Source: a virus (taxonomy: Duplodnaviria > Heunggongvirae > Uroviricota > Caudoviricetes). From it: DNA of 64,000 nucleotides. Under the pieces are notes generated by a model that searched no databases, had not been told where the DNA came from, and was given only the letters and a program-made list of their open reading frames with translations. Where the stretch lies: IMG/VR virus record IMGVR_UViG_3300037790_000024; one strand, 5' to 3'. Below, one piece after another: positions 1 through 64,000 of this stretch (position 1 is its first letter; every line of letters begins with the position of its first letter). The translations under genes were made by a program, and so were the position numbers.

Positions 1-137
1 AGTGTGAAAAAATCTTGACAGGTGTGTTAAAATCTGCTAACCTGCAAATAAGCTTAAGTGTGTTTGAACTCTAACCTCCTTTAAAGAACCCTCGATTATA
101 ACAAAGTAATTCTTCGTTGTCAACACTTATTCTAAGT

Positions 138-2630
138 TTAGTGGCATTGTGCCCAGTTTCTTCCCATCTGGTATCCAGAAGTTAATTCCACCCTTAGGTT
201 AAAAAACTCTCCTCCTTTACGGATACTGTGTACAGCAAGCTCTCCAGCTCTGGAGTATCCTACATAGTAAGTGTCACCTACATGTCCAACATCACTCCAC
301 ACCTTACCTGTGCTACTCTCTTCTTTAGCTTTGAAAGCTTCTGCCTCTTCCTCTGTTTTAAACACTTTAACAACCACTTCCTTACGGTGCTGATCCATCT
401 GGGATTCATCGTGGTAGGCTATAAGCTGTTTAGAGTTGATACCCTCATATTTAACCCATCTATCCCAATACACCATAGCTCTCTTCATGCAGATCACGCC
501 TGCTGATTGGAATAATGTGTTTAACAAAGCATGTTTAGATCTAGTCCACAACTTACGTCCATCAATCCCTAGAATCCATTTCTTATCGTTTATTTCCCAG
601 TGCTTCTCTAGAGCAACCTTAAGGTCAGAAAGTGGCTTAGAAGCCTCCCAGAAAGCCTCAAACACCTTCTTAGCATGGTTCAGGCCCCAGTTCATTTGTT
701 TGGCTATTTTAGGTGGCTGAGCACCATAACTGCTAGAATATTTTAAAACTTTAGCATCATCCCTTGTTACACCCATCTTCTCAGCATTAATAGTGTGTAG
801 ATCATTAGGTTTAGCAGCAACCAAAGACTCCGCATATTTTTCCCCGTTATAAGGAATACAATAATGACCTTCAATCCTAGCTTCCAAACCATCTGCATCA
901 CACCCTATCTGTACCCTATCTTTCTCTACACAGAATAGAGATCGCATAGGCTCCCCATATAAACTTGTCACCCTAGGGATGTTAGCTACAATCTTGTGCT
1001 GAAACCTAGAGGTAGAACACCCACAGGTGTCCGCAGGAGTGGGAAGTCTTCCATCATACTCCAGTCTTGGATGAGCTAAGAGTCCGGTTCCATTAGGAGA
1101 CAGGATAGCATTCCGTCTATGTCGATAAGTTAGCCAATATACAATATCCTGAACATAACTAACCTGATCCCCAAGCCTAACTAGATTAGGGCAAAGATCC
1201 TCTTTATCAGTGCCAACTGTATAAGTTGGTTGTGTAATCACTTTAAGAGGTCTTGAGAGATCATGAGATAGCATTTTATCTCTCATCTCAGCTATCGTTC
1301 TAACTTTTAAATGCTCTAATCTAAAAGGTTTTAAAGGACTGTTGGCAGTTTCTTCGATATACTTCTCACAAGACTCTATAAACTTCTCTCTTGTTTTCTT
1401 GCGTTTATCCTGCCCCATCGTAATGTCCTTGTCTTTAAAGCTGAGAGGTTTCCAACCCAGCTCAACTAAGTGGGCTTTAATATCAGCTTGGCTAGACAGT
1501 TTCATAGGTTCTGTCATTTCTGGCATTACCTTATCTTCTAGATCCTTCCTTGCTTTCTTTTCAAGATCAGGAGGCAGCACTGGCTTCTCTGCTTTCTGTA
1601 AACACTCCCTAAGGAAAGGAGCATACTCCTCTGGGTCTACAATTCCAGCATTATTACAATATCTTTCCCCAGCCTTGCTCACTTCCCCTTTTTGTGTAAA
1701 GCAAGTTTTAGGAGGCTCTTTAAAAGACAGTCTTTCTCTATCAACAGGGTATCCCAGTTTTTCTAACCAAGAATATCCTGTAGCACTGATAGCCTTATCT
1801 GCTGTAAAAGGACTTGCAGGGAACTTAGGTTGCTTACTCACTGGTAGAGGTCTAGGAGGGAGTAAAGGCTCCACTCTAGCCTCAATGTCTGCCATGAGAG
1901 CGTTAAGTTCTTCTAAGTTTTTCTTAGCCAGCTCCTCATCAAACAGATACCCATACTCCTCCTGTCTGTAAATTAATTCTGCTACAGCTTTCTCTAACCA
2001 GTAAGCCACACTCCAATCCCAGCCTTTTGCTTCCTCTTTAAGATAGTGATACACTTTTTCATTAACTTCCACATCTCTAATGCAGTAGTCCAGCATTCTA
2101 GGATGCCACTTCTTAAATTCAGCCCCTTTAGGATCATCTGGCTTAATTAAACCAAGCTTGATAGCTTCAGCTCTCCAGTCAATTTTATTAAAACCAAGCT
2201 TTTTGCCAAAGGCTTCAATACCATGACCATCCCTGTCAGGGAACAGTGTTTTAGATAGAACATAAGTGTCCTCAATAAAACAACGATCCCCATTTAGGGT
2301 ATCATAATCCCTCCAGTGGGGATGTTCTTCTAACTCCTCGGCTTTACAAGTATCTGCAATAGAGTAGTCAATACCCAGCAGATATTGTATAGCTGGTAAA
2401 TCATAACTAATTATGTTATGTCCAATTATTTCATCTGTCTTACCAAGAAGCAGTTTGAACTGATCTAAGGTGAACTGGGTTTCTTCGTTGTCTCCAAAGG
2501 TGAAAATCTCTTTTGTATCAACATCTTTAGCTACAATGCAGTGTATTTTAGTCACCCTGTCCCAGACATTCATCAAACCATCTGCTTCAATGTCAAATAC
2601 AATTCTTCTTCCCATTAGATGCAGTCCCAC
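138..2630 (-). CDS. DNA polymerase, family A (Pol I/T7-like) with N-terminal 3'-5' exonuclease domain
   Basis: Exo I-like DIEADGL near N-terminus; pol motif A DADGLEAR, motif B RDDAKVLKYSSSYG, motif C AYHDE; 830 aa. Confidence 0.9.
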   Translation of the reverse strand: MGLHLMGRRIVFDIEADGLMNVWDRVTKIHCIVAKDVDTKEIFTFGDNEETQFTLDQFKLLLGKTDEIIGHNIISYDLPAIQYLLGIDYSIADTCKAEELEEHPHWRDYDTLNGDRCFIEDTYVLSKTLFPDRDGHGIEAFGKKLGFNKIDWRAEAIKLGLIKPDDPKGAEFKKWHPRMLDYCIRDVEVNEKVYHYLKEEAKGWDWSVAYWLEKAVAELIYRQEEYGYLFDEELAKKNLEELNALMADIEARVEPLLPPRPLPVSKQPKFPASPFTADKAISATGYSWLEKLGYPVDRERLSFKEPPKTCFTQKGEVSKAGERYCNNAGIVDPEEYAPFLRECLQKAEKPVLPPDLEKKARKDLEDKVMPEMTEPMKLSSQADIKAHLVELGWKPLSFKDKDITMGQDKRKKTREKFIESCEKYIEETANSPLKPFRLEHLKVRTIAEMRDKMLSHDLSRPLKVITQPTYTVGTDKEDLCPNLVRLGDQVSYVQDIVYWLTYRHRRNAILSPNGTGLLAHPRLEYDGRLPTPADTCGCSTSRFQHKIVANIPRVTSLYGEPMRSLFCVEKDRVQIGCDADGLEARIEGHYCIPYNGEKYAESLVAAKPNDLHTINAEKMGVTRDDAKVLKYSSSYGAQPPKIAKQMNWGLNHAKKVFEAFWEASKPLSDLKVALEKHWEINDKKWILGIDGRKLWTRSKHALLNTLFQSAGVICMKRAMVYWDRWVKYEGINSKQLIAYHDESQMDQHRKEVVVKVFKTEEEAEAFKAKEESSTGKVWSDVGHVGDTYYVGYSRAGELAVHSIRKGGEFFNLRVELTSGYQMGRNWAQCH

Positions 2631-2821
2631 ATTGCTTTCAGTTTAAAACTACTTCCACTAGAAATAACTTGGTTGGTTTCTAGCTTTGTTTTAAATTCTT
2701 TTAAAAACTCCACTTCTTCTTCTGAGAACATATCTCTATAGTCTAGGCAGAGTTCCACCATACTTTCTTCACTAACCATATATTCCTCCTCATCCATAAA
2801 ACTCATCCTGATCAGAAGCAT
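2615..2821 (-). CDS. hypothetical small acidic protein
   Basis: 68-aa ORF between pol and primase-helicase, same strand, 4-nt overlaps typical of phage operons. Confidence 0.35.
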   Translation of the reverse strand: MLLIRMSFMDEEEYMVSEESMVELCLDYRDMFSEEEVEFLKEFKTKLETNQVISSGSSFKLKAMWDCI

Positions 2822-4439
2822 CCATTAACAAACCTGTAGTGTCATCCATCTTGAGAACATCAGCGTAGCCAAGGTAGCCCCAAGGTCTATTTTTAAGGAC
2901 AACAAGACGAATCCTGCCCCTGCTTTTATCAGGCATAATCTCTGGTTCTACACCAATGATGATCCAAGAGAGTTGTTCAATACCAGAAGCCCCTTTAAGG
3001 TCTTCCTTCCTAACAGGAACCCAGAAAGGTTCATTCTCTTTACCTTTTGGTGGCCTAAAGTCTTGAGCAATGTTTCTATTCAGATGTGACACTAGAATAA
3101 TACCAACATCGTTTGTGTTAGCAGCAACATAGGCAGCAAGCTCCACCATCGTGTCCTCAGTAGCTGAGTATTGTTCAGATGCACTAGCTCCTGTTGTAAG
3201 CATTGTCAAGTGATCTAGAATGATGTAATCTACTTTATTTACATGAACATAGGTGTTTACTTTATTCATGAGTTCATTCAAAGGCATTTTACCAAAATGA
3301 TCTAAGAACGTAAATTTATCAGCTTCAATACACCAGTCATAAGCAGCTTGGAGGCTTTCCATACTAGCAAACTTCTGAGGCTCTTTCTTAAAGTGATTGT
3401 AGTTAATCTCTAAAAACCTAGCACCCATTCGCTGTAAGGTTTCATCTGTCTCCTCTTCTAGGAATATCATCCCGATTCTTTGGTTTGCTTCAGCCAAGTG
3501 GTAGGCAATTTCTGCTGTCAGAGTGGATTTACCAACACCCGAAGGAGCTGTAACCACCACAACCTCTCTCTTACGAAAACCGTGTATCTTTTCCATAAGT
3601 TCTGGCATTGTAGGAATATAAATACCTTCCTCACGTTTACGTGTAAAGGTTTCAAAACCAATATCCCTGCCTGTAACCACCTTCTCAGCAGAAAACGGCT
3701 TAAACTTAAAGCTAAGCAGTTTCTGGAGTTGTTCACTTCCAAGCTCTAGGTAAACATCATTAGGATCTTTCTGTTCATAGCCTGTCCAGTCTAATGCATT
3801 AACACCACCTCTTAACAAACTACTTGCTACGTTCTCTGTGCATTCCTTACCTCGGATGGTTCCTTTACGTTTTTCTTTATCAGTGGCATAATCATTATCA
3901 AAAGCTAAGTTAATCTCTTTAAAACTAGATACAAACTCAATATTGTGCTGAACAGCTTCTGTGGCGTTTGCTGTACCACAAGACAGTCCTACAAGGAAGG
4001 GTCTCATGCCTTTGTATTTTGTTGTAGAATCAGCCCATTCACAAAAGGATTGATAGGAAATCATAGTGTCTTCCTCTCCTTCCACCATAATCAGCTTTGT
4101 TCTAGCCCTATCATTCTTTTCAGCCACAACTTGACCAAAGAGCTTTGTTTCTACACCAGCCTTACCAATCGTTGTGATATAAAACTTATCATTTTTAGCC
4201 AGTGTTAGATCTTTTTTCTTCCATCCACACAATTTACCACGCTTGTCATATTGAGGAAAATAGAATGCAGTGGGAGTGTACCCATCTGACGTATCTACCG
4301 ACATTCTGACATTAAATATCTCTACAATGTAATCTTCTATCCCTCTAGAGGACATATCAGCGTAGGGATACTCCTCTATTTGTTTTACAGTTTCTTTTGT
4401 TGTACTCACAAAAGTGCTATCTCCTCTTCGGTATGCCAT
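2790..4439 (-). CDS. primase-helicase (TOPRIM primase domain fused to DnaB-like hexameric helicase; T7 gp4-like)
   Basis: TOPRIM-like MVEGEEDT and LAFDNDYATD acidic motifs; Walker A VTAPSGVGKST; Walker B-like IILDHL; 549 aa. Confidence 0.85.
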   Translation of the reverse strand: MAYRRGDSTFVSTTKETVKQIEEYPYADMSSRGIEDYIVEIFNVRMSVDTSDGYTPTAFYFPQYDKRGKLCGWKKKDLTLAKNDKFYITTIGKAGVETKLFGQVVAEKNDRARTKLIMVEGEEDTMISYQSFCEWADSTTKYKGMRPFLVGLSCGTANATEAVQHNIEFVSSFKEINLAFDNDYATDKEKRKGTIRGKECTENVASSLLRGGVNALDWTGYEQKDPNDVYLELGSEQLQKLLSFKFKPFSAEKVVTGRDIGFETFTRKREEGIYIPTMPELMEKIHGFRKREVVVVTAPSGVGKSTLTAEIAYHLAEANQRIGMIFLEEETDETLQRMGARFLEINYNHFKKEPQKFASMESLQAAYDWCIEADKFTFLDHFGKMPLNELMNKVNTYVHVNKVDYIILDHLTMLTTGASASEQYSATEDTMVELAAYVAANTNDVGIILVSHLNRNIAQDFRPPKGKENEPFWVPVRKEDLKGASGIEQLSWIIIGVEPEIMPDKSRGRIRLVVLKNRPWGYLGYADVLKMDDTTGLLMDASDQDEFYG

Positions 4440-4687
4440 TAATACATCACTTCTTCTAAAATACAGAAGTATACTTTTCTAAAATCTGATTTTGATAAGA
4501 GAGCCTCTAACTCTTCTTCACTTTCCAGTTCTAATTCACTACCGTCTTTTCTTAGAGCATTGACATAAAATATTTCATACTCAACTGCTTCATCTTCTAA
4601 GTCAAAATCTGTCACCTCCAAGGAGATTCTTAAACTCTCTAGTTCATCGTGCTCTTCTAGAGATACAAACACCTCAATGTCACCCAT
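4439..4687 (-). CDS. hypothetical acidic protein
   Basis: 82-aa ORF, operon context, start/stop overlap with neighbour. Confidence 0.45.
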   Translation of the reverse strand: MGDIEVFVSLEEHDELESLRISLEVTDFDLEDEAVEYEIFYVNALRKDGSELELESEEELEALLSKSDFRKVYFCILEEVMY

Positions 4688-4699
4688 TTGCCCTCCTTA

Positions 4700-4909
4700 T
4701 TAAATAAATAGCTCCGCGTCATCATGAACTTGTACAAGATTATCTGCGTCTTTTGAATGTACAAACCCTGATCTCATGTCCACCAAGATAGCTTTATCAT
4801 TATCTACTTCGTCTGTTTTTATATAAACACAATTATTATAAGAAACAATTTGACCTGCATCGACTTGCCGGAGAGTTACTAAGTTTGTACCTCTATTAAT
4901 TTTGTTCAT
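4700..4909 (-). CDS. hypothetical protein
   Basis: 69-aa ORF in co-directional block. Confidence 0.4.
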   Translation of the reverse strand: MNKINRGTNLVTLRQVDAGQIVSYNNCVYIKTDEVDNDKAILVDMRSGFVHSKDADNLVQVHDDAELFI

Positions 4910-5133
4910 CGAAACTCCTCCATCATTTCTGTGATTGCCAAATCAACATCATCTTCAATATTCATTTGAGCTTCCTCATCACCAAGAGCGGCTCCAATAA
5001 GGTCACTTAGGAAGTCTTGATCACCTTCGTATTTCTTTAGAAGATAGTAGAGAACATTCACATCTGTGATTTGTTTGAATCCTCCAACAACACCCTCTTC
5101 GACCAGTTGATCCAATACAGTATCTTTATCCAC
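4906..5133 (-). CDS. hypothetical acidic protein
   Basis: 75-aa ORF, 4-nt overlap with neighbours. Confidence 0.45.
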   Translation of the reverse strand: MDKDTVLDQLVEEGVVGGFKQITDVNVLYYLLKKYEGDQDFLSDLIGAALGDEEAQMNIEDDVDLAITEMMEEFR

Positions 5134-5399
5134 TAGTTATCCTCCTGTAGTTTAAGTTCAGATTTATACTCAATAACTTCTAAAGTCTCCCAATCTTCCC
5201 AGTCATGAGAAGTAATAATTTCTCCATCATAAAGATCTAATGCAAGAATTTGTCCTCCTGTGCTTAGACACTCTTGCCAAGTTTTTATGAAGACAGCAGG
5301 CTCTGGTTCAGTATCACTAGCCAATCTAAATACCGAACCACGGGCAATAGAGCTAACTGTAGAAATTTTTTGGGGTTTAGGCAGAATATTTATTTCCAT
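5133..5399 (-). CDS. hypothetical protein
   Basis: 88-aa ORF, operon context. Confidence 0.45.
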   Translation of the reverse strand: MEINILPKPQKISTVSSIARGSVFRLASDTEPEPAVFIKTWQECLSTGGQILALDLYDGEIITSHDWEDWETLEVIEYKSELKLQEDN

Positions 5400-5408
5400 T
5401 TTACCTCC

Positions 5409-5774
5409 TTAAGAATCATACTCAACAATAGGCTTTGAATTATACACCCATTTACCACAAGATTCAACCATTTTGTTATAAATAACGGCAGGTCTTTCGT
5501 CTTTGTCTGTTCTCAAATAAATCTCTTTAACCAAAATCCATAAAGAATCTTTATCTATTTTATACTGATTTGCAACCATGTCAAGATCAAAATAGAATTT
5601 GTAGAGTTTATGTCCTTGGTTTCTAGTGGCCTGAATGCCTGCTGCAATACCTGCCACCTTCTTACACTCTTGTTTATCTTTCGGTGTTAAAGATCTCTCC
5701 CTCCCGTCTGGAAAAACAACTCCAGACAAGGATATTGCAAACACAAACAAAATAATTGAAATAACTTTTTTCAT
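5409..5774 (-). CDS. secreted hypothetical protein (N-terminal signal peptide)
   Basis: MKKVISIILFVFAISLSGVVF hydrophobic leader; 121 aa. Confidence 0.5.
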   Translation of the reverse strand: MKKVISIILFVFAISLSGVVFPDGRERSLTPKDKQECKKVAGIAAGIQATRNQGHKLYKFYFDLDMVANQYKIDKDSLWILVKEIYLRTDKDERPAVIYNKMVESCGKWVYNSKPIVEYDS

Positions 5775-5776
5775 AT

Positions 5777-6274
5777 CTACTCCTGACTTCGTAGTTGGTT
5801 GGCGTATTCTTTGGCTGCTTCTCCGTAAATAACTCTACCGTTCAGAGTTCTAACTCCATAGTGCTTGTATAAATACTCAACAGCATCAGCCTGAATATGG
5901 GCTAGGGATTGTTGGGGCGATTCGTCTACTATTCTTTGAGCCTTGATTGCTGTATCACAATGAGGGCATCCGTACTCTGATTCGCCGCAGTAGCAAGGAC
6001 TTTCGGCAGATTCCAGAAAAAGTTCAGATGCCAGCTCAAGCCTGCCAATCCTAGCCTGTAGCTGCTTAATGGTGGAGGCTTGTTGTTGGGTCTCTTTTTT
6101 CAAATCTGGAGCTGACGCAATTAACTCAGCAACTTCTACCCTATCCTCGATATTTGGTACATCGTGGTGTATGTCGGCAATTCCTAAACAAGTCCAAGGA
6201 ACAGTGCATCCGACACCAACAAACCCAGTGTCGTAGTCCTTTACAACGTGCCATTTGTTTTTAGTTAAACTCAT
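5777..6274 (-). CDS. hypothetical protein with CxxC...CPHC metal-binding motif
   Basis: 165 aa; CYCGESEYGCPHC cluster. Confidence 0.5.
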   Translation of the reverse strand: MSLTKNKWHVVKDYDTGFVGVGCTVPWTCLGIADIHHDVPNIEDRVEVAELIASAPDLKKETQQQASTIKQLQARIGRLELASELFLESAESPCYCGESEYGCPHCDTAIKAQRIVDESPQQSLAHIQADAVEYLYKHYGVRTLNGRVIYGEAAKEYANQLRSQE

Positions 6275-6288
6275 TTCTCAACCTCACT

Positions 6289-6445
6289 TTAAAAGGTGTC
6301 TTCAAGACGCAGACCAGTATCGGGGTCGTAGTAAATATCGTCTTCGTCCAATTCGGGATCTGTTTCTTTCTCTACAGGTTTGGTAGTGTTACCACAATCT
6401 TCGGAACAGTTGCAGTTGTGCCAATCTGGACAATAACTCATTTCT
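6289..6445 (-). CDS. small Cys-rich protein (zinc-ribbon-like), about 50 aa
   Basis: MSYCPDWHNCNCSEDCGNTT...; not in ORF track (<60 aa); found by manual translation. Confidence 0.3.
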
Positions 6446-6617
6446 CATCCTCCACATTCATAAAGTAGTTTAGTCATTTTCGTATCTCTTTAGCCACTCG
6501 GCTGACAAATAACTGTGTTTCTAGCCAGCTATCTATCGGCACGACATAAACAGAAGGTAATTTGTTGTCACGCCACAAGATAAGCAGTCCTTTTGTATAT
6601 TGTACTGTGCCTTTCAT

Positions 6618-7280
6618 CTACTCACCCTCCACATTCATAGCGCGTTCCAATTTAGATGTCCAAGAATCAGATACCCTTAGTTCCAGTCGAATAGCTTCAC
6701 GCTGCTCATGACTCAACTTCCTAGCAACAAACTCACCTTTGGACTTGTCTACTACTCTAACACCATGTTCAAATTGGTATTCAGCTATTTCAAAAGCTTC
6801 GTGCGGGGGCATGTCTGGTGGAAGCGTAGAAATAAGGAGTTCAATTTGCTCATCCCGATATTTCTCTGCTGCTGATTGGATGGCGACTTTAGGCGCATAA
6901 ATATCGCGTACGGGGTAACCTGACTCTTCGGTGTTTTGACGATGATTACCAGTATCCATGCCCATATGCCACTTTCCATCTTGATAGAACTGCCAACCTA
7001 CGACTTCCACTTCTGCTAATTCTTGCTTATTTAGCTTTTCACTTGTCATTGATTCAATCAAAAATTCCGCTTCTTCATCATCCCACTTATACCCAGACAG
7101 ATTGATTATGCCGGCTGCATCCCTAAAACAATCTAAGTAACATTCTCCGTCTGCTTGGTCAGTATCATAGTGCTCACAGCCCACTCCAAGAGCTGTAGAG
7201 ATTAATTGCAGACCCTCCTCAAGAATATTTCTGTAATATTGGATTTCTTCATCACTTGTCATTGCTTTTCTCCAATTCAC
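6618..7280 (-). CDS. hypothetical protein
   Basis: 220-aa ORF, no recognisable motif. Confidence 0.55.
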   Translation of the reverse strand: MNWRKAMTSDEEIQYYRNILEEGLQLISTALGVGCEHYDTDQADGECYLDCFRDAAGIINLSGYKWDDEEAEFLIESMTSEKLNKQELAEVEVVGWQFYQDGKWHMGMDTGNHRQNTEESGYPVRDIYAPKVAIQSAAEKYRDEQIELLISTLPPDMPPHEAFEIAEYQFEHGVRVVDKSKGEFVARKLSHEQREAIRLELRVSDSWTSKLERAMNVEGE

Positions 7281-7509
7281 TCACATGCCGCCCGTACTTC
7301 TCCAAGTGCCCCGGCGCATAGTGTTTGTCGTTATCAAATACCCAGCCAGCCTTTTGCATAGCGCTGATGCATTGCTCTTTGGTTGGCAGGGTGTATTCCG
7401 CTGTCACCGCTTCCCAGTGCCTTTCTACGCATAGAGCGCATTCACAGGTGACGGATAACTGGTGGCGGCTTTGTTCAATCATTGGCCTGCTGCTCTGGCG
7501 CCATACCAA
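7252..7509 (-). CDS. hypothetical protein (CxC..C motif)
   Basis: 85 aa; TCECALCVERHW. Confidence 0.4.
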   Translation of the reverse strand: MVWRQSSRPMIEQSRHQLSVTCECALCVERHWEAVTAEYTLPTKEQCISAMQKAGWVFDNDKHYAPGHLEKYGRHVSELEKSNDK

Positions 7510-7675
7510 TTTTTTGCTCCATTCTTCGCCTAATCGCGATCAACAGCCGCTCTATGTCTCGACAATCAAACTCGCCATGCAAAACCTTTTGGTCGCCAGT
7601 CAGAAGCGGGTCTGCCCAGTTAGTCGGAATGCAAGACATCAGATCGGATGCTATTTTTCTTTCAGATTTAGTCAT
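7475..7675 (-). CDS. hypothetical protein
   Basis: 66-aa ORF overlapping upstream gene end. Confidence 0.35.
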   Translation of the reverse strand: MTKSERKIASDLMSCIPTNWADPLLTGDQKVLHGEFDCRDIERLLIAIRRRMEQKIGMAPEQQAND

Positions 7676-7971
7676 GACTTCTCCCGCTGCTTTGCGTTGG
7701 TGATGGCTTTATCGCAAACATCTATGACGTCTCCAACCCTAATGCGAAGCTCTTTGACTGGGTCGCCGTATTCAATCGCAACCATTAGAAGCCTAGATTG
7801 ACCTTTAATGAAATCAAGCGCCTCAACCAACTGCTGATTTGTGGATTGGAGTTGCTCGGCTTTAATTGCCTCATCCAGCAAATCCTTAACGATTTTCACA
7901 GCGCCTTTGTTGTTAGGTTTTTTGCTAAGCGCCTCTATTAAGCGATCACCTTGTTTTAATAATTCACTCAT
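7672..7971 (-). CDS. hypothetical protein
   Basis: 99-aa ORF. Confidence 0.45.
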   Translation of the reverse strand: MSELLKQGDRLIEALSKKPNNKGAVKIVKDLLDEAIKAEQLQSTNQQLVEALDFIKGQSRLLMVAIEYGDPVKELRIRVGDVIDVCDKAITNAKQREKS

Positions 7972-8169
7972 TCACATCACCTCAATCCCAGACAGATCTT
8001 GTTCTAGCACCTCACACCAAACAACATCAGGCTCTTTTTCAAGTGCAAATTGATACCAAAAACCCTGTTGGCCTAGGTATATTAGTACTTCTTCTTGGTA
8101 CTTCCACTTATACTTACTATCAATTTCTAATTCATTCTTTTTCATACTATTGCTCCAACCCCGCTTCAA
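7972..8169 (-). CDS. hypothetical protein
   Basis: 65-aa ORF. Confidence 0.4.
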   Translation of the reverse strand: MKRGWSNSMKKNELEIDSKYKWKYQEEVLIYLGQQGFWYQFALEKEPDVVWCEVLEQDLSGIEVM

Positions 8170-8372
8170 ATCTTTCTATATAAACAAATATACAATGTAC
8201 CAACAAATGCTCTCTAGAAGGGTATCTTGGTTTTAAAAGTCCAAGAGCACCTAAGTATTTTTGAGCCACTAGTAGCATATCTTCTTCTGTCATGTTGTTC
8301 TCCTTATTTCTTTATTACTTTAAAAACATACTATCAGAAATCCCTATCTATGTCAATAATTTGTTTAAGCCA

Positions 8373-8825
8373 CTACCTCTGTTTTCTTCTGTAAAAAACA
8401 TGACTTCCCACTTTTGCTACTTTTTCTTTATGCTTAGCCCAGTAAGGTTCAAACTTTTCTTTTGTGCTATATAGTTTATCAGCATGGTAGTATAACGAAT
8501 CTTTTACTGGACTAACAACATCATAATGCAGTAAGAGATGCGCTATATTTCTTATTCTTTTGTATATTTCTTTTTCTTTGATCTCAGGGTTTTTGTTAAT
8601 TGTCCAAGAGAATTGTTTATGTTGCCACACAACTTCACACACTGTATCTGGAAACAAAGGAGACTTCACTCTGTTTAGAACCACCTCTCCGACAGCTCCC
8701 CAGCCTTGTATTCCTTCACTTCTTGCTTCGTGATAGATGTTTTCAGCCAAGCAATCTAAGTCAGTTTTAGCGTGTGCTGAGCTGCTGCTAATAAAAAGAA
8801 TTAGTGCCAGAATTATGTAGTTCAT
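8373..8825 (-). CDS. secreted cell-wall hydrolase, SleB-like (Hydrolase_2 family)
   Basis: Signal peptide MNYIILALILFISSSSAHA; CLAENIYHEARSEG...VLNRV...FPDTVCEVV...QF matches SleB-type catalytic domain pattern. Confidence 0.75.
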   Translation of the reverse strand: MNYIILALILFISSSSAHAKTDLDCLAENIYHEARSEGIQGWGAVGEVVLNRVKSPLFPDTVCEVVWQHKQFSWTINKNPEIKEKEIYKRIRNIAHLLLHYDVVSPVKDSLYYHADKLYSTKEKFEPYWAKHKEKVAKVGSHVFYRRKQR

Positions 8826-8879
8826 ATAGCCTCCTTATGCAAAAAGGAGGGGAATGATCCCCTCCATCTGCCTTACAGT

Positions 8880-10226
8880 TTAGAACAATGATTTCACTTC
8901 GTCAAGAGTGACACCTAACTTTTTCAACAAGGCAGCTCCTGCTTCAGTGGATGCAAAAGCTTCTAGTGATTGTCCCATAGACATACCTCCTGCTGGAGTA
9001 AGTACATCCATCAGCTTATTAACACCCCCGTTGACATCAGAGCTATTAGCAATAACTTTCAGATCACCTTCAGCCAGAGCTTTAGCTTGTTCAATACCCA
9101 CCACTTCGTCTTTTTCCACCTTACGAATTTGAATCAGGTAGTCTTGGTAGCCAGCATTCTCACCGATCTCTTTAGCCAGAGTGATCTGAGGATCAACAAT
9201 AGCCAATTCTGCCAGTTTCTTAGCCTCTGCTTCTGATGTACCGATAGCGAGAATACCTTCAGCTTCCTTCTGTGCTGTAATAAGAGCAGCTTCAGCAGCA
9301 CGTTCAGCAGCAGACTTATCACCTTCTGCACGTAGTTCTGTAGTGCGACGATACTCTTCAGCATTCTGAATTTGCACTTCTTTAGCAATTTCAGCAGCTT
9401 TAACATCTTCCACTTGTTGTACAGCCATTTGTTTCTCTGCTGTAATACGAGCTTCTTCCTGTACCATCTGTTTAGCTTTCTCGTTAGAAATACCTACAGC
9501 TTGATCTTTCTCCGCAGTACGGATACCAACTACTTGCTGAGCTTCTTGATCTTTAACATCAGACTCTCGTTTAGCTTCAATCTCTGCGATCTCTGCCAGT
9601 TTGCGGTTATTAGCCACTTCTGTACGGGATTCCATCTCAATATAAGATTTCCGCTTTTCCATAATGTTTTGGATAACTTGGCTTCCATCAGCATCACGGA
9701 TGTCCATTAATTCAATTGATTTAACTGTGCGAACACCCCAGCTTTGGAGTTGTTCATTCACTTCTTCTGTAAATTGGTCTCCATACACAGAGCGGTCTTC
9801 CATAATACTCTCAATCTCACTACGAGCAAGGATTGTACGAGCAGCACCTTGTAGAATGCTTCTCAGATGATCCTTTAGTTCTTCGATAGAAGATACACGT
9901 TGAGCAGCTTTAGCAGAATCTTCGATGTTAAAGAACGCTGTAATATCTACAAAGAAAGGCAACCGCTGTTTATCATAAGCACGATACTCTACCAAATTAA
10001 TATCAAAGTTGGAGACGGGTAGGATAATCCGTGTAATACCAAAACGGGGAACCCACTCTGGAATGTTATAATAAACATTTTTAGGAAAGTCCTTACCAAA
10101 AGAAACCGTCTGGGAGTTCTTCTGGAGGATATGCACCTCATTAGTAGGAACAACGACACGGAACAGGACAGCAAAAACCACCCACAGCGCTGCTACTACA
10201 CCAATACCAATAATACTTGTAATCAT
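8880..10226 (-). CDS. SPFH/band-7 (flotillin-like) membrane protein with long Ala/Glu-rich coiled coil
   Basis: N-terminal TM helix MITSIIGIGVVAALWVVFAVLF; band-7 core; repetitive AE-rich C-terminal half. Confidence 0.7.
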   Translation of the reverse strand: MITSIIGIGVVAALWVVFAVLFRVVVPTNEVHILQKNSQTVSFGKDFPKNVYYNIPEWVPRFGITRIILPVSNFDINLVEYRAYDKQRLPFFVDITAFFNIEDSAKAAQRVSSIEELKDHLRSILQGAARTILARSEIESIMEDRSVYGDQFTEEVNEQLQSWGVRTVKSIELMDIRDADGSQVIQNIMEKRKSYIEMESRTEVANNRKLAEIAEIEAKRESDVKDQEAQQVVGIRTAEKDQAVGISNEKAKQMVQEEARITAEKQMAVQQVEDVKAAEIAKEVQIQNAEEYRRTTELRAEGDKSAAERAAEAALITAQKEAEGILAIGTSEAEAKKLAELAIVDPQITLAKEIGENAGYQDYLIQIRKVEKDEVVGIEQAKALAEGDLKVIANSSDVNGGVNKLMDVLTPAGGMSMGQSLEAFASTEAGAALLKKLGVTLDEVKSLF

Positions 10227-10484
10227 CTACACCTCCTCCTTTGCTTTATAAAATTCTTCTCTTGTAATCATATTACAAGGGGCTACAACTTCTGGCTCTC
10301 CCCAACAAACATCCTCTTTCCTTACTTCTTTTGGAGGTTTGGGGTTTGGATAAAAATCACCTTCAACAGGAGTATTCCACTGCCTAACCTCTCCATCCCT
10401 ATCTATACCTACATGAGTAGCATCTGGATGAAGATCGTTTAGGTTTTCAACTAACCACTTAAGCTCTTCAGGATTTTCTACCAT
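10227..10484 (-). CDS. hypothetical protein
   Basis: 85-aa ORF abutting SPFH gene. Confidence 0.45.
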   Translation of the reverse strand: MVENPEELKWLVENLNDLHPDATHVGIDRDGEVRQWNTPVEGDFYPNPKPPKEVRKEDVCWGEPEVVAPCNMITREEFYKAKEEV

Positions 10485-10496
10485 AGCTCCGTCTCC

Positions 10497-10865
10497 TTAT
10501 AGATTTTCAATACGTTGCTGGATCTCTTCAACAGAGAGACCTTCTAGCTCTGAAGCTTGTTTTTGTTCCAACACCTTCAGTAGTTTTTCTTTTTCAGCAG
10601 CTTTTTCAGCTTTTTCTTTAGCTGCTTTCTTCTCTTCCAGTCGAATATGAATGATGTACTTGACAATTTCAAACTTCAACTTGGTTTCTTTATCTACAGT
10701 GTTCTCAGCCAGAAAGTTCTCTTCCTCTGCTTCTTTAATCTCTTTATTAAGAGCTTTAGCAAGAGTGTTGAGTTTTTCCAGTGAGACATTCCACAGATCC
10801 TCAGTGCTAAGCACCCCCTGAGAGGTGCTGTAGCGTAATTTCATACGAGTTGCTTGTTCAAACAT
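10497..10865 (-). CDS. hypothetical K/E-rich coiled-coil protein
   Basis: 122 aa, KEKAEKAAEKEKL repeats. Confidence 0.45.
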   Translation of the reverse strand: MFEQATRMKLRYSTSQGVLSTEDLWNVSLEKLNTLAKALNKEIKEAEEENFLAENTVDKETKLKFEIVKYIIHIRLEEKKAAKEKAEKAAEKEKLLKVLEQKQASELEGLSVEEIQQRIENL

Positions 10866-10876
10866 AGTGATCCTCC

Positions 10877-12868
10877 TTAAAATTTCACTTTCACAATACG
10901 AGAGAATGATCCCTCTACTTTCACCAACAAATCAGCTCTTTTAGTTGAGCTAAAACCTAATCCAGACACTTGCTTATGACTGTCTGCCACCTGCATTTTA
11001 CCCCCCAACATTTCAAACACTTTACGATGTTGAGTTAGTTCTGGTTTTAAGAATTCATTATAGAATCCTCGTGCCACCTCATCATTTTGTGCCTTATCTA
11101 GGATAAAGAACACATGTTTATTACCTGTAGAGGTATCCCAGTAGTTAGGAGACAGCATAACCATAGAGGCTTTTTGCCATTGATTTGTAGCCATTCCCCA
11201 CACTTCAGTTGAGATAGTAGCTGAAGATGCATCCCCTGTCAAGAGTTTTACACCATTTTCTTGAGAATATTCAAACTCAGCTACAGTGACATTACCTCTG
11301 TCTCTAACTGCCTCTGTGTGGCTGAAGTTGTAAACTTCCCCTTGGCACTCAATCTCTACGTTAAAGCCAACATCTTTGCTCTCACGCTTACAAAAGTTAT
11401 TAACAACAACTTTGTATCTACCTTCCATACGTTTGTTAGAAGATGGGTAGATAACATTCTCTACCGGAGTGCGGGTGTCTCCCATACCAGCGTTCATGTC
11501 AACATCAAGCTTACCTCCTGTAGCTCTACAATGTTTGCTGTTAAACATGATTTCATAACCTGTAGGATCAATCACATGCAGATCCAGATCATCATAGTTA
11601 AACCACTCTAGAGAGATACGAAGCTCACCATCTACTTTACCACCAGCAGCCTTAACACGCTCTTTCATAGAGTCTGCGACATTACCTTTATAATCCCAAG
11701 ACAAGCCATTATCCCAGTTGAACAAAGATTTACTACCTTTGTTAGTAGGAGCAATAACACTCATCAGATTTGACTGGTGTTTGTTTTCCAGCAACACTTC
11801 AATACTTTTAGCCGTAGGAAGAATCTTTTCTTTAAATGTTTCAAAAGTCACCTCTTCCACTTTGCCCAGCTTGCGAGAGTTGACAGGCAAATCTTCTTTC
11901 ATTTGCTCGAATACAGAGCCAGTTTCTTTTGACCCCACTGAATTATCCCGATTAACATGTAGTACATAGTCCACAGGGATGTCATCAGGAGTGGCATGTC
12001 GTCGTGCCAATGAGTCCATATAGCCCAACTCAACCACCTTCTTCTCAGCAGCTTCAATCATGCCTTTGGTAGCCAGAGCTTTAGGACGTTTGTAGTTAGA
12101 AGGTGCTACTACATTTTCATAGCGCTTCACTGCTGTCTCCAGATCAACATCTTCAGATAGATCGATCAACAAAGTGCCGATAGCTGAATTGCGGATCTTT
12201 CCCCCATCTTTGGCATGTTCCCAAGCATATAGTGATTTAGCTTTCTTTGTTTTAAGTTTATCGTAGGCTTTTTTGTGAGCCAATACTTTTTGAACCCAGC
12301 TCTTATACTCATCCCCACGATACAAGCTACCTTGCAAGATAAGCTCTAGAACAATCTCCATTGCATCTTGAGAAAGTTCATTAAGAGAGCGTTCAAACAC
12401 ATTGCGAGTGCTCTTCATAGATCCCCTCTCAGCCTCAATTGAACAGGGCAGTGAAGACACTCTATTGTTTTCATAATAAAAGTGATCCCATGAAATAGCC
12501 TGACCGTCCTTATACTGAAGATTATACTCCACACCAAACTGACGATCCTTTGTTACAAAGTAATCCCTTGGTTTAGCTTTGGAAATAAGCTTGTGTAAAG
12601 CTGCTGGGATAGCATCATAAACACCATCTGCATATTCAAAATCCCAAACAGTGTGAATAACACCATCTTTTACTCCCACAATATGAGCGTAGTCTCTCAA
12701 GAAATGTCGGCAACAAGAGCAGTTGTGCTCCTGTCGATATTCCTCTGGGAATGCAGCCAAATATGCCTCGTTTGCAGCATCTCTTTCTACATCCATTACC
12801 AACACAGTGTCCATAGACATGATTAGATCTAGCCGTTCCTGCACCTTTTGACGAAATTGTGTAAACAT
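10877..12868 (-). CDS. large hypothetical protein (663 aa), function unknown
   Basis: Long uninterrupted ORF with RBS; internal motif DLDLHVIDPTGYEIMF...GGKLDVDMNAG; I do not recognise the family. Confidence 0.65.
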   Translation of the reverse strand: MFTQFRQKVQERLDLIMSMDTVLVMDVERDAANEAYLAAFPEEYRQEHNCSCCRHFLRDYAHIVGVKDGVIHTVWDFEYADGVYDAIPAALHKLISKAKPRDYFVTKDRQFGVEYNLQYKDGQAISWDHFYYENNRVSSLPCSIEAERGSMKSTRNVFERSLNELSQDAMEIVLELILQGSLYRGDEYKSWVQKVLAHKKAYDKLKTKKAKSLYAWEHAKDGGKIRNSAIGTLLIDLSEDVDLETAVKRYENVVAPSNYKRPKALATKGMIEAAEKKVVELGYMDSLARRHATPDDIPVDYVLHVNRDNSVGSKETGSVFEQMKEDLPVNSRKLGKVEEVTFETFKEKILPTAKSIEVLLENKHQSNLMSVIAPTNKGSKSLFNWDNGLSWDYKGNVADSMKERVKAAGGKVDGELRISLEWFNYDDLDLHVIDPTGYEIMFNSKHCRATGGKLDVDMNAGMGDTRTPVENVIYPSSNKRMEGRYKVVVNNFCKRESKDVGFNVEIECQGEVYNFSHTEAVRDRGNVTVAEFEYSQENGVKLLTGDASSATISTEVWGMATNQWQKASMVMLSPNYWDTSTGNKHVFFILDKAQNDEVARGFYNEFLKPELTQHRKVFEMLGGKMQVADSHKQVSGLGFSSTKRADLLVKVEGSFSRIVKVKF

Positions 12869-12876
12869 ATATCCTC

Positions 12877-13086
12877 CTACCGTTCTGTTAAATTATAAAT
12901 TTCTGTAATACCAATCTTAAAAGAACCTCTGTGATACCCGCTTGTTTTTGGTGTTACATACACCACGGTGAATCCGTCTGACACTGGTTCAATCTCAGTC
13001 CACACTGCTCCTTCAGGGAGCTTGTACATATTCTGAAGTAATTTCCATTTAAAGTCAATAAGATCTAGTTCTTGTTGTAAATGCAT
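12877..13086 (-). CDS. hypothetical protein
   Basis: 69-aa ORF. Confidence 0.4.
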   Translation of the reverse strand: MHLQQELDLIDFKWKLLQNMYKLPEGAVWTEIEPVSDGFTVVYVTPKTSGYHRGSFKIGITEIYNLTER

Positions 13087-13104
13087 GTCGTCTCCTTTAA
13101 TGAT

Positions 13105-13596
13105 TTAAGCCCGTTCTCTCCACTCTTGCATAGTTTTCCAGTATTCTGCCACTTGTTTAGGATGTTCATCATCAGGAACCTTTAAAGTCCACTCCATCCC
13201 CCTAGGATCAACGATCATTCTGATTCTTTGGGCAGCACCTTGGGGAGAGTTATCCACAGAACTCCATTCTCCAGCAAACATCCAATCCCATCTGTCTTCA
13301 TCTACATCTAAACCTAGAAACTCTACAGAAATTTTAAACCAGTGTACAACCAGCCCAAACATACTAGTCACTTCGATGTAGTCTTCCAGATTAAAATCTT
13401 TATATCCTACAAAAGGAATATGCCCCATAGCACAAGCTGCTGTACCACAAGCAGGAGCTGTAGCTTTGCCTTGTTCAATCAGCCAAGCAACACGTTCAGC
13501 ATCTCCTGTCCAAAATTCAGCCATTTCAAATTCTGAGTAGTTTGCAGGTAATGCTTCCAAATAGTCCGCCAGTTGTAGTAATCGCTCTGTATTCAT
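13105..13596 (-). CDS. hypothetical protein
   Basis: 163-aa ORF. Confidence 0.55.
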   Translation of the reverse strand: MNTERLLQLADYLEALPANYSEFEMAEFWTGDAERVAWLIEQGKATAPACGTAACAMGHIPFVGYKDFNLEDYIEVTSMFGLVVHWFKISVEFLGLDVDEDRWDWMFAGEWSSVDNSPQGAAQRIRMIVDPRGMEWTLKVPDDEHPKQVAEYWKTMQEWRERA

Positions 13597-13779
13597 TTCT
13601 CCCCCTTTAGTCTTTTAAGACAGTCTTGATACTCTTTGTGAACTCCATTGGAAACAAGCTTACAGGTGTTCTCCTGAGATGTCAAGTCTTTTTGATGATC
13701 TTTATAATCTTCCCTGTATTTATCCACAAACAACACAGTGAAGATAACACTGCCAATTATGTCAATCATTATATTTCTC

Positions 13780-14214
13780 CTAGTTTTCTGAGTAGAGTTC
13801 TTCTATAACTCTAGGTTCAGAGCTACGCTTAACCAGTCTAGTCATGTTGAGATACATATCCTCTGGTGTTGGATGCCAACCCCTCCAATACTTAGAATAC
13901 TGGAGTTTTTCTGTAATATCAACACAAATACTCTCAAACTTATCTTCATCTATGTTAAAACCTCGACAAACAAGCTCAGAAGCAATAGACCTATAGCGAT
14001 AGTATAGCCACTGTAGTTTGTTAAAGAAAAACTTCTCATGACCAGAGTTGAGAATGTAAACATCTCCAATCTTACAATCATCCAAAGCATGATCAACACC
14101 ATGTTTCCTGATACGATTCACCACCTTCTTGAAAGGTCTAGTGATCTCTTTGTATTCAGCCAACAAATGTTTATCACTTAATGTCTCAACAGGGACACAG
14201 TTGATACGAGTCAT
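13780..14214 (-). CDS. denV: pyrimidine dimer DNA glycosylase (T4 endonuclease V homolog)
   Basis: MTRINCVPVETLSDKHLLAEYKEITRPF closely parallels T4 endoV N-terminus ([28 protein letters not shown]); 144 aa. Confidence 0.85.
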   Translation of the reverse strand: MTRINCVPVETLSDKHLLAEYKEITRPFKKVVNRIRKHGVDHALDDCKIGDVYILNSGHEKFFFNKLQWLYYRYRSIASELVCRGFNIDEDKFESICVDITEKLQYSKYWRGWHPTPEDMYLNMTRLVKRSSEPRVIEELYSEN

Positions 14215-14388
14215 ATAAATCTCCTCTATTCAATTCTAAGCTTCTCTACACTATCTACTGGTAGGGTAGCCTACCCAACACCATAATAATCCAACACAGA
14301 GCAACACAGAAGCTCCTAGGGGTATTCTAGAGGGTGATACTGCCATACCATCTGTAATACCCAATACTTAAATTTAATCTTACACACA

Positions 14389-14427
14389 TCTGGTTTGTTT
14401 GTCAACACACATCAAACAAAAACCAGA
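14389..14427. promoter_or_regulatory. long inverted repeat / hairpin (13-15 bp arms, 11-nt loop)
   Basis: TCTGGTTTGTTTG-tcaacacacat-CAAACAAAAACCAGA upstream of denV start. Confidence 0.4.
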
Positions 14428-14504
14428 TAATAATATTTAACACTCCAAATGTTTCCCTGTGTGTTTGGTGAGTGTTACAAATAGGCTCCTATATTGATCC
14501 CTAA

Positions 14505-14612
14505 TTATTACTAAATAGTATGTATGTATAGATCAATTATCACTAAATAGTATATATTACTAAATATAACTAAATAGTATATATTAATATATATATAACT
14601 AAATATTAGAGG
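14505..14612. repeat. AT-rich repeat array (CTAAATAGTATATAT units) in divergent intergenic region
   Basis: 3-4 copies; located between denV (-) and first plus-strand early-type gene. Confidence 0.6.
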
Positions 14613-14742
14613 GTAACAGATCTTGGAATGAAAGTCAAGAAGTTTTTTTAAGTGTACACCAATACCACAGAGTTGTGAGAAAAGTGTTGACTTATAATTT
14701 TAACACTGGTAAAGTGGTTCCTAAATCAACTGAGGAGAAAAT

Positions 14743-14931
14743 ATGAACTTTAGAATGACTAGAAGGTGTGGTGTTTATCTTTACACAGATGGAACTAAGT
14801 ATGTAGGAAAACTATTTCTTACTTCTAAAGAAACTCTTGAGAAGAACTGGAAGTGGTATTTTCCTTACACTGAAGAAGAGTTAGACAGTTTTGGGTTTAT
14901 TGCCCCTACTGAGTGGGAGGAAGTAAAATGA
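14743..14931 (+). CDS. hypothetical protein
   Basis: 62-aa first ORF after divergent promoter/repeat region, RBS gaggagaaaatATG. Confidence 0.4.
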   Translation: MNFRMTRRCGVYLYTDGTKYVGKLFLTSKETLEKNWKWYFPYTEEELDSFGFIAPTEWEEVK

Positions 14932-15230
14932 GTGCTTTTGATTTACGTGTAGCTAAGAAGTATGTGTCTTTACAACAGTCTGCTAAAAAGCGGGGAAAAG
15001 ACTTCGATTTGTCGCTAACTTCGTTGAAAAACCTACTAAAAGCTAAGAAGTGTTACTACACTGGAGTTCCTCTAACTCATGCTACACGCAGTATTGATCG
15101 AGTGGATAATACAAAAGGCTACATTAAGGGTAATGTTGTAGCTTGTCACACCAATATTAACCAACTTAAAGGCAATTTGGAGATGGACACAATCATCAAA
15201 ATTGCTGACAAACTGAAGAAAAGGAGATAA
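14928..15230 (+). CDS. HNH endonuclease (putative homing endonuclease)
   Basis: IDRVDNTKGYIKGNVVACHTNINQLKGN HNH-type motif; start at internal ATG with RBS gggaggaag. Confidence 0.55.
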   Translation: MSAFDLRVAKKYVSLQQSAKKRGKDFDLSLTSLKNLLKAKKCYYTGVPLTHATRSIDRVDNTKGYIKGNVVACHTNINQLKGNLEMDTIIKIADKLKKRR

Positions 15231-15232
15231 AG

Positions 15233-15511
15233 ATGGAATTTACTCAACAAGTGATAGTGCCAAAAAAAGTAGAGTGTTCTGTAGAAGAGTTTGTAGATCA
15301 ACATCTAGCAGACCTAAGAATCCGCAATGTCAACGGAGAAGATTGTTATGATATCTTTGTCAATTCTAGAGTGAATTCAGGTTACATGGAAAGAGTGTTG
15401 ACAGTTCCGAAAAGATTCTTTAAAATGAAAATCTGGGATGACGACGGCATCTACAATAAAATTGTTGTTATTGATGCAATCCAAGACTATTTAGGAGAAA
15501 AGGATGGATAA
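15233..15511 (+). CDS. hypothetical protein
   Basis: 92-aa ORF. Confidence 0.45.
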   Translation: MEFTQQVIVPKKVECSVEEFVDQHLADLRIRNVNGEDCYDIFVNSRVNSGYMERVLTVPKRFFKMKIWDDDGIYNKIVVIDAIQDYLGEKDG

Positions 15512-15935
15512 ATATTGTGGACAACCTGATTACAAAAGTTATGTGCAATTCTTTGGTGTGGGTAGGATAACCTCTCTTACAGAGCAGCAATGGCTTAATA
15601 GGAAAGAGTATGGGATTTTAAAGAGGTGTTATCCACTATCAAGAGAAAAGTCCTATTCTGAAGATATGTTGTTTTTTCTAGCTCCTTGCCTAGGCGGGTC
15701 TTATATTTGTTTGGATAGTAAAACTAGAATAAGAATAGACTATGAGCAGATGATTACAACAATAGGATATTACAAGTGGAAACATCTTAAAAAGATTTTT
15801 GTGGAGAAAGAAGAAGGGAGTCCTAAAACTTTAGAACAAATATGGAGGGCTTACTCTTTAACTTCAAATCCTGTTACTCGTAGTGTACACAGACAACAAC
15901 TGATTAATAGGCTTAGAAAACTGAGAGGTGAGTGA
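15504..15935 (+). CDS. hypothetical protein
   Basis: 143-aa ORF. Confidence 0.45.
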   Translation: MDKYCGQPDYKSYVQFFGVGRITSLTEQQWLNRKEYGILKRCYPLSREKSYSEDMLFFLAPCLGGSYICLDSKTRIRIDYEQMITTIGYYKWKHLKKIFVEKEEGSPKTLEQIWRAYSLTSNPVTRSVHRQQLINRLRKLRGE

Positions 15936-16147
15936 TGTCAAGATATAAGATTACATTTAAAGTGGAGAGAGAAGGAATTCTTAAAGATGCTATCTCTAGG
16001 AGTAATGCGGCTGTCAGAGATTTCACAGAAGGTTTTTGGGTGGGAACTGATTACAAACTACAGCCTCCCCTTGGAGAAGAGTATTTATATATAATGCCTC
16101 ACCATGTAGTGAGAATTGAATTGATCCCTAGAGAGGAGGATTATTAA
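15932..16147 (+). CDS. hypothetical protein
   Basis: 71-aa ORF. Confidence 0.4.
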   Translation: MMSRYKITFKVEREGILKDAISRSNAAVRDFTEGFWVGTDYKLQPPLGEEYLYIMPHHVVRIELIPREEDY

Positions 16148-16497
16148 TGGAAAAAGTTAGTAAAGAACAGATTATCAAGAATACTTGGTTTTCTCATTTA
16201 GTTTTAGATAGTGATAGGGAGCCTCTAGATAAGCTATCAGGTAAATACTCAGAGCATGAAGATCATGTTGAGGTAGAGTTAAAAATAAATGGTGTTCCTC
16301 TTCGGGTGGAAGATTTTAACAAAGTTCTAGATGAATGGTCAGATAGGATTGGAGATTTGTGTAAGGAACAGCTTGATTATCTAAATACTGAAGAAGCAGT
16401 GGTTACAAAAGCTGAACAATTAATAACAGAAAAGCTTGACAATATTCATCAGATTCTATACGATGTAGAGAACAATCTTTGGAAACTAAGGAGTTAA
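16147..16497 (+). CDS. hypothetical protein
   Basis: 116-aa ORF. Confidence 0.45.
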   Translation: MEKVSKEQIIKNTWFSHLVLDSDREPLDKLSGKYSEHEDHVEVELKINGVPLRVEDFNKVLDEWSDRIGDLCKEQLDYLNTEEAVVTKAEQLITEKLDNIHQILYDVENNLWKLRS

Positions 16498-16498
16498 T

Positions 16499-16777
16499 AT
16501 GTATACAACAATCGAAACCTACCGTCTACCAGATGCAGTGTTACAACACATCCCTGAAGAGGTGACAGAAGTGGAGGTGGAATATAACTATTCTGCTGCC
16601 TCTCCAGCCAATTTTTCAGGAGATCCTGACACTTGGTGGGAAGGAGAAGACGAAGACTTTGAAGTGGTGTCTCTGGAGTTGTTAGGTACAGGCATGTTTA
16701 TCCAGATTGATTCTGAAATAGAACAAAGTTTGTTCCCCTTATGCCTAGATGCACTGATGCTTGAAGATCAATATTAA
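16499..16777 (+). CDS. hypothetical acidic protein
   Basis: 92-aa ORF. Confidence 0.45.
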   Translation: MYTTIETYRLPDAVLQHIPEEVTEVEVEYNYSAASPANFSGDPDTWWEGEDEDFEVVSLELLGTGMFIQIDSEIEQSLFPLCLDALMLEDQY

Positions 16778-16845
16778 AAAAGTCTTGACATTCTGATTTA
16801 GGTTTGAAATAATAGACACATCCTAAACAAACAAGGAGAATTACA

Positions 16846-17103
16846 ATGGCTAAAGTAGAGAAAATGAGCAAAATGGAAACCAGCTTGGTACGTCACCTTA
16901 ACAAGTGCTACAAAGGCAAGACATTCATCTCAAATGATGTTGTCAATTCCTTCCGTCTCACTCTGCAAGGTGGTAAAACACCAGTGAATGTTAAAGCGGG
17001 TATGCTGCTCACCAATCTTCGTAAGAAAGGGGTTATTCAGCAGGTGTCTGAATATGACAATCACAAACGTGGTGTCAACAACCGTGTCTATAAAATTGTA
17101 TAA
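16846..17103 (+). CDS. hypothetical basic protein
   Basis: 85 aa, RBS aaggagaattacaATG. Confidence 0.5.
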   Translation: MAKVEKMSKMETSLVRHLNKCYKGKTFISNDVVNSFRLTLQGGKTPVNVKAGMLLTNLRKKGVIQQVSEYDNHKRGVNNRVYKIV

Positions 17104-17112
17104 GGAGGAAGC

Positions 17113-17514
17113 ATGAAACTAGTACCTGCAAATATTAAAAGTAAAGCTGAATTTGCTAAACGTATGGCTGATGGCGAGGTGTTCTATAATGAATTCAAAG
17201 ATAAACTATACTTTGATGAAAATCTTCTTCCATTCCCGTTTGTATTTGAAGATGGATTATCAGGAGGGAGACAGGCTTTAGGTGCAGCTTGGGAATTGTA
17301 TAATTGTGTAACTGTTGAATCAAAATGGTATGAAAACATCCCAGAAGGGGGTATTCTCTGTTGGGTGTGGGATGAAGATGAAGACAAAAGAAGTAGGGCA
17401 CTTGTTATCACTAAATACAGAGGAAAGAGATATTCTCATCCTTACGAAGATAAATACGCTGCTGGGTGGGAAAATGCAGAGCCTGTAACTAAAGAAGATT
17501 TGAAGGAGGTGTAA
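17113..17514 (+). CDS. hypothetical protein
   Basis: 133 aa, RBS aaggaggaagcATG. Confidence 0.5.
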   Translation: MKLVPANIKSKAEFAKRMADGEVFYNEFKDKLYFDENLLPFPFVFEDGLSGGRQALGAAWELYNCVTVESKWYENIPEGGILCWVWDEDEDKRSRALVITKYRGKRYSHPYEDKYAAGWENAEPVTKEDLKEV

Positions 17515-17515
17515 A

Positions 17516-17959
17516 ATGTTTGAAGCATTTATTATTTATATCTATCTAATTTTAGGGGATATTCTTGGTACTATGACAGGGATAGCTTGGGTAGGTAGTG
17601 TCATAGTTGCAATTTTTGTTGTATGTCTAGGCTTTCATGAGATCAATGCATACGACAGCGATGCTACAAGAGATTTTAAGGAGGAGAGTAATGAAAAAAC
17701 AAAGGCTTTCTTTATTGCCCACTGGAAAAAGTTTGTGGTGATTCCTCTAGTATCAACAACCCTCTTACTGGCATATCCCACTAAAGATGATCTAAAGTGG
17801 ATTGTTGGTGGTGCTATTGTTTGGAATTCTGCTGAAGGTGTAGCCAACATTAAAGGTGTTGACAAACTACCTGAGAATCTGGTAGGAGCAGCCAATTACT
17901 TCTTGGAGTCTATCTACAAAGAAGAGGAGGACACTGATGCTGGTAGTGCTGAACAGTGA
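17516..17959 (+). CDS. membrane protein (2-3 TM helices)
   Basis: 147 aa, hydrophobic N-terminal half. Confidence 0.5.
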   Translation: MFEAFIIYIYLILGDILGTMTGIAWVGSVIVAIFVVCLGFHEINAYDSDATRDFKEESNEKTKAFFIAHWKKFVVIPLVSTTLLLAYPTKDDLKWIVGGAIVWNSAEGVANIKGVDKLPENLVGAANYFLESIYKEEEDTDAGSAEQ

Positions 17960-18063
17960 TACAGGTATGTGGGAGGTGTTCTGCCTAGAAAGCTTTGAAG
18001 TGATGAAGGAGTTTGACACAAAAGCAGAGGCTGACGAATGGAAAGAACTCAACTGGGGGCGAT

Positions 18064-18309
18064 ATGAACACAAATGTGATTAAGGTGGACTTCAGAACTA
18101 AAACTGTGGTAGATAATAGAAAGCAAATCACCTACCAGTGCCATATCTGTAGACAGAATTTTTATTATGATTCAAAATATCACAAGAGGGTTCCTCTATT
18201 AGTGAAGATCAGGAAGGAAGTGTACTGTCCTGATTGCATTGACAGTATGGCTGAGTTTCTAAAAGACGAGAGGAAACGGATCTTTAAAGAGGATCATCCG
18301 GTGGACTAA
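18064..18309 (+). CDS. zinc-ribbon protein (C-x2-C ... C-x2-C)
   Basis: CHICRQ...CPDC; start moved to internal ATG (track ORF begins 18013). Confidence 0.45.
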   Translation: MNTNVIKVDFRTKTVVDNRKQITYQCHICRQNFYYDSKYHKRVPLLVKIRKEVYCPDCIDSMAEFLKDERKRIFKEDHPVD

Positions 18310-18325
18310 CAAGAATTCAGGTAAT

Positions 18326-18522
18326 TTTCATTCTCATTCAAAATCCTAAAAGAGCCTTGTACATGAAAGTGTACAGGGCTTTTTCATTTCCATTCAAAAT
18401 GCTAAAGAATTCAGAGAATTTTGATTTGATTTCAAAATCGATCCTGAGCCAAATGTAGAGAGAAATTTCATTCTGTTTCAAAATGCAAGTGTAGAGCGAT
18501 TTTTCATTTGAATTCAAAATCC
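18326..18522. repeat. iteron-like direct repeats (4 copies of about 21 bp TTTCATTC-N-CATTCAAAATSC, plus a half copy) with irregular spacing
   Basis: Copies near 18326, 18382, 18466, 18502; spacers 36-84 bp; non-coding. Confidence 0.6.
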
Positions 18523-18570
18523 TTAAAAAAATAGCGGGAACTTTTGAAATCATTTTTATATTGCACACGA

Positions 18571-18586
18571 TGGAACGAATCTTGCA
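18571..18586 (+). promoter_or_regulatory. sigma54-like -24/-12 motif (TGGAAC-N5-TTGCA), copy 1 of a conserved intergenic motif
   Basis: Followed by conserved AGCAAAAATCATGCCAATAAAAAA extension shared with the copies at 21351 and 23203. Confidence 0.35.
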
Positions 18587-18780
18587 TTAGCAAAAATCAT
18601 GCCAATAAAAAACATTCGCGCAGGGTGTGCGTATCACCCCCAGAGCACCGCTGATCGAACCGTTAATAATATCGTAGCAAAACCCCACCACCAGATCAAC
18701 CCCTAAATTAAAAATAAATAAAATAATTTTTTATTCCTTGTATATGCACAAAGCGATCAGAAAAAAGATCGATTAAAGTG

Positions 18781-18809
18781 TTGACATTAGGATCTGCATG
18801 TTTTATTCT
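18781..18809 (+). promoter_or_regulatory. sigma70-like promoter (TTGACA-17-TATTCT)
   Basis: Consensus -35, 17-bp spacer, upstream of the 18844 gene. Confidence 0.45.
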
Positions 18810-18843
18810 GTGCCCATGCTTAATGACAACAGAGGATCAGAGT

Positions 18844-19359
18844 ATGAAAGAGAACAGACAAAAATTGCGCTTATTTGACAAGGAGCTAGGAAACAAAGTG
18901 ATCATTAATGTTTGCTGGCAGCACTTATCAAGAAATAAGGAAGCCTATCTGTCGGTAGGCATTCAGGAAGTTAAGTTGTTTGGAAAAAAGATCCAAGGCT
19001 GTCAAGAGCAGATTAGAGCGATCAAACAAATGGGCTGTCCTGATGATTTCTCCTTTTTAGTGGATCATCATCTACTGTCCCGATCTGGTTTTGGTAAGCA
19101 TGAGATCGCAAACTTCACTTATTTTTTAAAAAAGACAAAAGAGCATCTATCTAAGCCACCAGCAGACAGATCCGATCTATGGACTGTTGATCGTCTTGTC
19201 GATTATTCAGGCTTGACAAAAAATCAGATCGAATCTATGGTATTACTTCCAATTGACAGCAGAGAGATCGAAGAAGCTCTAAAGGAGAAAAGAGATCTAA
19301 CACTGTTGACACTGGAAACAATAGAGAATAAGATCAACATTCCATTAAATAAAAGATAA
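18844..19359 (+). CDS. hypothetical protein (GATC-rich island)
   Basis: Start at MKENRQKL with RBS; track ORF starts 18778. Confidence 0.5.
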   Translation: MKENRQKLRLFDKELGNKVIINVCWQHLSRNKEAYLSVGIQEVKLFGKKIQGCQEQIRAIKQMGCPDDFSFLVDHHLLSRSGFGKHEIANFTYFLKKTKEHLSKPPADRSDLWTVDRLVDYSGLTKNQIESMVLLPIDSREIEEALKEKRDLTLLTLETIENKINIPLNKR

Positions 19360-19371
19360 GAGGATCTAATT

Positions 19372-19872
19372 ATGGAACTAAAAGAAGCCGTTCAGATTTT
19401 CCGCAAACTCTCAAACGAGTTAAACGCTGATTTCTCAGCCTATCCACTAGAGGAGATCAAAGAAGGGATCAAGAGATTGCAAGACGAATCAAACCCTGAT
19501 GATCTCATGCATTCAGCGGGTATTCTGGCTGTATGTATGAATGCTACAGATGACGACATGCACGATCACACGATAGAGGAGTTGATCGATCTGTTAGAAG
19601 AAGTTGATCAGATAGGGATTGATGATTATCTGGATCTTTCGGCGGGTGAAGTGAGATTGATCCATGAAGACGAGATCGACGAGATTTGGACAGAATCTCT
19701 AATTGATTTGATCAAAGAATGTTACGATCTCGGAGATGTGCCAAGCTTTGTTAGCATTGACTGGGAACAGACAGCCCAAAATTGCAAAGTTGACGGAAAA
19801 GGGCATCATTTCAGCGGTTATGATGGATCGGAGCACTACAGCGCACCATTTTACATTTTCCGCACAAACTAG
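19372..19872 (+). CDS. hypothetical acidic protein
   Basis: 166 aa, RBS aagaggatctaattATG. Confidence 0.5.
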   Translation: MELKEAVQIFRKLSNELNADFSAYPLEEIKEGIKRLQDESNPDDLMHSAGILAVCMNATDDDMHDHTIEELIDLLEEVDQIGIDDYLDLSAGEVRLIHEDEIDEIWTESLIDLIKECYDLGDVPSFVSIDWEQTAQNCKVDGKGHHFSGYDGSEHYSAPFYIFRTN

Positions 19873-19881
19873 GGGGATCAG

Positions 19882-20106
19882 ATGCTAGGAATGTTTAAGA
19901 AACAGAAGCCAGATCAAGATCCTGTAGCCTTAGAGCTTGACGCAAGCCGATCAGCCTTGTTTATGCCTCAGGATCTGACAAGGGAACAATGCGAAGCCCT
20001 ACAAGGCTTGCTAGATGTCGCAAGACGCAACCCAGAACAGCCGATCATTGTCTCCTTCAGTGGGAAAAGCTGGCATATTAGCAAAAACTTAATTTCTTTT
20101 ATTTAA
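19882..20106 (+). CDS. hypothetical protein
   Basis: 74 aa. Confidence 0.45.
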   Translation: MLGMFKKQKPDQDPVALELDASRSALFMPQDLTREQCEALQGLLDVARRNPEQPIIVSFSGKSWHISKNLISFI

Positions 20107-20119
20107 AGAGGATTAAAAA

Positions 20120-20344
20120 ATGAAAAATACAGCGGAATTTCTGGGATATATAAAAGTTCCCTTTGATTTTGAAACTGAAGAAGAGACAGATCACTACGAT
20201 CTTGTGTCTGCGTTAGAATTTCCAAAAGGCTGGGATTTTTCGGAATACTATTGCAGCCCAATTGCAAGTGTGATAATATTTGAGTGTGATCATCTTCCAA
20301 CAGAGGAAGAGATCCAAACAATAGAGAAAACTTTAAGAGGCTAA
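20120..20344 (+). CDS. hypothetical acidic protein
   Basis: 74 aa, RBS aagaggattaaaaaATG. Confidence 0.45.
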   Translation: MKNTAEFLGYIKVPFDFETEEETDHYDLVSALEFPKGWDFSEYYCSPIASVIIFECDHLPTEEEIQTIEKTLRG

Positions 20345-20348
20345 TACC

Positions 20349-20465
20349 ATGAAAAAACACAACTTGACAAAGCAAGAAAAGAAACAAGCCCAACAACAAC
20401 GGAGAGCAAGAAGATCCGCACGTGGCAGACAGTGGACAGATCAAACCTATAAAGTAATATATTAA
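20349..20465 (+). CDS. small basic protein (38 aa)
   Basis: MKKHNLTKQEKKQAQQQRRARRSARGRQW...; manual translation. Confidence 0.3.
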   Translation: MKKHNLTKQEKKQAQQQRRARRSARGRQWTDQTYKVIY

Positions 20466-20538
20466 AAGTTTACTATTACCACTTGATCCGATCAGGTGGT
20501 AATGTTAAACTACAAGAAAATGACAAAGGGATAATATT

Positions 20539-20643
20539 ATGAAAACACTAAAAGCAGTTGTTCTATTTCTTCTCGCAGTGGTGCTGCTACCCCCTGCGAT
20601 CATTTCTCTTTTCTTTTTAATTAGCATATTGCTAGCCCTTTAA
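20539..20643 (+). CDS. small hydrophobic membrane peptide (34 aa)
   Basis: MKTLKAVVLFLLAVVLLPPAIISLFFLISILLAL; manual translation. Confidence 0.3.
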   Translation: MKTLKAVVLFLLAVVLLPPAIISLFFLISILLAL

Positions 20644-20655
20644 GGAGCGTTTAAC

Positions 20656-21006
20656 ATGTATCAAATTATTAGTCTTTATAAAATCGCAGAACTTGACAAC
20701 TGGGAAAACGGGATCACAGAATCAACAGCACATGCCCGAATTGATCTAAAATGGAGGAATTCAGATCTTAAGGGTTTGATCTCTGATGTGTCAGAGTTTG
20801 TCGGGGACAAAGAACCAGCGATCAACCCCTGCGGAGATGAAGCAAGCCGGATCGATTGGCAAGTGTATGAAAACGGGGAAGGATACCCAGCGACAGAGCG
20901 AGAGATGGATCAATTTAAGGAAGGAAAGATCGATCTTTATCTTTGCACATATACGGCACATGTTGAGCAAGTGACAAAGCCGGATCTTGAAAAGCTTTTA
21001 AAATAA
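20656..21006 (+). CDS. hypothetical protein
   Basis: 116 aa, RBS aaggagcgtttaacATG. Confidence 0.5.
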   Translation: MYQIISLYKIAELDNWENGITESTAHARIDLKWRNSDLKGLISDVSEFVGDKEPAINPCGDEASRIDWQVYENGEGYPATEREMDQFKEGKIDLYLCTYTAHVEQVTKPDLEKLLK

Positions 21007-21018
21007 GAGGATTAAAAA

Positions 21019-21114
21019 ATGGATGAATTAGAATTATTTCTTGACAATTACGAAGATCAAGAGATCGATTTATCAGACGATGACACAAGCGATCCAGAGA
21101 TGGATCAGGAATAA
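21019..21114 (+). CDS. small acidic peptide (31 aa)
   Basis: MDELELFLDNYEDQEIDLSDDDTSDPEMDQE; RBS aagaggattaaaaaATG; followed by terminator. Confidence 0.25.
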   Translation: MDELELFLDNYEDQEIDLSDDDTSDPEMDQE

Positions 21115-21127
21115 AAAGAAAGAAGAA

Positions 21128-21155
21128 GCCCGACAAAATGATCGGGTTTTTTCTT
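21128..21155 (+). terminator. rho-independent terminator
   Basis: GCCCGA-caaaatga-TCGGG followed by TTTTTT. Confidence 0.6.
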
Positions 21156-21169
21156 GTTCATTAAATAGT

Positions 21170-21185
21170 TGGCACAGTGTTTGCA
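21170..21185 (+). promoter_or_regulatory. sigma54-like -24/-12 motif (TGGCAC-N5-TTGCA), consensus match
   Basis: ttGGCACagtgtTTGCAtgg; part of repeated intergenic element. Confidence 0.4.
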
Positions 21186-21350
21186 TGGCTAGCAAGCACC
21201 ATGCCAGATCAAATATTATGCCAGAAAATCGGATATGCTTTAGAGCGAATATAGGGCCGTTTTTAGCCGTTTTTAATGTTTTAAGCCATACTTGCCCAAG
21301 GTGGATCGAGATCTCCCAACAGGAGCGAATTTAGCCCTATTTTTGAGAGT

Positions 21351-21366
21351 TGGCACGATGTTTGTA
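21351..21366 (+). promoter_or_regulatory. sigma54-like motif (TGGCAC-N5-TTGTA) within a repeated intergenic element of about 150 bp
   Basis: Element 21240-21420 is a near-repeat of 23100-23265. Confidence 0.35.
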
Positions 21367-21497
21367 TAAGCAAAACTCATGCCAACATAAAATAGAAAAA
21401 ATATAAAAATAAATGTTAAAAAGTGTTGATCAAGTTCTTTATATATGAGACCATGATCCCGTAGTTTTAAATTAAACATTATTAAAGGATCGAGAAT

Positions 21498-21662
21498 ATG
21501 AAAACTTTACTTGTTTGTGCTGTTGTCTGGTTTGGCTGTCTGTCTGCCCTTCCTGATGATCAATCAGCTATTGAGTTTAAAAGCTCAACCCCGTATGATC
21601 GTTGCATGGCACAATTTGAAGGATCAGAACACATTGATCAGTGTGCAGAGTTGAAAATTTAA
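21498..21662 (+). CDS. small secreted protein (54 aa, signal peptide)
   Basis: MKTLLVCAVVWFGCLSALPDD...; RBS aaaggatcgagaatATG. Confidence 0.3.
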   Translation: MKTLLVCAVVWFGCLSALPDDQSAIEFKSSTPYDRCMAQFEGSEHIDQCAELKI

Positions 21663-21688
21663 ACTATATAAAAGAAGAGGATCAGACA

Positions 21689-21988
21689 ATGAGATATATT
21701 AAAGCTTTTGATTTATGGAACCCTGCGATCTCTGGATTGATCGAGCAAGGCAAGATACAGGTGCAGTCAGGGCAGATCGCATATCGTCAAAACAGATCAG
21801 ATGTTTCTATAATAGACGAGATCAAAAAAGGCTATGTTAGAGCATTCCACGGATCGACAGTGAAGGAAGCGAGATCAAAATACTTGGAATACAAAGCCGC
21901 AGAAAAGCGAGCAGCTCGCAGACTAGAGATCAGGAGACAGATCAAAGCTCTAGAGGCAGAGCACGATCAATTAATAAAAGAAATGTAA
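21689..21988 (+). CDS. hypothetical protein
   Basis: Start at MRYIKAFDL with RBS aagaagaggatcagacaATG (track ORF starts 21641 with GTG). Confidence 0.45.
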   Translation: MRYIKAFDLWNPAISGLIEQGKIQVQSGQIAYRQNRSDVSIIDEIKKGYVRAFHGSTVKEARSKYLEYKAAEKRAARRLEIRRQIKALEAEHDQLIKEM

Positions 21989-22091
21989 AAAAGATTGATC
22001 AAAGTGTTTACTTTTAAAAATAGATGATTTAGAATTGTTTGCAAGTGGCGGGGAATTGGTTCCCGCCCTTAACTCAAAAAAGGTGATTAAA

Positions 22092-23021
22092 ATGTCGAAT
22101 ATTGTTACTTTCCCATCTCGCGCCGTTGTTGCTCCTGTTGCTGAAATTGCAACCCCATCAACTGAGATCATCACAACCCCAACAGAGCAAGATCGAGCTG
22201 TCTTCTCTGATTATGCCCACCACGATCAGAAAATGTTTGATATTGAGAGTTTGCCTCTTTCCAGTGAGTATGGAGTTATCCCAGATAAAAAAGGCTTGTT
22301 TGTGAATGGCAAAAATATCAACATTGTCTCCCATCATTATGAGATCGTGCAGCCTAAAAAAGTATATGAAACATTTGTAAATGTTGCTGAGTCTTCAGGG
22401 CTTACAATTAACAAGGTGCTGACAAACCCCGCTAACGGTGGCCTGATGATCTCTGCCCTGTTTGACCAAGTGAAGATCACCGGAGAGGATCACAACGTCA
22501 ATTTAGTGTTCTACACTTCGCACTGTGGCAAATATAAAACCTTCCTTACTCTGGATATGCTGCGCATGGCTTGTTTTAATCAGGTGCCTTGTCTCTATCA
22601 GAATAAAGATCGCTTTATCTTTGCAGAAAAGCACTACAAAAATGCGCTTAATATTGACTTGCTGCAAAAGTATCTGGAAAACATTCCTGCCAGTGTTCAG
22701 GCATACAACACTAAAGCGGAAATGCTCAAAGATATTAAATTGAGCAAAGCGGATTTTGTCGAATGGTACAAGGAACAGATCAAACTGTCAGAGGCTAGCA
22801 AGCAATACGACAGCAAGATCGCAAACATTGCCAACACGTACACCTTCGCAGACGGTCAAGAGATTGCCGGAGACGGTACAGCATGGAAAGCATTTAACGC
22901 TATTACATACATGAACACGCACCAAGGAAGAAATACACAATTTAAGGAAGAAAACAAACTTATTAAAGGAGGAAATAACTCTATTGAGATGATGGATCAG
23001 CTTTTGGCTATGGCTGGCTAA
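22092..23021 (+). CDS. hypothetical protein, about 310 aa (possibly DUF932-like plasmid/phage protein; unverified)
   Basis: Start MSNIVTFPS with RBS aaaaaggtgattaaaATG; largest gene of the island; followed by terminator. Confidence 0.55.
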   Translation: MSNIVTFPSRAVVAPVAEIATPSTEIITTPTEQDRAVFSDYAHHDQKMFDIESLPLSSEYGVIPDKKGLFVNGKNINIVSHHYEIVQPKKVYETFVNVAESSGLTINKVLTNPANGGLMISALFDQVKITGEDHNVNLVFYTSHCGKYKTFLTLDMLRMACFNQVPCLYQNKDRFIFAEKHYKNALNIDLLQKYLENIPASVQAYNTKAEMLKDIKLSKADFVEWYKEQIKLSEASKQYDSKIANIANTYTFADGQEIAGDGTAWKAFNAITYMNTHQGRNTQFKEENKLIKGGNNSIEMMDQLLAMAG

Positions 23022-23042
23022 TTCATCCCAGCATCACCAAGG

Positions 23043-23070
23043 AAGCCCGCACAAAAGCGGGCTTTTTTGT
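23043..23070 (+). terminator. rho-independent terminator
   Basis: AAGCCCGC-acaaaa-GCGGGCTT then TTTTTTG. Confidence 0.65.
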
Positions 23071-23202
23071 GTCTGTTGATCCGGTATACTCTAAAACCGA
23101 TTTTAAAGCCCTTTTTAGCGCTTTTTATAATATTACGCTATAACTGCCCTAGCATGATCGAGATCTCCCAGTGTGTGCGAATTCGGGCTTTTCTAGGCCA
23201 CT

Positions 23203-23218
23203 TGGCACGATAATTGAT
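23203..23218 (+). promoter_or_regulatory. sigma54-like motif (TGGCAC-N5-TTGAT), copy in repeated intergenic element
   Basis: cttGGCACgataaTTGATcaagcaagatctatgccaacaaaaaaa. Confidence 0.3.
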
Positions 23219-23268
23219 CAAGCAAGATCTATGCCAACAAAAAAATTTAAAAATATATGTTTTAACTG

Positions 23269-23296
23269 TTGATCTGATCTGTGATTGTGTTAAGAT
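23269..23296 (+). promoter_or_regulatory. sigma70-like promoter (TTGATC-16-TAAGAT)
   Basis: Upstream of small gene at 23333. Confidence 0.35.
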
Positions 23297-23332
23297 GTCC
23301 TTAAGTTAATCAGAAACGAAGAGGATCAAAAG

Positions 23333-23440
23333 ATGGATAAATTACTAGACGGTTTAGAGTTGGTACTGGAGCTGGCTGCTTTTTGTACTTTGTTAGTATT
23401 GCCTGCCACTATCGCAGCTTTACATTATGGCATTATCTAA
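23333..23440 (+). CDS. small hydrophobic peptide (35 aa)
   Basis: MDKLLDGLELVLELAAFCTLLVLPATIAALHYGII; RBS gaagaggatcaaaagATG. Confidence 0.25.
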   Translation: MDKLLDGLELVLELAAFCTLLVLPATIAALHYGII

Positions 23441-23453
23441 GAGGATCACAAAA

Positions 23454-23615
23454 ATGACTAAATCACAAAAAATCTCAAAAGCTGTTCAATCTCTCATTGT
23501 CTGGGAGCGTATCCACGCCGAAGACATTGTAACAGGAAAAGAGGATCGGAAAGTGAGCAGAGAAGCGATCAAACAATATCGGGAAGAGCTTAAAGAGTTG
23601 GGTATTAACTTATAA
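23454..23615 (+). CDS. hypothetical protein (53 aa)
   Basis: Start MTKSQKISK with RBS aagaggatcacaaaaATG. Confidence 0.45.
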   Translation: MTKSQKISKAVQSLIVWERIHAEDIVTGKEDRKVSREAIKQYREELKELGINL

Positions 23616-23640
23616 CTTTAATAAACCCATCCCCCAAAAG

Positions 23641-23668
23641 AGGCCGCCACTAGAGCGGCCTTTTTATT
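23641..23668 (+). terminator. rho-independent terminator
   Basis: AGGCCGC-cactaga-GCGGCCT then TTTTATT. Confidence 0.65.
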
Positions 23669-23929
23669 GCCTGTTATTATTCCAGATAATTTAAAAAATC
23701 TATCCTGATCTTTTCCCTGTATATTGTCCCCCTAATATGAGCTAAGCCGCTCTGTGTGCCCTTCTAACGGGCTTTTATTCTCCAGCCTTTGCCCTGTATC
23801 ACTGAAGGAAAGAAAACAAGTAAAAACACGGTATATAAGCTTGTATGGCAAAGGCTAATTATTATATATCCCAATATAGCGAGGCCATATAGATAAGCTA
23901 TGCTTATATAGATGTGCTAAGCACACTTA

Positions 23930-24120
23930 TAAACAAATGTCAACTAATTAAGAAAAATTAATATAAAAATAGATATATATAATAAAAACTAATATTAAAT
24001 TTTAATATTAATAAACTAATATAATTAATATTAATAAATAATATTAACAAACAATGTTCCACGTGGAACACGTGAAAGAGATTAATATTAATTTGTCCCC
24101 CCTATGTTGAACAACATAAT
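23930..24120. repeat. AT-rich region with TAATATTAAT-type repeats and two perfect palindromes (GTTCCACGTGGAAC at about 24056-24069; TATGTTGAACAACATA at about 24103-24118)
   Basis: Non-coding 850-bp gap between terminator 23668 and promoter 24470; candidate origin/operator. Confidence 0.5.
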
Positions 24121-24469
24121 GGAGCACAAATATTTTAAAATTATAATAGTTGGGGGAAATTAGGTGGGGGACTGTGCTTAATACCAATTTCTCGATTCCT
24201 CGAAATAGCCATTTAGCCCGTCCTAATATTTTAATTTTAAACAACAACAGAGCTATTAAGGGATCACTCTAGGTGGATAATATTATTGTCCCCTCGCTTG
24301 GAATGTTTCTCTCATGTATTCGAGTGAAATCCAAGGAGACACAGGAGGGATATTTTAAAATATACAATGTAACTGAATTGAAGATATTTGCCCTTACGGG
24401 AATATTTTGCTATAGTGGATGTAGAATTAGGGGAGATATTCCCGTACAGGAAGATGGAGATGTAGAGGC

Positions 24470-24497
24470 TTGACTTATATTTTGAAATATGTATAAT
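24470..24497 (+). promoter_or_regulatory. sigma70-like promoter (TTGACT-16-TATAAT)
   Basis: Near-consensus hexamers upstream of the 24517 gene. Confidence 0.55.
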
Positions 24498-24531
24498 GGG
24501 ATGAAATTGTTATATTTTGATAGGAGGATGT

Positions 24532-24702
24532 ATGTCAAAACCTTATTTACCCCCTTGGGCAGAAGCTGGTTGTAAAGTAGTTGAGGAATGGGAAGAGCAC
24601 CTAATCACTGCTGGGAAACCTTACACTAGAAAGATGATTAAATACTTGAATAAGAAAGGTAAGGAACAGGTCATGGCTAAACAGATTATCTGGGAGGAGT
24701 GA
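24532..24702 (+). CDS. hypothetical protein
   Basis: Start MSKPYLPPW after RBS taggagg (track ORF starts 24517 with TTG). Confidence 0.4.
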   Translation: MSKPYLPPWAEAGCKVVEEWEEHLITAGKPYTRKMIKYLNKKGKEQVMAKQIIWEE

Positions 24703-25103
24703 GTGTGGACTTAGTGCTAGCTTATACTAATATTGGATCAGACTATAACAATCTCCCTGTATGTGGGATCTTTGCTATTACAGTAGTTTCTGGTAAAGAG
24801 TTTAGAGAGGTGTTTGAACACCATAAAACTTTCTTTCATAAAGGAAGCAGGTGGAAGGGAAGAACTAGGTGGGAACATCTTCTAGGGCATCTGCATGACT
24901 ACGATATTGAGTATGAAGAGATGGAATTAACTAAGAGGGTGGCTCTAAAGAAGTTTGAAGAAAAGCTTGGCCCAGACACAGTGTATCTGTTAAGGTTAGG
25001 TAATCACTTCGTTGTCTATTACAACGGGGAATATATAGATCAGCATGGTGTACACACAGCTTGTTTCTCTAATAAGCAAGTGACACACGCAGCTAAATTA
25101 TAG
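24699..25103 (+). CDS. hypothetical protein
   Basis: 134 aa, GTG start, RBS gggaggag. Confidence 0.5.
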   Translation: MSVDLVLAYTNIGSDYNNLPVCGIFAITVVSGKEFREVFEHHKTFFHKGSRWKGRTRWEHLLGHLHDYDIEYEEMELTKRVALKKFEEKLGPDTVYLLRLGNHFVVYYNGEYIDQHGVHTACFSNKQVTHAAKL

Positions 25104-25113
25104 GAGGTGGAGT

Positions 25114-25290
25114 ATGGCTTATAAGGTGACATTCCCAGATAAGGGATATAATACATCCTCAACACAAAAGTTTTATAGTGTAGGGGATGTTGAGATCACT
25201 CCCAGTGGTGATTTGATTATATACAATAAGGATATGAAGATATTTGCTGCTTTTGCTAAAGGATGCTGGGAGAGAGTAGATGAATACTAG
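25114..25290 (+). CDS. hypothetical protein (58 aa)
   Basis: MAYKVTFPDKGYNTSS...; RBS taggaggtggagtATG; manual translation. Confidence 0.4.
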   Translation: MAYKVTFPDKGYNTSSTQKFYSVGDVEITPSGDLIIYNKDMKIFAAFAKGCWERVDEY

Positions 25291-25480
25291 GAGAGAGGAT
25301 TTTAAACATAACGGAGTAGTATATTCTGTAGACACTTCTGTGGATGTTTCTGGGGTTATCTCTCAAGAGATCAAGCTTGGGCATGAGGTGCTGTGGCATG
25401 GCATTATAAAAACCCAAGATGAACATGTTAAGAGATGTCTTATTGAGCTAGGATGGACTCCTCCTAAGGAGGTGGTATGA
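25280..25480 (+). CDS. hypothetical protein
   Basis: 66 aa. Confidence 0.45.
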   Translation: MNTRREDFKHNGVVYSVDTSVDVSGVISQEIKLGHEVLWHGIIKTQDEHVKRCLIELGWTPPKEVV

Positions 25481-25848
25481 TTACCGAAGAACAACTTAAT
25501 AGCTTAAAAGAGAGTGGGGATATTTTAGATCCTATCCCTCTGGCAGAATTAGTTGACCCCGACCTTGTTTGGGTGTATCATAGAGATATCGGAGTGATTC
25601 CTGTTCTTTTTGGTAGCCACGAGTTTGTTATGGGAGAGCTGGAGGCTATGTTACAAGGATACAAAGGCGGTTTTGACTACCCCCATCTTGGATGGATGGA
25701 GTTGGCAGAATTGTTTCTCCAAAGAGAGGGTACAGCTTACGCCTCTAGTGTTGGGGAGTGTGTCTGGGTAGGAGCCTCTGGAAATATTAACGCTATTGAG
25801 CGTAGAATTTTCAGTAAGGTGTATATAGATATTCGAGTTATGTTTTAG
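25477..25848 (+). CDS. hypothetical protein
   Basis: 123 aa. Confidence 0.5.
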   Translation: MITEEQLNSLKESGDILDPIPLAELVDPDLVWVYHRDIGVIPVLFGSHEFVMGELEAMLQGYKGGFDYPHLGWMELAELFLQREGTAYASSVGECVWVGASGNINAIERRIFSKVYIDIRVMF

Positions 25849-25857
25849 GAGGAGTTT

Positions 25858-26052
25858 ATGAAAAAGATTTGGTTGATTTTAATGGCACTTATTATTGTGG
25901 GTTGTACTCCCACTGAAGGAAACTACATCACAGATGCCTACCTTAAATGTCAGGATCATGGTGGTGTTGTTCATATAGGAGGATTAAGGAGCAACGCTTG
26001 GGTGAGATGTGTAGATGGAAGCTTATTTCAACCTATCGGAAAAGGAGAATAG
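25858..26052 (+). CDS. putative lipoprotein
   Basis: MKKIWLILMALIIVGC lipobox-like. Confidence 0.5.
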   Translation: MKKIWLILMALIIVGCTPTEGNYITDAYLKCQDHGGVVHIGGLRSNAWVRCVDGSLFQPIGKGE

Positions 26053-26053
26053 T

Positions 26054-26440
26054 ATGAAACTAACTAAGAGACAAATTATTGACGAAACTGTAGAGTATTA
26101 TAAACATAACCACAGAGCATCTACTTGGTGGGGCTGTCAATACTTAACGGAGGATGGAAGCATGTGTGCTGTTGGTAGATGTTTGGAAGATCCTGAAGCT
26201 CTAGAAGAAGCTATCCTCCAACAAGAAGGAGCACAATCGGAGCTTAACCTTAAAGGTATAATGGACTTTGAAAACCTAGCCAAACACATTGTGTTCAAAC
26301 CTGAGTATGAAGGTCATTGTGTAGAGTTTTGGGCAGACTTGCAGAAACTACACGATCTCTCTTCTCACTGGAATGACGATAAAACTCTTTCTGAGAAAGG
26401 GCAGGAATTTAAACAAATACTTTATGGTAGATGGGGGTAG
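26054..26440 (+). CDS. hypothetical protein
   Basis: Start MKLTKRQ with RBS aaaaggagaatagtATG. Confidence 0.5.
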   Translation: MKLTKRQIIDETVEYYKHNHRASTWWGCQYLTEDGSMCAVGRCLEDPEALEEAILQQEGAQSELNLKGIMDFENLAKHIVFKPEYEGHCVEFWADLQKLHDLSSHWNDDKTLSEKGQEFKQILYGRWG

Positions 26441-26769
26441 GGATGTATTGGATGTTTGCTGATGGTTTAAACGGAGACTCCTTCTCAAACTACGAGGAAA
26501 GCTACGAAGGTAGTTCCTGTAGTGGGAGAGAGCCTAACTCCTCCTATTATAGGGGAGACCCTCTATACTTTCATTGTGTTCTTCCTGAGTGGGCAACACT
26601 AGAGGATTACTCTGAGAAGAGTTATAAAGTGATCATAGATAATAACCACTGTAGAGGATCTTTCTTTTTTGCTAAAAGTTTGGTGAGGGAGATGTTTGGA
26701 GCTAAAATGGTGCATAAGAAGATATTCTATAAAAATTTAAGGAGCTTATATGATCAACAAAACGTATGA
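26431..26769 (+). CDS. hypothetical protein
   Basis: 112 aa. Confidence 0.45.
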   Translation: MGVGMYWMFADGLNGDSFSNYEESYEGSSCSGREPNSSYYRGDPLYFHCVLPEWATLEDYSEKSYKVIIDNNHCRGSFFFAKSLVREMFGAKMVHKKIFYKNLRSLYDQQNV

Positions 26770-26962
26770 AAACTCTTATTCAGATGATGTCGATGTAGAG
26801 GCTGGTGTTTACGAAGATGGGAGTTTATACTTGACTTTGAAAAACACTTCTGGTAGTATCACTGTGGAACTAGACAAAGAAGCTGCTTCTGAGTTTTTAG
26901 AGGACATGGCTTTTCTAGGGTTTGTTTCTGCACTTGAACAGGAGGCTGAAAATGAAGGTTGA
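26750..26962 (+). CDS. hypothetical acidic protein
   Basis: 70 aa. Confidence 0.45.
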   Translation: MINKTYENSYSDDVDVEAGVYEDGSLYLTLKNTSGSITVELDKEAASEFLEDMAFLGFVSALEQEAENEG

Positions 26963-27182
26963 GCTAGAGTATTGTTTTGACAACGTGGGGGATATTGCTA
27001 TTCGGCAGAATGGCCTTGTTTTTGGGTTTAAGGATAAAAGCTGGGAAGAGTTTGCTTGGGATAGCGATCCCAGAATATTTTCTAGAGCCAAAGATTACTT
27101 TTGTGCGTACTCAGAAATAAACTTAAGAGAATTAGGTATTGATGATAACACTATTTGGAGAATAGGTGTTTTAGAAGAATGA
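26952..27182 (+). CDS. hypothetical protein
   Basis: Start at internal MKVELEY. Confidence 0.45.
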   Translation: MKVELEYCFDNVGDIAIRQNGLVFGFKDKSWEEFAWDSDPRIFSRAKDYFCAYSEINLRELGIDDNTIWRIGVLEE

Positions 27183-27382
27183 AAGTTGAAGTAACTTTAG
27201 ACTACTATGATGGTAGTAAAGGTAGAGCCAAACAGGTGTACATTGATGAGATTGATTCTTTCACTCTGAAGATGTCCATGATGCAGAGTGGTGTTTGTGG
27301 TGTAACTATCACTAAGGCAAACACCTCTTTGGAAAAAATTGTTAATAAGACAAGAGGAGAATGTTATGAATATTATGAATAG
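27179..27382 (+). CDS. hypothetical protein
   Basis: Start at internal MKVEVTL. Confidence 0.45.
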   Translation: MKVEVTLDYYDGSKGRAKQVYIDEIDSFTLKMSMMQSGVCGVTITKANTSLEKIVNKTRGECYEYYE

Positions 27383-27599
27383 AGTAGTAGGGCTTTTGTT
27401 TATGTTTATTGTAGTGGTGTTAGCCCTCCCTATGGCTTTCGCCATGCTGTTGCTTCGTATTATAGGTAAGCCTGAACTTTCTGGTTGGCAATCTTTCAGA
27501 GAGTTTTTCACTGACACTAAGGAGGCTATTATAGAGCCTTTTATTGAAGGTGTAATTAAAGGTAAAGACTTTTATGATTACAACTACTACAAGGACTAA
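27366..27599 (+). CDS. membrane protein (1 TM)
   Basis: MNIMNRVVGLLFMFIVVVLALPMAFAMLLL. Confidence 0.45.
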   Translation: MNIMNRVVGLLFMFIVVVLALPMAFAMLLLRIIGKPELSGWQSFREFFTDTKEAIIEPFIEGVIKGKDFYDYNYYKD

Positions 27600-27601
27600 C
27601 T

Positions 27602-27928
27602 ATGATTGTAGTTAAAACTTGGATTGAGAAGAAAACTTTTAAGGATGGGAGTGTCACCTATACCCCTATGTTTGAAAAGGCTAGCTATATATTTGATAAT
27701 CCTAAATTTCACCACAAATGGCTTTCTTTCTATATAGATAAAGGAATGATAGCTTTCTCTGATCTGAAATACTTAAGCAACGAAGATTTTCCGACAGCGA
27801 GATATAAGGAGGGTAGTTTAGATCGAGCTAAACAACTAGTTGATGCTTACATCCTCTCTGAGAAGAATAGAGAGAACTGGCTTGCTTCTGTCACTGTTGA
27901 CAAAGTTGAGAAGATCAAGTATCCTTAA
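27602..27928 (+). CDS. hypothetical protein
   Basis: 108 aa. Confidence 0.5.
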   Translation: MIVVKTWIEKKTFKDGSVTYTPMFEKASYIFDNPKFHHKWLSFYIDKGMIAFSDLKYLSNEDFPTARYKEGSLDRAKQLVDAYILSEKNRENWLASVTVDKVEKIKYP

Positions 27929-27947
27929 GTTTTTGTAAGGAGGATTT

Positions 27948-28208
27948 ATGAAATACCCACAATTGATTATATTGCCTGTCAGGGATATTGAGTTAGATTT
28001 ATCTACTCTTAGGGGAGTGTCTATGCATTGGGTGTTTCATGCCCATTTTGTATATGTGTATAATCCAGAAACACTAGAGGGCAAACTTATAAAAAACAGA
28101 GATGTATCTTACTACAACCCTTATATGAGGTATGATGTTTTTTGGGACTACTTAAATTACTGCATGAAAAGAAGAGAGGTGTGGAATGAGCAACATTCTC
28201 GTAAATAA
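27948..28208 (+). CDS. hypothetical protein
   Basis: 86 aa, RBS aaggaggatttATG. Confidence 0.45.
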   Translation: MKYPQLIILPVRDIELDLSTLRGVSMHWVFHAHFVYVYNPETLEGKLIKNRDVSYYNPYMRYDVFWDYLNYCMKRREVWNEQHSRK

Positions 28209-28575
28209 AATGATTACTCCAGATGGTACTGCCATACAAAGTATGTACAGGCATGATTATGTTGAATATGAAGACACTGTTTCTGGAGAAACCTATGTTG
28301 TCGATGGAGGTATAGATTATTTCCGTCATTCTATGAATAAAATAAAACCTACTTTTGTGTTTCTTACTGAAAAAGATCCTATTGAGGAAATCAGAGAGCA
28401 CTTCCTTTGGGGTACTTACGGTATTAACGGGGATCAACGTTTGTTTTTTGTTTTGCTTAAAGACATGAGTGAAGATCACATCAGGAATGTTTTGAGAGAC
28501 TGTGGGATGCCTGAGAGGATGGAGAATATGTTTTTGGCAGAGTTGACTTATAGGAGAGAGAATGGAATCACTTAA
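28186..28575 (+). CDS. hypothetical protein
   Basis: 129 aa. Confidence 0.5.
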   Translation: MSNILVNKMITPDGTAIQSMYRHDYVEYEDTVSGETYVVDGGIDYFRHSMNKIKPTFVFLTEKDPIEEIREHFLWGTYGINGDQRLFFVLLKDMSEDHIRNVLRDCGMPERMENMFLAELTYRRENGIT

Positions 28576-28771
28576 ATGGGCTTATGATTCTTCGGATTGT
28601 CTTGTTATCACCAACGGCTCGGAGTTTATAGGTTTTAGCACAGCAAGCATAGAACAGTTCAAGTGGCTTTTTAACAAAGGTGCTGTTTATTTTGACATGT
28701 TTGAACCTTATACTAAAGACAAGGTAGAACAATATGGTCTTAAAGAAATCTCAGATTGGAGGGATGTGTAG
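28562..28771 (+). CDS. hypothetical protein
   Basis: 69 aa. Confidence 0.45.
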   Translation: MESLKWAYDSSDCLVITNGSEFIGFSTASIEQFKWLFNKGAVYFDMFEPYTKDKVEQYGLKEISDWRDV

Positions 28772-29010
28772 TGAAAATTGTTAATCAAAGCTTACCAACA
28801 CCTAAGTTTACATTGAAGGATGTTCCTGTAGGAGAATGTTTTGTTTTCCCTAATGCAGTGGGCATCCCTCATATTAGATGTACTCCTTTTTCAGAGGATG
28901 ATTACACAGCTTACTGTGTTAATTTAAGTGATGGAGTTGCTCACTTGGAAGATTTATCTGTTGAAGTAATTCCTGTGGACTCATATCTATTATTTCAGGG
29001 GGAAAATTAA
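28756..29010 (+). CDS. hypothetical protein
   Basis: 84 aa. Confidence 0.45.
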   Translation: MEGCVVKIVNQSLPTPKFTLKDVPVGECFVFPNAVGIPHIRCTPFSEDDYTAYCVNLSDGVAHLEDLSVEVIPVDSYLLFQGEN

Positions 29011-29186
29011 TGGGAGGAGATTACCAAGAACAAAAGTATGTAGCTATTAGTGACTTTGAAGGAGCTTTTGTTGGCACTTTTAGCGAAATTGAGGAATGGA
29101 TGCAGGAAATTTCTGTTTCTATTCTGGAGTGTGAATTCTATGAGCTTGGCTCCAAAGTTAAAGTGGGGCTAGGGATTAAGAAATGA
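29010..29186 (+). CDS. hypothetical protein (58 aa)
   Basis: MGGDYQEQKYVAISDF...; ATG overlaps previous stop (TAATGG); manual. Confidence 0.35.
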   Translation: MGGDYQEQKYVAISDFEGAFVGTFSEIEEWMQEISVSILECEFYELGSKVKVGLGIKK

Positions 29187-29353
29187 AACAGAATAACTGG
29201 GTAGCTAAGCACAACCCTCATAGAGGTGGGGTGCATGGCAAGACAACTAAAGCTGAACGTAAAGACGTTAAGGATCACTTAACTCAACACGCTTTAGATG
29301 AGTGGGAGGCCGCCCAAGAAAAAGAGGAGGAGCAGTATGCAGAAAAAGATTGA
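29183..29353 (+). CDS. hypothetical protein (56 aa)
   Basis: MKQNNWVAKHNPHRGG...; ATGA overlap; manual. Confidence 0.35.
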   Translation: MKQNNWVAKHNPHRGGVHGKTTKAERKDVKDHLTQHALDEWEAAQEKEEEQYAEKD

Positions 29354-29465
29354 TTACTATCTACTCTCTATCAAGTATTGGCTACAAGGAGATGAATGGG
29401 CAGAGGCTCAGGCTTTTGCTGAAAGACTTGTGTATGGATTTAAGGAGGATGAAGATGAACTTTGA
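29337..29465 (+). CDS. hypothetical protein (42 aa)
   Basis: MQKKIDYYLLSIKYW...; manual. Confidence 0.3.
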   Translation: MQKKIDYYLLSIKYWLQGDEWAEAQAFAERLVYGFKEDEDEL

Positions 29466-29751
29466 GAATATTCACCCTAGTGCTATTAGTGCTGGGGATA
29501 TTTTTTATGAGTGCGAGATGGGTCTTAACATGAAAGTAGAGGCTATCACCACTCCTAAAGAAGTGGCAGAAGGAGAATGGGAGTGGAGGGGAGAGAATGT
29601 TTACACAGGAGTTCCTATTCAATACCGTTGGTCTGAAAAGCTTTCTCATTATAGTCCAAGGCTGTATGCTCTCCCTCAATATTTCACCATAAAAGACGGT
29701 GTTCCTGTTTTTGAAATTGTTGGAGGAGGAGAGGAACGTTATGAGAGTTGA
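29455..29751 (+). CDS. hypothetical protein
   Basis: Start MNFENIH after RBS aaggagg (track ORF starts 29302). Confidence 0.45.
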   Translation: MNFENIHPSAISAGDIFYECEMGLNMKVEAITTPKEVAEGEWEWRGENVYTGVPIQYRWSEKLSHYSPRLYALPQYFTIKDGVPVFEIVGGGEERYES

Positions 29752-29926
29752 TATTCCCTCTGGGGCTATTAATCCTCTTGTTGTGGCTTCTTTAAAAGAA
29801 GCTAAAGAGTGCTTCAACATTCCTTGCAGAGTTCCTAAGGTTTCTTTTGACATTAAAGAAGAAAAGAAGTATATTAAAAAGATGAACAAAGCTTTTGATC
29901 TTCTTATTGATTACTACGGAGGATAG
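29741..29926 (+). CDS. hypothetical protein
   Basis: Start MRVDIPSG, RBS ggaggagaggaacgttATG. Confidence 0.45.
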   Translation: MRVDIPSGAINPLVVASLKEAKECFNIPCRVPKVSFDIKEEKKYIKKMNKAFDLLIDYYGG

Positions 29927-29927
29927 T

Positions 29928-30179
29928 ATGGAACTTTGTAACCACAAACACTCTTGGAAAGGAAGGTGCTGCTGCAACTGCAAGTTTCAATGTCAGATTG
30001 TAGAGCACGTTGCTAACTCCGATCACTTCTCTCATTGGGGTTGTTCAATGATGCACGTTGTCCATCAGATTTATAAACAAGAGGGTATGTCTGATCCAGA
30101 AGACGTAGGAGTGGTTGTTAAGATGAAAGATGAACACGGTATTTGTGAAATGCATGAATGGAGGAACAATGTTTCATAG
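29928..30179 (+). CDS. Cys-rich small protein
   Basis: MELCNHKHSWKGRCCCNCKFQC. Confidence 0.45.
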   Translation: MELCNHKHSWKGRCCCNCKFQCQIVEHVANSDHFSHWGCSMMHVVHQIYKQEGMSDPEDVGVVVKMKDEHGICEMHEWRNNVS

Positions 30180-30387
30180 ATTCAAAAACAGACTTATTAT
30201 TCTACCACTGTTAATAATCATTCCTGTAGTGGCTCTTGTAGTAGGCACTGTAGATGGTTGTTGGGAGATTATAACGACAGGTTCTTACACAGAAACTTGG
30301 GAGTGGTTAAAAGAGGGTTGGAGTATTTTTAAAGAAGGTGTAGTTATTTTCTGGAAAGGGGGAGATCCTAGTGAAAATATTATTTAA
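30169..30387 (+). CDS. membrane protein
   Basis: MFHRFKNRLIILPLLIIIPVVALVVG TM helix. Confidence 0.45.
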   Translation: MFHRFKNRLIILPLLIIIPVVALVVGTVDGCWEIITTGSYTETWEWLKEGWSIFKEGVVIFWKGGDPSENII

Positions 30388-31336
30388 AGGACTATTTGGA
30401 AGTCACTTGTACGGACTTAATACAGAGAACAGTGACAGAGACTATAAAGCTGTATACCTGCCAGAGCCTGAGGATATTATCCTAGGTAGAGCTAAGGGAA
30501 GTATTTCTCACTCTACAGGCGGGAGTGATAGCAAGAATTCCTCAGAAGATGTAGACACAGAGTATTTTTCTCTTCAAGAGTTTGTCAAACTGGCTTGTCA
30601 GGGACAAACTGTAGCTATTGATATGCTTCACACCCCTCCTAGCCTAACTTTGGAAACTAGTGAGATCTGGGAACATCTTGTCTCTCATCGTCAATTATTC
30701 TATTCTAAAAATATGGACTCCTTTATGGGCTACGTTAAGAAACAGGCTGCTAAATACGGGATTAAAGGAAGTAAGGTAGCTGCATTGCAAGAGATTCTTG
30801 ATGTGATTGAAGAGGAAATGGATACAAACGGAGATATTCCTGATATATCTTATCTGCGTCATTCTCTGCCTGTCAATGAATATTGTTTCTGGGTGGATGA
30901 AGAAAACAACGGACAGAGCTTTTATTCGGTGAATGGGTCTTGGATGCATGATGTAATTTCTGTAGGGGAACTCCAGTCTAGAGTGCAAAAGCAGTATGAC
31001 AATTATGGACACAGAGCAAAACAAGCCGCTAATAATGAAGGTATTGATTGGAAAGCAATTAGTCATGCTCTAAGAGCTGGGTATCAACTTTACCATATTT
31101 TTGTAGAGGGAGATTTTGAATATCCTCTGATAGAAACCTACTACCTTAAGCAAGTTAAGGCTGGAGAGCTAGACTATACAACAAATGTTGCAGAGGAGCT
31201 GGAGCTTCTTGTGGAGATGTTAGATGCTAAAAGTGCTGAAGCACCTTTCCCAGAAAAGGTAGATTTTCAATACTGGGATGAATGGGTGTATTCTGTCTAC
31301 CTACAACATATTTTATTAGAGGAGGGGCTGCTATGA
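30371..31336 (+). CDS. nucleotidyltransferase (Pol-beta superfamily minimal NTase fold; resembles 'predicted nucleotidyltransferase' PF10127-type)
   Basis: N-terminal hG[GS]x9-13 DxD motif: LFGSHLYGLNTENSDRDYKAVYLP; GTG start with RBS; 321 aa. Confidence 0.6.
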   Translation: MKILFKGLFGSHLYGLNTENSDRDYKAVYLPEPEDIILGRAKGSISHSTGGSDSKNSSEDVDTEYFSLQEFVKLACQGQTVAIDMLHTPPSLTLETSEIWEHLVSHRQLFYSKNMDSFMGYVKKQAAKYGIKGSKVAALQEILDVIEEEMDTNGDIPDISYLRHSLPVNEYCFWVDEENNGQSFYSVNGSWMHDVISVGELQSRVQKQYDNYGHRAKQAANNEGIDWKAISHALRAGYQLYHIFVEGDFEYPLIETYYLKQVKAGELDYTTNVAEELELLVEMLDAKSAEAPFPEKVDFQYWDEWVYSVYLQHILLEEGLL

Positions 31337-31794
31337 GAGTGGTACAAGGAGATTTGTTTGAAGCCTTTAGGCTAGGCGTTGTAGATGCTATTGCCCACTG
31401 TGTAAACTGCAAAGGTGTTATGGGTAGTGGAGTGGCTTTACAGATGAAGGAAATCTACCCTGAGGTGTATAGAGTGTATAAAGATTTTGTGCAGGATTGC
31501 ATTTCGGAGGGCTATGTGCCTTTAGGAGAAAGCTTAGAAGTACACACCCAACACGGAGTTGTTTACAATTTGTTTGGACAAGAATATTATGGGAGGGATC
31601 AAAGACATCTTGATTATGGTGCTTTAGCAGACTCTCTAATAGGTATGTCTGTAGATCTTCCTGAGGGAACTACTGTAGGCTTTCCCTACAAGATTGGTTG
31701 TGATAGAGCTGGAGGCAACTGGGAGGTTGTACAAGAGATTATTTTCCACTTCCTAGAACGGGAAGGAATTAACGTAGTATTTTATCAGTTATGA
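31333..31794 (+). CDS. macro domain protein (ADP-ribose / Appr-1''-p processing)
   Basis: VVDAIAHCVNCKGVMGSGVALQ matches macro-domain glycine-rich loop (cf. AIVNAAN..LLGGGGVDGAI); ATGA overlap with upstream NTase. Confidence 0.7.
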   Translation: MRVVQGDLFEAFRLGVVDAIAHCVNCKGVMGSGVALQMKEIYPEVYRVYKDFVQDCISEGYVPLGESLEVHTQHGVVYNLFGQEYYGRDQRHLDYGALADSLIGMSVDLPEGTTVGFPYKIGCDRAGGNWEVVQEIIFHFLEREGINVVFYQL

Positions 31795-32951
31795 TTTTAG
31801 TAGGAAGTAGAGCCGCTAAATACTGGGGAATAAACAGAAGTGAGCCTAAAGACACAGATGTTTGGTATAGAGGAGAGCAACCTGAAGCTGTCCCCCACCA
31901 AGATAGTTTTTACTGTCCAGAACACATCTATGATTTGATGGAAGTAGATGAGAAAGGAGTAGCCACTCCAGATTGTCTGTACACCCTTAAGTGTTCTCAT
32001 TTAGGGGTTAATGCACATATAGAAAATGAGCGTATCTGGTGGAAGCATGTAAAAGATATTCTCTGGTTTAAAGAAGAACATTGCTGTATTCTTATTCCTG
32101 ACTTATATAAGGCACTGGTGGAATACTGGCTATCCTCTGGTAAGGATAAAGACCATTTATCCCTTAAAATGGATAAAGAAGACTTCTTTAATGACTTTGT
32201 AGAATATCGCTATGATCATGATTATCTACATGAGCTTGTAGCATACCCAAATACCCCTGTGTATGAAAAGTGTCTTAAAGAAGGGGAAGAAGTTCTACTT
32301 GACAAACAGTTGTTTGACAGGTTAGACTACTGTGACAAAATAAGAATGTTCAGAGAAGAGATAACTGTCATAGCTTGTGAAAGATGGTTGTTAAATCCAA
32401 AGAACACATTGAGTTGGTATCAGGCATACCATGAAAGCCTGAAAAAGACAATCACTCGTTTAACAAAAAACTGGGCTTGTGATTTCATTATTATGAACTT
32501 AGAGGAATTTGTGATCCCTGAGTTTAGTTATTTTAAACATATACTAGAAACTTTAAAGGAGGAATTAATGCCTAAAGTAGATTTAGAGGTATTTGAAAAA
32601 TTGAAAAAAGCACTTCAGTCAGAAGAAGGTCTAGGTCATTTAGTTATAGACTTAGCTGAAGCAGAGGAGTGGATGGATTACTCTGAACCTCAAATAGGAA
32701 GTGGATTAGGGTGGCAAGAACGGAGAGATAAGATCAAGGAAGTATTAGACTCCTTTGGATATGTCCACTTAGATCAAGAAGGTGGAGGAGAAGGTGGTAG
32801 TGAATACTGTTATGGGGTGTTTAAGCTGGGAGAAAAATTTTATCGTGCTGAATACTCCTATTATTCTCATCATGGATATGAGTATGATGGTATCGTAGAT
32901 ACCCTTCGAGAAGTTAAACCTGTTGAGAAGACAATCACAGTGTACGAATAA
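31791..32951 (+). CDS. second NTase-like protein (386 aa) with N-terminal GS...DxD motif and unknown C-terminal domain
   Basis: LVGSRAAKYWGINRSEPKDTDVWY; ATGA overlap with macro gene. Confidence 0.55.
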   Translation: MILVGSRAAKYWGINRSEPKDTDVWYRGEQPEAVPHQDSFYCPEHIYDLMEVDEKGVATPDCLYTLKCSHLGVNAHIENERIWWKHVKDILWFKEEHCCILIPDLYKALVEYWLSSGKDKDHLSLKMDKEDFFNDFVEYRYDHDYLHELVAYPNTPVYEKCLKEGEEVLLDKQLFDRLDYCDKIRMFREEITVIACERWLLNPKNTLSWYQAYHESLKKTITRLTKNWACDFIIMNLEEFVIPEFSYFKHILETLKEELMPKVDLEVFEKLKKALQSEEGLGHLVIDLAEAEEWMDYSEPQIGSGLGWQERRDKIKEVLDSFGYVHLDQEGGGEGGSEYCYGVFKLGEKFYRAEYSYYSHHGYEYDGIVDTLREVKPVEKTITVYE

Positions 32952-32973
32952 GGAAAATCCTTATATGGAAAGA

Positions 32974-32997
32974 GCCTATCCCTGATAGGCTTTTTTT
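32974..32997 (+). terminator. rho-independent terminator
   Basis: GCCTAT-ccctg-ATAGGC then TTTTTTT. Confidence 0.65.
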
Positions 32998-33069
32998 ATG
33001 TCTGTGATATAATACTGTAGAGGAAATAGAGAAATGTTTCCTGTAACTTAACTAACAAAGGAGAATACT

Positions 33070-33141
33070 ATGTGGACTAAACCAGAATACTCAGACATGC
33101 GTTTCGGTTTTGAAGTGACAATGTACGTTGCCAACCGATAA
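33070..33141 (+). CDS. pqqA-like: PqqA-like 23-aa peptide (orphan PQQ-precursor-like gene)
   Basis: MWTKPEYSDMRFGFEVTMYVANR matches PqqA consensus MW.KP...D.R.G.EVT.Y..NR including the cross-linked E and Y; strong RBS aaaggagaatactATG; extended -10 TGaTATAAT at about 33005-33013. Confidence 0.4.
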   Translation: MWTKPEYSDMRFGFEVTMYVANR

Positions 33142-33152
33142 AACCTGTAGAT

Positions 33153-33192
33153 AAAAGAAAACCCCCTTGGATTGCTCCTTGGGGGTTTTTTA
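33153..33192. terminator. bidirectional rho-independent terminator between convergent blocks
   Basis: AAAA-CCCCC...GGGGG-TTTTTT; sits between the PqqA-like gene (+) and the gene ending at 33204 (-). Confidence 0.6.
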
Positions 33193-33203
33193 TTGTCTGG
33201 AGA

Positions 33204-33665
33204 TTAGTTAGAAAGTTTTCCTGTGAGTAGATACCTAAGTCTCTGCCAGAATGTAGCAGACTCTACTAAAGATAGCTCGCTTCTGGTTTCTTCCAACTCT
33301 TTAGAACACCACCACCATTTATTTCTCCACCTATCTTTTGCCTCGTCAGCTTGTTTTACATATTGTTCTACAGAATCTATGTAATCTCTGACAAAACCCA
33401 GCTTTTTCCAAGTTTCTTGAGAGACAGCGAAGCTCTCCTCTACAAATCGGATTATTCCGGTGTACTCATCTCTCACAGCTCTTTTAAAAGTTCTTACAGG
33501 GACAGATACTATGTCTGCCCCTTGATCTAAAGGCATTTCCTGAGGGGCAGCTTGTTGGGGATTCAGGAGCCTCTCCGTCTCAGGATTATATACAAAATAC
33601 TGAAATCTATCCCCTCTTACATCGTGAAACTCTACCTCAATATCTCTAAGGAATTTTACTCTCAT
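33204..33665 (-). CDS. hypothetical protein
   Basis: 153 aa. Confidence 0.5.
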   Translation of the reverse strand: MRVKFLRDIEVEFHDVRGDRFQYFVYNPETERLLNPQQAAPQEMPLDQGADIVSVPVRTFKRAVRDEYTGIIRFVEESFAVSQETWKKLGFVRDYIDSVEQYVKQADEAKDRWRNKWWWCSKELEETRSELSLVESATFWQRLRYLLTGKLSN

Positions 33666-33731
33666 ATTTCCTCCTTACATACAAAAAAGCCGCTACAATA
33701 GTAACGGCTATTTGCATAAATGTCAAATTGT

Positions 33732-34145
33732 TTAATGAACCTTGTCGGGATCTGCAATAGAAGTGATTCGGGGGTCTGAGTCAATCTCATCCTTTTCTTC
33801 TTCCACTCCCCCTGCAACACTTCTATCCACTTCTGCAATAAGGTTTTCCAACCAACCTAGTGCCAGATCTTCCATCTCTGTCTCAAGATCAATAGCGTAC
33901 ACCTTCATATCTTCTTCTTTCTCTGCCACAAAAGAAGGAGTCATGATGTGAACATGCAGCACTTCTTCCAGCATCATAGGATAGAACAGGATACCTCGGT
34001 GCATGGCTTGTGTAGGGTTACTACAAGCTCTTACCATAGCTTCCAGCACCTCTTGCTGGGTTAGAGGATTTTCTTGGTTCATATTAAGTTTGTTAAGCTG
34101 TGTAATAGCAGCTTCCAGTTGGTTCATGTCATAAGTGATTCTCAT
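33732..34145 (-). CDS. hypothetical acidic protein
   Basis: 137 aa. Confidence 0.5.
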   Translation of the reverse strand: MRITYDMNQLEAAITQLNKLNMNQENPLTQQEVLEAMVRACSNPTQAMHRGILFYPMMLEEVLHVHIMTPSFVAEKEEDMKVYAIDLETEMEDLALGWLENLIAEVDRSVAGGVEEEKDEIDSDPRITSIADPDKVH

Positions 34146-34153
34146 AATGTCTC

Positions 34154-34723
34154 CTATTTTGATAATAATTTGTAATCTGGGAAATACTTCTTCATCTTAG
34201 GCAGATGATTTGCCTGAGAGTGCTCTTTCTGGCTCTCAGACAACTCTGACTCAAAGAATGTGATGGTCTTATTCTCTATATCTCTCAAAAACTCTATAGA
34301 GGGAATAAGTGCCACTTTTGAAGTAGGGTTCCAACTATACACCCTATTAATTCCTGTGTCAATATGATCTACTACAGCACGATCAAATCTATCCTTAATA
34401 CTATAAGGATCACAGAACATAATTTGGAAGTTTTCTCCTTCCCACCTAAAAGAAATAATTCTGTTTATTGTAAAATTGTTTCCTTGGTAGTATTCCGTGT
34501 TTACATCTTGAAGTATATTTAGAGGTTCTTCTAAAGCTTTCTCTAAAGCATTCTTCTCATCTCCTGCAAAGGTTCTAAGATAGATGTCAATATCATTGCA
34601 GGGTTTTCCCATCCACCAATCTCTACAGGCTCCCCCCGCAACAACTGCCTCTTCATCTACAAGATCGTGAATCCTCTCTAAAAACAAAGAGGCCACTTCC
34701 ATTTGTTTTTCTATTCTATCCAC
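34154..34723 (-). CDS. hypothetical protein
   Basis: 189 aa. Confidence 0.5.
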   Translation of the reverse strand: MDRIEKQMEVASLFLERIHDLVDEEAVVAGGACRDWWMGKPCNDIDIYLRTFAGDEKNALEKALEEPLNILQDVNTEYYQGNNFTINRIISFRWEGENFQIMFCDPYSIKDRFDRAVVDHIDTGINRVYSWNPTSKVALIPSIEFLRDIENKTITFFESELSESQKEHSQANHLPKMKKYFPDYKLLSK

Positions 34724-35030
34724 TTCTCCCCCTGTGTAGTTTATCCATAAGTTCTTCCCCCACTACTCTTACCCTCAAAGGATAGTCTTCCATCCTAAGG
34801 TTGTAAGCAGTGCCTGCTTTGAGCATATCTTTAGTTACGAGATGTTTGTGCATGTGCTCTATATCTTCGTAGTTTTTAAGAAGATACAAAGCCATTTTAT
34901 CATACACTTCGTCTGAAAGTATACTCTCATAACGGCAGTAGTAGCAATAGCTGGCTATTAGAAACCAGCTAAGTGCATTTTTCTTACCGTTTTTAAAAGC
35001 CTCTCGTGCTTCTTGGTCAAAGTTGTCCAT
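34716..35030 (-). CDS. hypothetical protein
   Basis: 104 aa. Confidence 0.45.
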   Translation of the reverse strand: MDNFDQEAREAFKNGKKNALSWFLIASYCYYCRYESILSDEVYDKMALYLLKNYEDIEHMHKHLVTKDMLKAGTAYNLRMEDYPLRVRVVGEELMDKLHRGRSG

Positions 35031-35535
35031 AGTCTACCTTAATAGTACCTAAATCTCTAAATTCTTCATAGAAATCATAGTCTAAAGAGCCTAAATAAGT
35101 AACTACGCTACCTTTAGTCACACCTTTCTTCTTAGTACCATCTGGGAGGTAATAGTTGGTTCTACCATGTATGTAGCACTGAGGATACTCTAAAAGAGGT
35201 CTAAACCAAGCTTCACTAGTAGCAGCAAAGGTTATGCAGCAAGCTTGATCAATATTTCCTTTCTCATATTCTGCCACAAGTTTTTCTATTGCTCTTTTAT
35301 TATAGTCCCTTCCGAAAGGATGATTCATCCAGACATTCCCAAACCAATCTTTAGTGAAAGCATCATCTTCTTCAGTAAAGAAGAAGTCTGCCCCCACTCG
35401 CTTGTTTGCAACAGCACTACTAAAGGGATCTAGAGTTATACTCCCCATAGCAGCTCTAGCTCTCTCTACTATATCTTCAGGGGTGTACCACTCAAAATTA
35501 CCACTGTCCTGATTAATTAATTGAGCACTATCCAT
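35017..35535 (-). CDS. DNA N6-adenine methyltransferase, phage Dam family (PF05869-like)
   Basis: NFEWYTPEDIVERARAAMGSITLDPFSS and VWMNHPFG (N/D-PP-Y/F-like) motifs. Confidence 0.55.
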   Translation of the reverse strand: MDSAQLINQDSGNFEWYTPEDIVERARAAMGSITLDPFSSAVANKRVGADFFFTEEDDAFTKDWFGNVWMNHPFGRDYNKRAIEKLVAEYEKGNIDQACCITFAATSEAWFRPLLEYPQCYIHGRTNYYLPDGTKKKGVTKGSVVTYLGSLDYDFYEEFRDLGTIKVDYGQL

Positions 35536-35778
35536 TTAGTATCCTTGAATCAAAACAATCTTAATATGTTCTTCTGGATCAAGATCTTCCTCGGCTACAC
35601 ACTCAGCCATGTATTCACTCTCGTAAATATATTCTTCACCTACCCAAGTAGCTGACATGGCATATTGACCATGATCAGCCTCTACCCTAACCTCCATCTC
35701 TGGATCAAGGTTTTCCAACTGTTTAATTAATTCTCTCACTTTCATATTAAAACTCCTCGTTATAACTACCAACATCAA
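35536..35778 (-). CDS. hypothetical acidic protein
   Basis: 80 aa. Confidence 0.4.
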   Translation of the reverse strand: MMLVVITRSFNMKVRELIKQLENLDPEMEVRVEADHGQYAMSATWVGEEYIYESEYMAECVAEEDLDPEEHIKIVLIQGY

Positions 35779-36652
35779 AAATGTTTGGCATACCTTTTAA
35801 AGTCCAGTGACGAATCATCTGTCTGCGATCATCAAAGACAGCATAAACATTATATTTTCCCCTAATGTGATTTTCGTACAACTCGTCTTTAATTACAGAG
35901 TCTTTACGGGAATCTCCGGCCTGTCTCATATACAGGGTAGGTTTAGGAGTTATATAGGAAGAAATCCATTCATAAGTTTCTTTATAACAACTTCCATCCC
36001 TACCTGATAAGAAGATAATATCTATCCCAGTTTGAGAACGAATCCCTGAGACAGCAGCTATAATAGACTCTCTAGGAGAATCTTCCCCCACCTTGCTCCA
36101 ATCAAAAGGCGATCTTCCTTCCATAGAGGCCACAGTACCGTCAATATCACAGATAATGCAATCTGGTAGATCAGGAGCATGCTCATAAAGTTTAACACTT
36201 CCAAACTGTCGTTCAAACCTTATATACTGATCCCACAGTAGAGCTTCAGACAAACCCCCCTGTCTCTGAGCGTTACGCTTAACTAAAGTTTCCCAAGGAC
36301 AAGGGAAGAGTTTTTCCTCATAATCATACCCACAGTCCTTAGCCCACTGCTTCCATTTATTACGAGCTTTGGTGCTAAGGTTGGTATCTGAAATTATGAT
36401 GTTGGAGTTATTGTGTGTAGCCCACTTAGCTTTCTGCAACTGAACCTCAGTAACCTTATTCTCATTGTTTTTTGAAAATTTATACTTAGTCCAGTCCCTG
36501 ACAGAATTTGTAAACAATGAAAAGCGGATCTCATCTCTATTGAGGTTAGCCCATTTCTCACCTTTAGCTATACCTTCTATCTTGAACTCTTCAGCCCAAG
36601 TAGTTTTACCTGAAGCGCTGGCTCCAATTGTTAAAATAATTTTTGGCATCAT
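35747..36652 (-). CDS. pseT: polynucleotide 5'-kinase/3'-phosphatase (T4 Pnk homolog)
   Basis: MMPKIILTIGASASGKTTWAEEF vs T4 [22 protein letters not shown]; C-terminal HAD-like phosphatase DIDGT...DDR; 301 aa, same length as T4 Pnk. Confidence 0.85.
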   Translation of the reverse strand: MMPKIILTIGASASGKTTWAEEFKIEGIAKGEKWANLNRDEIRFSLFTNSVRDWTKYKFSKNNENKVTEVQLQKAKWATHNNSNIIISDTNLSTKARNKWKQWAKDCGYDYEEKLFPCPWETLVKRNAQRQGGLSEALLWDQYIRFERQFGSVKLYEHAPDLPDCIICDIDGTVASMEGRSPFDWSKVGEDSPRESIIAAVSGIRSQTGIDIIFLSGRDGSCYKETYEWISSYITPKPTLYMRQAGDSRKDSVIKDELYENHIRGKYNVYAVFDDRRQMIRHWTLKGMPNIFDVGSYNEEF

Positions 36653-36682
36653 CCCTCCTTTAACAATCCCTAGTTATTTTCA

Positions 36683-36931
36683 CTACACTCTCTCCCCTTC
36701 TATTCCAAAGGCTTCAAACATTTCAAAGATACCTTCACTCCAGCCAACATACCAATCAAAACTAGAAATAATAGCCTCCCCATCCTCATCATACCCGAAG
36801 ATAACATAAGTGTCGTCGTTATCACATTGTACACTAACGTAGCAGTCTGGATTATTTTTCAACCACTTCCATCTCCCTGCATCTGTAGGAATTTCATCAA
36901 ATTTATTTTTGTATAGATCAACATCAGTCAT
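36683..36931 (-). CDS. hypothetical protein
   Basis: 82 aa. Confidence 0.45.
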   Translation of the reverse strand: MTDVDLYKNKFDEIPTDAGRWKWLKNNPDCYVSVQCDNDDTYVIFGYDEDGEAIISSFDWYVGWSEGIFEMFEAFGIEGERV

Positions 36932-36933
36932 AG

Positions 36934-37215
36934 CTACCTCCCTTCATAAAACCACATATACGCATTACAGTAGGCATGCACTGCCCCCTCTGTCATCCCA
37001 GTGTTATGATCATGCTGTAGATGGACAGGCCATTTAAGAAAATTAGGAGGAAACAGCCTCCAATCAATATACTTGCTAGTTATACCAGCAGGGGGCTTGT
37101 TTATCAACAACTCGTTGCAAAACATGCAACGGCCTTTTTGTCTTCTAACATACTCCTCTCTAACCTCCTTTCTTTCTCTAGGAGAGAGTTTTTCATAGTT
37201 GGTGGGGAGATTCAT
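36934..37215 (-). CDS. hypothetical Zn-binding protein
   Basis: CMFCNE...HLQHDHNTG...HAYCN. Confidence 0.45.
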   Translation of the reverse strand: MNLPTNYEKLSPRERKEVREEYVRRQKGRCMFCNELLINKPPAGITSKYIDWRLFPPNFLKWPVHLQHDHNTGMTEGAVHAYCNAYMWFYEGR

Positions 37216-38510
37216 TATGAAGCATCCTCCTCGTCCACGTTTTCTTCTTTGTAGATCCCTTCCATAATGCGGAATGCTTTAGATTTGTTTTTATAAAACT
37301 TGGGTGTCAAACCTTGTCCATCTACACGGATAACAACACCTTCATTAACATGAGATGGATCTCTGTAGTCTTCTGTCAACACCTCAGGGCGGTCTGTTAG
37401 CTGATCTACCAGTTCTACTAGTTTATCTTTATCTCCATCATAAACAAAAGGCTCTACCAGATCAAGAGGTGGCTCAATGCCACGTTGCTCACACCAAGCT
37501 ACCAACTGAGGCTCTGTCAAATCCACCTCTGTTCCATCTACAGTGGTGTATGTAACACGGTAGGCGTAAAACTTGTAGTTTCCTTCAGGGCAACCATACT
37601 TGTACACCATAGTGTCTCCATACTTCTTAGTGTAAGCCTTGTCTTTTAGAGTTTTTACATTGTGGCTTCCCATAATAGGTTTGTCGTTAGCGTAGCCCAC
37701 GATCTCCCCATATACAGTAACACCTCTTTCCAGATGAGGCTTTAGTTGCTCCAGAATCTCAAAGCGAAAGGCTTCTGATCCATGAAAACCGTCTTTGTCT
37801 TTATCGACAGATTTCAAAACAACTCTTCGTGTGCCTGCAACATATTCCCACTCTTCTGTTTTGAAGATAGGCACTACTTTATTAATCAACTTCTTCCACT
37901 CTGGAAGATTTTTAGTCACCAAGGTGTTAGAATAACGAGCTGAAGTGCCATGTCCTTTAGCCTGAATAGAGATAACAGATCCAACAGGAATACGATCAAC
38001 ACTATATTTAAACTGATCTGTATCTACGTGCTGGTGGAACAAAGGAGTTTCAACAGCTTTACGAGCTTGTTTTTTCTTGTTGCCAATAGCTCTGAGGGTG
38101 TGAGGATTGACATATTTCTTAGCAATGCCAACTCCATTCAGTTCTTCAAACTGATCTCCCAAAGAAAAAGTGTCAATATCATAGCCAGTGAACACCAAGG
38201 AGTTAATATCAGTGAAATAGCCACAAGATTTAACTCCTAAGAAAGGTTGTGCTCTCACCTTACCGTTGTCGTCAAAAAATCCTTTCTTGTCAGGATCTTT
38301 GTTTTTATCTGAGTGGCGATAAAGATTGTTGTTTGACAAAAACTCTGGAGACAACTGAGTGTCTGGTGGGAAGAACACACCAACATACCCCACTTCCAGT
38401 TCTTTTGAAACAATAACTGGTTCTCCAAGTACATACGCCACTTGAATTTTATTTGCCTTTTCGATAGGCTCAACTTTGTCAATTTTTGCAATAATACCAC
38501 AATAGTTCAT
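37215..38510 (-). CDS. RNA ligase (Rnl2-like nucleotidyltransferase motif KxHGT) fused to N-terminal tRNA-binding OB-fold (EMAP/Myf-like) domain
   Basis: N-term CGIIAKIDKVEPIEKANKIQVAYVLGEPVIVSKEL resembles tRNA_bind domain; IQAKGHGTSARY resembles Rnl2 motif I EKIHGTNFS; adjacent to pnk; 431 aa. Confidence 0.6.
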   Translation of the reverse strand: MNYCGIIAKIDKVEPIEKANKIQVAYVLGEPVIVSKELEVGYVGVFFPPDTQLSPEFLSNNNLYRHSDKNKDPDKKGFFDDNGKVRAQPFLGVKSCGYFTDINSLVFTGYDIDTFSLGDQFEELNGVGIAKKYVNPHTLRAIGNKKKQARKAVETPLFHQHVDTDQFKYSVDRIPVGSVISIQAKGHGTSARYSNTLVTKNLPEWKKLINKVVPIFKTEEWEYVAGTRRVVLKSVDKDKDGFHGSEAFRFEILEQLKPHLERGVTVYGEIVGYANDKPIMGSHNVKTLKDKAYTKKYGDTMVYKYGCPEGNYKFYAYRVTYTTVDGTEVDLTEPQLVAWCEQRGIEPPLDLVEPFVYDGDKDKLVELVDQLTDRPEVLTEDYRDPSHVNEGVVIRVDGQGLTPKFYKNKSKAFRIMEGIYKEENVDEEDAS

Positions 38511-38522
38511 ATTAAACCTCCT

Positions 38523-38699
38523 CTATGAAAAAATATAGCTTAGTTTTTCTTTGTTCCTCAACTCAACAACGCGGTGACCTGTGAACTTACTTTGGCACTG
38601 AGCTAAGCTTTTAGCAAACACAGTTCTAGCCAGAGATGGGATATAAAATACAAGCTTACCTTCTCTGTATGCTCTTAGTTTATTAGATCTTACCATAGT
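38523..38699 (-). CDS. small hypothetical protein (about 58 aa)
   Basis: MVRSNKLRAYREGKLVFYIPS...; manual translation; approximate ends. Confidence 0.25.
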   Translation of the reverse strand, partial: TMVRSNKLRAYREGKLVFYIPSLARTVFAKSLAQCQSKFTGHRVVELRNKEKLSYIFS

Positions 38700-38701
38700 T
38701 G

Positions 38702-39235
38702 CTACCTCGTTTTGTTTACTTCGACAGATATTACCTCATTATTAGTGTATCTGTCAAGTTTAGCTGTGTGCTTAATAGCATCTTTTGCATAATACCCCAT
38801 ATAAAGAAAAGCTAGGGCAAAATCTGCGCCACTTCCTAGAGCCACCCACTCGTCTTTTAGATGTTTAATCTCCCACTCTACCTTATATTGATTTATTGCT
38901 CCCCACCAGTCAAATCTCTTCTTGTAATTTGGAGTGGCAATAAAGCAAAAATTGTAGGGGTTTCCGGTGAGAATCAAGATATTCATTTCACCGTTATTTT
39001 CCATAGTTTCAGGAAGATTACCTTTAGCCGTAAAATAAAGTCTAGCCTCTCTTATCGTGGTAACATCCCCAGAGGCTCCAAACCCTATCCAATGATCCTT
39101 GTTTTTAAAAGATCTTATCTTTGCAGAATTTCTTTCAAAGCTGGTGTAGCCTGTGCTGATATGAGATACAGTTGTTTGAGTGTCGCTATACAGCACCCCA
39201 GTTTTGGTGTTAGCAAGAATTGTTGTCATTGACAC
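38702..39235 (-). CDS. hypothetical protein
   Basis: 177 aa. Confidence 0.5.
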   Translation of the reverse strand: MSMTTILANTKTGVLYSDTQTTVSHISTGYTSFERNSAKIRSFKNKDHWIGFGASGDVTTIREARLYFTAKGNLPETMENNGEMNILILTGNPYNFCFIATPNYKKRFDWWGAINQYKVEWEIKHLKDEWVALGSGADFALAFLYMGYYAKDAIKHTAKLDRYTNNEVISVEVNKTR

Positions 39236-39392
39236 ATCCCTTCAACGTGTTTGTAAGGACAAGTTCTATCTGCATCTCTATTACCATCGAAGCTCCACAG
39301 TTTTGCACCACACTCATTGCACATCATATAAGCTTCTCCAGAAGCTAGTCTGGCTTCTACCCTATCAAATTCTTGATCTAGATCCTCTTCCA
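39236..39392 (-). CDS. small zinc-ribbon protein (about 52 aa)
   Basis: MEEDLDQEFDRVEARLASGEAYMMCNECGAKLW...; stop overlaps next start (ATGA); manual. Confidence 0.3.
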
Positions 39393-39459
39393 TTTCTCCT
39401 CCCTCTTCAATAAAAAAGCCCGTATACCAAATTAATGATACACAGGCTAAATGCTTTTG

Positions 39460-40041
39460 TCAAATTTTTTCTTGTTCTTCAATATCAGGTTTGTTTTTAA
39501 GACGTTCTACAATCTGGTCTGAATCTAGCCAGAGGTCTTGTCCTGCCAGCACTGAGTTCATCTCTTCTTCTGTCAGAAAGTGCTCGTAGTAGTCTTTAAA
39601 AACCGTTTCTACATGAGCATTAGAAAACTCCACTTGCTTCTTGAGTTTGTTATGGCTCTCGAAGAATCCTGCGGTAGGCTCATGGATAAGCATAGCTGCA
39701 TGATCTCCAACAATATACTGGTCTCCTTGGAGGAACAGCATACCATCTGCACTGTGGGCTTCACCTTCCAGATAGGTAATAATCTGAGCTTGAGATGATC
39801 GCATTAGATTTACCAACTGAATTAATGTAGCTAGGTTGCCACCTACAGAGTTGATGTGAACTCTAATAATATCATTAGGAGAGGCATTCCGATACACTTG
39901 GAAGTCTTCTAGATAGTCTGAGGGGTTTCCTAAACCACCTACATAGTCAATGTCGTAAACAAACCCATAAGGTACTTTCGAGATTCGTTTAGAGGGCATT
40001 CCTCCCATAACGATCTGGTCTAAAACTTCTTCTTCTACCAC
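39460..40041 (-). CDS. ClpP-like serine protease (S14 family)
   Basis: INSVGGNLATL, AHSADGML, LIHEP correspond to ClpP Ser/His motif regions. Confidence 0.7.
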   Translation of the reverse strand: MVEEEVLDQIVMGGMPSKRISKVPYGFVYDIDYVGGLGNPSDYLEDFQVYRNASPNDIIRVHINSVGGNLATLIQLVNLMRSSQAQIITYLEGEAHSADGMLFLQGDQYIVGDHAAMLIHEPTAGFFESHNKLKKQVEFSNAHVETVFKDYYEHFLTEEEMNSVLAGQDLWLDSDQIVERLKNKPDIEEQEKI

Positions 40042-40052
40042 TTGCCCTCCTC

Positions 40053-40805
40053 TTATTCTGCGTAAATTTCTGTGATGTATCTTGAGAGATTACTTCTCAT
40101 GTTGTGGCTGTAGTCCATCTCAACATAAGCAACAACTTCATCTTTTATGGGGAAGAGAGCATTATAGTTTTCATAACACACTCTATCAATAAGATCTCTC
40201 AGTCCATCCTCTCTTTTCTTAATTGCGTATCTTTGATCACTGTCCCCTGCAACCACTACAATACTGTCCTTACCAGCTCTTTCTGCACACAACTTCACTG
40301 TATCAGGATTCATCACCTGAGCTTCCTCTAAGATGATGATAGCATTGTCGATAGTTCTACCTTGGAGGTAGTTGGGAACATCAAACACAAGGTTGCCTGA
40401 AGCAATGTCATTTTCTAATTTATTTTTTGTCATGAATTGTAGAAAGATAGACTTCATGCTTTCCATGTGTGATAGCAACTTTTCGTTTTTGCTTCCGGTG
40501 AGAAAGCCTATTTGGTCTGTCCCAGACTCTGCTGGGGTTTTAATAAGGATAATCTTATTAAATCTGCCTCTCTTGTAGTCTGAGAGTGCTTTATGGATGA
40601 TAGTAGATGACTTTCCTGTACCACTAGGACTATTTACAATGATCAACTCTTTAGTTTCCATTGCACTTTGTATGTCCTGCTGTTTTCCTTTAGGTTTAAA
40701 CCAACCAAGATTATAGTCTTGTTGCATACTTGGTTTTTTAGCCACTACTCTTTCATCTCCTCTTTGTTGTTTTTGTTTTCGAGTGTTTCTTCTAGAGGGC
40801 TTCAA
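40053..40805 (-). CDS. phoH: PhoH-like ATPase
   Basis: Walker A SPSGTGKSST; IILEEAQVMNP...VVVAGDSDQ PhoH-type Walker B region. Confidence 0.75.
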   Translation of the reverse strand: MKPSRRNTRKQKQQRGDERVVAKKPSMQQDYNLGWFKPKGKQQDIQSAMETKELIIVNSPSGTGKSSTIIHKALSDYKRGRFNKIILIKTPAESGTDQIGFLTGSKNEKLLSHMESMKSIFLQFMTKNKLENDIASGNLVFDVPNYLQGRTIDNAIIILEEAQVMNPDTVKLCAERAGKDSIVVVAGDSDQRYAIKKREDGLRDLIDRVCYENYNALFPIKDEVVAYVEMDYSHNMRSNLSRYITEIYAE

Positions 40806-41365
40806 AATAGCACTCTCTCTTTAAGCCACCCATAGATAAAAGTTTCATCCTTCTCCCTCCTTTCTGCCAAGTCTAGGTAGAAAGCCCCTTGATATGCGTT
40901 AAGGGCTTTAAGCATTACAGCCACACCTTCTCTCCCTCTTCGGTCTAGATAACTTTCCAAGGCTGTCACTGTCTTTGCTCCAATCAGTCCATCCACCCTA
41001 AGGTCTGAGTAGTATTTCTGTTGGTTATTAAGAGCATTTAGAGATTTTTGTAGCCAGATCACTGCTCTATATGTTCCTACATTAACACCAGAGTCAAATA
41101 CTTCTGAAGCAATTAAGTCATCCACTGAGTATATTAAATGCAAGTTAGGCTCATAAAAATATCTTTTGGCATAAATATCTTGAGCAGAAGTTTTAGGGAA
41201 ATCTCTCATATCTCCATAATACCCAGCTTCTCTTGCAACTTCTTCTGTTATACCATAGTTTGTAGCTCCCCCGCTGTCATTAGGATTATTAACATAACCA
41301 CCTTCTATCTCTATAATACTGTCGATAAGGTTTCTAACAAACAAAGGACTTTTAACGTAAGTCAT
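40802..41365 (-). CDS. endolysin: glycoside hydrolase family 108 domain + PG_binding_3 domain
   Basis: EIEGGYVNNPNDSGGATNYGIT GH108 signature; C-terminal DGLIGAKTVTALESYL peptidoglycan-binding repeat. Confidence 0.8.
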   Translation of the reverse strand: MTYVKSPLFVRNLIDSIIEIEGGYVNNPNDSGGATNYGITEEVAREAGYYGDMRDFPKTSAQDIYAKRYFYEPNLHLIYSVDDLIASEVFDSGVNVGTYRAVIWLQKSLNALNNQQKYYSDLRVDGLIGAKTVTALESYLDRRGREGVAVMLKALNAYQGAFYLDLAERREKDETFIYGWLKERVLF

Positions 41366-41373
41366 TTATTCTC

Positions 41374-42204
41374 CTATAAAAATTGAGAAGGTCTTTCTTG
41401 CCATTCGTCTTCTATAATAACATCTGTAGCATTATTACCGCTTTGTTCCGACACAACAAAGTAGTAGGTATCAGCAGGAAGCCCTTTATGCATTAAAAGA
41501 CCTGATGGGGAAGAATTACTTCTGTTAGCATTTAAGTCTGTTTTTGCTTCAATGTAGTCAATCAGCTCCCCATCATTGTTGTATGTCCCCCCAGTCATCT
41601 TAGTAACATTAGAAGTGTACGCAGGGGCTTCATCCATCCTATTAGAAGGAAAGATCGGAATGTTTGTAACAAAACCTCCATTATCTGTCCCTCCTTTCCA
41701 AACCTCAACTCTAACGTGTCCGGCTAGCACAGTGAGGAGAGTGTGCTCCATAATAAAATCTTTATCAAAAACAAACTTATACACAGCACTTGTCCCAGCG
41801 GGGATGGTTGCTTCTGCATTACAGTAGAACAGCCTAGCTTCTTCAAAACCTGTTTCCTCTGCATCTACTTGGAGTCTTCTAGTGTTTGGATTTCTTGAAG
41901 TCCATGCACCATCTGGAAGATTTACCAACAGAGAGGGAACAATAGAGTCTGCTGCCCTTTGAACAACTATGCTCCCTCTAGCTCCTGTAACATACACACC
42001 GTCTGAATTTCTATTGGAAATAAGAGCTGAATGATACTGGGCTATAGGGACACTATTTTCTAAAGAAGGAGTACCGCTAGTCCTGCAAATAAACAAATCG
42101 TCTGCTGTATTATTTAAGATAACTAAATTTTCACCTATCTCAAAATCAGTTTCAGCATAGACATCGTAGAAAACTTCCCTGTTCTCTAAATAAAGAGTTT
42201 CCAT
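41374..42204 (-). CDS. hypothetical protein (276 aa)
   Basis: Long ORF next to lysin. Confidence 0.5.
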   Translation of the reverse strand: METLYLENREVFYDVYAETDFEIGENLVILNNTADDLFICRTSGTPSLENSVPIAQYHSALISNRNSDGVYVTGARGSIVVQRAADSIVPSLLVNLPDGAWTSRNPNTRRLQVDAEETGFEEARLFYCNAEATIPAGTSAVYKFVFDKDFIMEHTLLTVLAGHVRVEVWKGGTDNGGFVTNIPIFPSNRMDEAPAYTSNVTKMTGGTYNNDGELIDYIEAKTDLNANRSNSSPSGLLMHKGLPADTYYFVVSEQSGNNATDVIIEDEWQERPSQFL

Positions 42205-42207
42205 TTT

Positions 42208-42423
42208 TTATCCCTTATAAAGTTTTTTCAACATTTTATAAGCTTTTCTTCCACAATCTTCAGCCAACACAGTAGTATTAACCATAGCCCACTCAGGCTC
42301 GTTAGTCATAAGGTTATAACTATACACTTTTGGATGGACGTTTGTTTCTTGATAGTTTGCTGAAACATTTCCATAACCATGTTTAACTGATTGTCGCAGT
42401 TGCTTAGCTTTTTTGCCTCTCAT
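42208..42423 (-). CDS. hypothetical basic protein
   Basis: 71 aa, RBS aaggagggaatATG; preceded by structured 190-nt leader. Confidence 0.45.
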   Translation of the reverse strand: MRGKKAKQLRQSVKHGYGNVSANYQETNVHPKVYSYNLMTNEPEWAMVNTTVLAEDCGRKAYKMLKKLYKG

Positions 42424-42624
42424 ATTCCCTCCTTAATTTGGTCGGGGTTTATTCCCTAGAAGCCTAGGCAATACTCTCTGGCCTTTTCCCGACTAATTTG
42501 CCAGTTCATCTGGGAGCTACCCAGCCTCTCGTTATGGTGGTGTGCTGGGAGACCTTCTACTCCTGCACAGGCTTTGTTTAACGTCTGCTTCACACTCAGA
42601 CAGGTTTTATTTCACCACCAAAAA

Positions 42625-42709
42625 TGGTGGGTGTAAAAGGAATCGAACCTAAAATGCCTTACGGAACGGGGTTACAGCCCGCACACGATCCATACGTGTC
42701 TATACACCC
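42625..42709 (-). tRNA. tRNA-Tyr (GTA), type II
   Basis: Acceptor GGGTGTA/TACACCC, anticodon loop CTGTAAC, long variable arm, GGTTCGATTCC T-arm, encoded CCA. Confidence 0.7.
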
Positions 42710-42714
42710 TAAAT

Positions 42715-42789
42715 TGGCCTGCTTACAAGGACTCGAACCCTGACTAAGGGAGTAGAAATCCCTTGTGCTATCCATTACACCATAAGCAG
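42715..42789 (-). tRNA. tRNA-Arg (TCT)
   Basis: Acceptor CTGCTTA/TAAGCAG, anticodon loop TTTCTAC, T-loop TTCGAGT, CCA encoded. Confidence 0.8.
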
Positions 42790-42794
42790 TTATT

Positions 42795-42871
42795 TGGTCG
42801 GAGATAAAGGACTTGAACCTTTGACCCCTTGCTCCCAAAGCAAGTGCTCTACCAGACTGAGCTAATCTCCG
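42795..42871 (-). tRNA. tRNA-Pro (TGG)
   Basis: Acceptor CGGAGAT/ATCTCCG, anticodon loop TTTGGGA, CCA encoded. Confidence 0.8.
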
Positions 42872-42879
42872 TTTTGTTC

Positions 42880-42950
42880 TGGGGTGACGCGCAGAATCAA
42901 ACTGCTCCATACAGGGTCACAACCTGATGTCCTCTCAGAGGTACGCCACA
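42880..42950 (-). tRNA. degenerate tRNA-His-like element (anticodon GTG; abnormal D-arm); possible pseudo-tRNA
   Basis: Acceptor GTGGCGT/GCGTCAC + C73 + CCA, anticodon loop TTGTGAC, but D-arm only about 11 nt. Confidence 0.3.
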
Positions 42951-43016
42951 TTAAATAAGTGAGAGGTTGTTGGCGCAACCCCTCTTGATGAATTGACAGC
43001 TCATCATCGTTTATTA

Positions 43017-43092
43017 TGGCAGGGAAGGTGAGACTCGAACTCACGCATCAGGGGATCAAAGCCCCTTGCCTTATCCACTTGGCTACTTCCCA
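43017..43092 (-). tRNA. tRNA-Gln (TTG)
   Basis: Anticodon loop CTTTGAT, T-loop TTCGAGT, CCA encoded. Confidence 0.75.
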
Positions 43093-43099
43093 ACTTATT

Positions 43100-43186
43100 T
43101 GGTACAGGAGGAGAGACTCGAACTCTCACGCCACTAAGGACACTGGAACCTAAATCCAGCGCGGCTACCAATTACGCCACTCCTGC
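43100..43186 (-). tRNA. tRNA-Leu (TAG), type II
   Basis: Acceptor GCAGGAG/CTCCTGT, anticodon loop TTTAGGT, long variable arm. Confidence 0.8.
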
Positions 43187-43197
43187 ATATTTTCTAA

Positions 43198-43282
43198 TGG
43201 TACGAGAGGTGGGGATCGAACCCACACGCTAAAAAGCAAGGGATTTTAAGTCCCTCATGACTACCAATTCCATCACTCTCGC
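43198..43282 (-). tRNA. tRNA-Leu (TAA), type II
   Basis: Anticodon loop CTTAAAA, long variable arm, T-loop TTCGATC. Confidence 0.8.
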
Positions 43283-43371
43283 TATAAGGAGGATTCTAGA
43301 TACGTCTACCTAGCGATACTGGTACTCCAGTCAACGTACTCTCGCAGAGGTTCCTCTCTCTCTTTTTGTAT

Positions 43372-43447
43372 TGGTTGAGGCAGTTGGACTTGAACCAACG
43401 ACAACCCGATTATCGGTCGGGTACTCTACCAACTGAGTTATGCCTCA
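43372..43447 (-). tRNA. tRNA-Ile (GAT)
   Basis: Acceptor TGAGGCA/TGCCTCA, anticodon loop CCGATAA. Confidence 0.75.
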
Positions 43448-43452
43448 TTATT

Positions 43453-43581
43453 TGGTGGAATGATCTGGGTTTTATCCAGAGACCTAGTTTCAAACTAGTC
43501 AGCCTTGTATAGCCAGCATAAATTGTCTCGGTTTGGACTTACCTCCCCTCTCTTTTCGGACGACTCTCCTGCTTTCATTCC
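43453..43581 (-). ncRNA. 129-nt tRNA-like element: 7-bp acceptor-like stem GGAATGA/TCATTCC + A + CCA, T-arm-like hairpin, about 55-nt insertion in 5' half
   Basis: Sits in register within the tRNA array, 5 nt from tRNA-Ile and 6 nt from tRNA-Asn; internal hairpin GACTAG-TTTGAAA-CTAGGTC (anticodon-like TGA). Confidence 0.4.
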
Positions 43582-43587
43582 GTAAGG

Positions 43588-43659
43588 CTGGCATGGTAGG
43601 ACTCGAACCTACGACAACAACATTAACAGTGTTGCGTTCTACCACTGAACTACATGCCA
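43588..43659 (-). tRNA. tRNA-Asn (GTT), CCA not encoded
   Basis: Anticodon stem CAACA/TGTTG loop CTGTTAA; T-arm GTAGGTTCGAGTCCTAC. Confidence 0.75.
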
Positions 43660-43669
43660 ATATTCTTTT

Positions 43670-43745
43670 TGGTGCTCCGTCAGGGACTCGAACCCCATCT
43701 CCCAAGTTATGAGCTTGGCACTCTTACCCGATGAGTTACCGGAGC
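43670..43745 (-). tRNA. tRNA-Met (CAT) elongator-type (or Ile-lysidine CAT)
   Basis: Acceptor GCTCCGG, anticodon loop CTCATAA, G1-C72 paired. Confidence 0.7.
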
Positions 43746-43875
43746 GTGTATTCTATCACAGTCTGTTCCTGTGAGTCAAGCCCTAACCATCACGTTAGTT
43801 AATGCGCCTTAGCGGGGATTCAAACCCTATTCTGATACCAATTGTCGCTACCTAGCAGAATCGAACTGCATGCTC

Positions 43876-43965
43876 TGGCAGAGGGAGAGGGATTTGAACC
43901 CTCGGAGGCTTTTAAGCCTCACCACCTTAGCAGGGTGGTACAATAAACCGCTCTGACATCCCTCT
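43876..43965 (-). tRNA. tRNA-Ser (GCT), type II
   Basis: Acceptor AGAGGGA/TCCCTCT, anticodon loop CTGCTAA, long variable arm, T-loop TTCAAAT. Confidence 0.8.
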
Positions 43966-43970
43966 ATGTT

Positions 43971-44046
43971 TGGAGCGGGTGATGGGATTTGAACCCACAA
44001 CATCTGACTTGGAAGGACAGCACTCTACCAATTGAGTTACACCCGC
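43971..44046 (-). tRNA. tRNA-Gly (TCC)
   Basis: Acceptor GCGGGTG/CACCCGC, anticodon loop CTTCCAA, T-loop TTCAAAT. Confidence 0.8.
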
Positions 44047-44108
44047 ATGTCTCTCATTTCTTACAAGTATTATACCATTATTTTTAAAAATTGCAAGGAC
44101 TTTTTACA

Positions 44109-44609
44109 CTATTTTGAGATTAATTCTTCAAGTTCTTTCAGGATTTTCTTAACTCCTGTAGCTTCTTCAAAATAATACTCGATGTTATCAAATCTGTCAA
44201 GATATTCTGGCAACCATTTTTTAAATTCTGCTGCTGTCATCTTACGAGAGTTTCTTTCTACAAGCTCGTAAGTAAATCTCAGTTCTTCCAGAGGTTGCTC
44301 TGCCATATACTCAACAATAATTGTTCTGTTGAGTTCATTAGGGGAAAACTTCTCCAGAGATTCTCTCATTTTAGGAAAGTTAAATTCAACTCCACTCTCT
44401 GCCAGTTGTTTGATAGAAGCAATACACTGGCTCCAACTTCCAGAGGCATAATATCCTCCATCTTTTGTGTAGATTTCATATCTAGAGTTTTTCTTAGGAG
44501 CATTCTTTTCTCCTCCTAAAAAGATCTTAACTTTTAGAGATGCCAGCTCTGCAACCCGTTCTATGTAGTCTAGAATGTTTTCTTCTAGAAAATAACTATT
44601 CACTTTCAA
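44109..44609 (-). CDS. hypothetical protein
   Basis: 166 aa. Confidence 0.5.
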   Translation of the reverse strand: MKVNSYFLEENILDYIERVAELASLKVKIFLGGEKNAPKKNSRYEIYTKDGGYYASGSWSQCIASIKQLAESGVEFNFPKMRESLEKFSPNELNRTIIVEYMAEQPLEELRFTYELVERNSRKMTAAEFKKWLPEYLDRFDNIEYYFEEATGVKKILKELEELISK

Positions 44610-44886
44610 GCTCCTTCATAATCTTGTAATACTTTTCAATCTTGATAACCTTGTCTCCAGTTCTTTGTGCAAGTTTAGTTATATCAACATCAAAATCATA
44701 TTCCTCCCCTAGCATTCCTAGAACAATCAAGAAATCTTGAACTTCTCTTTGCAGAGCTTCTTTGTTAGTCTCCCCTGTCTTGGGGTTTTTGTAGTCAAAC
44801 CCAAAGTATTGTGTCTTTAGTGCCTCGTTAGCTACCTTAGAAGCTTCCTCTGCTAGCTTTCCTAGCAAGTATTGTAGTTTGTTCAC
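44596..44886 (-). CDS. hypothetical protein
   Basis: 96 aa. Confidence 0.45.
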   Translation of the reverse strand: MNKLQYLLGKLAEEASKVANEALKTQYFGFDYKNPKTGETNKEALQREVQDFLIVLGMLGEEYDFDVDITKLAQRTGDKVIKIEKYYKIMKELESE

Positions 44887-45080
44887 TCTTCCTCCTCAAA
44901 CAAAAACAGAAAATCTTTTTCTCCAACAGAGCAATAGATGAAGTGGTTGTCCGCAGCTACTTGGGCTACAGCCAGAATGTCATTAAGTCTGCTCTTATCT
45001 CCTTTGCGAGATGTTGTTTGTAGTCTTCTGATACAAGCCTCAATCAGGCTGTCCGTATCTACCTTTACTGAAATCATCAA
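44883..45080 (-). CDS. hypothetical protein
   Basis: 65 aa. Confidence 0.4.
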   Translation of the reverse strand: MMISVKVDTDSLIEACIRRLQTTSRKGDKSRLNDILAVAQVAADNHFIYCSVGEKDFLFLFEEEE

Positions 45081-45267
45081 TAGTAGCCCCCAAAGCTTTG
45101 TCGATTTCTATAGCATATCTTAACAAAGACTTCACTTCATCTGATAGTCTTTCCAGTTTCCCTGATAGTTTTGCTATATCTTGTTCCATTTGGGCTAGAT
45201 CATAGTTTTCTCCTTGCTCTAGCTTCTTTACTCTTTCTTCTATTGCTTCATAGCCTTTCATTATCAC
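45040..45267 (-). CDS. hypothetical coiled-coil protein
   Basis: 75 aa. Confidence 0.45.
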   Translation of the reverse strand: MIMKGYEAIEERVKKLEQGENYDLAQMEQDIAKLSGKLERLSDEVKSLLRYAIEIDKALGATIDDFSKGRYGQPD

Positions 45268-45273
45268 CTCTGG

Positions 45274-45418
45274 TATTTAATCAATGGCTGTTGGTTTTCT
45301 TTCAGTTCCCAAGGCCACTCTTCCAAACAATCCCCACATTTTTTGTAGTTTAAGCTGCTAAACCTTACAACAGCACAACATCCACAAAAAGGGCATTTGT
45401 CCCCAGCATTATTCATTA
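45274..45418 (-). CDS. small zinc-ribbon protein (about 48 aa)
   Basis: MNNAGDKCPFCGCCAVVRF...KKCGDCLEEW; manual translation, approximate ends. Confidence 0.3.
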
Positions 45419-45424
45419 ATTCTC

Positions 45425-45622
45425 CTAACCTTTAATCTTCTCCCAGCACTGCTCAAACATACTCCACACATCCCAAGGAATGTTTAGGATGTTTCCCCAA
45501 GCATAGTGCAAGTCTACTTCCAACCAGTCAATAGCAAACAGAGCTGGTTGTACTAGCAGAAACAAGGGTAGGATCAGCACCAACACCAAGAGTTCAATAA
45601 CACCAGCAATTTGTTTTCTCAT
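45425..45622 (-). CDS. small membrane protein (holin-like size, 65 aa)
   Basis: IAGVIELLVLVLILPLFLLVQPALFAIDWL TM segments. Confidence 0.4.
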   Translation of the reverse strand: MRKQIAGVIELLVLVLILPLFLLVQPALFAIDWLEVDLHYAWGNILNIPWDVWSMFEQCWEKIKG

Positions 45623-45870
45623 ATCTTTCCTCCTGTCAATGATCTAACTTTCTGTTTGTACTGAGGATGATCATCGTAATTACATCCCTTGTCAATACAC
45701 CATTCAGTTATTTTAGTTCTTATAGCAACAAGCCCACAAGTGGTGCAGTATTGTTTACCAACACCTCGGAGGGGCTTGAAACTATGACCTTTATACTTAT
45801 ATTTTTCTTTCTTGGAAGGGTTGTTCACCCAGTCCTCGATCTCTTTCTGAGATAATGATTTCCAATCCAT
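45619..45870 (-). CDS. zinc-finger protein
   Basis: CTTCGLV...CIDKGC. Confidence 0.45.
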   Translation of the reverse strand: MDWKSLSQKEIEDWVNNPSKKEKYKYKGHSFKPLRGVGKQYCTTCGLVAIRTKITEWCIDKGCNYDDHPQYKQKVRSLTGGKI

Positions 45871-46007
45871 TCTCCCTCCAACAACAATGATTATACCACA
45901 ACACCGATGTTTGTCAAGTGTTGATTTAAATTATTCGACAAACACAGGTAGTGTGCCACACCTGATAGTGAAATGTCAAATTATTTGTGGCTATGTGTAA
46001 AAAGGTA

Positions 46008-46036
46008 TTGACAAAACCACTACCTGATGGTATAAT
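46008..46036 (+). promoter_or_regulatory. consensus sigma70 promoter TTGACA-17-TATAAT
   Basis: ttgacaaaaccactacctgatggtataat; upstream of repeat array and the 46176 gene. Confidence 0.6.
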
Positions 46037-46054
46037 CTTTAAATATAAAATATT

Positions 46055-46168
46055 ATATATTACTAAATATCACTTAATAGTATATATCACTAAATAGTAG
46101 ATCAAATTATTAGATCAATTATCACTAAATAGTATATATTACCAAATAGTATATATCACCAAATAGGA
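46055..46168. repeat. AT-rich repeat array (CACTAAATAGTATATAT units); shares an identical 32-mer with the 14505-14612 array
   Basis: tagatcaattatcactaaatagtatatattac present at about 46111-46142 and about 14529-14560. Confidence 0.6.
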
Positions 46169-46175
46169 GGATCGT

Positions 46176-46601
46176 ATGAACCAGCTAGGAGAAATGATTG
46201 CTTTAGTATCTCACAGATTTAAAAACAAGACAGATAAGGGAGGTAATCCCTACATCCTTCACTGCCTGTACGTGATGAATAAAGTGAGTCACTTAGGAGA
46301 GCTTGCTATGATTGTTGGGGTGGGACATGACTTGTTAGAAGATACTAACATAACTCCTTCAGATTTGTGGGGTCTGGGTTTTGGGGACGATGTTATCGAT
46401 CTCTTAAAGAAAGTAACTCATCTAGACGGGGAGCCTTACATGGACTATATCAAGAGAGCCGCCTCCCATCCAATTTCACGAGCTGTTAAAATGGCTGACT
46501 TAGAACACAACAGCCAAATCTTTCGTATGAAAGGACTTCGGCAGAAAGACTTTGAACGTCTTGAGAAGTATTTTACAGCCTATGCCTACTTGAGTGAATG
46601 A
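46176..46601 (+). CDS. HD-domain (p)ppGpp hydrolase, Mesh1/SpoT-hydrolase-like small alarmone hydrolase
   Basis: ALVSHRFKNKTDKGGNPYILHCLYV and GVGHDLLEDTNITPSDLWGLGFGDDVIDLLKKVTH match HD_4 His...HD...ED motifs. Confidence 0.7.
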   Translation: MNQLGEMIALVSHRFKNKTDKGGNPYILHCLYVMNKVSHLGELAMIVGVGHDLLEDTNITPSDLWGLGFGDDVIDLLKKVTHLDGEPYMDYIKRAASHPISRAVKMADLEHNSQIFRMKGLRQKDFERLEKYFTAYAYLSE

Positions 46602-46830
46602 TATGAGTAATGTTTGTGATATTTGTGGGGAGGGAGAGGTTACACTGAAGTGTTCTCCCAACTTTGTTATGTTTAGAGAGCATTCAACTACGCTACCAGC
46701 ATATTTTTTGTTTTGCAACTGCTGTGAAGTAGCTTACGCTAATGAAGATATTCTATATCTAAATAAACTTCAATACGAGTCTTTTAGAGTGGAGAGGGAG
46801 CTTAAAGAAACTTACGAGAGGACTGCATGA
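46594..46830 (+). CDS. zinc-finger protein
   Basis: CDICGEG...CNCC. Confidence 0.45.
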   Translation: MNDMSNVCDICGEGEVTLKCSPNFVMFREHSTTLPAYFLFCNCCEVAYANEDILYLNKLQYESFRVERELKETYERTA

Positions 46831-47258
46831 TAGAACAGTTTAAAGAACCTTATCGGTGGCTTTCTAACTTTTGGAAGTTTAATACTCCTTTGGAGTATCA
46901 GAACTTATTGTTTCCTACAGTAGAGCATTTTTATGTTGCAATGAAGACTACCTCTTGGGATTTAAGACATCAAGCATCTCTTACAGATAGACCTAAATCT
47001 TTTGGGAGAGGTTTAGAGCTTAGAGAAGACTGGGAGCAGATTAAGTTAGATGTAATGCTGTATGCAACAAGGTATAAATACTCAGAATTAAATCCAAACC
47101 TAAGAAGGAAACTCTTAAACACTGGAGAGGAATATATTCAGGAAGGTAATTGGTGGGGGGATAAGTTCTGGGGAGTTTGTCTTAAAACAGGAGAAGGAGA
47201 GAACAATCTAGGGAAGATAATCATGCAAGTGAGGGAGGAGATAAGGGATGCCATTTAA
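46827..47258 (+). CDS. NADAR-domain protein (YbiA-like; DUF1768)
   Basis: YRWLSNFWKFNTPL...FPTVEHFYVAMKT and GNWWGDKFWGVCLKTGEGENNLGKIIMQVREEI parallel E. coli YbiA FSNF...PTSEHYFQAQKF and YWGDGG...GKNRLGYLLMELREQL. Confidence 0.7.
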   Translation: MIEQFKEPYRWLSNFWKFNTPLEYQNLLFPTVEHFYVAMKTTSWDLRHQASLTDRPKSFGRGLELREDWEQIKLDVMLYATRYKYSELNPNLRRKLLNTGEEYIQEGNWWGDKFWGVCLKTGEGENNLGKIIMQVREEIRDAI

Positions 47259-47613
47259 AGCTATTGTCGCAGGAGGGAGAGGATTCTCAGACTTTGACTT
47301 GTTGTGTGATAAGCTTGACTTCTATTTCTCAGAGATCCCAGATGCAATAGAGATTGTTTGTGGAGGGGCTAGAGGCGCTGATGCACTAGGGGACTTGTAT
47401 GCTAAAAATAATGCTTTAGATGTAACTTACTTCCCCGCTAACTGGGATAAACACGGTAAGCAAGCGGGTATTCTACGAAACATAGAGATGGGAGAGTATG
47501 CAGACGCTCTAGTGGCTTTCTGGGATGGGAAGTCTTCTGGCACAAAGCACATGATCGAGTATATGGATATTGTTGCTAATAAACCTGTAAGGGTGGTGAG
47601 GTATGATAGATAA
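47248..47613 (+). CDS. SLOG-family protein (DUF2493/YspA-like Rossmann fold)
   Basis: IVAGGRGFSD...IVCGGARGADALGDLYA...YFPANWDKHGKQAGILRN...VAFWDGKSSGTKHMI matches DUF2493 pattern. Confidence 0.6.
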   Translation: MPFKAIVAGGRGFSDFDLLCDKLDFYFSEIPDAIEIVCGGARGADALGDLYAKNNALDVTYFPANWDKHGKQAGILRNIEMGEYADALVAFWDGKSSGTKHMIEYMDIVANKPVRVVRYDR

Positions 47614-47794
47614 AAAACAAAATGGATGGTGGTGGTTGTACAGGCCAGCTATTCTAGACGGTTTTAAACACTGGTGTGAAAAAGAAAACAAAGAACCCAC
47701 ACAAGAACAGTTTATAGAATATATGAACGGAACTTTTAACATTGAAGAGGAACAAAATTTTGATAGAAAAATTAAACCTAACTCTAACACTTAA
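47603..47794 (+). CDS. hypothetical protein
   Basis: 63 aa. Confidence 0.4.
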   Translation: MIDKKQNGWWWLYRPAILDGFKHWCEKENKEPTQEQFIEYMNGTFNIEEEQNFDRKIKPNSNT

Positions 47795-47972
47795 GTTTGA
47801 CAAAGAAGGTTTTATAAAACACTTTTCGGAATGGTGTGATCTTACTGAGAGTGAAGGAAGCTTAGAGGATCAATTTGAAGAATTTTGGGGTAGTTACTTA
47901 AATAACTACGTTGAATATACCTTAGAAAACAAAAATAATAGAGGTGATAATAATGAGATGTCGCGCTTGTAA
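47742..47972 (+). CDS. hypothetical protein (overlaps previous by about 50 nt; start uncertain)
   Basis: 76-aa ORF. Confidence 0.3.
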   Translation: MKRNKILIEKLNLTLTLKFDKEGFIKHFSEWCDLTESEGSLEDQFEEFWGSYLNNYVEYTLENKNNRGDNNEMSRL

Positions 47973-48165
47973 TAGACCCCTCAGTATGGGGACAATACAC
48001 ATGAAAGATGCTGACGGTAATCCTGAGGATACTTGCGGTATTTGTAGAGGAAAGAGTGTTCAGGAATACTCTTATAGTTTTGATCATGAGTATGAGAACC
48101 AGCATATCTCAGAGGGATTATCTCATAACTCTAAGTCTGGCTACTATTACGAGTGGTATGACTAA
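47953..48165 (+). CDS. zinc-finger protein
   Basis: MRCRACNRP...CGICRG. Confidence 0.4.
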   Translation: MRCRACNRPLSMGTIHMKDADGNPEDTCGICRGKSVQEYSYSFDHEYENQHISEGLSHNSKSGYYYEWYD

Positions 48166-48192
48166 GAATTTAAATTAATTTTAAAAAACCTA

Positions 48193-48220
48193 TTGACAAA
48201 TAGGTATACTGTGCTATAAT
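48193..48220 (+). promoter_or_regulatory. near-consensus sigma70 promoter TTGACA-16-TATAAT upstream of packaging/structural operon
   Basis: ttgacaaataggtatactgtgctataat. Confidence 0.55.
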
Positions 48221-48351
48221 TAAGTGTAATAGTGGAAAAAGGGCATGAAAGCAAGCCCTAACGTTTTATGTCGCACGATCCTCCTCCTTTGGTGTGACAG
48301 CGGGGAGGCACACTCCCCTTTCTTACAGAATTTTAATATTAAGAGAAGAGT

Positions 48352-48690
48352 ATGGGAAAGAGAGATAATAGTGGTAAATTTGTCAAAGGTGTCTCTGGTA
48401 ATCCCAACGGAAGACCTAAGAACACTAGAAACGCTAGTGACCCACAAACAAAATTAAAGAGAGCTTTAGACAACGGATGGGATCTAGTTAAACTTAAAGA
48501 GTTTATCGTAGACCTAGTTTCAGATAAAGAAACAAAAATGTCTCCAGCTCAAATCGAAAGACTAACAAAAACTCTTGCTGATATAGAGTTAAAACTCTTA
48601 GAGATGGATTTCAAATACAACCACTCAGAGGAAGTAGAACAACAAGAAGAAGAGGATGATGAACCTCATTTCTCTACTACAGCAGGATAA
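48352..48690 (+). CDS. terminase small subunit (putative)
   Basis: GVSGNPNGRPKNTRN motif common in phage TerS/DNA-binding N-termini; immediately upstream of TerL. Confidence 0.55.
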   Translation: MGKRDNSGKFVKGVSGNPNGRPKNTRNASDPQTKLKRALDNGWDLVKLKEFIVDLVSDKETKMSPAQIERLTKTLADIELKLLEMDFKYNHSEEVEQQEEEDDEPHFSTTAG

Positions 48691-48701
48691 AGAGGAGATG
48701 A

Positions 48702-50228
48702 ATGGCTAAGCAAGTAATCCGGCCTCAGAGGGGGTCTCAGGAACTTGCCATGAACATTAAGGCTGACTTAATTATTTATGGTGGTGCAGCAGGTTCTGGT
48801 AAGTCCCACCTACTTTTAATGAAGTCACTACCTTACATTAAAGACCCTAACTTCCATGCGTCATACTTTAGACGTAATACAAAACAGCTTACACAACAAG
48901 GTGGTTTGTGGGAAGAAAGTGGCAAAATGTACAGGCCATTTAAACCAAAAACAAATTCAAGCGACAAGAAGCACACATTTCGTTCAGGGTCTTCTATCGC
49001 TTTTAATCACTTAGAACATGAAAAGCATAAACTGTCCTACCAAGGTGGTCAGTTATCAGCTATCTTTTTCGATGAGCTTACTCACTTTACAGAGACACAG
49101 TTCACCTACCTACTATCTCGTTTGCGTTCTGATGCAGAAGTAGATGGTTTTTGTATGGCTAGCTGTAACCCAGATAATGAAAGCTGGGTGTTAAACTGGG
49201 TAGAATGGTGGTTGGATGAAGAAGGATATCCAGATAAAGATAAACAAGGTGTTGTAAGATACTACCTGATTATAGATGATAAACCTGTCTTTGCTGATAC
49301 AGCAGAAGAACTTGAAGATCTTTATCCAGATATGTGTAGGGTGTACAATCCAAACACAGATGAATATGTACATGTTCCACCAAAAACATTTACATTTATT
49401 TCTGGAACAATCTTTGATAATCCTATTCTGATTCAGAACAACCCTAAATATCTAGCAGAGCTTAATGCTCTTCCTCGTGTAGAGAGAGCTAGACTTCTGG
49501 AAGGGAATTGGTATGCAGTTCCTGAGTCTGAAGGTTACTGTAAAAGAGAATGGTTCTTAAAGGCCAGTGCTTTACCAAATCAAGTTAAGATGGCAAGGGC
49601 TTGGGATAAGGCTGCAACAGAGCCTAGTGAGGTTAATCGTTATCCTGACTTTACCGCTTCTGTAGGAATGGCTAAAGACAGAGACGGATTCTACTACCTT
49701 TTCGGTAACTACTGTCCTGAGAATAAGGACAAGGTAGACCCAGAAATAAAAGGCAGATTTAGAAGAAGAGCTGGAGAAAGAGATAAGATTATTCTTAAGC
49801 AGGCTCAATATGATGGAGAAGAAACTACAGTGGTTCTCCCTGAGGATGCTGGAGCTGCTGGTAAGATGGAATTCACAGAGAGTTCTAAAAGTTTGATAGA
49901 GGCAGGATTCTTAGTTAAAAGAGACCCCACTCCTACAAACAGAAGTAAGCTTACCAGATTCCTACCTTTTGCAGCAGCCTGTGAAAACGGATTAGTTTAT
50001 ATTGTAGAGAACACTTTTGAGAAAAAAGTGTTGGACTACCTGTACAAAGAACTGGAAGCATTTAGCGGAGAGCCTAGTACATCAGCAAGAAAAGATGATG
50101 TGTGTGACTGCACTGCTTCAGCTTTTAATTTTCTGGCAAAACAAAAAGTGTTGCCTAGTTTTAGTTTAAATGTTAATAACACCAATAGTAAAGTAGCTAA
50201 TGTTAAACAAAGTGTTTTTGCTACTTAG
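48702..50228 (+). CDS. terminase large subunit
   Basis: Walker A GGAAGSGKS, Walker B-like IFFDELTHF, C-terminal nuclease acidic residues; 508 aa. Confidence 0.9.
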   Translation: MAKQVIRPQRGSQELAMNIKADLIIYGGAAGSGKSHLLLMKSLPYIKDPNFHASYFRRNTKQLTQQGGLWEESGKMYRPFKPKTNSSDKKHTFRSGSSIAFNHLEHEKHKLSYQGGQLSAIFFDELTHFTETQFTYLLSRLRSDAEVDGFCMASCNPDNESWVLNWVEWWLDEEGYPDKDKQGVVRYYLIIDDKPVFADTAEELEDLYPDMCRVYNPNTDEYVHVPPKTFTFISGTIFDNPILIQNNPKYLAELNALPRVERARLLEGNWYAVPESEGYCKREWFLKASALPNQVKMARAWDKAATEPSEVNRYPDFTASVGMAKDRDGFYYLFGNYCPENKDKVDPEIKGRFRRRAGERDKIILKQAQYDGEETTVVLPEDAGAAGKMEFTESSKSLIEAGFLVKRDPTPTNRSKLTRFLPFAAACENGLVYIVENTFEKKVLDYLYKELEAFSGEPSTSARKDDVCDCTASAFNFLAKQKVLPSFSLNVNNTNSKVANVKQSVFAT

Positions 50229-50241
50229 AATCGGAGGGTAA

Positions 50242-51687
50242 ATGGCAGAAAAGTATAACATCCATACGGATGAAGATCTAAAACCCTCTCCTTCTCGACA
50301 AAAACTTTCGGCAGTAAGTATTCCATCACTTAAAATTACTAGTGGTGAGATTTACGAAGAAGCTAGAAAGGAATTGAGATACCCTAAGTGTATTCCAATT
50401 TATCAGCAAATGGCTTTGGAACCGACAATAGCTTCTGCCTTTTCTCTTATTGAGACTCTGGTAACAAGAAGTGTTTGGGAAGTTAAAGCCCCAGAGGATG
50501 CTCCTCAAGAAGAACATGATAGAGCCAAGTTTATTAACTGGACTATTGATAACATGAGACGCCCTTGGGATGACTATGTTATTGAATTCCTATCATACCT
50601 TCAGTGGGGATACCAGCCAGTTGAGAAAATATACTCCAAAGTGGAGCAGGGAGAGTATAAAGGTAGGATCGGATTAAAAGATTTTAGGTTTATTTCTCCT
50701 ACTACTGTAGGGAAGTGGATTTACGAGAAATCTACCAAAGAGCTTGCAGGGCTAAGACAAGAGTTTCTTAGAAGCAGTTCTGACTTTGCAAAAGATCTGC
50801 AAGGGTCTTATGTGGATATATCTAGAACTAAATTTATGTTGTTCAGATATAGAGCCAAGCTTGACAACCCAGAGGGCAGTAGCCCTTTAAAAGCTTGCTA
50901 CATTAGTTGGAAACAAAAACAAATTGTAGAAGACTATGAGATTATCGGAATATCTAGAGACCTAGGTGGTACTCCAGTATTAGGCGTTGACATTGAGTTT
51001 TTGTCTAAAGCTAGTGAACAAGGAAGTGATGAAGCTAAAGCTCTTGCAGAGATGGATAGACAAGCTGCTCTGTTACATGCAGGTGAGCAGTCTTTTGTAA
51101 GGATGCCTATATCTTATAACGAGCAAGGTAAGGAGCTTTTCACCTTCGACCTTATAGGTGTTAGTGGTAACGGAAAGAATTACGACCCTGAGGTTGTTAT
51201 CAGCAGACTTGAAAATAAAATGCTGATGTCTTTCCTAGCAGATGTACTTAAATTAGGTACAGAGGCTCATGGTTCTTATGCCCTAGCAGACAGTAAGACA
51301 TCTCTGTTAGCTATGGGTGTTGAGCATCATCTAAGACTGATTAAGAAAGTGCTAGACCACGACCTGATAAAACAAATTTATGTTTTAAACGGGTGGGAGT
51401 ACAACTCTAAAACATCAGCTAGGTTCCACTACTCAGATATTGAGAAACCTAACTTAGAAGAAATCAGTAAGTTTATCCAAAGATGTGTTACTTCAGGTGC
51501 TATTCGTCCTACGAAAGAGCTGGAAGATACACTTATTGCTCTGCTGGGATTAGACCCTAAAGAGGAAGATGATATGGAATTTATTGAATCAATCGTAACC
51601 TCTGCTGCGGGGCAAGGTGACGGAACTTCAGGAGCTGGGAATTCTTCTCAAGATAACTCAGACTCGAATTCAGATAATGCAGCTTAA
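50242..51687 (+). CDS. portal protein
   Basis: 481 aa immediately after TerL, acidic C-terminus. Confidence 0.8.
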   Translation: MAEKYNIHTDEDLKPSPSRQKLSAVSIPSLKITSGEIYEEARKELRYPKCIPIYQQMALEPTIASAFSLIETLVTRSVWEVKAPEDAPQEEHDRAKFINWTIDNMRRPWDDYVIEFLSYLQWGYQPVEKIYSKVEQGEYKGRIGLKDFRFISPTTVGKWIYEKSTKELAGLRQEFLRSSSDFAKDLQGSYVDISRTKFMLFRYRAKLDNPEGSSPLKACYISWKQKQIVEDYEIIGISRDLGGTPVLGVDIEFLSKASEQGSDEAKALAEMDRQAALLHAGEQSFVRMPISYNEQGKELFTFDLIGVSGNGKNYDPEVVISRLENKMLMSFLADVLKLGTEAHGSYALADSKTSLLAMGVEHHLRLIKKVLDHDLIKQIYVLNGWEYNSKTSARFHYSDIEKPNLEEISKFIQRCVTSGAIRPTKELEDTLIALLGLDPKEEDDMEFIESIVTSAAGQGDGTSGAGNSSQDNSDSNSDNAA

Positions 51688-51697
51688 GAGGTAATCT

Positions 51698-53005
51698 ATG
51701 GCACATAATGTGACACGTATTGAACGTGATCGGATTTATAACCAACCTCAATTAATCTCTGCTTCTTCTTTTGAGGATGTCGTTGACTACCTTAACTCTA
51801 GGCCAGAAGGTCTTAACAAAGAAGAGTTAGCCGTAGCTAGAGATATTGAGAGAAAAAAAGTAAAACGTGAACTGACAGACACGGCAACCACTGTCATCCC
51901 TGTATCGGGTGTACTTACCTACAAAGAAACCTTTATGGGAGCTATTTGTGGTATGTCATCTTACCAAGGCATTCTAGAGGCAATGGAAGAGTCAGTAAGA
52001 GCTGGCTTTAAAACTGTTGTTTTAGATGTTGACTCTGGTGGTGGTGAAGCCTACGGGACTTTTGAAACAGCTCAAGAACTAAGAAACTTGGCTGACGAAT
52101 ATGGCGTAAGACTTGTAGCTTACGTTGACGGAATTTCCGCTTCTGCGGCATACGGCTTATCGGTAGCCGCTGATGAAATCATCCTCAATCCTTATGCAGA
52201 AGTAGGAAGCATCGGAGTTGTAACTAAGCTTAGAAATGACTCTGAGAAAATGAAGAAAGAAGGGATCAAAGACACCTATGTTTATGCAGGTACAAACAAG
52301 ATTCCTTATGATTCAGAGGGTGAATGGAGAGAAGATTTTATTGCTAGTCTTCAGAGCAAGGTAGATGTCTTGTATGAGGATTTTGTTACTCACGTATCTT
52401 CTATGAGAAGTATGTCTCAGGAAGATGTTAGAGCAACTGAGGCTAAGATGTTCTCTGCAAAAGACGCTATCGAAATGGGTCTAGCAGATAAAGTTATGAC
52501 TCGTATTGAGTTTATGAACTATCTGGCAGACATAGAAGAAGGAAAAGATATGCCGTTGAAAATGAACTTATCAAAAGATAAACCTAGTAAAGAGGTAGAA
52601 ATGGAAAACGAAAATCCTGTTGTAGAGGCTAAAACTGGTCTTGATGCAGAAACACAAAAAATTATCGCAGATATGCAGGCTCAAATCGCTTCTCTAGAAG
52701 CTGAGAAAACTGCTGCTGAGAAAGCCAAGCTGGAAGCTGCTAAGTCTGCTTTTAGTAAAGAACTGTCTGAATTTGCTTTTGTATCAGAGTCGCTGGTAGG
52801 TGATCTGACTGAAGCCCTGTTTGGACTGGAAGATAGCCAGAGAGACGTTGTATTGGCAGTCTTTGGTGCGGCAGATGAAGCCCTTGCTGAGTCTGTATCT
52901 ACTGTTGTTGCAGAAGAAGTAGAAAATGAACCTGCCCTGTCTACCGACAAGGAAGCAGCTAAAGAAGCTACTCGTCTAGCAATCCAAGAAAAATATAACA
53001 AGTAA
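51698..53005 (+). CDS. prohead protease (S49/SppA-like, lambda gpC-type) with C-terminal coiled-coil scaffold region
   Basis: VIPVSGVLTY...VLDVDSGGGEAYG...VDGISASAAYGL S49 motifs; A/E/K-rich C-terminal third. Confidence 0.8.
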   Translation: MAHNVTRIERDRIYNQPQLISASSFEDVVDYLNSRPEGLNKEELAVARDIERKKVKRELTDTATTVIPVSGVLTYKETFMGAICGMSSYQGILEAMEESVRAGFKTVVLDVDSGGGEAYGTFETAQELRNLADEYGVRLVAYVDGISASAAYGLSVAADEIILNPYAEVGSIGVVTKLRNDSEKMKKEGIKDTYVYAGTNKIPYDSEGEWREDFIASLQSKVDVLYEDFVTHVSSMRSMSQEDVRATEAKMFSAKDAIEMGLADKVMTRIEFMNYLADIEEGKDMPLKMNLSKDKPSKEVEMENENPVVEAKTGLDAETQKIIADMQAQIASLEAEKTAAEKAKLEAAKSAFSKELSEFAFVSESLVGDLTEALFGLEDSQRDVVLAVFGAADEALAESVSTVVAEEVENEPALSTDKEAAKEATRLAIQEKYNK

Positions 53006-53028
53006 GATTAATATTAGGAGATAAATAA

Positions 53029-53424
53029 ATGCCTGTAATCGCAACTGAACCAAAACGCTTCAGCGATCTGGTTAAAGTTTCAGACAATCAGCTTTGGAAT
53101 GCTGGCTACATGACAGAAAGTGTCACAGTAAACGAAGCTTCTGCTCAAGACTATGAAGTTGGTACTCTTCTGGGTAAAGTAACTGCTAATGGTAAGTACA
53201 AAATCTGGGACAGTGCTGCTGAAGATGGTAGTGAAGTGTTGGCTGCTGTTGTTCTTGAGAACAAATCTGTAGCTGCTACTACTGACACTGCTGTATGGGT
53301 AGCTGTTCGTGGTGGCCTGATTGTAGCAGACAAAGCTCTGGAGCTGAATGGTGAAACACTTGCAGACGCCAAAGCTGGTCTGGAAGCTCTGAATCCACCA
53401 ATCGTCGTTGCTTCACAAATCTAA
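53029..53424 (+). CDS. head decoration protein (lambda gpD-position) (putative)
   Basis: 131 aa between protease/scaffold and major capsid gene. Confidence 0.5.
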   Translation: MPVIATEPKRFSDLVKVSDNQLWNAGYMTESVTVNEASAQDYEVGTLLGKVTANGKYKIWDSAAEDGSEVLAAVVLENKSVAATTDTAVWVAVRGGLIVADKALELNGETLADAKAGLEALNPPIVVASQI

Positions 53425-53448
53425 GCCAAGTAAGGAGATATTTTAATA

Positions 53449-54483
53449 ATGGCACAAGTACAAAATTATGAGTACAATGACTTTACAGATGAGCTGCTGC
53501 TTATCCCTAACGAGTGGGGTTTGCTGAACTCTCTGGGTCTGTTTGGAAGCGACAGCGTTGCTACTTCTGTACTCCAATTCGATGAGACTGCACAAACTCT
53601 GACTTTGATTGAAGATCAGCGCAGAGGCACTCGTAAGCAAGTCAACCGTGATGACTACTCAAAACTGCACACTGTTGGTATTCCTCACTTCCCGTTTGAT
53701 GACGCTATCAGTCCACAGGACATCATCAACCGTCGTAGACCCGGTGATAAAGACGCAGAAGACACCATTGCGCGTGTTCGTCTACAGAAGATGGAAAGAC
53801 TGCGTAAGTCTTGGGCAGCTACCGTAGAGTATGCTCGTATGCAAGCCCTAATGGGTAATGTATACAACCCAAACCAAACCAACGATGTTCAAAACTGGTA
53901 CACTGAGTTTGGTGTTACCCAGACTGAAGTTGAGTATGAACTGGACACCGCAACTACTAACGTAATTGCTAAAGGTGAAGCAGCTATTGCCGCTTCTCAG
54001 GATAACATCCTGTCTGGTGAAGTTGTATCTGAATTCGTAGCTATCTGCTCTCCAGAGTTCTTCGCATCTCTGATTGCACACGCTGAAGTTAAAGATGCAT
54101 ACCTGTACTACAGCTCTGGTCAAGAGCCTCTACGTGATCGCCTAACTAGCTCTCTTGGTGCTCGTCATCGTGAGTTTACCTTTGGGGGTATTCGCTACGT
54201 TGAGTATCGTGGAAGCTACACCGATAAAGATGGTAACTCTGTTCGCATCGTTCCTGCTAACGAAGCATATCTGTTCCCTCTGGGTACTTCAGATACCTTT
54301 GTTACCTACTACGCTCCTGCTGATCGCTTTGAATATGTATTCACTGCTGGTCTTGAGCAGTATATGTGGGAATTCCCAGATGATCGTGGACACCTGATCG
54401 AAATCGAATCAGAGTCTAACTTCATCAACATGGTTAGACGCCCACAATGCGTTATTAAACTGCATCGTAATACTGCTCCTTAA
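53449..54483 (+). CDS. major capsid protein (lambda gpE-like order and size)
   Basis: 344 aa, strongest RBS/codon bias, followed by strong terminator. Confidence 0.8.
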   Translation: MAQVQNYEYNDFTDELLLIPNEWGLLNSLGLFGSDSVATSVLQFDETAQTLTLIEDQRRGTRKQVNRDDYSKLHTVGIPHFPFDDAISPQDIINRRRPGDKDAEDTIARVRLQKMERLRKSWAATVEYARMQALMGNVYNPNQTNDVQNWYTEFGVTQTEVEYELDTATTNVIAKGEAAIAASQDNILSGEVVSEFVAICSPEFFASLIAHAEVKDAYLYYSSGQEPLRDRLTSSLGARHREFTFGGIRYVEYRGSYTDKDGNSVRIVPANEAYLFPLGTSDTFVTYYAPADRFEYVFTAGLEQYMWEFPDDRGHLIEIESESNFINMVRRPQCVIKLHRNTAP

Positions 54484-54498
54484 TAGGCAGTAGAGAGT

Positions 54499-54528
54499 AA
54501 GGAGGGGCTTAACGGCTCCTCCTTTTTT
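54499..54528 (+). terminator. rho-independent terminator after capsid gene
   Basis: GGAGGGGC-ttaac-GGCTCCTCC then TTTTTT. Confidence 0.65.
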
Positions 54529-54542
54529 ACTAACTTGATGAG

Positions 54543-54992
54543 GTGTATATGTTAGATTTAGATTTGAGTGATCCTATCAATCAAGTTAGAGCGTTGATTG
54601 GTGACATCGACGGCAGTTTCATATCCGACCCGAATATTGAAGTGCTTTTAACATTAAATAACGACAATGTTATCAAAGCATCTATACAAGCCCTAGATTA
54701 TATTATAGCTCAAGTAGCCTACTACGTTAGAGAAGAAGCTGGAGACGTAGAAGTGTACTGGGGGGATATTTACGAAAGGCTTGTAAAACGTAAAGAGCAA
54801 GTAGAAAGAGACAACATCTATAAAATCAGTAGTGGCCTATTCAAAATGGGTGGCACTACAAGATCAGAGATTGATAGAGTTAATTCTGATATTGAGAGTA
54901 AGGGTGTTGGAGAGAGAACTGAAGACTTCAGCGCAGTGCTTAGAAAACTAGAAATTGATCCTGATAATCCGTATCTGTTAGAGCGTTACTAA
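54543..54992 (+). CDS. head-tail connector / head completion protein (putative)
   Basis: Position after MCP; 149 aa. Confidence 0.45.
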   Translation: MYMLDLDLSDPINQVRALIGDIDGSFISDPNIEVLLTLNNDNVIKASIQALDYIIAQVAYYVREEAGDVEVYWGDIYERLVKRKEQVERDNIYKISSGLFKMGGTTRSEIDRVNSDIESKGVGERTEDFSAVLRKLEIDPDNPYLLERY

Positions 54993-55480
54993 TGCATATT
55001 AAAATTACCAGAAACACGAGAATGCTGGAGAACCTTAGAAAGAGGCTAAAAGACCTTGGTAAGGCATCGGTAGCTTCTGGGTATTTTCCTGAGTCAGGCA
55101 CTCATACAGAGAGTGGACTTAGCTATGCAGAACTGATGAGTATGCATGAAACTGGGTTTGTTACAGATGATGGTAATTTTGTCTATGGTAGACCAGTCAG
55201 ACAGATTACAATGACTCTTGCAGTACACAACGGTAAATACTGGGTAGATGATGTTAAGAACTACTTAAGAGGTAAGAGCACTCTTTCAAACTCATTAAAT
55301 CATATAGGTATTGAACTTACAGAAACTGCTCAGGGGATTTTTGGGGACTCTGGTAAATTGAAATCAAATAGTCCTACCACACAAAGGCTCAAAGGCGGGA
55401 AGAACACTCCTTTGGTAGATAGTGGTGAATTAAGAGACGCTTGGACTTGGAAGATAGACTTATCTTCTCATAATTACTAG
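54992..55480 (+). CDS. head-tail joining protein (putative)
   Basis: 162 aa. Confidence 0.45.
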   Translation: MHIKITRNTRMLENLRKRLKDLGKASVASGYFPESGTHTESGLSYAELMSMHETGFVTDDGNFVYGRPVRQITMTLAVHNGKYWVDDVKNYLRGKSTLSNSLNHIGIELTETAQGIFGDSGKLKSNSPTTQRLKGGKNTPLVDSGELRDAWTWKIDLSSHNY

Positions 55481-55490
55481 GAGAGATATT

Positions 55491-55859
55491 TTGACCCCAA
55501 GACTTTTAAAAAAGAACACTTTAACTTTCACACGATACCTAGAAAACTCTGGGCAATATGTGAGAGGTACTTGGCAAGAGGGTACTGAAGACGACCCTGT
55601 AGTTGCCACTGGAAATTTACAACCATATCGACAAGGAAAGGAAAGGGTAGACCTTCCTGAGGGTATTAAAGCCCGACATGCTAAGGTGTTCTACACCACA
55701 ACCTTGTTGCTAGGATATGACGACATCTCTAACCAAGAAGCAGACAAAACCACCATAGATGGAGTGACTTTTGTTGTTTATGATGCAGAGGACTGGGACA
55801 CACCAGCTTATAGATCTAAACATTATAAGGTTTACTTAGTTAGGGAGGATAAGATGTGA
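55491..55859 (+). CDS. tail completion/neck protein (putative)
   Basis: 122 aa. Confidence 0.45.
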   Translation: MTPRLLKKNTLTFTRYLENSGQYVRGTWQEGTEDDPVVATGNLQPYRQGKERVDLPEGIKARHAKVFYTTTLLLGYDDISNQEADKTTIDGVTFVVYDAEDWDTPAYRSKHYKVYLVREDKM

Positions 55860-56452
55860 TAAATATTTTTGAAATAAAAAGAGGTATCACAGAGACAATA
55901 GATAATTTAGTAGGGGCGAATGCTTGCCCTGATAGACAGATCATGACTAGTCCCTCTATTGTTGCTAGGATGAAAGGAAGGGTTCCTCCTTTTCCTGTAG
56001 CTGTTGTGGATTCACTTCCTATGGGACAGTACGGAATCTCTAGCGTATCTGACACCTATCTAGATGATAATGAAAATCTTGTTAGAGAAGTAAGGTATAA
56101 ACTAAGTTTTATTATAGATGTTCACGGAGCCGTTGAAGATAACGTAATGGGTATTGCTCAAGAGATTCGTGATTCATTTTTTAGAACCTATGGCATGGAA
56201 GAACTCCACGCTAATACAGGGGTAGGTTTACTCGGAGTTTCAGCCCCTTCAGTTTCTTTCGTATATCTTAACACAGAGTACCAAGAAACCGCAAGAATCG
56301 TCTTAGATATGAGTGCTACTGATACATTCATTGAGGATGATGCAGCGACATGTCCTGCAACAGGAGTCATCGAAAGTATTATTGTCGATGGTGAATTAAA
56401 AGAAAATGAAGAGGACTCTGATCCTCTTGACACTAGATCTACAGCCCCTTAA
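55856..56452 (+). CDS. virion structural protein (putative)
   Basis: 198 aa. Confidence 0.45.
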   Translation: MINIFEIKRGITETIDNLVGANACPDRQIMTSPSIVARMKGRVPPFPVAVVDSLPMGQYGISSVSDTYLDDNENLVREVRYKLSFIIDVHGAVEDNVMGIAQEIRDSFFRTYGMEELHANTGVGLLGVSAPSVSFVYLNTEYQETARIVLDMSATDTFIEDDAATCPATGVIESIIVDGELKENEEDSDPLDTRSTAP

Positions 56453-56467
56453 GGAGATTAACTAAGA

Positions 56468-57586
56468 ATGGCTTATAATCCAATTACAGAGGTTCAGATT
56501 GCACTTCAAACAAGCGGTATCACCGCAGCAGGTTTTAAAACTGCTTTGTTTATTGCAGATGTGGACACAGACACCAGCCCCGATCCTCTTGGTGCTGGCG
56601 TAAGAGTAAAAACTTATTCAAATCTAGAGGAAGTGTTGTTAGACTGGGAATCTACTGATCCGGCCTATAAAGCTGCTGAAGGTTTCTTCGCTAACACACC
56701 AAGACTTTCTCAAATTAAAGTTGGTTACAGAGATATTGCTGCTGCCACCACTGAGACTCCAGCAGAAGCTATTTCAGCTATCGAAGCTGTTGACTCTGAC
56801 TGGTACTTCCTGACAGCAGAAAGTCATGCAGTAGCTGACGTACTGGCTTATGCAAATGCTATTGAATCAAGAACAAAAGTATATGTATTCTCTAGCCAAG
56901 AAGAAGACTCTCTCACTGCTTATGATGAAGGTGTTTCTACTGATGCATTAGCACAGGTTATTGAAGGAAATTTCTTGAGAACTAAAGGCTTCTTCCACCA
57001 CCAAGCAGACACTGAGTTTGTTGAGTGTAACTATGTGGGTTACAACGCCCCTTTCTTAGCTGGTAGTGTAACTTGGGCTAACTTGAGGCTACAAGGTGTT
57101 TCTGCCTCTCAAGATCCTGCTACAGGTATTCCTCTTAATACTACTCAGAAAGGTTATCTGGAAGACCGTAACGCAGCTTACACAGAACGTCTAGGAGCCA
57201 ACACTGTTATTACTAGAAACGGTAGAACAGCAGGTGGAGAATTTATTGACGTTATCCGTGGTAGAGATAATCTTGAAGAAGATATTAACGTAGAACTTCA
57301 AGGTCTTCTGGTAAGACAGAAAGGTAGCAAACTGCCTTACAACAACAAAGGTATTACAGCTATTATGAACACTGTAGACCAAGTGTTGAATAGGTATTCT
57401 ATTGCTCCACGTAACTTTATTCAGCCTGAATACAAACTAATCTTCCCTATGAGAGATGCAGTTCCTACTGCTGACTTAGAGGCAAGAGTGTATCAGTCAG
57501 GACGTTTTGAAGCAGAACTTACCGGAGCTATTGAGAGAATCACTATCTCAGGTATCCTAACAATCCGTTTTGACAGCACTGAGTAA
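56468..57586 (+). CDS. tail sheath protein (putative)
   Basis: 372 aa followed by tube-sized gene, chaperone with frameshift, and tape measure (Mu/P2-like order). Confidence 0.5.
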   Translation: MAYNPITEVQIALQTSGITAAGFKTALFIADVDTDTSPDPLGAGVRVKTYSNLEEVLLDWESTDPAYKAAEGFFANTPRLSQIKVGYRDIAAATTETPAEAISAIEAVDSDWYFLTAESHAVADVLAYANAIESRTKVYVFSSQEEDSLTAYDEGVSTDALAQVIEGNFLRTKGFFHHQADTEFVECNYVGYNAPFLAGSVTWANLRLQGVSASQDPATGIPLNTTQKGYLEDRNAAYTERLGANTVITRNGRTAGGEFIDVIRGRDNLEEDINVELQGLLVRQKGSKLPYNNKGITAIMNTVDQVLNRYSIAPRNFIQPEYKLIFPMRDAVPTADLEARVYQSGRFEAELTGAIERITISGILTIRFDSTE

Positions 57587-57599
57587 TAAGGAGTAGAAA

Positions 57600-58127
57600 A
57601 TGACAGTATTAGCGGATTTTATCCCAGAGAGTACGGCGATTAACTGGGCAGGTATCGACATGACTGGCTTTGCCCCAGATACCTACATCACAGTTAGCCG
57701 TAATAGTCCTAACTCTAACTCAAGTGTTGGTGCAGACGGAAGTGTTGGTTTAACCAAAGTAGCAGATAAAACTGGTACTGTTGAAGTCACACTTATGCAG
57801 ACTTCAGCCACCCATCGTTACCTGTCAGCAGTACAGGCTGCTCAGGATGTTGATGATGCCAACCTAGTTAGAGGGAACATGTCAATCATTGATCCATCTG
57901 GCGGGTTTATCTGTATTGCCCAAGGTGTTCACATTATGCAACCACCAGAAGTGAGCCTAGGCAGTGACCAGAATCCTAAAACTTGGACTTTCTTTGCAGA
58001 ACGTTTGATTTACACAGATGTTCCACAAGGCTTTGCACAATCAGCGGGTGAATTAACTCGTATCCAGAATGCTATTTCAGGTGCTCTTGAGATTTCTCAA
58101 GCTCTGTTAGATGCAATCTTAGGATAA
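57600..58127 (+). CDS. tail tube protein (putative)
   Basis: 175 aa; followed by terminator. Confidence 0.5.
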   Translation: MTVLADFIPESTAINWAGIDMTGFAPDTYITVSRNSPNSNSSVGADGSVGLTKVADKTGTVEVTLMQTSATHRYLSAVQAAQDVDDANLVRGNMSIIDPSGGFICIAQGVHIMQPPEVSLGSDQNPKTWTFFAERLIYTDVPQGFAQSAGELTRIQNAISGALEISQALLDAILG

Positions 58128-58135
58128 ACCAAATA

Positions 58136-58164
58136 AGGGAGCTTCGGCTCCCTTTATTCTTTTA
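58136..58164 (+). terminator. rho-independent terminator
   Basis: AGGGAGC-ttcg-GCTCCCT then TTATTCTTTT. Confidence 0.6.
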
Positions 58165-58175
58165 AGGAGGGAATA

Positions 58176-58631
58176 ATGGATAATAAATTTTTTCGTACTA
58201 AAGAAGTAAACGGAAGAAAATATCAGATTACACTACTGCCAGCACTAAAAGCAGTAGCTATGGGTAAAACCCTTATGAAACTGATCCTACCAGCTATCGG
58301 GGGAACAGTGGATGGTTTGAGAGATGACGGTTTGTATGGAGTTCCTAAGACTTTTACAGACTTAGCCCTAACCATCTGTAGTCAATTAGATGACGTAGAT
58401 TTAGATGAGATTATTTCAGTATTGCTGAAAGATTTAGTATGCGAAGGTCAAACTGTAAGAGACCTAGACACACACTTCCAAGGAGAACTTGGAGAAATGT
58501 TTGGTGTTCTTGAGTTTGCCCTAAGGGAGAACTTCTCCAGTTTTTTTACGGGAAACGATTTTCTAGCCCCTTTGATGAAAATGCTTCAAGGGATGGGGGT
58601 AGACACTTCGGAAATGTCCTTAGAGCAGTAG
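58176..58631 (+). CDS. tail assembly chaperone (G-like)
   Basis: 151 aa directly upstream of tape measure gene. Confidence 0.5.
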   Translation: MDNKFFRTKEVNGRKYQITLLPALKAVAMGKTLMKLILPAIGGTVDGLRDDGLYGVPKTFTDLALTICSQLDDVDLDEIISVLLKDLVCEGQTVRDLDTHFQGELGEMFGVLEFALRENFSSFFTGNDFLAPLMKMLQGMGVDTSEMSLEQ

Positions 58632-58843
58632 AGAGACAGGCTCCTCTTGAAGAGAATGAGTGGGTGTTCTACGGAGTGTACGGTAGTAAGTTTTGTAAAG
58701 AGCCTATAGATAAGCTCATGTATGGTATGACTCTCCCCGAGTTCTTGTCTTATAAAAACTATATTGACATTAAGAATGCCTTTGAAGAGGCAGGACATAA
58801 GGATCAGGAAGAAGAGATCAAGAGGTCAAATAATGGCAGATAA
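58176..58843 (+). CDS. tail assembly chaperone -1 frameshift product (GT-like): 58176..58547 joined to 58547..58843
   Basis: Slippery heptamer T_TTT_TTT at 58541-58547 in zero frame (agt ttt ttt acg); -1 frame open from 58514 to TAA at 58841-58843, which overlaps tape-measure start. Confidence 0.45.
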
Positions 58844-60785
58844 TGTGGAAAAGTTTCTTATTGACTTTGTATTCAAAGACGATAAGGCTTTAGGTAAAAT
58901 TAAAGAGTTTGTCGGGCAGTATGACAAGCTCAACAAGAAAGTTAGGGAGAGCAGTAGGGTATCCCAAAGAGCCTCCCAAGAAAAGGCCAGAGCCACTAAA
59001 AAGGCAACATCTGCCGTTGATAAACAAGCTAGGTCTCAGGCTAAACTAAACACCTTAGAACAAAGAAGATTAGAGCTTAGAAAAAGAATTGCTCGAGCTG
59101 AAGAGCTGGGATTAAAGGCAAGTGGTTTTAAAACAACAGCTACAGCTTCTAATAGTGCTGATAATATCAGAAAAAGAACAATTGAGCTTAACAAACAAAT
59201 TTTTGCTCAAGAACAGAAGATCAAAGCAGAGCAGGGAAAACAAGCTGCTTCTATACAGAAGACAAACTCTGCCTTAGAAAGAAAAGCAAAACTTGAGAGA
59301 AGTATTGCTTTATCTGTAGGAGCTATGAAGCGTAATAGAAGCTTTGAAGCACTAGCCCAACAAAAACCCCAAATGGCAAGCGGTATTGTAAATCAATACG
59401 AAAGAGGCTTGCGTACAGGTGGGGTAGAGGGAGCTAACCAAATCAATGCTGCTAGAGATGCTCTTAGAAAGTATGGAGACCAAGCTTTACGCACTAAACG
59501 TAAGGTTATGTCTCTTAAAACAGCTCAAACAGGTTTAGCTGACTCCACTAGACACATGATTAGAGCCTATGCATCTCTGTTCACTGTGTTAGCTGGTGTA
59601 AACCAAATAAACAAAGTTGGGCAAGGTTTTGAGGCTATGGAGTCTGCCATGCTTGCTGCAATGGGCAGCCAAGAGGAAGCAACAGCCAACATTGAGTTCT
59701 TAGACCAAATGACTTCCAGACTTGGTTTATCTTTGTTGGATACAGCAGATCAATACACTAAGTTTGTATTTGCTTCTAAAGGAAAACTAGACACAGATCA
59801 AGTCAATGAATTTTTTAACTCTGTCGCTGAAGCTGGTACGGTGTTGGGTGTAAGTAAAGAAAGAATGAAGTTATCTTTCAATGCCTTACAACAAATGTTG
59901 AACAAAACAACCGTTCAATCCGAAGAGCTGAAAAGGCAGTTGGCTGAGTCATTTCCCGGCGCTATACAGATTTTTGCTCGTGCAATAGGCAAAACTGAAG
60001 AAGAAATGTTCAAAATGATGGAGAATGGAGAGCTGCTTGCAGCAGACATTTTCCCAGATGTTGCCAAAGAAATGTCTAAAGTTGCTAACGCAGCAGGTGC
60101 TTTGGAAGCTAAATACAAAACCACGCGTGTTGCACAGGGTAGATTCTTTAAAGAGTTAGAAACATCTTCTAACGCTGTTTTTAAGGGCGGTTTTGATGAG
60201 GCTCTAGCAGCAGTATTAAATGATGTAGCAGAATTTTTGAGAGAAAACAAACAAGCTCTGGCATCCTTTGGTAGAATATTTCAAGTAGTATTTAGACTGA
60301 TTGGTGCTGCTATTAAAGTTATCCTTCCTGTTGTTGAAAGTTTAATCTCAAGCACAGGAGAACTATTTAACATTTTTGATCAACTGTTTGGAGATGGTTC
60401 GGGAGAAATAATCCTAGGAATATATGCTATCACTAAAGCAGTTAAGATGCTCTCTATGGTTTCTAGAGGTTGGGTAGCAATCCTACTAACTGCTCTGGGC
60501 TTGGTAGATGAGATAATCTCTCCTTTCGTTCAAGGAAGGATTGGTTTGATTGAGAAAGCTATAGGTAAAGATCTTTCCTTAAATCCAGACTTTGAATCTA
60601 AAAACTGGATAAGCATGATTGCAAGTAAAGGTAAGGTTGGCACCTCAGGAGCTAATCCGATCACATATATCAACATAAACCAAGAGAATCACCAACAGTT
60701 GCCTCCTAATGCTAATGAGGAGCATATCCTACAAGAGCAAAGGAAGTATACAGAGGAACTTTTCAATAAAGCTTATGCGAGGTAG
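58833..60785 (+). CDS. tail tape measure protein
   Basis: Start MADNVEKF after RBS aagaggtcaaataATG; alpha-helical, Ala/Lys/Gln-rich, 650 aa. Confidence 0.75.
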   Translation: MADNVEKFLIDFVFKDDKALGKIKEFVGQYDKLNKKVRESSRVSQRASQEKARATKKATSAVDKQARSQAKLNTLEQRRLELRKRIARAEELGLKASGFKTTATASNSADNIRKRTIELNKQIFAQEQKIKAEQGKQAASIQKTNSALERKAKLERSIALSVGAMKRNRSFEALAQQKPQMASGIVNQYERGLRTGGVEGANQINAARDALRKYGDQALRTKRKVMSLKTAQTGLADSTRHMIRAYASLFTVLAGVNQINKVGQGFEAMESAMLAAMGSQEEATANIEFLDQMTSRLGLSLLDTADQYTKFVFASKGKLDTDQVNEFFNSVAEAGTVLGVSKERMKLSFNALQQMLNKTTVQSEELKRQLAESFPGAIQIFARAIGKTEEEMFKMMENGELLAADIFPDVAKEMSKVANAAGALEAKYKTTRVAQGRFFKELETSSNAVFKGGFDEALAAVLNDVAEFLRENKQALASFGRIFQVVFRLIGAAIKVILPVVESLISSTGELFNIFDQLFGDGSGEIILGIYAITKAVKMLSMVSRGWVAILLTALGLVDEIISPFVQGRIGLIEKAIGKDLSLNPDFESKNWISMIASKGKVGTSGANPITYININQENHQQLPPNANEEHILQEQRKYTEELFNKAYAR

Positions 60786-60787
60786 TA

Positions 60788-61420
60788 ATGGCAACATTTT
60801 ACATAGATAGCCCTTCTGAGGGTATCTTGGAACTAACCTCTACTACAGACATTAGGATCTCGGAGGCAGCTTCTGTCTCCAAGCATCCTCTGGAGACAGG
60901 GGAAACCATTGTAGATAATGTTGTCGTAGAGAACGTCACAGTTGATTTTTCTGGTGTTATTTCTAATGTCAGAAAGATTGCTCAAAGAACAAACCAATCA
61001 GACCTTGCTGTTCCTAACGAATATGAGGAAAATGTTGAAGGGTCTATTAAAGCTCTAAGAAGAATTAAAGAAGCTAAAGAACTTTTCAGGGTTGTGTATG
61101 ATAATAGATTCCTACCTTTTGAGAACTGTGTCTTAACTTCTCTGTCTATGGACAGAAATGCTCAAACAGGTTTGGGGTATAATGTTAGCCTGTCTTTTGA
61201 GCAAGTTAGGATAGTGGGAAGAGCAACAACCTCTATCTCAAGGTCTGTACAAAGAAACCCAGACATTACTCAGGGTAAAACTAATGGTGGGGCTAACAAC
61301 CAGAAGCAAAATCAAATCTCTGAGTCTTTCTTTATTAAAGGGGGAACAGGGTTGATTGATCTTGCTACGGAAGTCACAAAAACTATACACACTACTGGCA
61401 ATGAGGGATTACCGGAATGA
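60788..61420 (+). CDS. tail/baseplate protein (putative)
   Basis: 210 aa after TMP. Confidence 0.45.
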   Translation: MATFYIDSPSEGILELTSTTDIRISEAASVSKHPLETGETIVDNVVVENVTVDFSGVISNVRKIAQRTNQSDLAVPNEYEENVEGSIKALRRIKEAKELFRVVYDNRFLPFENCVLTSLSMDRNAQTGLGYNVSLSFEQVRIVGRATTSISRSVQRNPDITQGKTNGGANNQKQNQISESFFIKGGTGLIDLATEVTKTIHTTGNEGLPE

Positions 61421-61779
61421 GTTTTAGTATAAGAGTCCCAGACAGTGCATTTCACACACAGTCTATCAACATTGGTGGAAGAGCTTTTAATATAACATTT
61501 AAGTTTAATGAGTCAGACAAATCTTGGTATATGAGACTGTCCAGCCTGTCAGAAGAAGACCTAACCTCTGATATAAAGGTGATGCCTAATCAGAATCTGA
61601 CTGGTAGGTTTCCTACTGAGAGTCCTTTAACGGAAGGTAACATCTGGTGTTTAAGATTTAAGAATGATTATTCTCCTATAGGGAGATATAACCTAGGTGT
61701 AGATAAAAACTACGAATTGGTGTATCTCACTTTTGAGGAGGAAGAGGAGATCGGAATAAGTGGAACAGTACAACTATGA
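61417..61779 (+). CDS. baseplate protein (gpW-size, putative)
   Basis: 120 aa. Confidence 0.45.
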   Translation: MSFSIRVPDSAFHTQSINIGGRAFNITFKFNESDKSWYMRLSSLSEEDLTSDIKVMPNQNLTGRFPTESPLTEGNIWCLRFKNDYSPIGRYNLGVDKNYELVYLTFEEEEEIGISGTVQL

Positions 61780-62827
61780 TAGAAGATACTCCCTATCAAT
61801 AACACAGCCTAACAAAACTTTTTTTGAGGTTGCACAACCTTTAAGTTTGCCTGCTCAGGGAACTATATTCAGTAATGTACCTGAGACTCCATATTCTTTT
61901 GCCTACACTCCTACAGAAGATTATCTAGCTACAGTTAATTTAACAAAAACAATAACTAAACAGCAGATCGTAGCAACTATAGAGGGAACTAATCAGACTA
62001 GTGGGAGTGATGAAAACAAAGCAAAGATTGAGATATACAATCTATCTGAAGATACTATCTCTTTAATTGCTAAAAAAGATAATCTGGTTGTCTTAAAAGC
62101 TGGCTATGCTTCAGAAGAAGATGAATTACCTATTGTATTTTCAGGACAAGTTATCAAGCAAAAAACTGAGAAGAAAGGTACACACATTATCACTACTTTA
62201 GAATGTGGAGATGGGTACACTCCTATAACCACAGCTAGAACGAGTTTGAGGGTGTCTTCAGGCAAAACTTACAGGGATGTCTTCCTAGCCCTAGCTGAAG
62301 AGTTTAATAAGGCGGGAGTGGCTACTGGAGAGATTATTACGGACTACGGATACCTACTAGGACAAGATGGGGTAGACTTAACACCGGATCTCACAGGCTT
62401 AAATAAATATCTACCACCACAGGATATTGAGCTAATAAGAGGATGGTCTTTCACAGGTAAAGTTAGTGAAGCCTTAGATGATTTATGTGAAACTTTTAAT
62501 CACACTTGGCAGATCATTCATAATAGGTTGTTTATCTTTCCTAAATACTATGGAGAAATGGTTGGGAGCATTATCCTAACAGAAAATCAGATCATTTCTC
62601 TAGAGCAAGTAGAAGATGGAACTCAGACAGGGAGCAACCCAGCAGAGTATTCTGGAGTTAAAGTTAAGATGCTGTTAGACGGAAGAATTGATTCTTCTCA
62701 AAGACTGCGTATTGAGAATGGAGATAACGCAGGCAACTATCCTATAAGGTCTTATAGTCACTCTTTGAACTACGAAGGGGATGATTGGTATACAGTAATA
62801 GAGTGCGGAGGAGTAAATGAGAACTAG
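61760..62827 (+). CDS. baseplate wedge protein (gpJ-size, putative)
   Basis: 355 aa. Confidence 0.45.
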   Translation: MEQYNYDRRYSLSITQPNKTFFEVAQPLSLPAQGTIFSNVPETPYSFAYTPTEDYLATVNLTKTITKQQIVATIEGTNQTSGSDENKAKIEIYNLSEDTISLIAKKDNLVVLKAGYASEEDELPIVFSGQVIKQKTEKKGTHIITTLECGDGYTPITTARTSLRVSSGKTYRDVFLALAEEFNKAGVATGEIITDYGYLLGQDGVDLTPDLTGLNKYLPPQDIELIRGWSFTGKVSEALDDLCETFNHTWQIIHNRLFIFPKYYGEMVGSIILTENQIISLEQVEDGTQTGSNPAEYSGVKVKMLLDGRIDSSQRLRIENGDNAGNYPIRSYSHSLNYEGDDWYTVIECGGVNEN

Positions 62828-63398
62828 TCTTTCAGAGGTAATTCTATCTCACATTAGGAAATTCTCTGGACAGCTCTACACCAGCACTCCAGCTATTGTA
62901 GAAGCCTATCATCCAGAGGATTGCACAGTGGATGTGTACCCTGCAATATTCAGGCCAGATAAAGACGGTATTGATACAAGGGAGCCTTTCTTAGAAAGAG
63001 TTCCTTTACATTTCCAAGCAACTCAAGAATTAGGCATAACTTATCCTGTAAGGAAAGGGGATACAGTTTTGCTAGTGTTTGGAATGTTTGACGCTGAGAA
63101 CTGGCTTCAATCAAATAAGGACTTTGACTTTGCCACTACAAGACGTATGCACAACATAAATGATGCTTACGCTATCGCTGGTGTATTTAAATATAACAGA
63201 AGTCCAGTCCAGTCAGGTACGGAGCAAGATCTTAACATTAGATATAAAGACACTTTTGTTAGAATTAAACAGAATGGAGACATAGAGGCCAGTAGTCCTA
63301 CAAAGATAAGTTTAAGTGTTGGTGGCAACTCTACTATCGTTATGGATAATAATGGAATTACTCTGAACGCTCCAAGAATTGACTTAAACCCAGAGTGA
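62817..63398 (+). CDS. baseplate protein (putative)
   Basis: 193 aa. Confidence 0.45.
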   Translation: MRTSLSEVILSHIRKFSGQLYTSTPAIVEAYHPEDCTVDVYPAIFRPDKDGIDTREPFLERVPLHFQATQELGITYPVRKGDTVLLVFGMFDAENWLQSNKDFDFATTRRMHNINDAYAIAGVFKYNRSPVQSGTEQDLNIRYKDTFVRIKQNGDIEASSPTKISLSVGGNSTIVMDNNGITLNAPRIDLNPE

Positions 63399-63402
63399 TA
63401 AT

Positions 63403-63858
63403 ATGGCTATACAGATAGATCCTATAACAGAAGTTACAAGAAACACTCCTTTTAGTGTTACAGTGACAGCTTCAGGCACAGCAGGTGAAACTGTAGATTT
63501 AGTTGAAGTTGCTTTTGAGTCTGAGGTGTATGAGGGGGTTTCTATAGTAGGAGCTACTATATCAGGAAGCTATGAGTCCCTTTTTCAAGATATTACAAGG
63601 TCAGTGAGTAGTGGTTCATCCGACAGATTAGAAGAGCCTCTTGTCACTAACAACGTAGACGACCTTCCTGAAGGTAGGGACTTGTATCAATATAGACAAG
63701 ACACTGCTCCTACAAGGACAGCTTCTTACACTGTAACAACTACCTACACTCCTATGGGAGGGGGCGATCAACAGCAAGATGTTCAAACTGTAAACCATAC
63801 GGTAAATAACTCTACCACTTTTGGGCTTAACTGGCTATTAAACTATTTAGGATTATAA
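63403..63858 (+). CDS. tail-associated protein (putative)
   Basis: 151 aa. Confidence 0.4.
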   Translation: MAIQIDPITEVTRNTPFSVTVTASGTAGETVDLVEVAFESEVYEGVSIVGATISGSYESLFQDITRSVSSGSSDRLEEPLVTNNVDDLPEGRDLYQYRQDTAPTRTASYTVTTTYTPMGGGDQQQDVQTVNHTVNNSTTFGLNWLLNYLGL

Positions 63859-63859
63859 G

Positions 63860-64000
63860 ATGGGAAGAGCAGTAACAAGAATAGGAGATGCGGATATACC
63901 TCACTGCTCTGCTGCTAATAGAGCAGAAGGATCTCCTAATGTGTTTGTGAATGGAAGAGCGCTGTCTAGACAGGGAGACCTTAACACAGTGCATGATGAA
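63860..64000 (+). CDS. PAAR-like spike-tip protein (partial, runs off window)
   Basis: RIGDADIPHC...GSPNVFVNGRALSRQGD matches PAAR repeat pattern xGDxxxH...GSPNVxVNG.PAxRxGD. Confidence 0.55.
   Translation, partial: MGRAVTRIGDADIPHCSAANRAEGSPNVFVNGRALSRQGDLNTVHDE

Follow-up and report, generated by a model that had tools for sequence, protein, structure and literature searches.

Organization of the tRNA array

The window analysed here, that is, the whole 64-kb stretch of phage DNA, carries a tRNA array on its minus strand, which spans about positions 44046 to 42625. Ten tRNAs are called by both ARAGORN and Rfam; relaxed ARAGORN settings add a tRNA-Tyr(GUA) at 42709-42625, and a non-canonical tRNA-His(GUG) cloverleaf lies at about 42950-42882. 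Embedded between tRNA-Asn(GUU) and tRNA-Ile(GAU) is a 129-nt unit, hereafter the element, which is read from 43581 to 43453 (Table 1). Its ends, GGAAUGA...UCAUUCC-A-CCA, form a perfect 7-bp acceptor stem followed by a discriminator A and an encoded CCA, a 3' end which, by direct reading, is also encoded by 11 of the 12 array tRNAs. Every other tRNA of the array possesses a canonical T loop.

The element begins 4 nt past the end of tRNA-Asn as called by ARAGORN (6 nt past the Rfam end) and stops 5 nt ahead of tRNA-Ile, from which its CCA is separated by the AU-rich spacer AAUAA; the other array tRNAs are likewise spaced by just 4-11 nt. The description of this locus in the first-pass annotation as a tRNA-like element in register with the array therefore stands, as the parts relevant to processing are intact and genuine tRNAs obtain weak scores with a covariance model derived from the element (see below). 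One of the options offered there, namely a tRNA bearing a small intron, is not supported by the comparisons described further on.

Two promoter-like sites and one terminator-like hairpin were found by consensus matching within and around the array (Table 1). The extended -10 site just upstream of tRNA-Met is likely to be the start of the transcript bearing the element, and the hairpin after tRNA-Gln is a possible end of it. Given these two sites, the element would be made as part of a Met-Asn-X-Ile-Leu-Leu-Gln precursor, where X denotes the element.

Table 1. Coordinates of the tRNA-like element, its predicted arms and the features discussed in the text.
Feature	Position in the window	Strand	Remarks
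Whole tRNA-like unit, 129 nt	43453..43581	-	RNA position 1 = 43581, position 129 = 43453
Acceptor stem, 5' strand GGAAUGA	43575..43581	-	RNA positions 1-7; pairs with 43457-43463, probability 0.87-1.0
Extra arm	43515..43573	-	RNA positions 9-67; 4-bp stem AGCA/UGCU (9-12/64-67), probability 0.84-0.90; 51-nt loop
D-like hairpin GGCU-AUACAA-GGCU	43501..43514	-	RNA positions 68-81; pair probability 0.87-0.97
Anticodon-like hairpin	43481..43500	-	RNA positions 82-101; pair probability 0.5-0.99
T-like arm UCUGG-AUAAAAC-CCAGA	43464..43480	-	RNA positions 102-118; pair probability 0.85-0.99
Acceptor 3' strand UCAUUCC, discriminator A and CCA	43453..43463	-	RNA positions 119-129; acceptor pairs 0.87-1.0
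tRNA-Asn(GUU), upstream neighbour	43586..43659	-	3' end reads G-CC-U
tRNA-Ile(GAU), downstream neighbour	43372..43447	-	5 nt after the element's CCA
Promoter-like TTGACT-18-TAGAAT, extended -10, just upstream of tRNA-Met	43750..43779	-	Consensus match only
Promoter-like site before tRNA-Gly	44096-44069	-	Consensus match only
Terminator-like hairpin after tRNA-Gln	42961..42984	-	Consensus match only; T run weak
Polynucleotide kinase-phosphatase (Pnkp)	35747..36652	-	Pfam HAD_PNKP 142 bits + AAA_33
RNA ligase	37215..38510	-	PHROG 968 RNA ligase, E = 1.5e-45; Pfam RNA_ligase
RlaP-family nucleotidyltransferase	30371..31336	+	Pfam PF10127, 51.5 bits

Predicted fold of the element

The element was folded without constraint, both alone and together with the two neighbouring tRNAs, and base-pair probabilities were taken from the ensemble. 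Under these conditions five helices form, and the acceptor and T-like stems abut to give a continuous stack of 12 bp. The terminal complementarity, whose actual use in folding the first-pass annotation had singled out as a point to be checked, is predicted to be used, since the acceptor stem forms in the unconstrained fold with the high pair probabilities listed in Table 1. When the element was folded jointly with tRNA-Asn and tRNA-Ile, each of the three units kept its own fold.

Both hairpins pointed out in the initial reading of the sequence are present in the predicted structure. The T-arm-like hairpin UCUGG-AUAAAAC-CCAGA directly adjoins the 3' acceptor strand; in its loop, T54 and C56 are both replaced by A, while the equivalent of the G53:C61 pair is retained. 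Just 5' of it stands the anticodon-like hairpin GACUAG-UUUGAAA-CUAGGUC, whose stem consists of 4 pairs plus an A-G, or of a bulged alternative, and whose loop UUUGAAA offers U33, an 'anticodon' UGA and A37. Only 2-3 nt separate this hairpin from the T-like stem. With the exception of this short variable region, the 3' half of the element (anticodon-like hairpin, T-like arm, acceptor strand and ACCA) is thus laid out with near-tRNA spacing.

The 5' half is organized differently. The D-like hairpin holds the position of a D arm relative to the anticodon arm, with a loop, AUACAA, that is devoid of GG, and an extra arm of about 59 nt is placed between it and the acceptor stem. The 51-nt loop of this extra arm is 71% purine, mostly unpaired and without stable inner structure, and it includes AGGAG and GGGGAGGU. 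The length surplus of the 5' half, put at about 55 nt beforehand, was measured here at about 58 nt. The stems of the D-like hairpin and of the extra arm came from energy minimisation and were not defined a priori. The folding energy of the whole molecule is not unusual (z = -1.16), because the 51-nt loop is essentially unpaired and adds nothing to it.

In terms of the predicted fold, the simplest description of the element is that of a small cloverleaf of about 71 nt whose acceptor stem and D-like hairpin are set apart by an additional arm of about 59 nt. As T54, C56 and G18G19 are all missing, a canonical elbow cannot form. Visual inspection suggested AUUUA at RNA positions 59-63 as a candidate pairing partner of the T-like loop, which might stand in for the elbow.

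Comparison with established RNA classes

In canonical tRNAs, the D arm follows the acceptor stem by two nt and bears G18G19 in its loop, the anticodon arm has a 7-nt loop with U33 and a purine at 37, the variable region measures 4 nt or more, and the T arm is made of a 5-bp stem and a 7-nt loop with T54-Psi55-C56 ... A58. The element shares with them the 7-bp acceptor stem, the discriminator base and the 3' CCA. Its T arm fits in stem and loop length but fails in the loop sequence, AUAAAAC, with A at 54 and 56, and its D arm fails in both placement and sequence, with about 60 nt between the acceptor stem and the D-like hairpin and no G18G19.

A scan against Rfam, one of the checks proposed beforehand, was run at the gathering threshold and at E <= 10, and no family matched the element at either setting (tRNA, tmRNA, YrlA, group I introns and ribozymes being covered); in particular, the RF00005 tRNA model gave no match even at E <= 10. 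ARAGORN made no call for the element on its strand in the default, relaxed, intron-allowing, mitochondrial or tmRNA modes.

These results bear directly on the proposed small intron. The insert is located outside the anticodon loop, on the stretch from the acceptor stem to the D-like hairpin, no intron model matches it, and ARAGORN remains silent when introns are allowed. Moreover, once the insert is taken out, the remaining core still lacks G18G19, T54 and C56, and its variable region still measures 2-3 nt. Group I introns in tRNAs have their core in the anticodon loop and are usually longer than 200 nt. Interruption by such an intron was rejected, in line with the prior remark that the element is too short for one: the insert amounts to about 58 nt between the acceptor and D-like arms, and Intron_gpI gave no match. 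Judged by its sequence, the element is neither a canonical nor an intron-bearing tRNA.

Several other classes were considered in turn. A tmRNA resembles the element in that an acceptor stem, a T arm and ACCA enclose a big non-tRNA insert, and in being matured by RNase P. The element is only 129 nt long, however, its third pair is A3-U70 and not G3:U70, it contains neither a tag reading frame nor pseudoknots, and both ARAGORN and Rfam are silent, so that this assignment was dismissed. YrlA and Y-RNA-like molecules are likewise non-coding RNAs with a tRNA-mimicking domain and are associated with loci for RNA repair and quality control. In the permuted YrlA, the two ends make the Ro-binding stem and not an acceptor, whereas the ends of the element form an acceptor stem; this class was rejected as well, with RF02553 giving no match at E <= 10. 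Neither a Ro/TROVE nor a DUF2828 gene was detected in the window. Finally, a hammerhead-like reading of CUGA..GAAA was discarded, as the core does not fit and no Rfam match was obtained.

tRNA ancestry and departure from chance

Covariance model R1, built from the element alone, obtained its best scores among the relatives on genuine tRNAs, with 21.6 bits for the tRNA-Ile of the closest relative (L008) and 20.6 bits for the tRNA-Lys of another (L010). In addition, the segment GGUC-UCUGG-AUAAAAC-CCAG is identical at 16 of 20 positions to the variable-loop/T-arm region of the L010 tRNA-Asn. The model scores and this resemblance of the GGUC and T-arm segment to real T arms show that the element is tRNA-derived. 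Derivation from tRNA-Ser(UGA) or tRNA-Asn was also considered and rejected, no convincing alignment being found, and the similarity of the inner segment to the variable arm plus T arm of tRNA-Ser is weak and non-significant (p = 0.29).

We further evaluated how readily such an arrangement arises at random by scanning for a 7-bp Watson-Crick terminal stem closing 85-220 nt, with an abutting hairpin of 5 bp and a 7-nt loop, followed by N-CCA. A random 64-kb window contains this pattern 0.15 times on average; its only matches in the real window are tRNA-Ser and the element. For a match that fills the 134-nt gap between the neighbouring tRNAs, with both ends within a few nt of them, a hand estimate gives a probability of the order of 1e-6. 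The element is thereby confirmed as a real, non-random tRNA-like gene.

Distribution among related phages

In the phage collection, the terminase large subunit (TerL) of this phage reaches at most 54% identity, to Stephanstirmvirinae-like and Aeromonas/Vibrio phages, and no close relative is present; in a collection of 5.8 billion proteins, the next TerL is 77% identical. Contigs identical to this phage come from several samples, and all of them share a 100% identical array; samples containing the phage include SRR12659294, SRR12659219 and SRR12659100 as well as JGI 3300037780, 3300037784 and the Ga0160421 sample. For comparison we fetched ten syntenic relatives (TerL 77-56%), IMG/VR loci and phage FBKp34.

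No homologue of the element other than identical copies was found in the phage collection, IMG/VR, JGI metagenomes, GTDB genomes or the ten syntenic relatives. Megablast and blastn against the phage collection matched single tRNAs and never the element itself, and nhmmer and blastn-short against 95 fetched loci returned identical copies only. An exact 28-mer of the element had no match in IMG/VR, and approaching IMG/VR loci through the neighbouring proteins (a 276-aa ORF and PhoH) yielded no relatives; the 276-aa protein has no homologue at all. Covariance model R1 retrieved only ordinary tRNAs at low scores, whether applied to 30 loci including the window, to the L008 array with filters off, or to 8 loci of which 4 were new. 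The pattern scan of metagenomes gave one identical contig and one chance match in coding DNA, and two GTDB scans together with a further IMG/VR scan gave either nothing or a chance match inside a Metapseudomonas gene.

The gene order PhoH-endolysin-[array]-small ORFs-TerL is kept in L008, L009 and L010, the closest relatives with these genes, and partly in L015, while the tRNA arrays of the syntenic relatives are rearranged. Homologous insertions in related phage arrays, a check proposed in the first-pass annotation, were thus looked for and not encountered, and the nearest relatives (TerL 77-56%) do without the element. In L008, a 177-nt gap is found just upstream of tRNA-Ile, the first ~118 nt of which can close by GG(A)UACU/AGUACC beside a hairpin with an A-rich loop. 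We do not count this gap as an orthologue because it resembles the element no more than expected by chance (p = 0.54) and its fold is unremarkable.

Processing signals and RNA-repair genes

Bacterial RNase P measures its substrates against the 12-bp acceptor/T stack, which serves as a ruler, and pairs with the RCCA end through the P15 loop (PMC11143913). Both determinants, the 12-bp acceptor/T stack and RCCA, are contained in the sequence of the element.

Elsewhere in the window, the phage encodes a polynucleotide kinase-phosphatase, an RNA ligase and an RlaP-family nucleotidyltransferase (Table 1). Enzymes of the RlaP family extend damaged 3' ends of RNAs by adding nucleotides, and the restoration of heavily damaged tRNAs requires them (PMC12776372). 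The joint presence of Pnkp, RNA ligase and RlaP makes the damage and repair of tRNAs a recurring theme in the genome.

With regard to what the element itself might engage, a k-mer search for an antisense target in the 64-kb window gave a best complement of 11 nt, which is chance level. Purine runs of at least 14 nt occur 31 times in the window, so that the purine tract of the element and its SD-like motif are not special, and an SD/anti-SD role is only a lead since such a tract is ordinary for the genome. A CsrA-type GGA sponge was rejected, the four GGA triplets being close to the expectation from composition (hand estimate).

Interpretation and alternatives

Taken together, these results are best accounted for by a model in which the element is a maintained, tRNA-derived, non-decoding tRNA mimic that is cut out of its precursor by RNase P and 3' trimming; we give this reading a probability of about 0.5. 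According to this model, the element would be co-transcribed with tRNA-Met, Asn, Ile, Leu, Leu and Gln from the promoter-like site upstream of tRNA-Met. Its 5' end would be generated by RNase P cleavage 5' of G43581, and its 3' end by a cut in the AAUAA spacer and RNase P cleavage of tRNA-Ile, followed by trimming back to the CCA. The product would be a stable, non-chargeable RNA of 129 nt. Recognition by SerRS depends on a long variable arm and G73, and the anticodon UGA is used by no anticodon-reading synthetase. Since the element has no G3:U70, offers neither a long variable arm nor G73 to SerRS, and displays UGA, charging is improbable and the element is probably not aminoacylated.

The alternative that fares best, and which we consider somewhat unlikely, takes the element for a relic, that is, a tRNA gene or fused tandem duplicate that gained an insertion and lost its function, and is still excised by the tRNA-processing enzymes. 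Decay products do exist in this array, as seen from apparent tRNA relics in other gaps, namely T-arm hairpins of canonical type in 43746-43875 and a duplicated 5' end of tRNA-Leu in 43283-43371. The lack of conservation in the closest relatives and the structureless inner loop would also agree with a relic, and the non-significant similarity of the inner segment to the tRNA-Ser variable and T arms hints at tRNA-derived filler. The exact register with the neighbours speaks against decay, however, as does the distribution of changes within the element, in which both elbow partners have been lost but all 12 acceptor and T pairs are perfect Watson-Crick and the CCA is preserved. A toy model that assumes uniform, neutral decay puts the joint probability that the 12 pairs stay Watson-Crick with T54 and C56 both changed at no more than 7.5e-4, whatever the rate. 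Although a single sequence gives no proof, this result argues that the acceptor and T helices are maintained. The identity of the element in several independent assemblies could be held against a relic too, but is uninformative on this question because the whole region is identical.

It is improbable that the element is a working, if unusual, tRNA with anticodon UGA for UCN codons, whose arm is tolerated or is removed and the halves rejoined by Pnkp and RNA ligase. The loop UUUGAAA, with U33 and A37, is nearly that of tRNA-Ser(UGA) (CUUGAAA), and the relatives as well as T4 have a tRNA-Ser(UGA) beside tRNA-Ser(GCU), while this phage has GCU only; in addition, the armless core measures about 71 nt, and healing and sealing enzymes are encoded by the phage. 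On the other hand, the element is missed by the Rfam tRNA model and by every ARAGORN mode, it lacks T54, C56 and G18G19 in an array in which all other tRNAs keep a canonical T loop, its variable region is down to 2-3 nt, and it has neither the long variable arm nor the G73 which established identity rules call for with SerRS. Neither a splicing endonuclease nor a bulge-helix-bulge-like motif is evident.

Similarly improbable, in our view, is a cis-acting processing or spacing module that organises precursor folding and cleavage, or buffers transcription between sub-operons, and has no function in trans. The register and independent fold of the element would suit such a module, and promoter- and terminator-like sites do account for two other gaps; yet the other array tRNAs lie 4-11 nt apart without one, and a spacer has no need of an encoded CCA or an anticodon-like hairpin. 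Chance complementarity between the ends of a spacer, for which only the expectation of 0.15 generic matches per random 64-kb window could be adduced, is virtually dismissed by the exact filling of the gap between two tRNAs, by the additional anticodon-like hairpin and ACCA, and by the recognition of real tRNAs by the element's own covariance model.

Returning to the maintained, non-decoding tRNA mimic, its role may, quite tentatively, be sought in competing for, or recruiting, a tRNA-binding factor in a tRNA-centred conflict with the host. Candidate factors would include a ribotoxin and enzymes of modification or repair, but also Pnkp, RNA ligase and RlaP of the phage itself, and it is the genomic context provided by the latter three that makes a decoy or adaptor role plausible. 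The open purine-rich loop with AGGAG and GGGGAGGU could, speculatively, serve as a specific interaction surface. A bolder and distinctly doubtful extension would make the element the first of a distinct class of phage effector RNAs, RNase P-matured and CCA-ended mimics in which the elbow is traded for an open purine-rich arm with GGGGAGGU, docking on a tRNA-binding defence nuclease of the host or the ribosome, or being presented to Pnkp, RNA ligase or RlaP. If true, this would give a testable function to RNAs of the T4 species-1 type.

Relation to T4 species 1 and 2 RNAs and to other over-long units

The closest known analogues of the element, which the first-pass annotation leaves unmentioned, are the species 1 and species 2 RNAs of phage T4, encoded by rnaC and rnaD. 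Knowledge of small stable RNAs from the T4 tRNA cluster dates back to the 1970s. Within that cluster, rnaD and rnaC follow tRNA-Arg in register, rnaD beginning one nucleotide after it. The two RNAs build up late during infection, and no role has been assigned to either (PMC3014915, PMC9697503). In our survey, rnaC and rnaD were held by about 790 phage records, in which they are mostly unannotated, and neither is present in Rfam.

The likeness to rnaC (137-139 nt) extends from size and in-register placement within a phage tRNA cluster to architecture: in both, an acceptor-like terminal helix abuts the T arm, an anticodon-like hairpin precedes it, and the surplus lies entirely on the D side. The two differ in that rnaC has a canonical T loop (UUCGAAU) whereas that of the element is degenerate, in that the terminal helix of rnaC contains two U-U mismatches and lacks a discriminator or CCA, and in that the expansion of rnaC is a long stable hairpin (z = -4.6) whereas that of the element consists of an open 51-nt loop on a stem of 4 bp. 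rnaD (119-120 nt) is likewise a small stable RNA, from the same T4 sub-cluster as rnaC, and is comparable in its location in a tRNA operon; unlike the element, its predicted fold has no clear tRNA-like ends. In sequence, local alignment of the element to either RNA is at chance level (p = 0.998 for rnaC, 0.27 for rnaD). GCAGG..AGUCGU and GUAAGUCGU were rejected as shared motifs, GUCGU being a common variable-loop/T-stem word in tRNAs. Words of the GUCGUC type shared with rnaD are also found at the variable-loop/T-stem junction of ordinary tRNAs.

Over-long tRNA-like units were also identified in other phage arrays: FBKp34 12008-12121 and 18297-18476 of L006 (114 and 180 nt), L018 4973-5077 (105 nt) and L010 5449-5563 (115 nt). 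Like the element, these units lie between tRNAs and have perfect 7-bp acceptor stems with an abutting T arm, and their surplus of 30-100 nt lies on the 5' side or in the middle. They differ from it by keeping canonical T loops, and two of them are still scored as tRNAs (Rfam 49 bits; GenBank 'tRNA-Asp'). Furthermore, their inserts bear the UACAGCAA motif linked to DUF2828 genes, which is absent from the window, and no sequence homology of the element to them was found. The over-long tRNA-like design is thus recurrent in phage arrays, and what sets the element apart is the combination of a degenerate T loop, an open-loop arm and an encoded ACCA.

Similar units occur in several of the other phage arrays examined, in addition to T4 rnaC, and most of them are unannotated. 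If they are functional tRNA mimics, they would represent a neglected layer of the phage-host conflict over tRNAs and could supply RNA scaffolds that process themselves naturally; should the element be no more than a relic, it calls for caution in the annotation of tRNA arrays.

Overall, the design principle of T4, in which the acceptor/T minihelix is kept and the D-side body is replaced, is seen here in an unrelated, uncultured phage. The element is best regarded as a variant of the small RNAs of tRNA operons typified by T4 species 1, of which it would be a cleaner form, with its perfect stem, its encoded ACCA and a full set of RNA-repair genes nearby.

DUF2828 genes and a putative small-RNA family in related phages

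In two distantly related phages, a syntenic relative of the window phage (L010) and Klebsiella phage FBKp34 (L006), a DUF2828 gene (43% identity between the two) adjoins an ORF-free stretch that is promoter-driven in both and that carries, in each case, five copies of the motif (U/A)U-ACAGCAA-(C/A/U)U. Some hairpin loops carry a copy at their 5' edge, and other copies lie within over-long tRNA-like units of 115 nt (L010) and 114 nt (L006). This arrangement looks like a DUF2828 protein accompanied by a small-RNA family. A search turned up no literature and no PDB match, and the arrangement is absent from the 64-kb window.

Over-long units and unusual RNA loci in other phages

The units following tRNA-Leu(UAA) in L006 and in L018, another phage locus, each have a canonical T arm and a 7-bp acceptor stem free of mismatches, and the 180-nt unit of L006 adopts a very stable fold (z = -3.5). 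In the syntenic relative L009 (TerL 75%), the position of the array is devoid of tRNAs; the stretch replacing it shows long-range complementarity between its ends (GUGGGG...CCCCAC), carries the hairpin TCTGG-TGCAAGT-CCAGA and has no Rfam match. As a separate observation, the long variable arm of tRNA-Asn(GUU) in the syntenic relative L008 is unusual for Asn.

Features discussed in this part (coordinates are those of the window or of the named locus)
Feature	Locus	Position	Strand	Remark
DUF2828 gene and adjoining ORF-free stretch	L010	5150-6010	-	
DUF2828 gene and adjoining ORF-free stretch	L006	11440-12130	+	
180-nt unit	L006	18297-18476	+	unannotated; after tRNA-Leu(UAA)
105-nt unit	L018	4973-5077	+	unannotated; after tRNA-Leu(UAA)
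tRNA-Asn(GUU), 85 nt	L008	3605-3689	-	class-II-like long variable arm
~700-nt ORF-free stretch	L009	2546-3249	-	replaces array; downstream of TTGCAA-17-TATAAT
Group I intron	L013	9722-9937	+	Rfam 86 bits; immediately 5' of terminase large-subunit gene of a relative
rnaC and rnaD	L007 (T4)	4909-5172	-	
RlaP nucleotidyltransferase	window	30371-31336	+	
189-aa ORF	window	34154-34723	-	sub-threshold match to PolyA_pol/CCA-adding head domain
Pnkp	window	35747-36652	-	
RNA ligase	window	37215-38510	-	
tRNA-Tyr(GUA)	window	42625-42709	-	long variable arm; 3' end ACCA; relaxed ARAGORN
tRNA-His(GUG)-like non-canonical cloverleaf	window	42882-42950	-	odd D arm; discriminator C + CCA
Strong terminator-like hairpin	window	42961-42984	-	ahead of tRNA-His(GUG)-like cloverleaf
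89-nt gap	window	43283-43371	-	3' of tRNA-Ile; tRNA-Leu 5'-end copy, purine tract
130-nt gap	window	43746-43875	-	3' of tRNA-Ser; two T-arm-type hairpins, promoter-like site
Promoter-like site	window	43779-43750	-	inside 130-nt gap, directly before tRNA-Met

Atypical tRNAs, putative relics and RNA-repair genes of the window

Within the window array, tRNA-Tyr(GUA) was overlooked by default ARAGORN and by Rfam at gathering, its sole Rfam score being 31 bits, to tRNA-Sec; ARAGORN in relaxed mode does detect it. The tRNA-His(GUG)-like cloverleaf reached only 15.4 bits against Rfam tRNA and was uncalled by ARAGORN. Both hairpins of the 130-nt gap (GCAG-TTCGATT-CTGC and GGG-TTTGAAT-CCC) have canonical T loops and look like tRNA relics.

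In the 89-nt gap, GCGAGAGU repeats the 5'-terminal sequence of the tRNA-Leu that follows, and the purine tract AAAAAGAGAGAGAGGAA is similar to the tract in the loop of the 129-nt element; two of the three GAGAGRGRRG occurrences in the window fall in this gap and in the element. The hexamer AGTCGT occurs twice in the window (both strands; ~30 expected at equal base use), once inside the element. Among the genes of the window is a set for RNA repair, comprising an RlaP nucleotidyltransferase, Pnkp and an RNA ligase.

Distribution of the T4 species 1 and species 2 RNAs

The T4 RNAs rnaC and rnaD are present in ~790 phage records, with 88-100% identity across Tequatrovirus-like genomes, and in most of these records are either unannotated or covered by 'hypothetical protein' calls.

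Follow-up and report, generated by a model that had tools for sequence, protein, structure and literature searches.

Organization of the locus

The analysed window is a 64 kb stretch of DNA from an uncultivated large tailed phage that is distantly related to rV5-like phages and to Vibrio and Aeromonas myoviruses. The phage is apparently lytic, and its full genome probably exceeds 100 kb. Megablast found no counterpart of the cluster in 50,697 phage records, and the phage therefore has no close cultured relative. Positions 46008-48165 form an accessory operon that is self-contained and translationally coupled and has its own maximal-strength host-type promoter; it fills a variable slot bordered by the divergent promoter junction on one side and the packaging genes on the other. 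The features are as follows.

45890-45917, minus strand: divergent twin promoter, back to back with the promoter at 46008..46036
46008..46036, plus strand: perfect sigma-70 consensus promoter (TTGACA-17-TATAAT, TG extended -10) driving the unit
46045..46169, plus strand: AT-rich 5' leader with about five copies of the operator-like repeat ATCACYAAATAGTA at 17-nt spacing
46176..46601, plus strand: HD hydrolase, 141 aa, with an AGGAGG ribosome-binding site 5 nt upstream
46603..46830, plus strand: orphan CxxC...CxxC zinc-ribbon ORF, 75 aa from ATG 46603 (78 aa from GTG 46594), translationally coupled to both neighbours
46827..47258, plus strand: NADAR, 143 aa, its start overlapping the upstream stop codon (ATGA)
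47248..47613, plus strand: SLOG (YAcAr/DUF2493), 121 aa, overlapping NADAR by 11 nt, ribosome-binding site GGGAGGAG
47603-47794, 47742-47972 and 47944-48165, plus strand: three small ORFs (63, 76 and 73 aa) that finish the unit
48193..48220, plus strand: next perfect sigma-70 promoter, marking the downstream boundary of the unit
48302-48318: terminator-like hairpin between the 48193..48220 promoter and the DUF5681/terminase genes

The ORF listing gives HD, NADAR and SLOG coordinates, all on the plus strand, that match exactly those of an earlier, sequence-only reading of this DNA, which placed the three genes at the head of a late operon. Their position is as claimed, with a few small genes between the trio and the downstream DUF5681 and large terminase (48702-50228) genes; one of these, ORF 47944-48165, encodes a conserved zinc-ribbon-like protein whose gene precedes the terminase in relatives too. 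The late assignment does not follow, since the genes form a coupled unit of their own behind a perfect promoter with an extended -10 element and a second perfect promoter separates them from the packaging genes; early expression is no less likely. Perfect sigma-70 matches number four in 64 kb (0.04 expected), and three of the four bracket the unit. The ATCACYAAATAGTA repeat has nine matches in the window (1.7 expected), all within two arrays, one in the leader and the other at 14507-14608. The closest relative (L003) has the same back-to-back promoter pair upstream of its HD gene and a leader that is likewise repetitive, but with a different repeat sequence. No Rfam family matched the leader at E <= 1, and a riboswitch or other known RNA was rejected on that basis.

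Slot content varies in every relative examined. L003 carries the HD and SLOG genes and lacks NADAR, two other relatives carry none of the three, and in relative L008 an RlaP-like gene occupies the same slot. None of the three genes is therefore essential to the phage lineage. The zinc-ribbon ORF occurs only in strain variants of the same phage, and the one clue to its family is a weak resemblance to the MqsA-type zinc ribbon, at an E of 0.0017 that misses the cut-off. As this match is confined to the zinc ribbon and the ORF is restricted to same-phage variants, it was rejected both as a partner of NADAR and as an MqsA-like antitoxin. PADLOC reported nothing for the HD protein, the SLOG protein or the small ORFs, and for NADAR only a candidate-system model (2.8e-5).

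The HD protein

The product of the first gene had been read as an HD_4 ppGpp hydrolase. Its family placement is secure: it matches PHROG 990 ('metal-dependent phosphohydrolase') with E 3e-46, and the metal-binding and catalytic residues His29, His51-Asp52 and Asp108, including the HD dyad, are intact and invariant in 120 of 120 homologues. The Pfam HD_4 model itself (PF13328) falls short, scoring 22.2 bits (E 1.3e-4) against a gathering cut-off of 27.2; since many homologues that are 50-74% identical carry precomputed PF13328, the shortfall is marginal, and the assignment stands on PHROG, PDB and homologue evidence rather than on the Pfam score.

The ppGpp part of the earlier label has to be replaced. 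In the PDB the protein's nearest match by far is 7SMG, the '(p)ppApp hydrolase' Aph1 (E 5e-24); Rel (7e-7) and MESH1 (7e-4) are much more distant. The C-terminal 54 residues, which lie outside the HD part, match only Aph1 in the whole PDB, aligning end to end with residues 90-143 of 7SMG (E 4.8e-11); chains of Rel, SpoT and MESH1 are absent at E <= 10. This non-HD region of Aph1 (Y90-E143) is the query with which Ahmad et al. separated Aph from ppGpp hydrolases (PMC10083569). The Aph1 signature comprises D24, R96, D116, R119, K133 and Y134; experiments have traced (p)ppApp specificity to D24 and R119 (PMC10083569). Five of the six are kept here (D20, R94, R117, K131 and Y132), the D116 position being Gln114. 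None of the 120 homologues departs from the two specificity determinants, D20 and R117, and positions 94 and 114 vary in the clade. Ahmad et al. mutated Aph1 D24 to Arg to mimic SpoT/Rel (PMC10083569); at this position the phage protein has Asp and no basic residue, which sets it apart from the ppGpp-specific enzymes (Rel/SpoT, MESH1). All 12 Aph1 homologues tested in that study hydrolysed ppApp, with modest ppGpp activity in only two (Ahmad et al., PMC10083569).

A second line of evidence comes from Salmonella phage PVP-SE1, whose gp220 is 39% identical (E 6e-30). This gene, at 136.8 kb, is the only HD homologue in the 96 kb of PVP-SE1 scanned, the 50-100 kb segment containing none, and is thus a candidate for the small alarmone hydrolase (SAH) of the PbcSpo subfamily from this phage that neutralised each of the five toxSAS toxins it was tried on (PMC7229694). 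SAHs allow pyrophosphorylated tRNA to be aminoacylated again, and related hydrolases strip pyrophosphate from tRNA ends. Judged from its sequence, the HD protein is an Aph1/PbcSpo-type SAH and not a generic ppGpp hydrolase, with a predicted adenosine 3'-pyrophosphohydrolase activity on (p)ppApp and probably also on 3'-pyrophosphorylated tRNA.

Aph1, from a Bacteroides caccae prophage (PDB 7SMG), and the PbcSpo enzymes, including C. marina ATfaRel and the PVP-SE1 SAH, are likewise single HD domains of about 140-150 aa with an H...HD...D metal site. Over the Aph-specific C-terminal region the phage protein and Aph1 are 52% identical (counted on the PDB alignment), with K133 and Y134 shared. The two differ at the D116 position, which is Gln here, and at the R96 position, which varies across the clade. 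Unlike prophage-borne Aph1, the phage gene, whose product has a predicted activity only, sits in a promoter-proximal accessory operon of an apparently lytic large phage and adjoins no (p)ppApp synthetase, MuF toxin or toxSAS.

This last difference bears on whether the HD protein, NADAR or both could neutralize a toxin of the phage's own. Aph1, itself phage-encoded, confers immunity to a (p)ppApp synthetase that its prophage carries fused to MuF (PMC10083569), NADAR/YbiA proteins act as antitoxins for DarT1 and YarT, and DarG1 is the antitoxin of DarT1. A Pfam census that took in about 94 ORFs (positions 138 to 48165, short of the structural ORFs starting at 50242), together with separate scans of the cluster ORFs and the terminase, detected no RelA/SpoT synthetase, ADP-ribosyltransferase or MuF domain. 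The immediate neighbours are the orphan zinc ribbon and small ORFs, and only 0.4-1.5% of Aph homologues lie near MuF or portal genes (Ahmad et al., PMC10083569). We regard self-immunity as very improbable.

The NADAR protein

The NADAR assignment is confirmed by Pfam (PF08719, 79.9 bits against a cut-off of 35.1) and by the conserved Glu/Trp positions on which it had been made to depend. Residues E33, K40, W69, E106 and D112 are invariant among about 120 homologues and W115 is kept in 119 of 121; they correspond to E43, K50, W89, E125, D130 and W133 of PnNADAR. The AlphaFold model (pLDDT 97.8) superimposes on YbiA with a TM-score of 0.81 and on the NADAR-ADP-ribose complex 8BAU with a TM-score of 0.76. 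The protein is a bare YbiA-fold core with the full catalytic set, and its best PDB match in both sequence and structure is E. coli YbiA, itself a bare core.

The diagnostic position in the last strand is Glu106, as in YbiA, in contrast to Asp in DarT1-linked NADARs and His in T4 AdfN. The sequence-only reading had assigned the protein to DarT1, and as membership of the DarT1-linked type (DarG1/BC4488) this fails: the residue is Glu and not Asp, the 143-aa bare core lacks the basic N-terminal extension, the DarG1-type models in PADLOC gave no match to NADAR, and no ADP-ribosyltransferase domain lies beside it among the approximately 94 ORFs of the census (138-48165). The protein is not of the T4 AdfN (gp30.3) type either, with Glu106 in place of His and phage matches from Vibrio, T5-like, Streptomyces and similar phages rather than T-even phages; it is 42.9% identical to a Tequintavirus (Markadamsvirinae) NADAR.

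Two phage NADARs, NADAR-Bas32 of Markadamsvirinae and NADAR-Bas60 of Vequintavirinae, both defeated DarTG1 (Johannesman, Carlson, LeRoux, PMC11257639). Like the protein described here, they are stand-alone proteins of about 145 aa with the full catalytic set in large lytic phages, a likeness by group and description rather than by sequence; pairing with a SLOG gene, as seen here, is unreported for them. Every NADAR subtype tested removes guanine-linked ADP-ribose in vitro, E. coli YbiA and T4 gp30.3 included, but in the one published test these two did not rescue DarT1 toxicity in cells (PMC11125620). Given this failure and the YbiA-likeness of the phage protein, its specificity in vivo cannot be read from sequence. 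We predict an ADP-ribosyl-guanine N-glycohydrolase; a role against DarT1 would follow from the tested non-T4 phage NADARs and not from the DarT1-linked type.

The resemblance to YbiA also suggests an alternative, in which the genes would reprogramme host metabolism rather than counter defence. The HD protein would lower alarmones and so keep translation and nucleotide synthesis going, NADAR would clear riboflavin intermediates or free ADP-ribose derivatives and SLOG would act as a LOG-like phosphoribohydrolase in salvage. Beyond the YbiA match and Glu106, homologues in many phage records are labelled riboflavin or YbiA proteins, and the paper on phage Adele hypothesises alarmone modulation by its SAH. 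The YbiA riboflavin equivalog model TIGR02464 does score 58.4 bits on NADAR, but this is below its cut-off of 73.7. Riboflavin genes are absent from the census of about 94 ORFs (138-48165), all tested phage NADARs act on ADP-ribosyl-guanine, the HD signature is that of (p)ppApp and not ppGpp hydrolysis, and the SLOG protein is nearest to the YpsA/DprA clade and not to LOG. Metabolic reprogramming is thus improbable.

The SLOG protein and its linkage to NADAR

The DUF2493 assignment likewise holds (PF10686, 59.5 bits against a cut-off of 28.2), and the AlphaFold model (pLDDT 96) recovers the expected Rossmannoid fold, placing the protein in the SLOG superfamily. A sequence search of the PDB gave no match. 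Structure comparison placed the protein in the YpsA/DprA-like clade and not with LOG; ShosA, DprA and B. subtilis YpsA are 13-19% identical to it, and DprA and ShosA, both ssDNA binders, are among the nearest structures. The phage protein differs from both as a 121-aa core alone, without their SAM and extended domains, and with a pI of 5.05 it is the lowest in a basic family (median 9.2). It therefore does not conform to the DprA/ShosA type of ssDNA mediator. DprA-like ssDNA binding is not favoured for this copy because of its acidity and stays possible for the family at large. Our literature search on DUF2493/YAcAr found no functional study, only a helicase fusion in ICP1 HelB.

The three genes had been described as a cluster, and for two of them this is borne out. 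In a set of 80 viral loci centred on HD, a NADAR gene and a SLOG gene turn up within 10 kb only once each (1/80), at a distance of about 9 kb. Of 80 NADAR loci, 8 have SLOG within 10 kb versus the 1 of 80 around HD (Fisher p = 0.034), and SLOG directly adjoins NADAR in three mutually unrelated contigs (binomial p = 0.006); reciprocally, NADAR is near SLOG in 6/80 loci. One contig (L191) encodes a NADAR-YAcAr fusion protein with the same N-to-C order as the gene pair here. NADAR and SLOG are a recurrent linked pair and HD is an independent neighbour; a conserved module of all three was rejected, as NADAR or SLOG occurs in almost no HD-centred loci, and among the relatives NADAR is missing from L003 and the whole trio from two others. 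SLOG is likely to be a functional partner of NADAR.

Viral NADAR-SLOG-Macro neighbourhoods and fusions have been described by Iyer, Burroughs, Anantharaman and Aravind (2022; PMC9503650). In those neighbourhoods, a SLOG of the YpsA-like clade adjoins NADAR near terminase and portal genes of large phages, as in this phage, whose genome also contains a Macro gene. The operon described here differs in including an Aph1-type alarmone hydrolase; the searched passages of the survey do not connect alarmone hydrolases with NADAR or SLOG, the term 'ppGpp' not appearing in them and 'alarmone' only once.

These distributions could also mean that the genes are unrelated accessory genes ('morons'), chance neighbours with no joint function. 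Apart from the lack of HD linkage elsewhere and the varying slot content, each of the three families is found independently in about 450-480 phage records. The recurrent NADAR-SLOG adjacency and the fusion protein argue the other way, as does the translational coupling of the genes behind one promoter. Chance association is possible, if somewhat unlikely.

The macrodomain ORF and RNA-repair genes

The earlier claim that the phage carries both known erasers of DNA ADP-ribosylation, NADAR for DarT1 and a macrodomain for DarT2, turns on two further features.

30371-31336: RlaP RNA-repair nucleotidyltransferase, its end overlapped by the macro ORF
31333..31794, plus strand: macrodomain ORF, ATG 31333 being M18 of ORF 31282-31794

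The macrodomain exists and is DarG-like. Among solved structures it is closest to the DarG macrodomains 5M3I and 5M31, and the PADLOC DarG model matches the whole domain (E 2.5e-14); the NCBIfam DarG model scores 49.7 against a cut-off of 250. The ORF is a macrodomain alone, without the C-terminal DarT-binding domain. In HMMER and MAFFT alignments, on which this point depends, it also lacks the lysine of DarG (K80) and TARG1 (K84), the segment 'FPTKKHW' aligning to 'LFGQEYYG'. With this lysine missing and RNA-repair genes alongside, the ORF following directly on RlaP, the claim of two DNA-ADP-ribose erasers is unproven.

The same phage encodes ten tRNAs, PNKP, an RNA ligase and RlaP, and is therefore heavily invested in tRNA protection. 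This full RNA-repair kit in the window, and the RlaP-like gene in the same slot of L008, are what would be expected if NADAR and SLOG instead processed soluble ADP-ribose derivatives (ADPr-1''P, Appr>p or cADPR-like molecules) and not DNA adducts, as a clean-up module for RNA-repair by-products with PNKP, RNA ligase, RlaP and the macro protein as partners, or destroyed TIR/Thoeris signals. The survey cited above takes phage Macro, NADAR and SLOG proteins to target mostly soluble ADP-ribose derivatives and notes their RNA-repair associations (PMC9503650). The experiments so far, on the other hand, have phage NADARs acting on ADP-ribosylated DNA guanine and defeating DarTG1, the RNA-repair genes are 8-16 kb distant and partly on the opposite strand, and the role of SLOG in this scheme is putative. 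We consider the clean-up reading unlikely.

Proposed function

The reading that we favour, with a probability of roughly 0.6, is that the operon encodes enzymes that erase nucleotide modifications inflicted by defence systems. It builds on the observed gene structure, family membership, intact active sites, promoter architecture and NADAR-SLOG linkage, from which we infer the substrates, the expression timing and the defence systems targeted. The counter-defence role proposed in the sequence-only reading is most plausible for the HD protein and NADAR, whose families and catalytic residues hold. The HD protein would remove the 3'-pyrophosphate from adenosine, so that toxic (p)ppApp is degraded, and, like ATfaRel and PaSpo, would probably strip from tRNA CCA ends the pyrophosphate added by toxSAS enzymes (CapRel, FaRel2, PhRel), which would restore aminoacylation. 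NADAR would act as an N-glycosidase that cleaves ADP-ribose off DNA guanine and would thereby counter DarT1-like or other guanine-directed ADP-ribosyltransferases. SLOG would work with NADAR and may bind or process an ADP-ribose-type ligand or aid substrate targeting.

A more elaborate version of this counter-defence reading, unlikely when its parts are taken jointly, would make NADAR and SLOG an obligate two-part eraser, direct the HD protein mainly to 3'-pyrophosphorylated tRNA and treat the operon as an immediate-early multi-eraser cassette. The bare-core NADAR, without the DNA-binding extension of DarT1-linked NADARs, would then rely on SLOG, either for recognition of the ADP-ribosylated substrate or for capturing or breaking down the ADP-ribose-type product after its release. 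The operator-controlled cassette would pre-empt several abortive-infection chemistries together and form part of a tRNA-protection programme with the ten tRNAs, PNKP, RNA ligase and RlaP.

Each enzyme type is already known in phages, and phage NADARs active against DarTG1, phage alarmone hydrolases and NADAR-SLOG-Macro neighbourhoods have all been published; the locus is a good but ordinary example and does not overturn current understanding. It does provide a compact, testable candidate set of counter-defence genes from an uncultivated phage lineage. Many phage annotations of the 'ppGpp hydrolase' or 'metal-dependent phosphohydrolase' kind (about 450 records) are better read as Aph1/PbcSpo-type adenosine 3'-pyrophosphohydrolases, which would point them to (p)ppApp or pyrophosphorylated tRNA and thus to toxSAS/CapRel-type immunity. 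For the widespread DUF2493 SLOG family, the recurrent pairing and fusion with NADAR offer a concrete handle on function. In this lineage the slot before the terminase acts like an exchangeable accessory site served by a strong promoter, and it may be mined for further anti-defence genes.

Gene organization and domain assignment

The HD, NADAR and SLOG (YAcAr/DUF2493) genes belong to a run of plus-strand ORFs that abut or overlap between a divergent junction (~45.9 kb) and the large terminase gene (48702–50228). The unit and the perfect sigma-70 promoters of the window are as follows.

95–123, −, perfect sigma-70 promoter
45890–45917, −, perfect sigma-70 promoter bracketing the unit
46008–46036, +, perfect sigma-70 promoter with extended −10, bracketing the unit
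46176–46601, +, HD, 141 aa
46603 or 46594–46830, +, zinc-ribbon ORF, 75 or 78 aa
46827–47258, +, NADAR, 143 aa
47248–47613, +, SLOG, 121 aa
up to 48165, +, three small ORFs after SLOG
48193–48220, +, perfect sigma-70 promoter bracketing the unit

A single base separates the HD stop codon from the ATG of the zinc-ribbon ORF, whose own stop shares an ATGA with the NADAR start; 11-nt overlaps occur at NADAR/SLOG and again at SLOG/next ORF, with a Shine–Dalgarno sequence at each. The sequence-only reading had named the three domains correctly. PHROGs supports HD, NADAR and SLOG (phrog_990, 3e-46; phrog_1017, 9e-37; phrog_289, 4e-28, respectively), and Pfam places NADAR (79.9 bits) and YAcAr (DUF2493; 59.5 bits) well over their cut-offs, but HD_4 slightly under (22.2 bits against 27.2). 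The catalytic residues are also present: the HD metal ligands (H29, H51, D52 and D108) are invariant in an alignment of 120 homologues, and the NADAR set is invariant or nearly so in 121 sequences. All three proteins are predicted to be intact enzymes.

Specificity of the HD hydrolase

The best solved relative of the HD protein is the (p)ppApp hydrolase Aph1 (PDB 7SMG; E = 5e-24), ahead of the Rel hydrolase domain (7e-7) and MESH1 (7e-4). Aph enzymes have been told apart from ppGpp hydrolases by querying with the non-HD C-terminus (Y90–E143); 12 of 12 homologues tested hydrolysed ppApp and only two had modest ppGpp activity (Ahmad et al., PMC10083569). By the same logic, a search of the entire PDB with the last 54 residues of the HD protein matched Aph1 90–143 (E = 4.8e-11) and nothing else; up to E = 10, no Rel, SpoT or MESH1 entry appeared. 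The Aph1 signature residues D24, R96, D116, R119, K133 and Y134, among which mutagenesis showed D24 and R119 to set specificity (Ahmad et al., PMC10083569), correspond to D20, R94, Q114, R117, K131 and Y132. Across the 120 homologues D20 and R117 are invariant, K131 and Y132 nearly so, and positions 94 and 114 variable.

The protein is also 39% identical (E = 6e-30) to PVP-SE1 gp220, which may differ from the small alarmone hydrolase (SAH) construct tested by Jimmy et al. (PMC7229694). In that study the PVP-SE1 SAH (PbcSpo subfamily) and the SSU5 SAH each neutralised five of five toxSAS toxins, and phage SAHs were proposed as a route past alarmone-based defence; our literature search found no paper showing a phage SAH acting as counter-defence during infection. 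tRNA that carries a pyrophosphate at its CCA end can be aminoacylated again after treatment with the SAHs ATfaRel or MESH1 (Kurata et al.), as has likewise been reported for PaSpo. The substrate feature common to these targets is a 3′-pyrophosphate on adenosine. From its sequence, the HD protein would remove this group from (p)ppApp and, by analogy, probably also from tRNA A76. The earlier label of ppGpp hydrolase therefore holds for the HD hydrolase family but probably not for the substrate; a better label is Aph1/PbcSpo-type hydrolase, with (p)ppApp and pyrophosphorylated tRNA as predicted substrates.

The NADAR protein

Residues E33, K40, W69, E106 and D112 are invariant in the 121 sequences, and W115 is kept in 119. 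They are the counterparts of PnNADAR E43, K50, W89, E125, D130 and W133, which contact ADP-ribose. The AlphaFold model (pLDDT 97.8) is that of a bare YbiA core; its sole structural matches were YbiA of E. coli (TM 0.81) and 8BAU, the Phytophthora NADAR in complex with ADP-ribose (TM 0.76). The last-strand residue diagnostic of NADAR subfamily is Glu, whereas DarT1-linked NADARs have Asp and T4 gp30.3/AdfN has His. Since the protein also lacks an N-terminal extension, a PADLOC DarG-type match and a nearby ART gene, we rejected its assignment as a DarG1-type antitoxin. Its score against the NCBIfam riboflavin-glycosidase model (58.4) is under the cut-off of 73.7.

Homologues occur in 469 phage records, including Tequintavirus/Markadamsvirinae (42.9% identity over the full length). 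The Markadamsvirinae (Bas32) and Vequintavirinae (Bas60) NADARs neutralise DarT1 and restore phage growth on DarTG1 strains (Johannesman et al., PMC11257639), and every NADAR subtype tested stripped ADP-ribose from guanine in vitro, although rescue in cells was subtype-specific (PMC11125620). These precedents make it likely that the window protein is an ADP-ribosyl-guanine glycohydrolase; we infer its target in vivo.

The protein is more acidic than its family (pI 6.2 against 8.5). The nearest cultured-phage homologues, in Vibrio phages 166E36-1 (L001, 5001–5444) and 277E43-1 (L002, 5001–5443), are annotated as two short CDSs. That of 277E43-1, which matched in two pieces in tblastn and may be frameshifted or inactivated, has an HD-domain protein ~2 kb downstream.

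The NADAR–SLOG pair and the variable slot

The SLOG family, with more than 1,600 homologues, sharply keeps the motifs GGR-F, G-ARGAD, W..G..AG..RN and FWDG-S-GT. At pI 5.05 the window member is the most acidic of the family, whose median is 9.2. ShosA and DprA bind ssDNA. In the Aravind survey (PMC9503650), viral SLOGs are predicted to be sensors or degraders of signals derived from ADPr, and SLOG is described as fused to or neighbouring NADAR and Macro, in some cases near terminase and portal genes. Our locus counts agree with that linkage. Of 80 NADAR-centred viral loci, 8 have a YAcAr SLOG no more than 10 kb away, directly adjoining NADAR in three contigs without shared DNA similarity (binomial p = 0.006), and NADAR is nearby in 6/80 SLOG-centred loci. 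In an unrelated viral contig (L191, 9530–10336) one ORF fuses NADAR (residues 17–148) to a YAcAr SLOG (157–218) in the window gene order.

HD homologues, by comparison, almost never neighbour NADAR or SLOG: SLOG is near HD in 1/80 HD-centred loci against 8/80 around NADAR (Fisher p = 0.034), and the reverse tests gave HD near NADAR in 2/80 and near SLOG in 3/80, all weak cases. In the closest relative, L003 (TerL 77% identical), HD is followed directly by SLOG, with neither zinc-ribbon ORF nor NADAR. Two further relatives carry, upstream of zinc-ribbon/DUF5681/terminase, six unrelated small unknown ORFs (L007, 4330–6220) or an RlaP-like 330-aa protein (L008, 6918–7910). The slot, framed by a conserved 73-aa zinc-ribbon gene, DUF5681 and terminase, behaves as an accessory-gene exchange site. 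The proposed cluster of three thus survives as a NADAR–SLOG pair but not as a conserved module with HD as a fellow member; HD is an independent gene that shares with the pair a variable accessory operon behind a strong promoter. L003 also encodes, between zinc-ribbon gene and terminase (9810–11366), a 518-aa protein of many degenerate GDN(V/T)(T/S)xxNS(T/S)(T/S)EGS(I/V)SQxH(T/I)L repeats that is missing from the window.

Transcription of the unit

Perfect TTGACA-N16–18-TATAAT promoters number four in the 64 kb window against 0.04 expected, and five in 16 kb of L003 (1719, 6228, 7691, 7762 and 9258) against ~0.04; in both they sit at transcription-unit boundaries. Their bracketing of the unit argues for a separate transcription unit read by unmodified host RNA polymerase, for which early expression is plausible. 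The unit had been placed at the head of the late operon; it does lie upstream of the packaging genes, and with no terminator predicted between 48165 and 48193 read-through into them is possible, but its own promoters set it apart. Downstream of the 48193 promoter and ahead of DUF5681 and terminase, a T-run follows the hairpin GGGGAGgcacaCTCCCC (48302–48318); this terminator-like element may serve as an attenuator or processing site at the head of the packaging operon.

The AT-rich 140-nt leader ahead of HD holds about five copies of the 14-nt operator-like repeat ATCACYAAATAGTA, spaced at 17 nt. Its nine matches in the window (1.7 expected) all fall in two arrays (46069–46168 and 14507–14608), both at divergent junctions ahead of plus-strand units. 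The second array marks the window's other divergent junction and precedes a run of small ORFs from 14743, which suggests that this run and the HD–NADAR–SLOG unit are co-regulated. The promoter pair recurs in L003, where the leader is again repetitive, though built on a different repeat, and a downstream promoter is present as well.

The macrodomain and RNA-repair genes

A macrodomain ORF does start at ATG 31333, as first proposed, and its best relatives are DarG macrodomains. However, the DarG segment FPTKKHW, which we take to hold the catalytic lysine (DarG K80/TARG1 K84), aligns to LFGQEYYG, and the ORF appears to lack that lysine. Its start also overlaps the end of the RlaP gene. Both features leave the reading as an eraser of DarT2 marks tentative; a role in RNA repair or soluble-ADPr handling is at least as likely. 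The surrounding genes are as follows.

30371–31336, RlaP RNA-repair nucleotidyltransferase
31333–31794, macrodomain
34154–34723, poly(A)-polymerase/CCA-adding head domain (weak match)
34716–35030, Nlig-Ia NAD-binding domain protein
35747–36652, PNKP
37215–38510, RNA ligase
42715–44046, 10 tRNA genes

Together, 30371–38510 and 42715–44046 hold an extensive RNA/tRNA-repair and replacement kit. A Pfam census of the replication/early genes (138–27599) gave weak STAND-NTPase, AAA_16 and KaiC-type P-loop matches, together with DUF932 (22035–23021) and an SPFH/Band-7 protein.

Relatives and biological meaning

Among phage records the window has no close relative at the DNA level. Its terminase shares 44–54% identity with the terminases of Vequintavirinae and of large Klebsiella, Aeromonas and Vibrio myoviruses, and its layout resembles that of PVP-SE1, with the tRNA array close to terminase in both. 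Identical NADAR and SLOG proteins, in the same order, recur on metagenome/SRA contigs (SRR12659294/219/119; JGI 3300037780 and 3300012855), and the phage is therefore real, recurrent and uncultivated. Every element of the locus already has published precedent (PMC7229694, PMC10083569, PMC11257639, PMC11125620, PMC9503650). The predicted function of the trio is most likely counter-defence by erasing modifications, and the NADAR–SLOG partnership is the most useful lead from the locus.
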